Assembly: GCA_966250295.1 (NCBI GenBank)
Contig: CBINGR010000003.1
Location: 1-32,000 of the forward strand
Reading direction: 5' to 3'
DNA: 32,000 bases
DNA from: an uncultured Akkermansia sp.
GTDB taxonomy: Bacteria; Verrucomicrobiota; Verrucomicrobiia; Opitutales; Opitutaceae
The translations under genes and the position numbers were made by a program. The notes under the pieces are model-generated. The model was not told the DNA's origin, made no database searches, and saw only the letters and a list, made by a program, of their open reading frames with translations. Position 1 is the first letter of the stretch; every line of letters begins with the position of its first letter. Below are positions 1-32,000 of the stretch, in pieces.

Positions 1-2
1 CC

Positions 3-515
3 GACGCCGCCACCGGCGGCAATGAGACGGGGTTGCTGTATTACGGCTTCAGATACTATAATCCTTCCACGGGGCGGTGGCCAAACAGGGATCATCTGGG
101 TGAAGAAGGCCATGAATTGCTTGCGCCTTCGCTCCAGAGATCGACGCATAGATTTGCAGAACTTCTGCCGGAAGGACCGAATCTTTATACCTTTGTCCGA
201 AATAATCCGGTAGTTTTGTATGATGGCGACGGGCGATTCGCTCCGGTTATTATTGTTGGTGGCGTAGCTATTGGAGCACTGGAAGCAGCAGCGGCAGCAG
301 CAGGTATTGGGGTAGCTGCTTGTGCGCTTAGCCCAGAGTGTCGCGCCGCTGCCGCAGAGATCGCCGGGAAGGCAGCAAGAAAGGCTTATTGTAACGCCAT
401 ATATGCTGCCGATATTGCGGCATGTAATTTACTATGCAGCAAAAAGGACCGCGCTTTGTGTTATCAGAAGGCCATTGAGGACTGGGGTAGTTGCATGGCG
501 GCAGGAGGTTACTGA
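3..515 (+). CDS. RHS-family polymorphic toxin, 3' end only (5' part lies outside the window): RHS repeat-associated core followed by a short C-terminal toxin domain
   Basis: The frame is open to the window edge. The translation DAATGGNETGLLYYGFRYYNPSTGRWPNRDHLGE is the hallmark RHS repeat-associated core motif. The core ends at NNPVVLYDGDG (nt 201-233), a variant of the PxxxxDPxGL boundary. The 93-aa tail (nt 234-512) has a Gly/Ala-zipper hydrophobic helix (VIIVGGVAIGALEAAAAAAGIGVAA) and 7 Cys. Confidence 0.85.
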   Translation, partial: DAATGGNETGLLYYGFRYYNPSTGRWPNRDHLGEEGHELLAPSLQRSTHRFAELLPEGPNLYTFVRNNPVVLYDGDGRFAPVIIVGGVAIGALEAAAAAAGIGVAACALSPECRAAAAEIAGKAARKAYCNAIYAADIAACNLLCSKKDRALCYQKAIEDWGSCMAAGGY

Positions 516-517
516 GA

Positions 518-796
518 ATGGACAATACAGTATTTGCATATCGAGTGTTGAGGAAATCTGATGGCGCCAGGTGCCTGGCTAAAATTTTTGCTCCGATTGA
601 GGGAGATGTTAATTGGTCGTGCCGGGTGGAAATCGAAGGTTCTGAATTGGCTGTCAACACAGCCTATGGAATCGACTCCCTTCAGGCGCTCAAGGCGGGC
701 ATTATAATGCTTATTGCGGAACTCAAGTCACTGGAGGCAACAAATCCAAAAGATTACACTTGGGAGGATGAAGATTGTCTTACCATCGGCCTTTGA
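518..796 (+). CDS. putative cognate immunity protein for the RHS C-terminal toxin
   Basis: ATG 518 lies 2 nt after the toxin stop (TGA 513-515), and AGGAGG at 503-508 gives good SD spacing. The product is 92 aa with no obvious TM segment or signal peptide. It sits in the same low-GC block as the toxin tip. The call rests on the position rule for polymorphic toxin systems, and I recognise no family. Confidence 0.6.
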   Translation: MDNTVFAYRVLRKSDGARCLAKIFAPIEGDVNWSCRVEIEGSELAVNTAYGIDSLQALKAGIIMLIAELKSLEATNPKDYTWEDEDCLTIGL

Positions 797-1479
797 AGGG
801 AATGTCGGCGGCGCGGTCGTCGCCGTTTGCGTCGCAATAATACAAACCATATCCTCGCAGACTCGGCGGCACAGGTCACGCCAGCCCGCCGCCGAGCCGC
901 TGGGCCGTCATGCCCTCTGCTTGCTCCGTCGCGCGCTCCGTCCGCTAGAGTGTAACCCCGCCGGGGAACGGCCCACGCGGCAAGAATGCCGCGTAGAGGC
1001 GGCGCTCCTGTAAGACCCGCGCCGGCACGTCACGGCCGCCGTCCGCTGCGCTCCCACCGGCCGAGTCGTGCCCGTCCTGGAGTGACCGGCGGGGACCCGG
1101 CTGCGCCCGGCTGATCGGGCACCCCCTCAGTCGCCGGGGGCCGGTCGGTCTGGCACCCGGCCGCGCGGCGGGCCGGTCGGGGGTCGCCCTCGCGTCCTCT
1201 GGCGCGGCCGCGTCAGCGGTGCGTCCTCTATCGTCTCCACTTCGTCGGGCGCAGAGGGACCGTATGGCGGTCCGAGCCGAAAGGGCCGATTTCTGTTAGG
1301 TCCGGCCTCCGGCTTCCCCGGCTTCGTCACTGGTTTGCGGCCCATGATTCATGCACAGCGAGGAGTTCATTCGGACGGCGAACAGCCGTCCATGCGAAGT
1401 CAGGGCGACGGGCGTGCGGTCGAAGAGGCGGGATACACGAAGGGAGGCGGGCTGGCGAACGGGTCGCTGGCGCTTTCCG

Positions 1480-4400
1480 TCAGGGCAGGGTGGCGCGGAC
1501 GCGGAGGAACTGGCGTGGAGAAACATCCAGGGACAGGGCGGAACGGGCCACGACATCCTCGAGACCGTTGCCCAGCGGGCTGGCGGAGACCTCGAGTGCG
1601 GCGGAGGGTGCGGCGAAATCGGGCAGCTCCGCGACCTGCGCCGCGACGGTCACGCCGCCGCGCACCTGGCGGCGCGGGTAGCGTATGGCGGGGTAGACCT
1701 TGTTCTCCACTGTCACGGTGAGCGCCTCGATGGGCGAGGCGCCTGCGGTGCCCGGTTCGGTGCCGAGAACGAATTCGAGCAGGCTGGCGGAGCCATCCCC
1801 ATCGGGATCGGCCAGGGCGGAGGCGGTATTGGCCGCGAAGCCCCGCGCGACCAGCCAGTCGTAGAGCGGCGCCACGGCCGTGCCGTCGTCGGTGACGGTG
1901 AACTGGAGGCTGGTGCCGGTAAGCGTGAACTGGCCCTTCGCATAACCGAGGCCGGTGAAGCCGAAGTCGGACGCGGCGAAGGTAGTGGAGCCGAAAGTGA
2001 GGAGCGTGTAGGGCGTGCTGGCGGCGAGCGTGCCGGGAGTGAAGGCGAAGACGAAGGCTCCCGAGCCGTCCTTGGTGAGAGCGCCGGTGATGGCCAGACG
2101 ATCGCCGGCTGAGCCCAGATTGAAGGCCAGGCGACCTCCCGCGCTCCAGCGGGCGCCGCCGGTGGCGGAAAGGGTGCCGGCGGAGGCGCCGCCAGGGGAG
2201 ACCGTGCCGCCGGACAGCAGGGTGAGGGGCTTGGCGGTGGCGCCGGTGCCGGTGAGGGTGCCGCCGCTGGCGACTGCGAGCGAGCCGCCGGAGGCGAGCG
2301 AGCCGTTGAGGTGGAGCGTGCCGGCGCTCACTGTCACGGCGCCGGTGAAGGTGTTGGCCGCGGAAAGGGTGAGGGTGCCGCCGCCGGTCTTGGCGAAACC
2401 GCCCGTCCCGGAGAGCACGCCGCCGAGCGTGAAGTCGAAAGCGGAGCCGGCGGGGTTGCCGGCGCGGAGGAAGGTGTTCGAGGAGGTGCCGGCGAGGACG
2501 AGAGGGTGGGTGGTGCTCCAGTTCGCCAGCGCGCCGAGGGTGCCGCTGTTCAGCGTGATCGTGCTGGCCAGGCCGTTCGTGCCGTTTTTCACGATGCCGC
2601 CGGCCCCCAGGCTGAGTTCCCCGTTGGTGACGGACACCGTGGCGGAGCCGGCGGTGACGGCGGAATCGTAGCCGAGGGTGAGCTTGGCGAGGCTGGCGGT
2701 GCCGCCGGTGATGAGGAGCTTGGAGACGTTGTTCGTGTTGGTGCCGCGATTGCGCGACATGACCAGGCCGTTGGTCGCGCCGGTGACGGCGAGTTCGCCG
2801 CCGCTGAGGTAGATGACGCCGCCGCGGCTGGCGGTGCTTTGGTAGCCGTTATGGAGCGTGTCGGTGACGGTGAGCTTGCCGCCGGAAACCGTCATGCCGC
2901 CCCAGGAGTCGCTGGTGCCGAGGCCGATGTTGGCGAAGGTGGCCGTGCCGCCGCTGACGAGGACGCCGGTGCCCGAGGTCTGGCCCTCGGAGTCGCCGCT
3001 GCGGGGGAAGTTCATGTCCTTGCCGGTGACGGTGCCGCCGGTGACCTTGAAGAAACTGTTCCGGGTATTGGAGGGGACGATGTTCTGGAAACTGGCGGTG
3101 CCGCCGCTGACGATGACGCCGGTGCCGGTGCCCGAGGTCCAGGAGACGTTGCCCGCCGTGGTGAAGGCGCCGCCGGCGACGCGGAGCTGCTGCGAGGTGG
3201 AGATGGTGACCGAGGAGGGCGAGAGCGTGCCGCCGGGGCCGACCTGCACGATGCCTTTGCCGATGGTGAGGGTGCCGGTGATGGAATTGGGGCGATTGAG
3301 CTCGAGGGTGCCGATGCCGGTTTTGGTGAAACCGGAGGAGCCGGCGAGCGCGACGGCCAGATGGTGCGGATAGGCGGCCGCGGCGGGCACGTCCGTGGTG
3401 TCGCCCGCCTGCGTACTGGCGGCGTCCACCTGAATGGTGCCGGCAAGGGCGATGGTGCGGCCCGATACGCCGCCGTCGGAAATGGTCCAGCCCGCGGGCG
3501 TGGAGTAGTCGGCGTCGCCGAAAACCAGGCGGCCGAGGGTCCGGCTCGAATCGAGGATGACCGAGGTGTCGGCGGTGAGGTCGCGCAGGCTGAAATCGGC
3601 GGTCGCGCCGCTGCCGCCGGCGATCAGGCCCCCGTCCCAGTTGGTGGAATCGCTCCAGAGTTCGCCGTCGTCGGTGGAGATCCAGACGGCACTCCCGGCG
3701 AGGCGCACGGTGTAAGTCTGGCCGGAGGTGTAAGCGCCGGAGACGGCGTTGCCCGCGAGGTCGACGATGCCGGTGCCGCTGGCGTCGAGGTTGAGGCGAA
3801 CCGTGCCGTCGCCGGAGAGGTTGGTGACGGTGACGTCGTAAACGGTGGAACTGACGGCGGCCAGCGCGCCCAGGGTGCCAGCGGTGCCGGACAGGGTGAG
3901 GTTGAAATCGGCGGCGTCCACGCCGGTGACAGGTTCGGCGAAGGTAACGCGGAAGACGACGGTGCCGCCGTTGGTGGAGTAGGTGGCGGGGTTGAAACGT
4001 TTGATCGACGCGATGGCGGGCGCGGTGGTGTCGACGGTGACGATGAAGGCGGCGGAGGCCGGGCTGGCGGTGCCGCCTTGGGAGGCGGTGGCGGTGAAGG
4101 CGTGGCTTCCGGCGGGGAGGGCCGTACCGTAGGCGAAGGAAAACGCCCCGCCGGCGGTCGCGGTGGCGGAGCCGATTACGCCGACGCCGGCGCGGGTGAG
4201 GGACACGGTGGAGCCGGCGGGGGCGGTGCCGGAGAGCGTGAGGGTGGTGTCGTTGGTCAGCCGGTCGGAGGCGGAGGCGCCCGAGTCGGTCGAGATCGCC
4301 GTGAAGGCCGGCGGCGCGATGGCGGTGTTCACGACGTAGGCGCTGGAGACCGGACCGGGGTTGCCGGCGAGATCCGTGGCGGTGGCGGTGAACGAGTGCG

Positions 4401-6150
4401 TGCCGGCCGCGAGCGGCGTGCCTGTGTAGCTGGCGGTCCAGTTGCCGAGCTCGTCGGCGGTGGCGGTGCCGACGGTGGAGCCGTCGAGGAGAACGCTCAC
4501 GGCGTCTCCGGGGATGGCGGTGCCGGAGATGGCGAGGCTGGGGGAGAGCGAGACGCTGGTGACCGCCGGTGCCGGCGCGGCGACCGTATCGACGCGGACG
4601 ACGAAGGCGGGCGAGGGCGGAGTGAGCACGGAGGCGACCGTGGCGGTGGCCTGAAAGGCGTAAGTGCGGTCGGCCAGGGTGGCGCCGGTGTAATCGTAGG
4701 TCCAATGGCCGGTGCCGTCGGCGGTGACGGTGCCGAGCAGGCCGGTGTCCGCGCGGGAAATCGCGACGGAGGCGCCGGCGGGGGCGGTGCCTCGGAGGAC
4801 GAGGGTTTGGTCGGAAGTGATGCGATCCGCGCCGGAGGAGCCGGTGTCGGTGGTGATGTCGTCGAGGGTGGCGCCGGGGATGCCGCCGGGGACGAGGGCG
4901 TTCACGTAGCGCTCGATGTTGAGGTAGCCGTCGGCGCCGAGCGTGGTGGCGTCGGCCACGGCGGGGTTGGTGCCGGCGGCCTGTTCCCACCAGTCAGGCA
5001 TGCCGTCGCCGTCGGCATCGGAGGCCTTGAGGCCGGAGGCGACGGTACCGATGCCGCCCATCTCGGCTTCGTCGTAGATGAAGACGCCGGCCGCGCCGTA
5101 GGAGCGCGCCTCGGCCACGACGTAGTCGTCGGTGCGGTCGCGGCGGTGCGAGGCGCCGGCGTGGTCGAGCACCCAGGCGAGGGCGGCGGGCGCGGTGAGC
5201 TGGGTGGTGGGCGCGGGGTAGGCGAAGCGGGTGCCGACGAGCTGGAGAGTGGAGAAGCTGGAGTTGGTCACGGCCACCCCATCGAGGATGCCGTCGAGGT
5301 CGAGGTCCTGGAGGTTGCCGGAGTGGAAGAGCCGGTAGTTGGTGTTGCCGCTCTTGAAGGGCGAGGTGCCGGCGCCGGACTCGGGGCCGCCGATGAAGTA
5401 GCAGTTGATGACGTTGGCGTAGGAATCGCCGGCGGAGTCGCCGGCGGGGATGTAGCCGCCGCCGCCGCCCCAGTTGTAGACGACGTTGTTGATGTAGTCG
5501 TTCACGCCCTTGACCTTGGGATTGCGCATCCAGTTGTCGGCGTAGAGCGTGCGGAAGATGCTCACGCCGCCGGAGGTCTGCATGAGACCTCCCCCGGAGT
5601 GGATGCGCAGGCCCTGGGCGATGAGGCAGTCCTGGAGGGTGATGCGGATGGCATCGTCGCCGCTGATGGAGAAGGTCTCGTCGCGTCCCCAGGAAGCGGA
5701 TACGTGGTCGAAAATCAGGTCGCTGCCGTTGGCGAGGCCGACGGCGTCCGCGCCGTCGTCGCCGTCGATGCCCATGCGGAAGCGCATGTAGCGGCAGATG
5801 GTGTTGTCGGCGCCGGAGAAGGACACCCGGTTGCCGTAGACGGTGATGCCGCCGCCGGGGGCGGTCTGGCCGGCGATGGTGAGGCCGGAGGCGAAGACGA
5901 GGGGGGTATTGATCCGGATGATGCCGCCCACGTCGAAGACGATCACGCGGTTGGAGGTGCCGACGCCGGTGCGCAGCGACCCGGCGCCTGAGTCGTTGAG
6001 ATTGGTGACATGGTAGACCGTCGGGCTGGCAGAGGCGCGGGCACCTTTGGCGTTGGCACCGAAGCCTTCCGCGCCGGGAAAGGCAGGCAGGGCAAAGGCA
6101 GTGGCTGCGGCCGACAGGAAGGCCAGCACGGAGATCGGGGCGACTCGCAT
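1480..6150 (-). CDS. giant secreted multidomain protein (1556 aa): pectate-lyase-like beta-helix, Ig-like repeats, autotransporter-associated beta-strand (PATR) repeats
   Basis: Signal peptide MRVAPISVLAFLSAAATAFA. The N-terminal ~340 aa carry PL1-like motifs (LIFDHVSASWGRDE and NWMRNPKVKG, i.e. RxPxxR-like). A DADGDGMPDWWE calcium-type motif follows. Repeated Ig-like units have the form ITSDQTLVLRGTAPAGASV / LTNDTTLTLSGTAPAGSTV. The long Gly/Thr-rich region has GGGTLTLSAANTFTGAVTVSAGTLHLNG-type PATR repeats. The C-terminal region contains DPDGDGSASLLEFVLGTEP. Confidence 0.9.
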   Translation of the reverse strand: MRVAPISVLAFLSAAATAFALPAFPGAEGFGANAKGARASASPTVYHVTNLNDSGAGSLRTGVGTSNRVIVFDVGGIIRINTPLVFASGLTIAGQTAPGGGITVYGNRVSFSGADNTICRYMRFRMGIDGDDGADAVGLANGSDLIFDHVSASWGRDETFSISGDDAIRITLQDCLIAQGLRIHSGGGLMQTSGGVSIFRTLYADNWMRNPKVKGVNDYINNVVYNWGGGGGYIPAGDSAGDSYANVINCYFIGGPESGAGTSPFKSGNTNYRLFHSGNLQDLDLDGILDGVAVTNSSFSTLQLVGTRFAYPAPTTQLTAPAALAWVLDHAGASHRRDRTDDYVVAEARSYGAAGVFIYDEAEMGGIGTVASGLKASDADGDGMPDWWEQAAGTNPAVADATTLGADGYLNIERYVNALVPGGIPGATLDDITTDTGSSGADRITSDQTLVLRGTAPAGASVAISRADTGLLGTVTADGTGHWTYDYTGATLADRTYAFQATATVASVLTPPSPAFVVRVDTVAAPAPAVTSVSLSPSLAISGTAIPGDAVSVLLDGSTVGTATADELGNWTASYTGTPLAAGTHSFTATATDLAGNPGPVSSAYVVNTAIAPPAFTAISTDSGASASDRLTNDTTLTLSGTAPAGSTVSLTRAGVGVIGSATATAGGAFSFAYGTALPAGSHAFTATASQGGTASPASAAFIVTVDTTAPAIASIKRFNPATYSTNGGTVVFRVTFAEPVTGVDAADFNLTLSGTAGTLGALAAVSSTVYDVTVTNLSGDGTVRLNLDASGTGIVDLAGNAVSGAYTSGQTYTVRLAGSAVWISTDDGELWSDSTNWDGGLIAGGSGATADFSLRDLTADTSVILDSSRTLGRLVFGDADYSTPAGWTISDGGVSGRTIALAGTIQVDAASTQAGDTTDVPAAAAYPHHLAVALAGSSGFTKTGIGTLELNRPNSITGTLTIGKGIVQVGPGGTLSPSSVTISTSQQLRVAGGAFTTAGNVSWTSGTGTGVIVSGGTASFQNIVPSNTRNSFFKVTGGTVTGKDMNFPRSGDSEGQTSGTGVLVSGGTATFANIGLGTSDSWGGMTVSGGKLTVTDTLHNGYQSTASRGGVIYLSGGELAVTGATNGLVMSRNRGTNTNNVSKLLITGGTASLAKLTLGYDSAVTAGSATVSVTNGELSLGAGGIVKNGTNGLASTITLNSGTLGALANWSTTHPLVLAGTSSNTFLRAGNPAGSAFDFTLGGVLSGTGGFAKTGGGTLTLSAANTFTGAVTVSAGTLHLNGSLASGGSLAVASGGTLTGTGATAKPLTLLSGGTVSPGGASAGTLSATGGARWSAGGRLAFNLGSAGDRLAITGALTKDGSGAFVFAFTPGTLAASTPYTLLTFGSTTFAASDFGFTGLGYAKGQFTLTGTSLQFTVTDDGTAVAPLYDWLVARGFAANTASALADPDGDGSASLLEFVLGTEPGTAGASPIEALTVTVENKVYPAIRYPRRQVRGGVTVAAQVAELPDFAAPSAALEVSASPLGNGLEDVVARSALSLDVSPRQFLRVRATLP

Positions 6151-6304
6151 AGGGGGCCGACGATTAGGAAGATGACTGCGGGAAGGAGCAGTCCCCCGGG
6201 GATTCGGACAGTCATATCCGAGTGTATTTGCGTAGCGGCGGTGGGACCTTGCGGGGAAGCCCTGCGATCTTGCGCGGTCGCGGGCGGGGGCCTAGGCCTC
6301 GCCG

Positions 6305-7045
6305 ATGTTTCCGACCCACAATGGCTCCGTCCGCATCTTCCGCTTCTCCGGCATCGACGTGTTTCTGCACTGGTCGTGGTTCGCGGCGCTGTACTATTTT
6401 TCGCAGCCCGGAGGCGCCCATTACACCTCGCCTTGGTGGAACCTGGCGGAGTGTCTCGTCCTGTTTCTGATCGTGTTGTTGCACGAGTTTGGCCATTCGC
6501 TGGCCTGCCGCTCGACCGGAGGCCGCGCGGAGCAGATCGTGCTCTGGCCGTTGGGTGGCGTCGCCTACGTGGCCCCGCCGCAGCGGCCGGGAGCACAGTT
6601 GTGGAGCATCGCGGCGGGGCCGCTGGTCAATGCCGCCCTCGTGCCGGTGTTTTACCTCGGCCTGAGGGTCGTGGCAGGCCGCGGTCTGGATGAGGCGTTT
6701 CCCGATGCTTATAAATTCCTGGAGCAGATTCAGAACATCAACCTGGCGCTTCTGATCTTCAATTTGCTGCCGGTCTATCCGCTCGATGGCGGGCAGATCC
6801 TGCGCTCGGTGCTTTGGTATTTCCTGGGGCCGGCAACGAGCCTGTTGGTCGCCGCGTGCATCGGTTTCGCCGGCGGAATCGCGCTGGTCGCCTATGGGCT
6901 GAGTACGGGCTCGTTCTATCTGGCGATCATCGCCGGCTTTTTGTTTCTCAACTGCGTGGGAGGCTTTCGTCACGCCCGCGCGCTTCGCGCCCGTTTGCGG
7001 GAGGAGGGCCGCGTCGACGGCGGCCCGCCTTCGTTTTCGGCCTGA
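6305..7045 (+). CDS. site-2 protease family (peptidase M50) integral-membrane zinc metalloprotease
   Basis: HExxH motif in LLHEFGHSLA and the second M50 motif NLLPVYPLDGGQILRS. Multiple hydrophobic helices are present. It is divergent from the giant gene. Confidence 0.9.
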   Translation: MFPTHNGSVRIFRFSGIDVFLHWSWFAALYYFSQPGGAHYTSPWWNLAECLVLFLIVLLHEFGHSLACRSTGGRAEQIVLWPLGGVAYVAPPQRPGAQLWSIAAGPLVNAALVPVFYLGLRVVAGRGLDEAFPDAYKFLEQIQNINLALLIFNLLPVYPLDGGQILRSVLWYFLGPATSLLVAACIGFAGGIALVAYGLSTGSFYLAIIAGFLFLNCVGGFRHARALRARLREEGRVDGGPPSFSA

Positions 7046-7197
7046 GCGGGCTGCGTCTGCATCCCGTTTACAGAGCCGCCTTGCCGGTAAACACCCATGA
7101 GCGCCGGCGATTCAGTCCTTGAGTAGCCAGGGGGCATGGCCTAGCCGATGGGCCTTTGTTTTGACGAATTTTTGCAAACAGCTCACCTCGTAAATCC

Positions 7198-9003
7198 ATG
7201 CAACTTCTTCAGCCCAGCAGGTCAGCTCGCAAGGCGAAGCGAAAACGGCTGTTCGTGATCTGGGGCGCGTTGCTGGCGCTGGCGGCGGGGGGGCTGGTGG
7301 CGAAGGATCCCTTGATGCGGCGCTACCGTTACTGGAAACAGGCCCGGGCACTGGAGCAGGCTCGCGATTTCGTGGCGAACCGCGATGCCTTGAACGCGCA
7401 ACTGGCGCTGGACGTCGCGCTCAAGGCGGTGCCGAGCGATGCGGAGACGATCCGGGTCGCCGCCGATATTCTCGAGCAGGTGGGGGCGCCGCAGGCCATG
7501 CGCCTGCGCCGGGCGGTCACGCAACTGTTGCCCGACTCGGCGGAAGATTCGGCCAAGCTGATTCTGAGTTGCCTGCGTTTTCGTGATTTCAATGCGGCCA
7601 AGGATGCGCTCTCCGGCGCCTCTCCGGCGCTGTCCGAGCAATTGCCCATGATGAAAGCCGCGCTGGCCTACGCGCTCGCCACCGCGGACTCGGCGGTGGC
7701 CGACGCCCTCCTGGCCGAGCTCCGGCGGCGTCTGCCCGACGATGCCGACTTGGTGTATGCCCAGATGCTCCTGCACCTCCGGCATCCCGACGAGGCGAAA
7801 CGCGCCGAGGCCCGCCGGCAACTCGATGAAATCGCGCGAACTCATCCCGAACGGGCGGCGCAGGTGAACCGCGAACTCGCGGGAGTCGCGCTTCAGGCCC
7901 GCGATTACGAGGAAGCCCGCAGGCGTTTCGACGCCGTTCTGGCGGATCCCGGAGCGACGCTCAACGACCGCCTGCAGAAAGCCAACCTGGCCCTCCTCGT
8001 CGATCACGTCCCCTTCGAAACCGTTTATGCCGAGCTGGCTCCCCTGGCGGTCAAAAGTCCGGCCGACGCGGCTCAGCTCGCCCGCTGGCTGCAGGTCCAG
8101 ACCCGCACCGTCGAGGCGGAACGGCTGCTGGCGTCCCTGCCGGAGGAGTTTCGCAAGGAGAGGGAAGTGCGCGCCGTCCAGGCCGATCTGGCCGCCCAGG
8201 CCAAGGACTGGGATCGCCTCGCTTCGATGATCGAGGCGGGGGCCTGGGGCGACATCCCGGCGGAGAGCGTGCGCCTTGCGATGTCGGCGCGGGTGGTCGG
8301 CACGCAGGGCAACACCGCGCTGCGGCTCGAGATCTGGGACGCCGCGATCCAGGCGGCCGGGCCCAGCATTTCGGCGCTGGGGGTCTTGCAACGGCTGGCC
8401 AGCCTGTGGGAATGGAGCAAAGAGGCCGAAAACACACTCTGGACACTGGCGCGTGCCTTTCCCGACCAGACCTGGGCGCACCAGGCCTTGTTCAACCTCT
8501 ACAAGGAACAGAAAAACACCGCCGGCATGCGCAATGTCCTCGTGGCGCTGCGCCAATCCAACGGTGCCGTCCCCCGTTACCAGCACGACTGGGCGCTGCT
8601 CAGCCTGCTTCGCGATCCCAGCCTGAGCTGGAACCCGGCCAAGGAGACCATGAAGACCCTCCACGAGCAGGATCCGGGCAATGCGACCTATGCGACGGGC
8701 TACGCTTTTGCCCTGGCCCAGTCGGACCGGTTCAGGGAGGCGCTGACCGTCGCGCTGACCATTTCGGCCGAGGACCGGGAGTTTCCGCCTCGATTGCCCT
8801 ACATGGCCTACGTTCAGGCCATGGCGGGGAAGCGGGAGGAGGCGCTGCGCCTTCTGGCCCTCGCGGAAAAGGCCGGGGTGGACTATCTGCCGGAAGAACG
8901 AAAACTGCTTTCCCAGGCGGGCGAAGCCGCGATGCGCCAGGCCGGCTCGCCTCGCCCCAAGCGTGAGGAAAAACCCGCCGGCGCTCCCGCGGTTTCCAAA
9001 TGA
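7198..9003 (+). CDS. single-pass membrane-anchored helical-repeat (TPR-like) protein
   Basis: Basic N-terminus followed by a TM segment (KRKRLFVIWGALLALAAGGLVA). The remaining ~560 aa are Ala/Leu/Arg-rich helical repeats. Its stop overlaps the exosortase start (ATGA at 9000-9003). The TPR assignment is by composition and periodicity only. Confidence 0.7.
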   Translation: MQLLQPSRSARKAKRKRLFVIWGALLALAAGGLVAKDPLMRRYRYWKQARALEQARDFVANRDALNAQLALDVALKAVPSDAETIRVAADILEQVGAPQAMRLRRAVTQLLPDSAEDSAKLILSCLRFRDFNAAKDALSGASPALSEQLPMMKAALAYALATADSAVADALLAELRRRLPDDADLVYAQMLLHLRHPDEAKRAEARRQLDEIARTHPERAAQVNRELAGVALQARDYEEARRRFDAVLADPGATLNDRLQKANLALLVDHVPFETVYAELAPLAVKSPADAAQLARWLQVQTRTVEAERLLASLPEEFRKEREVRAVQADLAAQAKDWDRLASMIEAGAWGDIPAESVRLAMSARVVGTQGNTALRLEIWDAAIQAAGPSISALGVLQRLASLWEWSKEAENTLWTLARAFPDQTWAHQALFNLYKEQKNTAGMRNVLVALRQSNGAVPRYQHDWALLSLLRDPSLSWNPAKETMKTLHEQDPGNATYATGYAFALAQSDRFREALTVALTISAEDREFPPRLPYMAYVQAMAGKREEALRLLALAEKAGVDYLPEERKLLSQAGEAAMRQAGSPRPKREEKPAGAPAVSK

Positions 9004-10553
9004 GCGCGGTCGCGACTCCGCGATCCTCGTGGCTGGGAGGGGTGGCCCTGCTCCTCCTCGCGGTCCTGCTGCTGGTGCCGCTGGCCGAGGTGTGGCGTCA
9101 GTCGCCCGACTTGCGGCATGGCTGGGCGGCGGTCCTGCTGATGGCCTATTTGTGGTGGGAGCGTTGGACGGAGCGCCCTGCCCCCGTCCGGCGCGAAGGC
9201 CGTCTGCCCGCGACCTGGTGGGTGCTGGCCTTGCTTTCCGCGGTACTGGCGCTGCCGCTGCGCCTGTTGCTGGTGCCCTTCTCGCTGTGGACGACGGCGC
9301 TGTGGGCCTACACTTCTATCCTGCTCGCGGTCGCCGCGGCCGCCGCCTGGCTGCGCGCCGGCTGGCCGGGCGTGCGCTGGCTGCTGGCGCCTTGCCTGAT
9401 CCTCGCCAGCGCGCTGCCCTGGCCCGCCAGCATCGAGCAGACCGTGATTTTCCCTTTGCGCGAGACCATGGCCGCGGCGGCGGCGGAGGTGAGCAATCTC
9501 TTCGGCCGGCCCGCGCTGGCGGTGGGCACGACCGTGCGGCTGGCTTCCGGCTGGGTAGGCATCGATGAGGCCTGCGGCGGCATCCGCTCCCTGCAGTCCT
9601 GTGTGATGATCGCCTTGTTTTTCGGGGAATGGTTCCGCTTTGCCTGGCGTCGCCGCCTGTTCCTCCTGGCCAGTGGGACGGCGGCGGCCCTGGTGGGAAA
9701 TTTTTCCCGGGTGTTGTTCCTTTCCCTGGTCGCCGGCCGCGGCGGCCAGGAGGCGGTGCACGGCTGGCACGATGCCGCGGGATGGGTGGCGCTGGCCTTG
9801 AGCCTCGCCGTCACCGGCTCGATCGCCTGCCGCTGGGCGGGATGGCGGTGGCCCGCCCTTGCTCCGGCGCCCGCAAACCGGGTGGCCCTGCCTTCGCCCG
9901 CGGCCGCCTGGCTCGCGGCGGTCGTGGCTTTGCTGGCCTTGAACGAGGCTGCCACGCGCGCTTGGTTCGCCCGCGGGGACCGGGAACGCAGTCTCATCCC
10001 TCAGTGGTCGGTTGCGTTCCCCGAGTCGCATTGGAGCTTCATGAAGGACCCGCTCGGTGAATTTGCCGCCGAATTGCTCCGGCCCGATTTTTATTCGGCC
10101 GGACATTGGCAGGAGGGGCGCGACGTCGAGGTGGCTTCCTACTATATCGAATGGCATCGCGGTCAGGTCGCCCGTTTCCTGCCCTTTGCCCACAACCCCA
10201 CGGTTTGTCTGCCGATGGCGGGATGCGAAATGGACGAATCCCTGGGCGAGCTTTCGGTGCCGTGGAACGGGCTGACGATTCCGTTTCGTGCCTACCGTTT
10301 TATAAACCGGGGCGAGCCCATGTGGGTCGCTTTTACGATCTGGGATCCCTCCCGCGGCCAGCCTCTAGGTGCTCCGGACGAGGACTATTCCCTGGGGAAA
10401 GCCTTGCGCCAACGTTGGCGCGAAGTCGCGGAACGACGAGCCGACCAGCCCGCTCAACTGCTGACCCTTTCACTCCGGAATATCAAAGGCGATGCCAAGG
10501 ACGCCTTGCAACTACGCCTAGTAAACCTGCTTAGCGCTCCGAAGGCGCCGTAA
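9000..10553 (+). CDS. exosortase (EpsH/Xrt family) fused to an EpsI-like C-terminal domain
   Basis: Polytopic N-terminal half carries the exosortase catalytic signature: Cys in IDEACGGIRS (TGC at 9573-9575), Arg in GNFSR (9708-9710) and His in GWHDAAGW (9768-9770). The C-terminal ~200 aa after a further TM segment resemble EpsI (YYIEWHRG...FAHNPTVCLPMAGCE). Confidence 0.85.
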   Translation: MSAVATPRSSWLGGVALLLLAVLLLVPLAEVWRQSPDLRHGWAAVLLMAYLWWERWTERPAPVRREGRLPATWWVLALLSAVLALPLRLLLVPFSLWTTALWAYTSILLAVAAAAAWLRAGWPGVRWLLAPCLILASALPWPASIEQTVIFPLRETMAAAAAEVSNLFGRPALAVGTTVRLASGWVGIDEACGGIRSLQSCVMIALFFGEWFRFAWRRRLFLLASGTAAALVGNFSRVLFLSLVAGRGGQEAVHGWHDAAGWVALALSLAVTGSIACRWAGWRWPALAPAPANRVALPSPAAAWLAAVVALLALNEAATRAWFARGDRERSLIPQWSVAFPESHWSFMKDPLGEFAAELLRPDFYSAGHWQEGRDVEVASYYIEWHRGQVARFLPFAHNPTVCLPMAGCEMDESLGELSVPWNGLTIPFRAYRFINRGEPMWVAFTIWDPSRGQPLGAPDEDYSLGKALRQRWREVAERRADQPAQLLTLSLRNIKGDAKDALQLRLVNLLSAPKAP

Positions 10554-10620
10554 AAAAAGCGTTTCTACGCGAAATCCGAACTTGCCCAGCCCCGGCCTAT
10601 TTCTAGGGTTTTTACCTGAC

Positions 10621-11346
10621 ATGAACACGTCCGCCAAAACTATCTCGCTTATCGCCGCGACTTTGCTCGCGTTTATTACCCCAGCCAAAGCCCAGCTCCA
10701 AACTTTCGAAACCGTCAGCGTCTGGGCCGGAAGCAACTTCACGTTCGGGACCGGCTCCACCATGGGGCAGACCTTTTCCAACGTCTATGCGGTCAAGAGC
10801 ATGACCTACAACTTTTTCGCCACCGGCACGGCGGCGGCTACAACGCTTACCGCCACCTTCGGTCAGTGGAACGGCGCCGGCTTTATCGGCGGCACCACGG
10901 TCAGCTTCGGCACGATCAACATCCCCGCTTCCAATTCGGGTTTCTGGTCGCCCCTCAACACCACTTACGGCTTGGCGAACAACATCAACACCTTCGCCTA
11001 TACCTTGGATCTGGCGACGCTCAGCTCCGGCCTGATCGACACGACCTACGGCTACCTGACGAACCCGGGCAGCACCTACGCCCTGATGCTGACCAACACC
11101 ACGGGTAGCGCCACCAATCTCGGTCTCGGCCTCACGAATACCGACGCTTTCCCCTTCGGCGCCACCAACTTCGGTTTCAACGACTGGGCCTTCGCGCAAC
11201 TCGTGGTTGCCCCGACCAACCCGGTTCCCGAGTCCAGCACGGTCGCTTCCGTCGCCACCGGGCTGCTCGTCGCCGGTCTCGTGGGCTATCGCGTCCGCCA
11301 GCGTCGCAACTCTGCCGGGGCCGTGGCTCCCCTGGCCGCCGCCTAA
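10621..11346 (+). CDS. secreted Thr/Gly/Asn-rich protein with a PEP-CTERM-type sorting signal (VPES variant)
   Basis: ATG 10621 gives the signal peptide MNTSAKTISLIAATLLAFITPAKAQ. The C-terminus reads PVPESST (nt 11221-11241), then the TM stretch VASVATGLLVAGLVGY, then the basic cluster RVRQRR. This is the tripartite exosortase recognition architecture. The 10582 start in the ORF track only adds a non-signal-like extension. Confidence 0.8.
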   Translation: MNTSAKTISLIAATLLAFITPAKAQLQTFETVSVWAGSNFTFGTGSTMGQTFSNVYAVKSMTYNFFATGTAAATTLTATFGQWNGAGFIGGTTVSFGTINIPASNSGFWSPLNTTYGLANNINTFAYTLDLATLSSGLIDTTYGYLTNPGSTYALMLTNTTGSATNLGLGLTNTDAFPFGATNFGFNDWAFAQLVVAPTNPVPESSTVASVATGLLVAGLVGYRVRQRRNSAGAVAPLAAA

Positions 11347-11378
11347 GCCGGTTTCGCTTTTAAAAACGTGTTCGAAAA

Positions 11379-11412
11379 GGTCCGCGCGAAAGCGCGGGCC
11401 TTTTTCTTTTTT
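11379..11412 (+). terminator. rho-independent terminator after the PEP-CTERM gene
   Basis: A 9-bp GC stem, ggtccgcgc (11379-11387) / gcgcgggcc (11392-11400) with one G-U pair, closes a GAAA tetraloop. It is followed by tttttctttttt (11401-11412) and preceded by an A-run. Confidence 0.8.
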
Positions 11413-11427
11413 GGCGACCGACCATTG

Positions 11428-11520
11428 GTCCGGGGAGCGCCGGCCTCCCGCCGAGGACTTTCCGAAGGGGCTTTGACGAGACGCCCGAGCCGGCCCGCGG
11501 GACGCGGGCGCTCCCCGGAC
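11428..11520. repeat. GC-rich palindromic element: perfect 14-bp inverted repeat with a 65-nt spacer
   Basis: gtccggggagcgcc (11428-11441) is the exact reverse complement of ggcgctccccggac (11507-11520). The right arm context cgcgggcgctccccg recurs at 19253-19267. Confidence 0.7.
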
Positions 11521-11590
11521 CTTCACCGGAAAAAGTATCAAAGCATAACGGAACTGGTGTAAGCCCGCCCCGGGAGCTTCACTTTGCGTC

Positions 11591-12613
11591 GTGATCGCCT
11601 CCGTAGCATTCCGGAACTTCAAGGCCCTGCGCTCGGCGCGGCTGGAACTGGCGCCGTTCAACCTCGTCATCGGGCCCAACGGCGCGGGCAAGACCAGCCT
11701 CATTCAAGCCTTGCTCCGCCTTCGCACGCTCGCGCGCCTGCCCCTGCGCGAGCCGCGGCCCGAATCGGAGCGTCTGCCCGAGTCGGCCGAGATCACCTTC
11801 AATTTCACTCCGCCTCACGACGGGCTGGAGGCCGTCCTGGCCTGCGTGGACGAAACGACCTGCGATCTCCTGCAGGTTGTGCCGCTGTCGCGCGGGGACG
11901 GCTCCCTGGACTGGGCCGGGCTGCGCGCGCGCCTGCTGACGGTGCGCGGCTATCTCCTGGACCACCGCGCCATCGCCGCGCCGGTGTATCCGGTTTCCTC
12001 CGACGAGCTCGCGTCCGACGGCAGCAACCTCGCCGCCCGCCTCGCCGCCCTGCACGCGCGCGCCCCCGCCGCCTACGCCGGCCTGCACGAGGAACTGCTG
12101 CGCCTTTTCCCCGAATACTCCGCGCTGGTGCTCGAGCCCGCGCAGGGCAGCTTCGCCCTCCGGCTGGCCGGGCCGGACGAGGACGTGATCGGCGACGGCG
12201 GCCTGGTGCCCGCGGCGGATCTTTCCCAAGGCACGCTCTACGCTCTCGCCCTGCTCGCCCTCGCCCACGATCCCACGCCGCCGGCGGTGGTCTGTATCGA
12301 GGAGGTCGACCGCGGCATCCACCCGCGCCTCCTGCGCGAGATCCGCGACGTGCTCTACCGGCTCAGCTACCCGGCCGACTACGGCCACGACCGGGCGCCG
12401 GTGCAGGTGATCGCCACCACGCACTCGCCGCTGCTGCTCGACCTGTTTCGCGACCATCCCGAGGAGGTCGTGATCGCGGAAAAGAGCGGACGCGCGGCGA
12501 CCTTTTCCCGTTTGTCCGACCGGGCGGATATCGCCGATCTCCTGGCCGAGGGCGGCAGTCTTGGCGACCTCTGGTATTCCGGCATCCTGGGAGGCGTGCC
12601 CGAGGAATCATGA
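11591..12613 (+). CDS. ABC/SMC-type ATPase (AAA_21/AAA_15-like), 340 aa
   Basis: The GTG start gives MIASVAFRNFKAL, the typical N-terminus of this ATPase class. Motifs seen: Walker A GPNGAGKT (11672-11695), ABC signature-like LSQGT (12221-12235), Walker B VVCIEEVD (12287-12310) and H-loop ATTHSP (12413-12430). Confidence 0.85.
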   Translation: MIASVAFRNFKALRSARLELAPFNLVIGPNGAGKTSLIQALLRLRTLARLPLREPRPESERLPESAEITFNFTPPHDGLEAVLACVDETTCDLLQVVPLSRGDGSLDWAGLRARLLTVRGYLLDHRAIAAPVYPVSSDELASDGSNLAARLAALHARAPAAYAGLHEELLRLFPEYSALVLEPAQGSFALRLAGPDEDVIGDGGLVPAADLSQGTLYALALLALAHDPTPPAVVCIEEVDRGIHPRLLREIRDVLYRLSYPADYGHDRAPVQVIATTHSPLLLDLFRDHPEEVVIAEKSGRAATFSRLSDRADIADLLAEGGSLGDLWYSGILGGVPEES

Positions 12614-13278
12614 CGCCCGCCGCCCCCGCGCGTCCGCTTCGGCTCGCCCTCCTCGGGGAATCGCTGGTGGACGAGTCTGCCCTCGCCATCCTGGTCCAGG
12701 CCGTACTCGGCGAACCCTTCGTCCGCGTGCAGCCGAATCTTCGCGCCCGCGGCTGGCCCTCGGTGCTCCAGATCCTGCCCGCCATCGCCCGCCACCTGCA
12801 TTTCAACACCGACGCCGACGGCCTGGTCGTGCTGGTCGATGCCGACGACACGGCGGTCCACACCGCCACGCACGAGGCGCCCGGCTATTTTCACCCGCGC
12901 TGCCGGCTCTGCCAGTTGCGCGCCGCGTTTCGCCGCGCGACCCGCAAGCTCCCTCCCGCCCGCGGCCGCGACCGCGTGTTGCGTGCCATCGGCCTCGCCG
13001 TGCCCGCGGCCGAGGCCTGGTATCTCTGCGGCCTCGACGGCGCGGTGGGCGAGGAGGCCTGGCTCGCCGGCCAGCTCGCGGGAAACCCGCCCTACACGCG
13101 CCGCGAACTCAAGGCCCGCGTCTACGGCACCGAGCGGCCCAACCTGCCCCAGGCGGTCGCCCACGCCACCGCTGCCGCCCGCCGCCATGCCGCTGACCTG
13201 CGCCGGTTGGAATTCGATTTTCCGGGTTTCGCCGCCCTGGCCGCCGATTTGCGAAGTTGGAATAGAATAAACGGTTGA
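12610..13278 (+). CDS. small TOPRIM-like protein (DUF4276/RloB-like), putative nuclease partner of the ATPase, 222 aa
   Basis: Its ATG overlaps the ATPase stop (ATGA at 12610-12613). It has an N-terminal strand plus Glu (LALLGESLVDE, E17 at 12658-12660), a hydrophobic strand plus acidic cluster (LVVLVDADD, 12838-12849) and a later AAEAWYL motif. This E...DxD...E order is as in TOPRIM/DUF4276. The fold call is by motif only. Confidence 0.6.
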   Translation: MTPAAPARPLRLALLGESLVDESALAILVQAVLGEPFVRVQPNLRARGWPSVLQILPAIARHLHFNTDADGLVVLVDADDTAVHTATHEAPGYFHPRCRLCQLRAAFRRATRKLPPARGRDRVLRAIGLAVPAAEAWYLCGLDGAVGEEAWLAGQLAGNPPYTRRELKARVYGTERPNLPQAVAHATAAARRHAADLRRLEFDFPGFAALAADLRSWNRING

Positions 13279-13301
13279 CATATCAACTAATCGGGAGCGG
13301 C

Positions 13302-13766
13302 ATGCCCGGCATGTATTCCGCCAACGCCCACCGGCTGATTCACGACATCGTCGCGACGGCCGATCTTTTCCTGCGCGAGAGCACCCGGCTTTTCCGGCCG
13401 CACGGGCTCACCGCTCCCCAGTTCAACGTGCTCAACATCCTCGGCCTGCGCGGCGAAAATGCCGGGCTCAGCCAGCGCGAACTGGCCGACCTGCTGGTCG
13501 TGGACCGCAGCAACGTCACCGGCCTGATCGACCGCATGGAAACGGCCGGCTGGGTGCGCCGCGCCGACGATCCCGCCGACCGTCGCGTGTACCGGGTGCA
13601 ACTGACCACCGCCGGCCGGCGGCTTTGGAACAAGGTGGCTCCGGGCTACGCCGATGTCGTGGCGCAGGTGACGGCGCGGCTCGGCGAGAAGCAGATGGCG
13701 GACGCCATCGCGCTGCTCGCCATTCTCCAGGAAGACGCGACGCGCTGGACCGAGCCTGAGCTTTGA
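13302..13766 (+). CDS. MarR-family transcriptional regulator
   Basis: Winged-helix core LTAPQFNVLNILG...LSQRELADLLVVDRSNVTGLIDRMETAGWVRRADDPADRRVYRVQLTTAGRRL. The start is uncertain: ATG 13302 is preferred, with 13311 ATG or 13275 TTG as alternatives. Confidence 0.85.
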   Translation: MPGMYSANAHRLIHDIVATADLFLRESTRLFRPHGLTAPQFNVLNILGLRGENAGLSQRELADLLVVDRSNVTGLIDRMETAGWVRRADDPADRRVYRVQLTTAGRRLWNKVAPGYADVVAQVTARLGEKQMADAIALLAILQEDATRWTEPEL

Positions 13767-13841
13767 CCCTGGGCTCGGGAGCGCACCGGCACTCCTGCCG
13801 GCGGGGACGCCGGCGTTCGAGTAACAGAAATTCTCCTCACC

Positions 13842-16800
13842 ATGATCACCCGTCACGAGCTGGAGCAAATGCGGATGCGGCTGGACCGCATCGAACGCGA
13901 GGTGGGTGGAGCCCGCCACGCCCTGGAAGCCCTCGAACGCCGGGCGGTGTCGGAGCGGGAATCGCAACCGGCGCCGGCGGTCCCGCCGCCCCTGCCTCCG
14001 GTTTCGGAAACCCGGGTGCCGGCGCCCGCGCCCGAAGCGGTAGCGGGGCGCGACAGCGACCCGGGATCGGAAGGTTCCGCATTCCCGACCCCGACCGTGC
14101 TCCCCGCGCCCTCCTCGGCGCATCGGCCGGCGCGTTTGGTGCCGTCTGCCGAACCCTCGCCTTTGCGGACCTGGCTGGAGCGACTGCAACTGTGGCCGCC
14201 AGCAGCGGGGGAGGGGAGCGCGGAGGCGCGGCTCGGAGCCTGGTGGGCGACGCGTGTCGGCGCGTTGCTGGCGGTGATCGGCGTCGTGTTCTTCGGCATC
14301 TATGTGTCCCTGCACACGCCGTCGTGGGTGAAATTCTGCGAACTGCTCGCGGTGTCGCTCGGCGTGTCCGGCTTCGGCTTGTGGCTGGAGCGTCGCCTGC
14401 CGGCCTTCGGCGGGGTGGTGTTCGCGGGTGGGCTGGCGCTGCTGTTTTTCACCGCCTACGCCGGTTACGTGGTGCCGGGAGTGCGGGTATTTGACTCGTT
14501 CTGGGCCTCGGTGATCTGGCAAGGCCTGGCGGTGGGCCTGATCGTCGCCGCGGCGCTGTGGCGGCGGGCGCCGCTCATCGCGACCCTGGCGATCGGACTG
14601 GGCCATGTGACGGCGATTTTTTCCGGCCGGGGCGGCTTCGACGGTTTCGCCCTCGGCTCGGCGGCCCTGTTGGGCCTGGTGGCGGTGGCCTTGCGCCGGG
14701 CGCGGGATTGGGAAGCGCCCTCGGTGGTGGCGATGCCGGCGGGCTACGGGGTGTTTTTCCTGAGCTTGCATGCCGCGCTAGAAGAGCGGGCGGCGACGCT
14801 GCCTTTCGCCGCCTGGCCTTTTATCGCCGGCATGGCGGCCTTGTTTTTCCTGCGCGACTGGCGCCGCGTGCCGGTGGCGGCCTCGGAGGTGACCGCGGGC
14901 GAGCGTTGGTTTCAAAACGCGAATGCGAGCCTCGCGGCGCTGGCCGCGCTCGGCACCGCGCTGGGCTGGTATCGCGCGCAGCTCGGCGCGGCCTACCTCG
15001 TGGGGGCAGGGGCCTTCGCGACGGCGGCCTGGGTGCGTTCGCGCCAGGTGCGCGGCGGGGACGGCGTGGCGGCGGTGCTGACGGCGAAGGCGGCGGGCGC
15101 GCTCACGCTTGGCGTGATCGAACTGGCGGAGGCGCGCACGGTCGCGCTCGCGCTCCTGGTGCAAGCCTGGGTGCTGGCCTGGACGGCGCGGCGGCTGGGC
15201 TCGCGCGTGCTCGCGGTCGCGACCGGTCTCACGGCAGCGGTGGCGACCTGGTTTTTCTTCCGGCACGGTTTGGCGGCGGCGGCGCTGTGGTCGGCCTCGG
15301 CGGCGCGGGCCGTGCTGTTCGCCGCCGGCTTGGCCGCGCTTGCGACCGAGGCGGGCCGCTGGCTGGTGAGGGACAAGGAAGTCCGCTTCCTGTTCGAGCT
15401 CCTCGGGGCTTCGGCCGCGGCTACGGGGGCGGCGCTCGCGGCGGCCCGCTGGACACCGGCGGGGTGGGAGCCGGCCCTGGCGATGGCGTGGGCCTTGGTT
15501 TTTCTCGGCGTGGCATGGGCACGGGCGGGACGTGCGGCGGCCTGGGCGGCCGTCGCGTTGGGAGGCCTGGCGCAGCTCTGGCTCTGGCTGGCGGCGAACT
15601 CACGCGGAGGGGCGGAAGCGGTGTTGTTTTGGAACGCGCTCGCGGTGCTCGGCCCGACCTTGGGGGCGGGAGCGTGGATGGGCGGACGAACCGAGGTGAA
15701 CTGGCGGGCGGGCGGGACCCTGGCCTGGGCCTTGGCCGCGATCGGAGTGGTGTTCATCGCCTACGGCCTGCTGCCGTCGCACCTCGCGCTGGCTTTGGTG
15801 ACGCTCGCGGCCTGCACGGCGGGCAGGGCCTCAGCCTGGTCGGCGAGGCGTCACCTGCCCTGGCTCGCGACACTGGGCCTCGGGCTGGGCTGGTGGTTGT
15901 CGCTAAGCCATGCCTCCATGCCGGCTGCCTGGCTGGGGCTCTCCGCGTTGGCGGCCTGGGCCTTGCCGGCTGGGTTGCGGGCCTTTCCCCGCTGCGACGC
16001 GGCAAGGCGCGGTTGTACCGCGCCGGAGGCGATGGAGCGCATCCAGGTGCTGGTCGCCACGGCCCTGGGCTTGCAGGCCTTGGTGGACGGGCTGGACGGC
16101 CCGATGCGGGTTGCGGGCCTGGCCGCGATGGCAGGCGGACTTTTCCTGCTCGCGCTTCGTCCGGGGATCCGGCCGGCGCTGCCGGCGTCGTGGCTGGCCT
16201 GGGGGCTGACTGCGATCTATCTGGCAGGCGTCCGTCCTGGCCATGGCTGGATCGCGGGCGTGGCGGTGCTGGCCTGGGCGCCGGCCTGGCTGTGGGTGCG
16301 GGCGCCGGCGCGGTGGGTGGCGCAGTTCACCGGCTGGCGGCGGCATGCGCCTGCGGTGCAGTGCGCACTGGCGACGCTGGTCGGGCTGGTTTGTGCGCAC
16401 GCGAGCTTCGCCGGCGCAAATGAACGGTTCGCCCTGACCGGCTTGGTATTGGTCGCGGCGCTCAGCGGCCGCCCGGGCCGGGTGAGGCCGGCGAGGGAAG
16501 CGGCTTCCGTCACGGCCTTGTTTCTCGCCTGGAGCGCGCTGGAGCTGATCCTGACGGGCGGAGCGGAGGGCTTCGGCCGCGGGCTCGGTGCGGTGGTGCT
16601 GGCTTCCGGAGTCCTGGCCGGGCTGCCGGTCTGGCTCGAGGCCGGGAAGCAGCCAGTCGCGCGTGCGACGGGCGGCGGCGCGGCGCTCGCGCTGCTCTTC
16701 GCCGTCTGCGCCGCGCAGGAGGGAGCGCTGGCGCCCTACGCCACGGTGGGCTGGGGGCTGGCGTCCATCGCGCTGTTCACGGGCGGCTTGTTTTGGCGCA

Positions 16801-17000
16801 ACGCCACCTATCGCGTGCTCGGTCTGATCGGCCTCGCGCTATGCGTGCCGAGGATTTTTGTGGTCGATCTGCATTCGATGCTTCACCGCATCGTCGCGTT
16901 TATTGTCATCGGGGTGGTGATGCTGTGGGTCGGGTTCTCCTACCACCGTTTCCGCCATCTCGTCACCGACGCCCCCGCCACTCCTCCCTCCTCTTCATGA
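13842..17000 (+). CDS. very large polytopic membrane protein, DUF2339-like (1052 aa)
   Basis: N-terminal coiled-coil segment (ELEQMRMRLDRIEREVGG), then a Pro-rich linker (PAPAVPPPLPPVSE), then more than 20 Ala/Leu/Gly/Trp-rich hydrophobic helices to the C-terminus. This layout is typical of DUF2339. Confidence 0.8.
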   Translation: MITRHELEQMRMRLDRIEREVGGARHALEALERRAVSERESQPAPAVPPPLPPVSETRVPAPAPEAVAGRDSDPGSEGSAFPTPTVLPAPSSAHRPARLVPSAEPSPLRTWLERLQLWPPAAGEGSAEARLGAWWATRVGALLAVIGVVFFGIYVSLHTPSWVKFCELLAVSLGVSGFGLWLERRLPAFGGVVFAGGLALLFFTAYAGYVVPGVRVFDSFWASVIWQGLAVGLIVAAALWRRAPLIATLAIGLGHVTAIFSGRGGFDGFALGSAALLGLVAVALRRARDWEAPSVVAMPAGYGVFFLSLHAALEERAATLPFAAWPFIAGMAALFFLRDWRRVPVAASEVTAGERWFQNANASLAALAALGTALGWYRAQLGAAYLVGAGAFATAAWVRSRQVRGGDGVAAVLTAKAAGALTLGVIELAEARTVALALLVQAWVLAWTARRLGSRVLAVATGLTAAVATWFFFRHGLAAAALWSASAARAVLFAAGLAALATEAGRWLVRDKEVRFLFELLGASAAATGAALAAARWTPAGWEPALAMAWALVFLGVAWARAGRAAAWAAVALGGLAQLWLWLAANSRGGAEAVLFWNALAVLGPTLGAGAWMGGRTEVNWRAGGTLAWALAAIGVVFIAYGLLPSHLALALVTLAACTAGRASAWSARRHLPWLATLGLGLGWWLSLSHASMPAAWLGLSALAAWALPAGLRAFPRCDAARRGCTAPEAMERIQVLVATALGLQALVDGLDGPMRVAGLAAMAGGLFLLALRPGIRPALPASWLAWGLTAIYLAGVRPGHGWIAGVAVLAWAPAWLWVRAPARWVAQFTGWRRHAPAVQCALATLVGLVCAHASFAGANERFALTGLVLVAALSGRPGRVRPAREAASVTALFLAWSALELILTGGAEGFGRGLGAVVLASGVLAGLPVWLEAGKQPVARATGGGAALALLFAVCAAQEGALAPYATVGWGLASIALFTGGLFWRNATYRVLGLIGLALCVPRIFVVDLHSMLHRIVAFIVIGVVMLWVGFSYHRFRHLVTDAPATPPSSS

Positions 17001-19207
17001 GCGCCCAACACGCCCCCTGGATCGTCGCCGCGCCGGTCCGTTTCATCGCCCGCTGCCTCTACCGGGTAAAAACTGTCGGCGTGGAGCGTCTGCCGCAGGG
17101 CGGGGCGCTGCTGCTGGCGAATCACCTTTCCTATGCCGACGCGGTGGCGCTGCAACTCGCCTGTCCGCGCCCGATCCGCTTCGTCGGGCATGAGAGCCTG
17201 CCGCGCAACTCGTGGTTTTTCCGTCTCGTGTTCCGCGTCACCGGCACCATTCCCGTCTCACCGGACAACGCCCTGGGCACGACGCGGCGCGTGGTCGAGT
17301 CCCTCCGGCGCGGTGACTACGTGCTGCTCTTCCCCGAGGGCGGACTTTCGCGCACCGGCCAGCTGATGAAGCTGGAGCGGGGTTTCGAGCTGATGGCGCG
17401 CAAAGCCGGCGTGCCCGTGGTCCCGGTATTTCACGACGGGCTGTGGGGCTCGATTTTTTCCTACTCCGGCCACCGCTACATCCTCAAGTGGCCGCGCGTC
17501 ATGCGCACCCACGTGGGAGTCGTCTGGGGCGAACCGATCCCGGCGGAGCGGGCCTCGGCCGAGGCCGTGCGGCGCGCCCTGCTGGATCTCGGCCATGAAG
17601 CCTTCCAGGAACGGCCGCATCTGAAGCGAAACCTCGGGCGCGAGGTGGTGCGGGCGCTGTGCCGCCGGCCCTGGCACATCGAGCTGGTGGATCGCACCGC
17701 GGCCCGCCGCGAGCTCACCGCCGCGCAACTGGTCGCGGCCGCCGCCGTGCTCGGGCGCCACCTTCGCGCGACGGTGAAGGAATCGCGCATCGGCATCGTG
17801 CTGCCTCCGGGTGCCGGCGCCACGCTGGCGAACCTCGCCGCCCTGATCGCGGGCAAGACTCCGGTGAACCTCAACTTCACCGCCGGCCGCGCCGCGCTCG
17901 AGGCCAGCCTGCGCACGGCCGGCATCCGCACCGTGCTGACTGCCGATGCGTTGCGCCCCAAGCTCGCGGAGTTTCCCTGGCCGGAGGACAGCCGCGATTT
18001 CGCCGCGACCATGCGGGCCGCCGGCGGAAAACGCGCCATGCTGCCCTGGCTGCTCGCGGCCTGGGTGCTGCCGAACCAGCTCACCGCCAGCCTGCTCGGC
18101 CTGTCCAGCGTCGGCGACCGCGCGGAGGCCGGATTGCTCTTCACCAGCGGCAGCGCCGGCGAGCCGAAGGGTGTCGTGCTCACCCATCGCAATCTCCTCG
18201 CCAACTGCTGGCAGATCTCGTCGCTCTCCATCCTGCCCCAGACCGCCTCGATGCTGGGCTGCCTGCCGATCTTCCACAGCTTCGGCTTCACCGCGACGAT
18301 CTGGTATCCCTTGCTGCGCGGCTGCCGCGTGGTCACCGTGCCCAGCCCGCTCGACACCCGGAAGATCATCGATGCCATCCGCGAGGAATCCTGCACGGTG
18401 TGGGTGGCGGCGCCGACCTTCGCCCGGCCGGTGTTGAAAAAAGCCGAGCCGCGCGACTTGCGCACGCTGGAGGTGCTGGTCACCGGCGCGGAAAAGCTGC
18501 CCGAGGACCTCGCGCAGTTCTCGCGGGAGAAATTCAACCTCGAGATCATGCAGGGCTACGGCCTGACCGAAACCTCGCCGGTCACGGGGGTGAACCAGCC
18601 CGATCCGCCGGTCGTCACCGGCACGGGCGGCCCTCAGGCCGGGCAGCGGCCCGGCACCGTCGGCCGCCTGATGCCCGGCATGACGGCCCGCGTGCTCGAT
18701 CCCGACACGATGGCCGAACGCCCCGCCACCGAGACCGGCCTCGTGGTGTTGCGCGGGGACAATATCTTCGGCGGCTACCTGAACCAGCCGGAGAAGACCG
18801 CGGCGGCCTTCCATGACGGCTGGTTCGTCACCGGCGACCTCGGGCGCTTCGACGAGGACGGTTTCCTGCGCATCGAGGGCCGCCTGTCGCGTTTTTCCAA
18901 GATCGGCGGCGAGATGGTGCCCCACGGCACGGTGGAGCAGAAGATCCTCGAGACCTTCGGCCTGGCGGGCGCAGACGGCTATGTCATCTTCGTGGCCGGG
19001 GTCCCCGATCCCGCCAAGGGCGAGCAACTCGTGCTGCTCACCACGCGCGATGAGGTCACGGCCGACGCGCTCCGGGAAAAACTTTCCGCCGCCGGCGTCA
19101 CCAATCTTTGGATACCGAAGGTGGTCAGGAAGGTGGATGCGATCCCCGTCCTCGGCACCGGCAAGATCGATCTCAAGGCCGCCAGGGCCCTGGCGACGGC
19201 GGGCTGA
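16997..19207 (+). CDS. bifunctional PlsC-type acyltransferase / acyl-ACP (AMP-forming) synthetase, Aas-like (736 aa)
   Basis: ATG 16997 overlaps the upstream stop (ATGA). Motifs seen: HX4D in ANHLSYADAV, FPEGGLSRTG, AMP-binding LFTSGSAGEPKGVVLTHRNL, GYGLTETSP and TGDLGRFDEDGFLRIEGRLSRFSKIGGEMV. The domain order matches E. coli Aas. The 16793 start in the ORF track lies inside the upstream gene. Confidence 0.85.
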   Translation: MSAQHAPWIVAAPVRFIARCLYRVKTVGVERLPQGGALLLANHLSYADAVALQLACPRPIRFVGHESLPRNSWFFRLVFRVTGTIPVSPDNALGTTRRVVESLRRGDYVLLFPEGGLSRTGQLMKLERGFELMARKAGVPVVPVFHDGLWGSIFSYSGHRYILKWPRVMRTHVGVVWGEPIPAERASAEAVRRALLDLGHEAFQERPHLKRNLGREVVRALCRRPWHIELVDRTAARRELTAAQLVAAAAVLGRHLRATVKESRIGIVLPPGAGATLANLAALIAGKTPVNLNFTAGRAALEASLRTAGIRTVLTADALRPKLAEFPWPEDSRDFAATMRAAGGKRAMLPWLLAAWVLPNQLTASLLGLSSVGDRAEAGLLFTSGSAGEPKGVVLTHRNLLANCWQISSLSILPQTASMLGCLPIFHSFGFTATIWYPLLRGCRVVTVPSPLDTRKIIDAIREESCTVWVAAPTFARPVLKKAEPRDLRTLEVLVTGAEKLPEDLAQFSREKFNLEIMQGYGLTETSPVTGVNQPDPPVVTGTGGPQAGQRPGTVGRLMPGMTARVLDPDTMAERPATETGLVVLRGDNIFGGYLNQPEKTAAAFHDGWFVTGDLGRFDEDGFLRIEGRLSRFSKIGGEMVPHGTVEQKILETFGLAGADGYVIFVAGVPDPAKGEQLVLLTTRDEVTADALREKLSAAGVTNLWIPKVVRKVDAIPVLGTGKIDLKAARALATAG

Positions 19208-19217
19208 TCGAAGAATA

Positions 19218-19268
19218 GCGGGGAGCACCCGCGACCCGTTCCGATTCCGGGCCGCGGGCGCTCCCCGC
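19218..19268. repeat. GC-rich hairpin/palindromic element downstream of the Aas-like gene
   Basis: gcggggagcacccgcg (19218-19233) pairs with cgcgggcgctccccgc (19253-19268): 16 bp, 1 mismatch, 19-nt loop, no T-tract. It shares a 15-nt core with the element at 11503-11517. Confidence 0.65.
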
Positions 19269-19296
19269 CACACGCTCCAGCCCAGCTCGTTTGCCC

Positions 19297-19328
19297 CTCA
19301 CTCCCTCACTCTCTCATTCCCTCACTCC
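19297..19328 (+). repeat. four tandem 8-mers (CTCACTCC-like) within a polypyrimidine leader
   Basis: ctcactcc / ctcactct / ctcattcc / ctcactcc occupy 19297-19328 back to back. The almost pure pyrimidine tract continues to the ATG at 19346. Confidence 0.8.
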
Positions 19329-19345
19329 CTTCTGCCTCCTCCGCC

Positions 19346-20341
19346 ATGCGCATCGACTGCCACGTTCACGCCGTCGGCACCGGCAAAAACGGCTCCGGCT
19401 GCTGGTATCGGCCGCGCGGGTTCACGCGCATCGGCGAGCCGATCTTGCTGCGTTCCATGGGCCTGCCGGCCTCGGCCCTGCAGGAGGATTTCGAGGCGGT
19501 CTACGAGCGGGCCTTGCTCGCGCAAGTCCGCGCCTCCGGGCTCGATGCGGCCGTGATCCTCGCCCACGAGGAGCCCTACCGCGACGACGGCACGCTGATC
19601 GCCGACACGGGCTCCTTCTACGTGCCCAACGATTACGTCCTCGGGCTGGCCCGCCGGCATTCCGAGTTTCTGCCTGCGGTTTCGATTCATCCCGCGCGGC
19701 GCGACGCCCTGGACGAGTTGGAACGCTGCCTGGCGGACGGCGCCGTCATGCTCAAGTGCCTCCCGAATTGCCAGAACATGGACTGGAACGAGCGCCGCTA
19801 CCGGCCGTTCCTGGAACGCATGGCCGAGGCGGGACTTATCCTGCTGGCGCATACCGGCAGCGAGCGGACCATGCCGGTGCTGCGTCCCGATCTTGCCAGC
19901 CCCCGCGTGCTGACGCAGGCGCTGGAGGTGGGGGTGACCTGCATTGCGGCACATTGCGGCACGGGCATGATCGCGCTCGACCCGGACTATTTCGGCGAGT
20001 TTGTCGCGATGACAAAACGCTACCCGCGGCTTTACGGCGACAACAGCGCCCTGGCCGGCCTGAGCCTCCGTTTCCGGCCCTGGCAGCTGCGGGCGATCCG
20101 CGAGGACGAGGAGCTGGCGGCGCGTATCCTCTACGGCAGCGATTTGCCCGTGCCGAGCAGCGGCCTGATAATGGCGGCCCTAGGTATGATCGGATGGAGC
20201 GATTATGCGGCCTCGCGCCGGCACACCGTATCGATGGCCCGCGACTTGATGCTGAAGCGCGCACTGGGCTTTCCCGAAACCAGCGAAACGCGGCTCGCGG
20301 GCCTGCTCAGGCCTACGCCGGGTCTCGCGAGACCTAGGTGA
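19346..20341 (+). CDS. amidohydrolase-superfamily (TIM-barrel metal-dependent hydrolase) protein
   Basis: N-terminal MRIDCHVHAV (HxH metal motif), internal LLAHTGSE and CIAAHCG, and C-terminal YGSDLP (Asp ligand region). Confidence 0.7.
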   Translation: MRIDCHVHAVGTGKNGSGCWYRPRGFTRIGEPILLRSMGLPASALQEDFEAVYERALLAQVRASGLDAAVILAHEEPYRDDGTLIADTGSFYVPNDYVLGLARRHSEFLPAVSIHPARRDALDELERCLADGAVMLKCLPNCQNMDWNERRYRPFLERMAEAGLILLAHTGSERTMPVLRPDLASPRVLTQALEVGVTCIAAHCGTGMIALDPDYFGEFVAMTKRYPRLYGDNSALAGLSLRFRPWQLRAIREDEELAARILYGSDLPVPSSGLIMAALGMIGWSDYAASRRHTVSMARDLMLKRALGFPETSETRLAGLLRPTPGLARPR

Positions 20342-20430
20342 GCGGCAGGAGACGGTCTACCGGGAATCGCCGGCTCCGCTCTTGTTGCATTTCGCATCCG
20401 GCTTACTTTGCTGCTCCGCCGTATCATCGC

Positions 20431-20958
20431 ATGGCCACGCCCACCGTCATCCCCGTTACCGTCAAGGGCGTCATGCCCACCGCCAATGGTTGCGCCGTTT
20501 TCCTCGGCGACGACGCCAAGACCTTCGTGATCTACGTCGATCACGCGGTGGGCAACGCGATCCAGATGTCGCTGGACGGCGTGAAGAAGGACCGCCCGCT
20601 CACTCACGATCTCATCGGCCACATCCTGGCCGGCCTGGGCGCCACACTCGAGCACGTGGTTATCAACGACGTCAACGAGGGTACCTTTTACGCGCGCATT
20701 CTCATCAAGATGCGCAACGAGCTCGGTCAGAAGATCGTCGAACTCGACGCTCGTCCGAGCGACAGCACCGTACTCGCCCTCTCTCATAAGCGGCCCATCC
20801 TGGTCGCCAGGAAAGTTTACGATGCCGTGGAGGACATGTCGGAAATCCTCGAGCGCGTGCTGCGCCAGCAGGCCGAGGCCGCCGAGCAGTCGACGGAGGA
20901 GGATGAGGACGATCCGGACGCGGACCCCGACGTCGACGAGGACGAGGACAAAAAGTAA
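20431..20958 (+). CDS. bifunctional nuclease family protein (BFN/DUF151) with acidic C-terminal tail
   Basis: From ATG 20431: VIPVTVKGVMPTANGCAVFLGDD...FVIYVDHAVGNAI...DRPLTHDLI...ARPSDSTVLAL matches the DUF151 layout. The tail reads EEDEDDPDADPDVDEDEDKK. The GTG 20338 extension is Arg/Cys-rich and unlike this family. Confidence 0.75.
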   Translation: MATPTVIPVTVKGVMPTANGCAVFLGDDAKTFVIYVDHAVGNAIQMSLDGVKKDRPLTHDLIGHILAGLGATLEHVVINDVNEGTFYARILIKMRNELGQKIVELDARPSDSTVLALSHKRPILVARKVYDAVEDMSEILERVLRQQAEAAEQSTEEDEDDPDADPDVDEDEDKK

Positions 20959-21004
20959 GCGGCCGACATCCGCCGTAGTCCTGGGATTTCCGTATCTTAT
21001 TTCC

Positions 21005-22105
21005 GTGCCTGCACTTCCGTCTCCGCATGTCCCCGGCCAGCCGCTGACCGCGCTTGCGCCGATGCAGGACGTTACCGATCTGGCTTTCATGGGCCTGATC
21101 GCCCGTTACGGCGCGCCGGATTACTACGTCACCGAGTTTTTTCGCGTGCATGGCCAGTCGCGGCCCGAGGCGCACATCCTTCGCTCGATCGACGAAAACG
21201 CCACCGGCCGACCGGTCTTCGCCCAGCTCATCGGCGAGGACATCCCGCACCTCGAACGCACGGTCGCCCTCCTGCTCGAGCACCCGGTGGCCGGCATCGA
21301 CCTGAACCTGGGCTGCCCGGCCCCCAAAGTTTATAAGAAAAATGTCGGCGGTGGTCTGCTCCGCGATCCGGAACACGTGGATGCCATCCTCGGAGCCCTG
21401 CGCGCCTGCGTGCCTGGGCTTTTCACGGTGAAGATGCGCATCGGTTTCGAGGACACTCGCCACTTCGATCGCATCCTCGCCTCCGTGGCGCGTCACGGCG
21501 TCGACCTGCTCACCGTTCACGGCCGCACCGTGAAGGAGATGTATCGTAGCGAAGTACACTACGATGAGATCGCCCGTGCAGTCCGCGCCGTGCCCTGCCC
21601 GGTGATCGCGAACGGCAACGTCACCAGCGCCGCAGCCGGCGCCCGCATTCTCGCCCAGACGGGAGCGGCCGGCCTGATGTGCGGCCGCCACGCGATTCGC
21701 AACCCATGGATTTTTCGCCAGATCCGCGAGCACCTGGCAGGCCTGCCGGTCTTCGCCCCGACACTCGGCGACGTGCATGGCTACGTTCACGCCCTTTACC
21801 GGGCTACCGCGGTCGGCTTTCATGACCGGCCCATCGGAGACGCCGTCGCAGTCGAGCGCGCTCACGTGGCCCGCATGAAAAAATTCCTTAACTTCGTCGG
21901 CCAGTCCGTCGATCCCACGGGTGCCTTCCTCCACGACATGCGCCGTGCCATGACCGAAGCCGAGCTCTTTGCCGTCTGCGAGCGGCACCTGCTCGCGCGG
22001 GCCGACCGGCCTTTCGCCCCCGAGCCTTATCCGGGCGTGGTTGCCCGTCCCAACTGCGAAACGCCCGACGCCGACGGCTGCTCCCTGGCCAGCGTCACGG
22101 CGTGA
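21005..22105 (+). CDS. tRNA-dihydrouridine synthase (Dus family)
   Basis: LAPMQDVTDLAFM, IDLNLGCPAPKV, TVHGRT and ANGNV motifs. The start is uncertain: GTG 21005 was chosen because the first in-frame ATG (21062) lies inside the conserved LAPM motif. Confidence 0.85.
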   Translation: MPALPSPHVPGQPLTALAPMQDVTDLAFMGLIARYGAPDYYVTEFFRVHGQSRPEAHILRSIDENATGRPVFAQLIGEDIPHLERTVALLLEHPVAGIDLNLGCPAPKVYKKNVGGGLLRDPEHVDAILGALRACVPGLFTVKMRIGFEDTRHFDRILASVARHGVDLLTVHGRTVKEMYRSEVHYDEIARAVRAVPCPVIANGNVTSAAAGARILAQTGAAGLMCGRHAIRNPWIFRQIREHLAGLPVFAPTLGDVHGYVHALYRATAVGFHDRPIGDAVAVERAHVARMKKFLNFVGQSVDPTGAFLHDMRRAMTEAELFAVCERHLLARADRPFAPEPYPGVVARPNCETPDADGCSLASVTA

Positions 22106-22110
22106 ATGGC

Positions 22111-22226
22111 ACCGCAGATTACGCAGATGACCGCAGATGCCGGAAACGGTATCTGGCGGAGACCTGAGGAAATACCGGCCCATTTTCAGTATCCTCCTCT
22201 ATCTGCGCTTTCTACATCATCTGCGG
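22111..22226. repeat. inverted arrays of phased 7-mers (CGCAGAT x3 / ATCTGCG x2 plus one degenerate copy)
   Basis: cgcagat at 22113, 22122 and 22132. atctgcg at 22201 and 22219, with a degenerate copy near 22211. The central spacer is about 60 nt. Confidence 0.75.
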
Positions 22227-22306
22227 TTAATGGAGGCATCTTTCGTTATCACTTTTCCCTTGGCTACTGGGCTAATCTTATAAATGTTTATTAATTTACT
22301 CAACAT

Positions 22307-22933
22307 ATGAGCGATGCCGCGAACCTTCACCCGATCTTCGACCGAGTGCTGCCGCGGGTGGACAAGGAAGCGCGTCTCGGCCAGCGCGGGCAGGTCATCT
22401 GGCTCTATGGCCTGTCAGGTTCGGGCAAAAGCACCTTGGCCATCGCCCTGGAACGCCGCCTGCATGCGGAAGGTTTTTTTACACAGCTTCTTGATGGAGA
22501 TAACATCCGCACCGGCCTGAACCGTGGGCTGGGTTTTTCCGACGCCGATCGCGCGGAAAACATCCGCCGTATCGCCGAGGTGGCCAAGCTCCATGCGCAT
22601 GCCGGGTTGGTCACGCTGTGCTCCTTCATCACGCCGCTGCGTTCGTTGCGCACTTTGGCGCGCGAGATCATCGGCGAGGCGGACCTGCTGGAAGTTTACG
22701 TAAAGGCGAGTTTCGAGACCTGCGCGCGGCGCGACCCGAAAGGCCTTTACGCCAAGGCCGCCGTCGGCGGGGTGGGGCAGTTCACCGGCAAGGATTCGTC
22801 CTTCGAGGAGCCGGCGTCCGACGATACCGCCACGCTGATCCTCGACACCGAAGCCGCCCCGCCCGAGTCCTGCCTCGCCACCCTCCACACCGCCGTGCTG
22901 CCGCGCATCCGCCTTTCCGCCTCCGCCCGCTGA
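22307..22933 (+). CDS. cysC: adenylylsulfate (APS) kinase
   Basis: VIWLYGLSGSGKSTLA P-loop, LLDGDNIRTGLNRGLGFSDADRAENIRR and FITPL motifs. It is a stand-alone gene, not fused to cysN. Confidence 0.9.
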   Translation: MSDAANLHPIFDRVLPRVDKEARLGQRGQVIWLYGLSGSGKSTLAIALERRLHAEGFFTQLLDGDNIRTGLNRGLGFSDADRAENIRRIAEVAKLHAHAGLVTLCSFITPLRSLRTLAREIIGEADLLEVYVKASFETCARRDPKGLYAKAAVGGVGQFTGKDSSFEEPASDDTATLILDTEAAPPESCLATLHTAVLPRIRLSASAR

Positions 22934-22973
22934 TCATTGGGCATTGGTCATCCGTCTTTGCTCATTTTCAATC

Positions 22974-23879
22974 ATGTCCTCCTACAATCTCACCCACTTG
23001 GCCCAGCTCGAGCATGAGGCGATCTTCGTGCTCCGTGAAGTCGCCGCGCAGTTCGAGCGTCCGGCGCTCCTGTTTTCGGGTGGCAAGGATTCCATTGTGA
23101 TGGCCCGCCTCGCCCAGCGCGCCTTCGCTCCCGCCAGGATCCCGTTCCCGCTCGTTCACATCGATACCGGCCACAACTTCCCCGAGGCCATCGAGTATCG
23201 CGACTGGTTCGCCGAGGATATCGGCGCCCGCCTCGTCGTCCGCTACGTCGAGGACTCCATCAAGGCCGGCCGCTGCCAGGAGGAAAAGGGACCGAATCCC
23301 TCGCGCAACGGCCTCCAGACCGTGACCCTGCTCGATACCATCGAGGAGTTCAAATTCGACGCCTGTCTCGGCGGCGCCCGCCGCGACGAGGAAAAAGCCC
23401 GCGCCAAGGAGCGCTTCTTTTCCCACCGCGACGAGTTCGGCCAGTGGGACCCGAAGAACCAGCGTCCCGAGCTTTGGAACCTCTTCAACGGACGCAAAAA
23501 TCTCGGCGAACACTTCCGCGTCTTCCCGCTTTCCAACTGGACCGAGATGGATGTCTGGCAATACATCGCCCGGGAAAATCTCCGGATCCCCTCGATCTAT
23601 TTCAGCCACACGCGCCGCGTCGTGAATCGCAATGGCGTGCTCCTCGCCGAGTCGCCTTATATTACGCTGCTCGAAGGCGAGCAGTATGAAGAACGCGTCG
23701 TGCGCTACCGCACCGTGGGCGACAGCACCTGCACCGGTGCGGTCGAGTCCCCCGCGAGCACCTTGGGCGAGGTCATCCAGGAAGTCGCCTCCGCCCGCGT
23801 TACCGAGCGCGGCACCCGCGCCGACGACAAACGCTCCGAAAGCGCCATGGAAGACCGCAAGAAGGCGGGGTATTTCTAA
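22974..23879 (+). CDS. cysD: sulfate adenylyltransferase subunit 2
   Basis: From ATG 22974: LTHLAQLEHEAIFVLREVAAQFERPALLFSGGKDSIVM (PAPS-reductase-like SGGKDS loop), HIDTGHNFPE and the C-terminus KKAGYF. Confidence 0.92.
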   Translation: MSSYNLTHLAQLEHEAIFVLREVAAQFERPALLFSGGKDSIVMARLAQRAFAPARIPFPLVHIDTGHNFPEAIEYRDWFAEDIGARLVVRYVEDSIKAGRCQEEKGPNPSRNGLQTVTLLDTIEEFKFDACLGGARRDEEKARAKERFFSHRDEFGQWDPKNQRPELWNLFNGRKNLGEHFRVFPLSNWTEMDVWQYIARENLRIPSIYFSHTRRVVNRNGVLLAESPYITLLEGEQYEERVVRYRTVGDSTCTGAVESPASTLGEVIQEVASARVTERGTRADDKRSESAMEDRKKAGYF

Positions 23880-23916
23880 AGCGCCCGCTGCCTTCCGATC
23901 CTTTTCAAGCCATTAA

Positions 23917-24012
23917 CGCAAAATCCGCGAAGCCCAGCCCGCAAAGAACGCAAAGTTTTCCGATTTTGAAAGCCAGCCTCCGGTCTTCTTCGCGTCCTTC
24001 GCGATCTTTGCG
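23917..24012. repeat. inverted arrays of phased 7-mers (CGCRAAG x4 / CTTYGCG x3) between cysD and cysN
   Basis: cgcaaaa at 23917, cgcgaag at 23926, cgcaaag at 23940 and cgcaaag at 23949. cttcgcg at 23988, cttcgcg at 23997 and ctttgcg at 24006, with exactly 9-bp spacing on the right arm. Confidence 0.75.
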
Positions 24013-24033
24013 TTAAAAAATCCGACCTTTAAA

Positions 24034-25383
24034 ATGTCCGCCTCCGCTCCCGCTCCCGTTCACACCGACGAACACTACCTCTCCATGGACTTGCTGCGCT
24101 TCACCACCGCCGGGTCCGTGGACGACGGTAAATCCACCCTCATCGGCCGCCTCCTGTACGATTCCAAGGCCATCTTCGAGGATACCCTCGAAAACCTCGA
24201 GCGCGTCACCGAGCAACGCGGCGAGGAGAACCTCAATCTCGCCCTCCTTACCGACGGCCTTCGCGCCGAGCGCGAGCAGGGCATCACCATCGACGTCGCC
24301 TACCGCTACTTCGCCACGCCCAAGCGCAAGTTCATCATCGCCGACACCCCCGGCCACATCCAATACACGCGCAACATGGTGACCGGCGCCTCCACCGCCA
24401 ACCTCGCCATCATCCTCATCGATGCGCGCAAGGGCGTCATCGAGCAGACCTGCCGCCACTCCTTCATCGCCTCGCTCCTCGGCATTCCGCACCTCGTGGT
24501 TGCGGTGAATAAAATGGACCTCGTGGATTTTTCCGAGGCCCGTTTCAACGAGATCGTCGCGCAGTACTCCGAGTTCGCCTCCCGGTTGAATATCCCGGAT
24601 ATCAAGTTCATCCCCATCAGCGCGCTCCACGGCGACAACGTGGTCGAAAAATCCACCCGCACCCCCTGGTATCAGGGCGGCGCGTTGCTTTATACGCTCG
24701 AGACGGTTTATATCGGCAGCGATCTGAACCACATCGACCCGCGTTTCCCGCTCCAGACCGTCATCCGGCCCAACAGCGACGCGCACCACGATTTCCGCGG
24801 CTTCGCCGGTCGCATTGCCGGCGGCGTCTTCAAGCCCGGCGACGAGATCATCACGCTTCCCTCCGGCCTGCCCGCGAAGATCAAGAGCATCCACGGCCCC
24901 CAAGGCGAGGTGGCCGAGGCCTTCGCGCCTATGTCGGTCGCCATCACCCTCGACCGCGAGGTGGACAGCTCCCGCGGCGACCTCTTCGCCAAGCCCCACA
25001 ACCAGCCCACCGTCACCCAGGACATCGAGGCCATGGTGTGTTGGTTCTCGCCCAAGCCCCTCAACCCGGCCGGCAAATATATCCTCCGCCACACCACCCG
25101 CGAGACGAAGAGCGTCGTCAAGGCCGTGCGGTACAAAGTCGATATCAACACGCTCCACAAACAGGAGAACGACGTCGTCATTGGCATGAACGACATCGGC
25201 CGCATCCACGTCCGTACCGCTGTGCCTCTGATGATCGACCCTTACCGCCGCAACCGCACCACGGGCAGTTTTATCTTGGTGGACGAGTTTACCAACGCGA
25301 CTGTCGGCGCCGGTATGATTCTCTGGCCCGACGGCAGCGACCGTACCCAGTCCGAACAATTCGCCGACATGGGCGGATTGTGA
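24034..25383 (+). CDS. cysN: sulfate adenylyltransferase subunit 1 (GTPase)
   Basis: LRFTTAGSVDDGKSTLIGRLL G1 motif, DTPGH and NKMDL. The EF-Tu-like length is 449 aa, with no fused APS kinase domain. Confidence 0.92.
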   Translation: MSASAPAPVHTDEHYLSMDLLRFTTAGSVDDGKSTLIGRLLYDSKAIFEDTLENLERVTEQRGEENLNLALLTDGLRAEREQGITIDVAYRYFATPKRKFIIADTPGHIQYTRNMVTGASTANLAIILIDARKGVIEQTCRHSFIASLLGIPHLVVAVNKMDLVDFSEARFNEIVAQYSEFASRLNIPDIKFIPISALHGDNVVEKSTRTPWYQGGALLYTLETVYIGSDLNHIDPRFPLQTVIRPNSDAHHDFRGFAGRIAGGVFKPGDEIITLPSGLPAKIKSIHGPQGEVAEAFAPMSVAITLDREVDSSRGDLFAKPHNQPTVTQDIEAMVCWFSPKPLNPAGKYILRHTTRETKSVVKAVRYKVDINTLHKQENDVVIGMNDIGRIHVRTAVPLMIDPYRRNRTTGSFILVDEFTNATVGAGMILWPDGSDRTQSEQFADMGGL

Positions 25384-25384
25384 G

Positions 25385-25565
25385 GCGAAGGTATTAACTG
25401 CGAAGGGCTGCGAAGAGGCGCGAAGGCAGATTTAACCACAGATAACGGATAGACACAGATGCCCAATTCATGGGTTCTTATCTGTGTTCATCCGTGTGAT
25501 CTGTGGTCAACGTTTCGAGGATTCGATTTGAACGGATCGGTTTCGCGCCTCTTGGCGTCCCTCGC
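25385..25565. repeat. nested composite palindrome: outer GCGAAG/CNTCGC arrays enclosing inner CACAGAT/ATCTGTG arrays
   Basis: Outer left: gcgaag at 25385, 25400, 25410 and 25420. Inner left: cacagat 25437, aacggat 25444, cacagat 25454. Inner right: atctgtg 25480, atccgtg 25490, atctgtg 25499. Outer right: tttcgc 25541, cttggc 25551, cctcgc 25560. It lies between the convergent cysN and permease genes. Confidence 0.8.
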
Positions 25566-25574
25566 GGTTTATAA

Positions 25575-26444
25575 TCACTTGATTCCCGCCCCAGCCTCCG
25601 TCGGCACGATATAGCGTTGCAGCCAGCGGAAGCAGAACATGACCGGCAGCGTGGCGAGGACGGCCCCCGCCAAAATGTCGCCCCAGCGGATCGGCGGCTG
25701 GGTAAAGAGATTCGCGAGACTGAGCTGCACGGTGCGGGATTCCTCGCGAGTGGCGACCAGCAGGGGCCAGAGAAAGTCCCCCCAGTGCGCGAGCAGGTCG
25801 AGCACGACCACGGTCGCGAGAGCCGGCTTTACGGCGGGCAAGGCCACGTTCCAAAACAAACGCCAGGGGCCGGCCCCGTCCATCACCGCCGCCTCCTCGA
25901 GCGCCCGCGGCACGGCGAGAAAATGCTGCCGCAGGAAGTAGAGGTTAAAAGCCTTGGCGAAAAAAGGCAGAGTCAGCCCAGCCATCGCCGCACCCGGGCC
26001 GCCGCTCAGGCCGAGATCGCGCACGGTGAACAGGAGCGGCACCGCGAGGACCTCGATCGGCAGGACGATCAGCGTGACGACCACCGCGAAGCAGGCCTCG
26101 CGGCCGGGAAAACGCAGCCGCGCGAAGGCGTAGGCCGCGGTGGTGTTCACCGCGAGTCCGCCGCTCGCGATGAGCAGCACCTGCAACACCGAATTGAGCA
26201 GCCCTCGCCCCAGGTCCGCGCGACGCCAGGCATCGGCATAGTGGGATAGCGTCCAGCCTTCCGCCTCGAACCAGCCGGCGGCGCCGCTTTGGAAAATGCG
26301 CCCCTCCTCGCGAAACGAGGCGAGCAGCATCCAGAGCAAGGGCGCGAGGAACAGGCCTGCGACCGCCAGGCTAGCCAGCCACGGGACGAGACGAAGCGGG
26401 CGGGCGATCCCGCCGGGGCGGACGGCTTGGACGCGGCGATTCAT
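25575..26444 (-). CDS. carbohydrate ABC transporter permease (MalG/UgpE-like)
   Basis: Six hydrophobic segments and the EAA loop LEEAAVMDGAGPWRLFWNVALPAVKP. Its start overlaps the upstream permease stop (ATGA on the minus strand at 26441-26444). Confidence 0.88.
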   Translation of the reverse strand: MNRRVQAVRPGGIARPLRLVPWLASLAVAGLFLAPLLWMLLASFREEGRIFQSGAAGWFEAEGWTLSHYADAWRRADLGRGLLNSVLQVLLIASGGLAVNTTAAYAFARLRFPGREACFAVVVTLIVLPIEVLAVPLLFTVRDLGLSGGPGAAMAGLTLPFFAKAFNLYFLRQHFLAVPRALEEAAVMDGAGPWRLFWNVALPAVKPALATVVVLDLLAHWGDFLWPLLVATREESRTVQLSLANLFTQPPIRWGDILAGAVLATLPVMFCFRWLQRYIVPTEAGAGIK

Positions 26445-27334
26445 TCGCGGTCCTCCCGGGAGAGATGGCGTTGCAGCCAGGCGAGTCCTCCCACGAAGGC
26501 CAGGAACAGCAGCGCGGCCGCGCAGGCGCGCCCCAGATCCTGGCTGACGAAGGTCGTTTCATAGACCGACTGGATGAGCGAGAGCGTGCGGTTGCCCGGC
26601 CCGCCGCGGGTCATGAGATAGGGCTGCACGAAGAGGCGGAAGGCGAGGATGGTCGTCACCGTCACGACGAAGACGATCGTGTTGCGCATCGCCGGCAGCA
26701 CCACCTGCCGCACACGTTGCCACGGGCCCGCGCCGTCGATCCGCGCTGCATCCAGCAGCTCCTTCGGCACGGTCTGCAGGCCGGCGAGAAAAACCATCAT
26801 CTGCAGGCCGACTCCCTGCCAGATGGACATGAAGGCCAGGGCCGGCAGCGCCAGCGCGGGGTCGCGCAGCCAGGCCTGCGGCGGCAGGCCGAGTAGGCCG
26901 GCTGCTGCGTTCACCGGTCCCATTCCCCCGTCGGCCTGCGCCGGTTGGTAAAGCAGCGTCCACACCACCGCGAGCACTGGCATGGCCACGATCGTGGGCA
27001 CGAAAAACACGCCGCGCAACCAGCGCCAGGCCGGTTCCGGACGGTTGACCCAAAGGGCCAGGAAAAAAGCCAGCACGGTTTGCGCCGGCACGACCAGCAG
27101 GGCGAAGAGCCAGGTGTTGCCGAAGGCCTGGCGGAAACGTGCGTCGCCCCACAGCCCGGCATAGTTGGCCCAGCCTGCGAACTGGCTCTCTTCCGGCGCG
27201 AGCAGGTCGGCGTTGGTGAAGCTCCACGCCACCGCGCGCCCGAGCGGCCAGAGCGCGAAAACCGCCAGGAGCAGGGCCGCGGGCAGAAGAAACCACGGCG
27301 CCTGGCGCGCCCGAGCCTTTTCCCAGGCGGTCAT
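26441..27334 (-). CDS. carbohydrate ABC transporter permease (MalF/UgpA-like)
   Basis: A start at 27334 (MTAWEKARARQAPWFLLPAALLLAVFALWP) overlaps the binding-protein stop. EAA loop LLDAARIDGAGPWQRVRQVVLPAMRN. The 525-aa ORF-track version adds an Arg/Gly-rich extension that runs through the upstream gene. Confidence 0.85.
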   Translation of the reverse strand: MTAWEKARARQAPWFLLPAALLLAVFALWPLGRAVAWSFTNADLLAPEESQFAGWANYAGLWGDARFRQAFGNTWLFALLVVPAQTVLAFFLALWVNRPEPAWRWLRGVFFVPTIVAMPVLAVVWTLLYQPAQADGGMGPVNAAAGLLGLPPQAWLRDPALALPALAFMSIWQGVGLQMMVFLAGLQTVPKELLDAARIDGAGPWQRVRQVVLPAMRNTIVFVVTVTTILAFRLFVQPYLMTRGGPGNRTLSLIQSVYETTFVSQDLGRACAAALLFLAFVGGLAWLQRHLSREDRE

Positions 27335-28653
27335 GGCCGGGCCTCCTTTTCCCTCCGCTCGCGCCGGTCGATCACGGCCTGGATTTCGTCCTCGGCTCGC
27401 CGCAGGCTCGCCTCCACCTCGGCACCGCGCGCGATGTCGCGCAGGGCGGCGGCGAAGCGGCTGGTGAGTGTCGCGTAGAAAGGCGTGCGCGGCCGCGCGC
27501 GCGCGGTGTTTTCCAATTGGGCGCGGAAGAGGCTGTAGGGCTCCGCCGCATACTCCGGAAAGGCCGCGAAGGCCGAGCGCCGGGCCGGCACCGCGCCGTT
27601 CGCGCGCACCAGGGGTGCCACGCCGGTGCGCGAGTCTGTGATCCAGCGCACCCACTCCGCCGCGAGGGCCGGGTCGGCCGCGCGGGCCGAGACGCCCCAG
27701 CACCAGCTCCCGCAGGGCGCCGCGGCCTTTTCGCCCAGGCGGGGCAGGGGCATCGCGCCGAGGCGCGAGCCTTTTTTCGCGAGGTGCGAGCGCGCCATCC
27801 AGTGCCCGCTCCAGTCGAGCGCCACCTTGCCGCTGCCGAAGGGATCGGGATCCACCGGATCGGTCGCGGCGAATTTCCGGGCGAAAAGCTCCTGCCAGGC
27901 ACGCAACGCCCGAATGTTTTCCGCCGAGGCGAGCACGCCGCGCACCCGTGGGGCATCGGGCGCGATTAGGTCTCCGCCGCCGCTCCACAACACCGGGCTG
28001 AAGGCATAGGTGAACCACTCGTCGGCGCTTTCGTCCATGTGCAGGGCCAGAGGCTCGATGCCCGCACCGCGGAGCTTTTCGCAGGCCGCGACAAAGTCCG
28101 GCCAGCCCCAGCCCGCCCCACCCCGCGGTGGCGCCACGCCCGCGCGGCCCAGCAGGTCGCGGTCGTAATAAAGCACGAGCGCCGAGTCGAAGGCACCGAG
28201 CGCGTAGAGTTTTCCCTCCACCGTGCCTTGCTCAAGGATTGTGGGGAGAAAGTCGTCGAGCTCGGCGCGGCTGAACCATGGGCCGAGCGGGGCGAGCAGG
28301 CCGGCTTTGGCGAAGCGCGCCACGAGCGGGCCGTCCAGATCGAAGGCATCGGGCAGATCCCGCGCCGCCGCGGCGATGGCGAGTTTTTCGGCGTACTGGA
28401 AATCGGGGAAGAAGCTCAGCTCCACCCATAGTCCCCGGGCGGCTTGGGCGGCGTTGAAGGCGGCGGCGATCTCCCGCAGTGCGCGGTTTTCCGCCTCCTG
28501 TCCCTGATGGGACCAGACACGGAGCGTGCGCGACTCGGTTCCCAAGGCGGCGAGGGCAAGGAGGCGACCGCCGATCGGCGCGACGAAGAAGAGAAAAACG
28601 CCCAATGCGGCCAGCCACGTTTTCGGTCGGCGATTGGGGCGGAGCGCGTGCAT
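27331..28653 (-). CDS. ABC transporter extracellular solute-binding protein (family 1, sugar type)
   Basis: N-terminal anchor/signal KTWLAALGVFLFFVAPIGG. About 440 aa, with Trp/Asp-rich periplasmic binding-protein composition. It is first in the operon with the two permeases. The substrate is unknown. Confidence 0.85.
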   Translation of the reverse strand: MHALRPNRRPKTWLAALGVFLFFVAPIGGRLLALAALGTESRTLRVWSHQGQEAENRALREIAAAFNAAQAARGLWVELSFFPDFQYAEKLAIAAAARDLPDAFDLDGPLVARFAKAGLLAPLGPWFSRAELDDFLPTILEQGTVEGKLYALGAFDSALVLYYDRDLLGRAGVAPPRGGAGWGWPDFVAACEKLRGAGIEPLALHMDESADEWFTYAFSPVLWSGGGDLIAPDAPRVRGVLASAENIRALRAWQELFARKFAATDPVDPDPFGSGKVALDWSGHWMARSHLAKKGSRLGAMPLPRLGEKAAAPCGSWCWGVSARAADPALAAEWVRWITDSRTGVAPLVRANGAVPARRSAFAAFPEYAAEPYSLFRAQLENTARARPRTPFYATLTSRFAAALRDIARGAEVEASLRRAEDEIQAVIDRRERREKEARP

Positions 28654-28682
28654 GGCTCACGCATGCTCGCGACTCCGCGATG

Positions 28683-28788
28683 CGCAAGGCGGGCGGAAGA
28701 TTTGAACCGCGAAACCGCCAGGCACGCGTGAGATCGCGAAGTCGGATCCCGTTTCCCGCCTTCTTCGCGCACCTTCGTGTACTTCGCG
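28683..28788. repeat. inverted arrays of phased 7-mers (CGCGAAG-like / CTTCGYG x3) in a divergent promoter region
   Basis: Left: cgcaag 28683, gcggaag 28693, cgcgaaa 28708, cgcgaag 28735. Right: cttcgcg 28763, cttcgtg 28773, cttcgcg 28782. The gatttgaac motif at 28699 is shared with 25525. Confidence 0.7.
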
Positions 28789-28839
28789 GTTTATTCCTCG
28801 GTTTGAACGTCGCCGGGTCGCATCGGTCTATCGTGTTTC

Positions 28840-29319
28840 ATGATCGGTCAATATTCGCGGTATTGGTTGCTCGGGGCCCTGCTTTTCAGCGCGGGTGAGA
28901 GCGCGGAGGATGCGGCTGCCGCTCCGGTCCCGTCGTCGCCTCCCGCCGGGGAGGTGACGGTGTTGCCGCCCCTGGAGGTCACGGCCACTCGGGAGAATCC
29001 CTTGGCTAAAGAACTGCGTGAGCATGACCGCGAGGCAGAGGGGGAGAAAACGGCCGAAAGGGCGCATCGGCACGGGCTGCTCAGTCGCGTTCTCAACGGC
29101 TGGAAACTACCCCTCTTTACCAGCAAGCTCACCGCGGACCGGCTTGCCGAAGGTTCGAGCCGTCGCGCCGAGATCATGGATCTGGAGCGGGGTTTGATTG
29201 TGGCTATTCATCAGGCCGAGACCAAGGAGGAGAAGCGCGCGCTGAAGGCGGATCTCGCGGCCTTGCGCGATTTGCGGCGCGTCACGGTCGCAGCAGATAA
29301 ACGGACCTCGGGCCCGTGA
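28840..29319 (+). CDS. hypothetical small secreted protein
   Basis: Signal-like N-terminus MIGQYSRYWLLGALLFSAGES, GC-rich third codon positions, and a charged helical C-terminal half. I recognise no family. Confidence 0.5.
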   Translation: MIGQYSRYWLLGALLFSAGESAEDAAAAPVPSSPPAGEVTVLPPLEVTATRENPLAKELREHDREAEGEKTAERAHRHGLLSRVLNGWKLPLFTSKLTADRLAEGSSRRAEIMDLERGLIVAIHQAETKEEKRALKADLAALRDLRRVTVAADKRTSGP

Positions 29320-29452
29320 GCGATTTGAGCAGAAAAACCCGGAGGCGATTTACCAGGGGGAACACGGAGGATCTATTTTGCGCCCTCTGCGTTTATCGGC
29401 TGGATGGATTGGTTTCGCCGTCCTGGCGCTCCCCCCGTTCGTTCTTTGCGGT

Positions 29453-30790
29453 TTATTTTCCTGCGGCGAGGATTTCCGCTATCCTAACAGCGATGAGATC
29501 GTTGCCCCGTTTATTCACATGGCAGCAGGAGTCTTCGTAAAGCGGCTCTTCGATGGTTTTGAAAACCATGGAGAGATCGGTGAAATTTACGCCGTCCCGG
29601 CGTAGCGCGTTACCATGCGCCAGCAGATAAGGATAGCCGTTTTCAACGCATGTTTTGCCGGGGTAACGGCTAGTGCTCCACGTATAAGCAACGGCCCTTT
29701 CGTCCTCGCTCATCGGTTTGGAATCCCGGACGTATTGATTCGGCTGCAAAAAATGAAGGTAGGTCATGTCGCGTGCCCGGCAGAGCTCGTTCATCTGCCG
29801 TGAACAGGATTCCCAGTAAGCGCCCATCGCATCGTAGAATTCCTCCGCCGCGGTGTATTTGGGAGCCGCCGGGCCGAATCTCTCTGCCGATCGCGTCGCC
29901 TGTTTCCGCCTTAACGCCTCCTCAAGGGACTGATCCGCCACGGTGATCTCGTTTCGCACCCGCGAGTCCAGAACTTCAAACCAGAGGAGACAGAAATTGC
30001 TCCGGCGTGACCACCAGCCCGAGAAACGTCGCCGCAATTGTTCCTCCTTCTCCCGCAGCCGGATGACCTCCGCCATTTCGGGCGTGAACCAATCCGAACC
30101 CAATTGGGAGGTGTAAAGCGGCCATGCCCTCGGGAAAAAAGGGAATATATCGGCCGGCACGTTTTCGATGAAGGGCAGGACCAGTTCGTTAAAGCCGTCG
30201 AGATTGATGACCGCGTCGTAGCTCGCTCCCAACGAAATGAAATAGTTCAAAGCCAGCAGTTGCTGGGGCTGTTTCCATCCGCTCATCGCCAGGGAGACAA
30301 CCGTGATCTCTTCCGTGCCGTGGAATCCCCGTTTTTTCAGTTCCTCCACCAGCGTCTCGCGAGAATCCAAATAGAGATTCATGGCGAAGGACCCACCCAA
30401 AATGCAGAGGGTGACGGCCCCCTTCTTTTTTTTCTGGAGAGGACTGGGCCCGGGGAAGCCGAATTCGTTGACGGTCTGGGTGCGGCCCTGCCGTGAAAAT
30501 TCCCAGTCCGCCGTATAAATTCCCGGACTAGCGACAAAACCCAGATACGGATGAAGGATGTGATTTCGAAAAACCTCGGGCCTTTGCGAACTCACCACTG
30601 TGATGTCCCCGGCTTGCGGCGAGTTCTGCCCGGGCATCAGCTTTTCCAAGCTGCGCGCCTTTGAAAACGGCTGATGGAGCACCAGGCGATAAAGCGCCGG
30701 GGTGGCCAGTTCGAGCGATACCGAGGTTATCAGGCATGCCGACACCGCGAAAACCGCACGAAAAAGCCAGATCCGCCTCGGAGTGTTCAT
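29453..30790 (-). CDS. membrane-anchored hypothetical protein, possibly SGNH/GDSL-hydrolase-like (AlgX/AlgJ-style)
   Basis: N-terminal TM segment IWLFRAVFAVSACLITSV. A candidate block I sits in LCILGGSFAMN, and a C-terminal DxxH-type block in YEDSCCHVNKRGNDLIAVRIAE. The fold assignment is tentative. Confidence 0.7.
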   Translation of the reverse strand: MNTPRRIWLFRAVFAVSACLITSVSLELATPALYRLVLHQPFSKARSLEKLMPGQNSPQAGDITVVSSQRPEVFRNHILHPYLGFVASPGIYTADWEFSRQGRTQTVNEFGFPGPSPLQKKKKGAVTLCILGGSFAMNLYLDSRETLVEELKKRGFHGTEEITVVSLAMSGWKQPQQLLALNYFISLGASYDAVINLDGFNELVLPFIENVPADIFPFFPRAWPLYTSQLGSDWFTPEMAEVIRLREKEEQLRRRFSGWWSRRSNFCLLWFEVLDSRVRNEITVADQSLEEALRRKQATRSAERFGPAAPKYTAAEEFYDAMGAYWESCSRQMNELCRARDMTYLHFLQPNQYVRDSKPMSEDERAVAYTWSTSRYPGKTCVENGYPYLLAHGNALRRDGVNFTDLSMVFKTIEEPLYEDSCCHVNKRGNDLIAVRIAEILAAGK

Positions 30791-30837
30791 GGTTGCCTGG
30801 ATTTATCGAATGGCCGCGGCCGATATCGCCGAGAGGA

Positions 30838-31035
30838 TCAAAACAGGGTGTAAATGAACGGCGCGGCGCTGCTCGCGCCGAGGATGACGATCACGCCGAC
30901 GAGCAGCAGGGCCAGGATAATGGGGGTAAGCCAGTATTTCTTGTTCTGCTTCATCATCGCCAGAAATTCGGCACCTAAGCCTGCATTTCCAGCCGCTCCG
31001 GCACTCTCGAACTCGCTTGGTCTTTTTTTGTTCAT
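30838..31035 (-). CDS. DUF5989-family small membrane protein (SxtK-like)
   Basis: From ATG 31035: ...FLAMMKQNKKYWLTPIILALLLVGVIVILGASSAAPFIYTLF. The KK(Y/F)WL motif, a single TM segment and the terminal PFIYTLF are the family signature as I recall it. AAGGA lies 8 nt upstream. Confidence 0.8.
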   Translation of the reverse strand: MNKKRPSEFESAGAAGNAGLGAEFLAMMKQNKKYWLTPIILALLLVGVIVILGASSAAPFIYTLF

Positions 31036-31061
31036 ACAATTTCCTTCAGGCATCGGCAGAT

Positions 31062-31499
31062 TCAAAATTGCCGGTAGTAACGTTTCGCGTCGGTCACCTT
31101 TTCCGACGCCTCCCAGTAACTGGCCCGGCCTTTATCGAATCCCTTGGAGAAGGCATCGCGGCAGGCCACGCGCCGGAAGAACCCGAAGGGAGTGAACACC
31201 AGATAGAAAAAAAGGCTGAACAGGACATTCCCTGTCACTATGCCGATACAGCAGGCGACGAAATACCAGGCCACGTAGAAGGGGCGGGCGATTTGCGGCA
31301 CCAGGAACAATAAGGTGCCCACCACGAGCCCGCTGATGCCCAGCCATAAAAAGTAGGGTTTCCAGGAATGCTTCGCCACCCAAAGGGCGAGGGAGAAAAA
31401 CACCGCGATGGCCGGAAAGCCGATGATCAGGCTGAGCGCGAATTTTTTTCGCGCTCGCAGGTCCGGGTTCCACTGCACTTCTGCAAACGGGTTTATCAT
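31062..31499 (-). CDS. SxtJ-family membrane protein
   Basis: 145 aa with 3-4 TM segments and the motif FFYLVFTPFGFFRRVACRDAF, typical of SxtJ-like proteins. It sits between the carbamoyltransferase and DUF5989 genes, as in the conserved trio. Confidence 0.78.
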   Translation of the reverse strand: MINPFAEVQWNPDLRARKKFALSLIIGFPAIAVFFSLALWVAKHSWKPYFLWLGISGLVVGTLLFLVPQIARPFYVAWYFVACCIGIVTGNVLFSLFFYLVFTPFGFFRRVACRDAFSKGFDKGRASYWEASEKVTDAKRYYRQF

Positions 31500-31505
31500 G
31501 GCCTG

Positions 31506-32000
31506 TCAGTCCAAGGAGAAACCGCCGATGTACTTATCCCGCTCGGCTTCTGACGCCGTGGGTTGCTCGGCCTTGTAGAGCACGTGATTTTCCAGCACGA
31601 GCAGGTCCATGTCCGAAGCCATGAAACACCGGTAGGCGTCTTCCGGCGTGCAAACGATCGGCTCGCCGCGGACGTTGAAACTGGTGTTGATAAGGACGCC
31701 GCAGCCGGTCTTCCGTTTGAATTCGCGAAGGAGCCGGTAATACCGTCCGTGCTTTTCCTCATCCACCGTCTGGATGCGCGCCGACATATCCACATGCGTG
31801 ACGGCCGGGAGTGTGGAGCGTTTTATATTTACCCGCCTGCGGAGGTCGGGATCCTTCATTGCGCGCTTTTGTTCTTCGCCCACTTCGCATCGCAGCTCCT
31901 TCCGTACGGAGGCCACCAGCAGCATGTAAGGCGACGAGCGATCGAGCTCGAAATACGTGGAAGCGTCTTCGGCCAGCACACTCGGCGCGAAAGGCCGGAA
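31506..32000 (-). CDS. carbamoyltransferase (NodU/CmcH/SxtI family), C-terminal part only (N-terminus lies outside the window)
   Basis: The frame is open to the window edge: FRPFAPSVLAEDASTYFE...PAVTHVDMSARIQTV...VLINTSFNVRGEPIVCTPEDAYRCF, conserved C-terminal carbamoyltransferase motifs. Confidence 0.88.
   Translation of the reverse strand, partial: FRPFAPSVLAEDASTYFELDRSSPYMLLVASVRKELRCEVGEEQKRAMKDPDLRRRVNIKRSTLPAVTHVDMSARIQTVDEEKHGRYYRLLREFKRKTGCGVLINTSFNVRGEPIVCTPEDAYRCFMASDMDLLVLENHVLYKAEQPTASEAERDKYIGGFSLD

Follow-up and report, generated by a model that had tools for sequence, protein, structure and literature searches.

[quoted passage not shown] To our knowledge, no mechanism is known for the DUF4276 branch of this class and its sole stand-alone test was negative. 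A gene pair of this type lies at positions 11591 to 13278 of the window, the 32,000-nt stretch of DNA from an uncultured Akkermansia sp. that was analysed here, and it raises the question of whether the pair is such a mobile module or a settled component of its host lineage. An earlier note on this DNA had read it as an uncharacterised, split-OLD-like defence system.

Organisation of the locus

ORF1 (11591..12613, + strand, 340 aa, GTG start) encodes a compact ABC-type (AAA_21) ATPase and ORF2 (12610..13278, + strand, 222 aa, ATG start) encodes a DUF4276-like, TOPRIM-type partner. The start of ORF1, GTGATCGCC, was kept in relatives. The coupling site, as read from the sequence, occupies 12602..12613 of the + strand. 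A Shine-Dalgarno-like GAGGAA (12602-12607) sits within the final codons of ORF1 and is followed by an ATGA start/stop overlap, in which the ORF2 ATG (12610-12612) overlaps the ORF1 TGA (12611-12613). The same 4-nt (-4) overlap was found in 43 of ∼88 related loci, the remainder having gaps of 1-200 nt, and the ORF1 and ORF2 homologues were separate ORFs in all related loci. Translational coupling of the two genes is common, not universal. Both ORFs, the ATGA overlap and every motif listed in the earlier note were confirmed, and the motifs were conserved.

The 5′ boundary of the transcription unit is the intrinsic terminator of an upstream PEP-CTERM-like gene (11374..11405, + strand), with a 14-bp stem (8 GC pairs) and a 4-nt loop followed by CTTTTTT. 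An imperfect long hairpin (inverted repeat; 11427..11521, + strand) with 25-nt arms, 92% complementary, and a 45-nt loop lies in the 245-nt gap 5′ of ORF1, and the fold of 11410-11595 gave z = −2.9. The hairpin had no above-threshold match in Rfam, no second copy of its arm was found in the window or in 93 related loci, and conservation of the region 5′ of ORF1 was not seen in relatives. It was set aside as a regulatory or repeat element on these grounds and probably lies outside the module. On the 3′ side a MarR-family regulator follows (13302..13766, + strand; Pfam MarR_2, 2e-16); this gene is a frequent syntenic neighbour of the pair and at most a candidate component of the module. The GC content of the pair (0.70-0.73) falls within the range of most of the flanks (0.68-0.75) and thus does not deviate. 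The description of the locus as insulated upstream by a terminator, with a palindromic element, no GC anomaly and no integrase, was borne out.

The ATPase

ORF1 matched Pfam AAA_21 at 7.6e-31 (108.7 bits, cutoff 27), above the gathering threshold, and AAA_15 at 3.5e-16, and all four motifs of an ABC-type ATPase were present. These are Walker A GPNGAGKT (aa 28-35; 11672..11695), an ABC signature-like LSQGT (aa 211-215; 12221..12235), Walker B VVCIEEVD (aa 233-240; 12287..12310), which is followed by the D-loop, and the H-loop ATTHSP (aa 275-280; 12413..12430), all on the + strand. Among 27 homologues the invariant positions were G28, N30, G31, G33 and K34 in Walker A, Q213, G214 and T215 in the signature, C235, E237, E238 and D240 in Walker B, and T276, T277, H278, S279 and P280 in the H-loop. 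PADLOC matches were to HEC-01A (1.3e-39, PDLC04183, with several further HEC-01A models), an AriA-labelled AAA_21 model (1.2e-30), AbiLi (2e-18) and mad3 (3e-17). A sequence-profile search of the PDB retrieved 6p74 at 5.5e-9. The AlphaFold model (pLDDT 87.4) has an ABC/SMC-head fold, for which Foldseek placed PtuA, Rad50 and OLD (TsOLD) nearest, at E values of about 1e-11 to 1e-10. The Pfam, PADLOC, PDB profile and Foldseek matches agree with the proposal of an OLD/PtuA/AriA kind of ATPase, and ORF1 is an OLD/PtuA/AriA-like ABC head without long coiled coils.

Between Walker A and the signature lie variable inserts (aa 51-210; 11741..12220, + strand). Conservation per 10 residues was mostly 0.24-0.61 in this region vs 0.74-0.92 in the core motif blocks (81 sequences), with two better-conserved insert blocks at aa 121-130 (0.65) and aa 141-150 (0.73) in the same alignment. 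The inserts are a candidate sensing or partner-binding surface.

The partner protein

Searches with ORF2 against Pfam, NCBIfam, PHROGs and PADLOC, and with phmmer against the PDB, returned nothing significant. The sole PADLOC match was PDC-M25B (E 0.018), and the ORF2 family profile retrieved chance Arf GTPase matches alone from the PDB (E of at least 0.26). Pfam DUF4276 (PF14103) matched neither ORF2 nor 22 close homologues at E up to 1; the model matched 5 of 47 distant relatives, below the Pfam threshold (best E 0.0031). Alignment of the ORF2 family with genuine DUF4276 proteins by hhalign gave a probability of 93.2% and an E value of 2.9e-7 over 176 columns, nearly full-length, with E17 in register with LVEE, D77/D79 with VVVDRDD and E135-W137 with the ExEAW of DUF4276. 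A UniRef homologue 68% identical to ORF2 bears the name DUF4276 family protein. As judged from these alignments, ORF2 is a remote DUF4276 homologue. Profile matches were obtained for the ATPase (AAA_21, AAA_15) but not for the partner itself (DUF4276, RloB, DUF4435), and PADLOC likewise recognised ORF1 through HEC-01A and gave no significant match for ORF2.

DUF4276 has been placed in the TOPRIM superfamily, whose defining features are a Glu conserved in the loop between strand 1 and helix 1 and a DxD past strand 3 (PMC12065111). In the AlphaFold model of ORF2 (pLDDT 87.3) an alpha/beta domain at the N-terminus (aa 10-140) is followed by a helical one at the C-terminus (aa 148-221); in the former, a strand at aa 11-15 is followed by E17 and a strand at aa 71-77 ends in D77-x-D79. 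Residues were counted over 47 relatives (31-61% identity). The putative catalytic residue, E17, lies within GES (aa 16-18; E17 codon 12658..12660, + strand), a short way past strand 1, and was present in 47 of 47. The DxD-type acidic motif past strand 3, D77-A-D79-D80 (12838..12849, + strand, within LVVLVDADD, aa 72-80), has D77 in 47 of 47, with an Asp at position 79 in 37 relatives and an Asn there in the other 10. AAEAW (aa 133-137; 13006..13020, + strand) places E135 past strand 4, and P132, E135 and W137 were each found in 47 of 47. K168 and F207 were also invariant, and S18 and D21 nearly so. The TOPRIM-type Glu and DxD of the second gene thus sit where they had been placed, in register with DUF4276 by hhalign. 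A Glu that is invariant in DUF4276, beside the E135 position, is Ala in ORF2.

A His/Cys cluster, H84-x3-H88-x6-H95-x2-C98-x2-C101 (12859..12912, + strand; HPRCRLC at aa 95-101), lies between strand 3 and helix 3 and is absent from genuine DUF4276 proteins. All five His/Cys residues were invariant within the close Opitutaceae set, and over the 47 relatives H84 was kept in 37, H88 in 27, C98 in 38 and C101 in 36, with R99 in 45. The cluster is an insertion that may bind zinc.

Foldseek searches of the PDB and BFVD with the ORF2 model yielded nothing informative and did not confirm the TOPRIM fold, which in solved domains has three alpha/beta layers and the strand order 2-1-3-4. The best E value was 0.014, so that no match reached E ≤ 0.001; the top matches were generic Rossmann-like folds (TM ≤ 0.33), and no TOPRIM or other nuclease structure was retrieved. 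ORF2 is probably a metal-dependent nuclease.

Distribution and inheritance

Relatives were encoded by 316 species genomes. The scan was queried with alignment A3, which biases matches toward Opitutaceae, and the best 80 loci from these 316 genomes were all from Opitutaceae/Opitutales (60-87% identity). ATPase and partner were linked in 79 of these best 80. An orphan partner with no ATPase was found at one locus (L066). Additional overlapping pairs were found in one Planctomycetota MAG and in one 50%-identity relative, both amid housekeeping genes. In the searches made here the ORF2 family was seen solely in Verrucomicrobiota (Opitutaceae/Opitutales) and Planctomycetota, i.e. PVC bacteria; DUF4276 proteins at 65-85% identity are spread over many phyla. 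The family size was 615 clusters at 50% identity.

The distances of ORF1 and ORF2 coevolve (r = 0.78). Covariation with the distances of the pair was also seen for MarR (r = 0.76-0.87), which lies downstream of the pair in ∼25 of the best 80 species loci. ORF2 was more conserved than the flanking housekeeping genes. The ATPase diverges faster than the conserved ORF2, its variation being concentrated in the two inserts, and the partner is evenly conserved. The behaviour of the pair is that of a locus passed on vertically and fixed in its lineage, the Opitutaceae, which is a poor fit to a typical mobile abortive-infection module.

Neighbourhood and mobility

Synteny was partly conserved: one flank of the pair carries exosortase/PEP-CTERM genes, and the opposite flank carries genes for MarR, Amidohydro_2 and a membrane protein as well as an acyltransferase/AMP-binding gene. 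Enrichment of homologous pairs in defence islands, a prediction of the defence reading, was essentially absent: none of 10 window neighbours matched PADLOC, 8 of 8 Pfam-annotated contexts were housekeeping, and among 121 neighbours in 45 loci there were essentially no defence genes bar one type I restriction-modification operon, which adjoins 1 of the 45 loci (L038). No relatives of the pair were found in IMG/VR, INPHARED or PLSDB. The nearest plasmid-borne relatives of the ATPase adjoin annotated DUF4276 genes within RM/Hma-type operons. With its housekeeping contexts, its synteny and no viral or plasmid relatives, the pair does not behave as a generic mobile defence island.

PADLOC matches to mad3, mad8 and AriA among four neighbours were judged to be probable cross-matches, because four ABC-transporter ATP-binding proteins (GPSGCGKT Walker A; ABC_tran + TOBE_2) are the sole proteins with an ABC-type Walker A in the neighbour set and equal the matches in number, and because none of them showed BLASTP similarity to ORF1 or to the plasmid ATPases. 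Three mad2 matches were also recorded among the neighbours, one of which is probably the HsdM of the type I operon.

Comparison with known systems

HEC-01 consists of the ABC ATPase HEC-01A and the TOPRIM protein HEC-01B, and a test of it on its own showed no protection against phage (Payne et al., bioRxiv 10.1101/2024.01.29.577857). The pair shares its layout of two adjacent same-strand genes, an ABC ATPase and then a ∼200-aa TOPRIM-type partner; ORF1 matches HEC-01A, and 19 of the 47 ORF2 relatives match HEC-01B weakly (best 1e-5). However, none of the HEC-01B models picks up ORF2 itself at E up to 1, ORF1 is ∼60 aa shorter than the HEC-01A profiles, and HEC-01 is defined by its embedding in Hma/RM operons, whereas the pair stands alone amid housekeeping genes.

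MADS is an eight-gene methylation-associated defence system found in Proteobacteria, Actinobacteria and Nostocales, in which mad3 and mad4 are both needed for resistance and mad6-8 are mandatory (MADS preprint). Its Mad3-Mad4 pair likewise joins an ABC ATPase to a DUF4276 domain, and 10 of the 47 ORF2 relatives match mad4 (best 6e-6), but ORF1 scored 74.9 bits against NCBIfam MADS3 (NF047739), for which the cutoff is 420, and no mad1, mad2 or mad5-8 was recognised among the neighbours scanned. The DUF4276 + AAA_21 pairs of RM/Hma operons, such as those of Meiothermus pMtWR-220 and Aeromonas pHX3, resemble ORF2 in near-full-length homology, in Glu, DxD and ExEAW-type motifs and in a similar C-terminal helical domain, and they too have an AAA_21 ATPase preceding, with stop and start overlapping or abutting. 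ORF2 differs in falling below the Pfam threshold, in its His/Cys insertion and in lacking one invariant Glu.

PARIS also splits an ABC ATPase (AriA) from a TOPRIM effector (AriB). Faster evolution of the sensor than of the effector has been described for AriA/AriB (PMC11464382), and the pair has the same pattern of a faster ATPase and a conserved partner. In contrast, ORF2 has no DUF4435 or AriB match (Pfam, PADLOC), AriA (55 kDa) is larger than the 340-aa ORF1, and PARIS is often phage- or satellite-borne whereas the pair has no relatives in the viral collections searched. AbiL differs in its partner: ORF2 has no RloB or AbiLii match, with RloB matching 5 of 47 relatives (best 0.0052) and AbiLii 1 of 47 (0.027). 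Among solved structures ORF1 is nearest to OLD (class 1 TsOLD 6p74, Gabija GajA) and Septu/retron PtuA, and class 1 OLD genes likewise lie outside defence islands (PMC10568477). OLD, however, fuses ATPase and TOPRIM in one chain where here there are two ORFs, and the ORF2 model retrieves no OLD TOPRIM structure by Foldseek; PtuA pairs with an HNH nuclease (PtuB), and ORF2 has no HNH match.

RecF-RecR is a chromosomal, vertically inherited combination of a ∼340-360-aa ABC ATPase with a ∼200-aa TOPRIM protein that carries a Cys-rich metal site. Its resemblance to the pair is of the works-like sort only. ORF1 scored 32 bits against recF (TIGR00611, cutoff 172), over the N-terminal region only. 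ORF2 has no RecR similarity and no NCBIfam match, and its Zn-like cluster forms an insertion within the TOPRIM domain, whereas the RecR zinc finger precedes that domain. RecF/RecR membership was rejected on the recF score and the missing RecR match.

Within the ABC-ATPase + TOPRIM class, to which HEC-01, Mad3-Mad4, AbiL and PARIS belong, the pair forms a new variant that is fixed in its lineage. The idea that it represents an uncharacterised class did not hold, as ABC ATPase + TOPRIM/DUF4276 combinations are already known as the PADLOC candidate HEC-01 and as MADS Mad3-Mad4. The split-OLD-like defence proposal stands as far as the ATPase and TOPRIM-type families are concerned; against it are the lack of an island, the lack of mobility and the vertical pattern.

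Possible functions

The reading we favour, and hold at about even confidence, is that the two-gene ATPase/TOPRIM operon is a HEC-01/Mad3-Mad4-like module for conflict or defence which, rather than circulating on mobile islands, is now fixed in Opitutaceae and other PVC bacteria and inherited vertically there. On the model of PARIS, OLD/Gabija, Septu and Mad3-Mad4, the ATPase would form ATP-sandwich dimers or higher oligomers and hold or gate the partner. The variable inserts may sense a nucleic-acid or protein cue that shifts the nucleotide state of the ATPase, and the changed state would license cleavage of DNA or RNA by the TOPRIM domain, with the His/Cys insertion acting as a putative zinc-stabilised nucleic-acid-binding element. 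The family matches of ATPase and partner, the linkage in 79 of the best 80 loci, the frequent overlap and the coevolution (r = 0.78) suggest such a module at the level of sequence. Three parallels also point to it: the insert-focused divergence of the ATPase, comparable to that in AriA/AriB (PMC11464382), the requirement for mad3 and mad4 as an experimental precedent, and the plasmid ATPase relatives inside RM/Hma operons. Against it count the lack of defence context and of any mobility signal, the vertical pattern, the negative HEC-01 test, the lack of a TOPRIM or nuclease match by Foldseek, the Glu to Ala change and the Asn at D79 in 10 of 47 relatives. The slow evolution of ORF2 is atypical for an immune effector and also argues against defence.

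A rival reading is a housekeeping pair for nucleic-acid maintenance, whether domesticated or always core, with a task such as DNA-end/gap or RNA processing in the manner of RecF/RecR or SbcC/SbcD; ATP would control the binding or cutting of a cellular substrate by the TOPRIM/Zn protein. This alternative is possible but rather doubtful. It is favoured by the spread over 316 species genomes (best 80 all Opitutaceae/Opitutales, 79 paired), the overlapping pairs amid housekeeping genes in the Planctomycetota MAG and the 50%-identity relative, the conserved synteny with MarR covariation (r = 0.76-0.87), the partner being more conserved than its neighbours and the lack of relatives in virus and plasmid collections. 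RecR has a zinc finger next to its TOPRIM domain, which the His/Cys cluster of ORF2 recalls. Yet all detectable homology is to conflict families (HEC-01A/B, AriA, AbiLi, mad3/mad4, PtuA, OLD) and not to RecF/RecR. Class 1 OLD genes, too, are located outside defence islands (PMC10568477), so that housekeeping neighbours are not enough in themselves to exclude defence. The Ala in place of the DUF4276-invariant Glu, the Asn at D79 in 10 of 47 relatives and the failure of Foldseek to retrieve a nuclease structure would also suit a non-catalytic TOPRIM-like adaptor, a RecR-like binder of nucleic acid or metal that would recruit or regulate the ATPase and cut nothing; this is unlikely, since E17, D77 and E135 are invariant in 47 relatives (31-61% identity) and S18 and D21 nearly so, as would be expected if a metal site has been retained. 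An addictive, toxin-antitoxin-like selfish pair, in which the ATPase restrains a toxic nuclease, loss is lethal and the host gains no benefit, is more improbable still. Selfish modules are normally mobile and patchy, whereas this locus is syntenic, was not found in plasmid or phage collections and coevolves with its neighbours, and an orphan partner without ATPase exists. Tight linkage and translational coupling would fit such a pair, as would the finding that within MADS mad5 could be deleted only with mad2 or mad3 also deleted, which suggests toxicity inside ATPase-containing modules (MADS preprint).

Implications

The family contrasts with the mobile picture of its class in being large, undetected by the partner models of Pfam and PADLOC, fixed, syntenic and slower-evolving than its neighbours. 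Should the pair be defensive, as in the favoured reading, such modules can turn into stable core genes that are invisible to island-based discovery. Should it be housekeeping, it would be a case of domestication and a tractable entry to the substrates of DUF4276-type TOPRIM proteins. In either case the ORF2 family merits its own profile model. We tentatively put forward that the pair may be a core PVC ABC-ATPase/TOPRIM-Zn module, either derived from OLD/HEC-01 and domesticated for (near-)essential RecFR-/SbcCD-like repair or processing, or serving as a hard-wired, non-mobile innate immune sensor. Becoming a core domesticated module or a fixed immune sensor would, if true, be an uncommon evolutionary outcome for modules of this class.

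Layout of the gene pair and conserved motifs

ORF1, encoding the ATPase, is read from a GTG start at 11591-12613 on the + strand (340 aa) and is followed on the same strand by ORF2, encoding its partner, at 12610-13278 (ATG start, 222 aa). The start codon of ORF2 overlaps the stop codon of ORF1 in an ATGA at 12610-12613, and a Shine-Dalgarno-like GAGGAA is located at 12602-12607, within the final codons of ORF1. An earlier note, which read the pair as a split-OLD-like two-gene defence module, had placed both ORFs, the overlap and all of the motifs it quoted correctly, and the motifs are conserved in 27 ATPase and 47 partner homologues. Across the 27 ATPase homologues (63-85% identity) the Walker A residues G28, N30, G31, G33 and K34, the signature residues Q213, G214 and T215, the Walker B residues C235, E237, E238 and D240 and the H-loop T276-P280 were invariant. 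Residues E17, D77, P132, E135, W137, K168 and F207 of ORF2 were invariant across 47 relatives (31-61% identity), with S18, D21, R99 and E148 nearly so. The motifs are therefore not chance strings.

The C-terminal tail of ORF1 (aa 321-340, window 12551-12610, GSLGDLWYSGILGGVPEE) was highly conserved, with G325, W328, G331 and G334-P337 invariant, and its last ten residues were modelled with low confidence (pLDDT about 55). The tail could be a docking peptide for ORF2; part of its conservation could alternatively come from the embedded ribosome-binding site of ORF2.

The boundaries were also as previously described. A strong terminator ends the upstream gene (11374-11405), an inverted repeat with 25-nt arms, 92% complementary, around a 45-nt loop lies between this terminator and ORF1 (11427-11521), and a MarR gene starts downstream of ORF2 at 13302. 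The pair has a GC content of 0.70-0.73, the same as its flanks, in a window of 66% GC, confirming that there is no GC deviation. The region holding the inverted repeat (11410-11595) gave a folding energy of -88 kcal/mol (z = -2.9); no second copy of the repeat was found in the window or among 93 loci of relatives, and the region was not conserved upstream of ORF1 in relatives.

In the 23 nt separating the stop codon of ORF2 from the ATG of MarR sits TTGACATATCAA (13275-13301), an imperfect palindrome with a perfect TTGACA hexamer that could serve as a MarR operator or promoter. The ORF listing starts MarR at a TTG at 13275; this is probably too far upstream, because the gene caller placed the start at 13302.

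Identity of the ATPase

ORF1 is an ABC-type ATPase. It matched Pfam AAA_21 (7.6e-31) and AAA_15 (3.5e-16) and the PADLOC models HEC-01A (1.3e-39) and an AriA-labelled model (1.2e-30), with further PADLOC matches to PDC-M07A, PDC-M25A, AbiLi, mad3 and Old. The NCBIfam MADS3 match was far under threshold (74.9 bits, cutoff 420). The top PDB sequence match was the OLD nuclease 6p74 (5.5e-9). The AlphaFold model (pLDDT 87.4, pTM 0.87) resembled PtuA of Septu and retron complexes, Rad50 heads and Thermus OLD, with E of ∼1e-11 to 1e-10 and a query TM of ∼0.5.

Family and fold of the partner

ORF2 alone gave nothing significant in Pfam, NCBIfam, PHROGs, PADLOC or PDB. Its family comprised 1462 matches in a 90%-clustered database and 615 clusters at 50% identity (E 0.001 or better). 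Among 47 distant relatives weak Pfam matches were obtained to DUF4276 (5/47) and RloB (5/47), and weak PADLOC matches to HEC-01B (19/47, best 1e-5), mad4 (10/47, best 6e-6) and PDC-M38B (8/47). A genuine PF14103 set was seeded from annotated DUF4276 genes adjoining the closest plasmid-borne ORF1 relatives and aligned with the ORF2 family profile using hhalign, giving a probability of 93.2% and E of 2.9e-7 across 176 columns and covering both families almost end to end. E17 aligned with the Glu of LVEE in DUF4276, VVVDSD of the ORF2 family with VVVDRDD, and AVPAIEAWY with IEELEAWY. The TOPRIM superfamily includes DUF4276 and RloB, with these same catalytic positions (PMC12065111). Profile alignment thus demonstrates the homology of ORF2 to the DUF4276 branch.

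The ORF2 model (pLDDT 87.3, pTM 0.85) had its elements in the expected order (strand, Glu, helix, short strand, helix, strand, DxD, insertion, helix, strand, Glu), followed by a helical C-terminal domain. Foldseek of the model against PDB and BFVD retrieved no TOPRIM or nuclease structure, so the fold assignment is based on profile homology and motif placement and not on structural superposition. The TOPRIM-type partner of the earlier note was thus borne out by homology and by the register of its acidic motifs, but not by structure search. Unlike DUF4276, most members of the ORF2 family have a His/Cys cluster (H84 in 37/47, H88 in 27/47, C98 in 38/47, C101 in 36/47), which is probably a zinc site. 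One Glu invariant in DUF4276 is Ala in the ORF2 family, and the position of D79 is Asn in 10/47 relatives.

Linkage and evolution of the pair

When one genome was scanned for each GTDB species, 316 genomes encoded an ORF2 relative; the best 80 were all Opitutaceae/Opitutales, toward which the close alignment used as query biases the matches, and included Lacunisphaera, Rariglobus, Nibricoccus, Oleiharenicola, Cephaloticoccus, Opitutus, Didemnitutus and strain IMCC26134. The two genes are near-always linked and often translationally coupled: in 78 of these best 80 loci the ATPase was the gene directly upstream of the partner, in the same orientation, and the 4-nt overlap was present in 43 of about 88 loci. 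Of the two loci without a directly upstream ATPase, L060 is cut by a contig edge but retains the ATPase tail. The other (L066; partner at 4208-4834, 65% identity) is a true orphan with no ATPase upstream; a 914-aa ORF lies on the opposite strand and ends about 200 nt short of the partner gene. Genuine loss of the ATPase or misassembly of the MAG could account for this arrangement.

Identity to the window proteins was 60-87% for the partner and 46-83% for the ATPase, indicating unequal rates. ATPase divergence was focused on two inserts (aa 51-110 and 131-210), with the partner uniformly conserved. Pairwise distances of ATPase and partner correlated with r = 0.78, and MarR distances, where MarR was present, correlated with those of the two proteins of the pair with r = 0.87 and 0.76.

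Genomic context

The genes identified in the 32 kb were of housekeeping or envelope type. Before the pair are an Ig-like surface protein, an M50 peptidase, a TPR protein, an exosortase and a PEP-CTERM-like protein; after it are MarR, a DUF2339 membrane protein, an acyltransferase/AMP-binding enzyme, an amidohydrolase, a BFN-domain protein and Dus. CysC/CysD/CysN-like genes and transporter subunits are also present.

The 1603-aa protein at 1480-6291 (- strand) has Big_13 and Big_6 Ig-like and PATR repeats and a very high third-position GC (0.90), probably marking it as a large protein of surface or autotransporter-like type. At 9000-11346 the exosortase (EpsH, 2.2e-41) precedes a 254-aa protein without a Pfam match, whose C-terminus (VPESS, a hydrophobic stretch, RVRQRR) looks like a PEP-CTERM-type sorting signal and whose GC (0.575-0.62) is clearly below the surrounding 0.68-0.75. 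The BFN_dom protein (bifunctional nuclease domain, 3.9e-26; 20338-20958, 206 aa) is about 7 kb downstream of the pair, beyond the acyltransferase/AMP-binding and amidohydrolase genes.

The left flank (exosortase/PEP-CTERM) was retained in some relatives (L004, L012) and the right flank (MarR, membrane protein, acyltransferase/AMP-binding gene, Amidohydro_2) in others (L002, L089), the other side being rearranged in each case, as a long-resident locus would behave. Other contexts included pseudopilins, ribosomal proteins L36/L31, cytochrome c assembly, MreBCD/PBP2, phosphoglycerate mutase and triose-phosphate isomerase; among them were a Planctomycetota MAG and a 50%-identity relative, both with the same 4-nt overlap. 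The commonest Pfam families among 121 nearest neighbours in 45 loci were AMP-binding/Acyltransferase, MarR, aldo-keto reductase and transporters.

Enrichment in defence islands was not observed. None of the ten nearest window neighbours matched a PADLOC model at 1e-5, and a defence system adjoined the pair in one of 45 loci (L038), as a divergent type I hsdR-hsdM-hsdS operon. L038 is from Opitutaceae MAG 5N013, with the operon at 3229-8900 (hsdR-like, hsdM with NPPF, hsdS), and in its subgroup identity to the window proteins falls to about 47% for the ATPase but stays at about 67% for the partner. PADLOC mad3, mad8 and AriA matches among the neighbours in L032, L045, L064 and L073 (mad3 E down to 2e-33) were rejected as defence genes, as they are apparently cross-matches to ABC-transporter ATP-binding proteins (ABC_tran + TOBE_2); if so, single defence-HMM matches near such loci call for care.

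No ORF2 relatives were found in IMG/VR, INPHARED phages or PLSDB plasmids. Unlike the ORF2 family, genuine DUF4276 at 65-85% identity is spread over Deinococcota, Planctomycetota, Cyanobacteria, Acidobacteriota and Pseudomonadota, and its plasmid-borne proteins lie inside RM/Hma-type operons. Context and distribution together argue against a typical mobile defence island.

Comparison with known systems and proposed role

HEC-01 of PADLOC is an ABC ATPase with a TOPRIM/DUF4276 partner; it was first recognised inside Hma systems and protected against none of the phages tested (Payne et al., bioRxiv 10.1101/2024.01.29.577857). Mad3-Mad4 of MADS is the same domain pair; both genes are required for resistance, yet the detection model treats them as accessory (MADS preprint). 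AbiL and MADS3-4 have been grouped with OLD, Gabija and PARIS (PMC11464382). The pair did not qualify formally as DUF4276 (Pfam threshold), HEC-01B, MADS, PARIS, AbiL, Septu or RecF/RecR, nor as OLD, which requires a fused architecture where the pair is two separate ORFs. The kind of module is already recognised; this pair is uncharacterised and outside current partner models. It is a divergent subfamily within the known class, seen here in PVC bacteria only, with a Zn-like insertion and core-gene-like inheritance.

By analogy, the pair would work like the HEC-01/MADS/PARIS/AbiL/OLD/Septu class. Extrapolating from PARIS, OLD, Septu and MADS, the ATPase would dimerise or oligomerise in an ATP-dependent manner and so hold or gate the partner, a cue sensed through the variable ATPase inserts would license metal-dependent cleavage of DNA or RNA by the partner, and the His/Cys insertion would be a zinc-stabilised binding element.

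The predicted ABC ATPase motifs and TOPRIM-type acidic set are both intact, and we hold the assigned architecture and biochemical class with high confidence. Far less certainty attaches to the biological role. The defence-module reading of the earlier note is partly supported: it keeps its homology to defence ATPase and DUF4276 families, but the evidence against a typical mobile island weighs on the other side, and we put the chance of a fixed module for defence or conflict at about even. A domesticated housekeeping function, which the resident-type context would suit and the homology to defence families would not, is possible but rather unlikely. Smaller shares of probability go to a partner acting as a non-catalytic adaptor, set against its conserved acidic residues, and to an addictive pair, which the near-constant linkage would suit and the single orphan would not. 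The main interest of the pair is its defence-type homology set against its housekeeping-type evolution.
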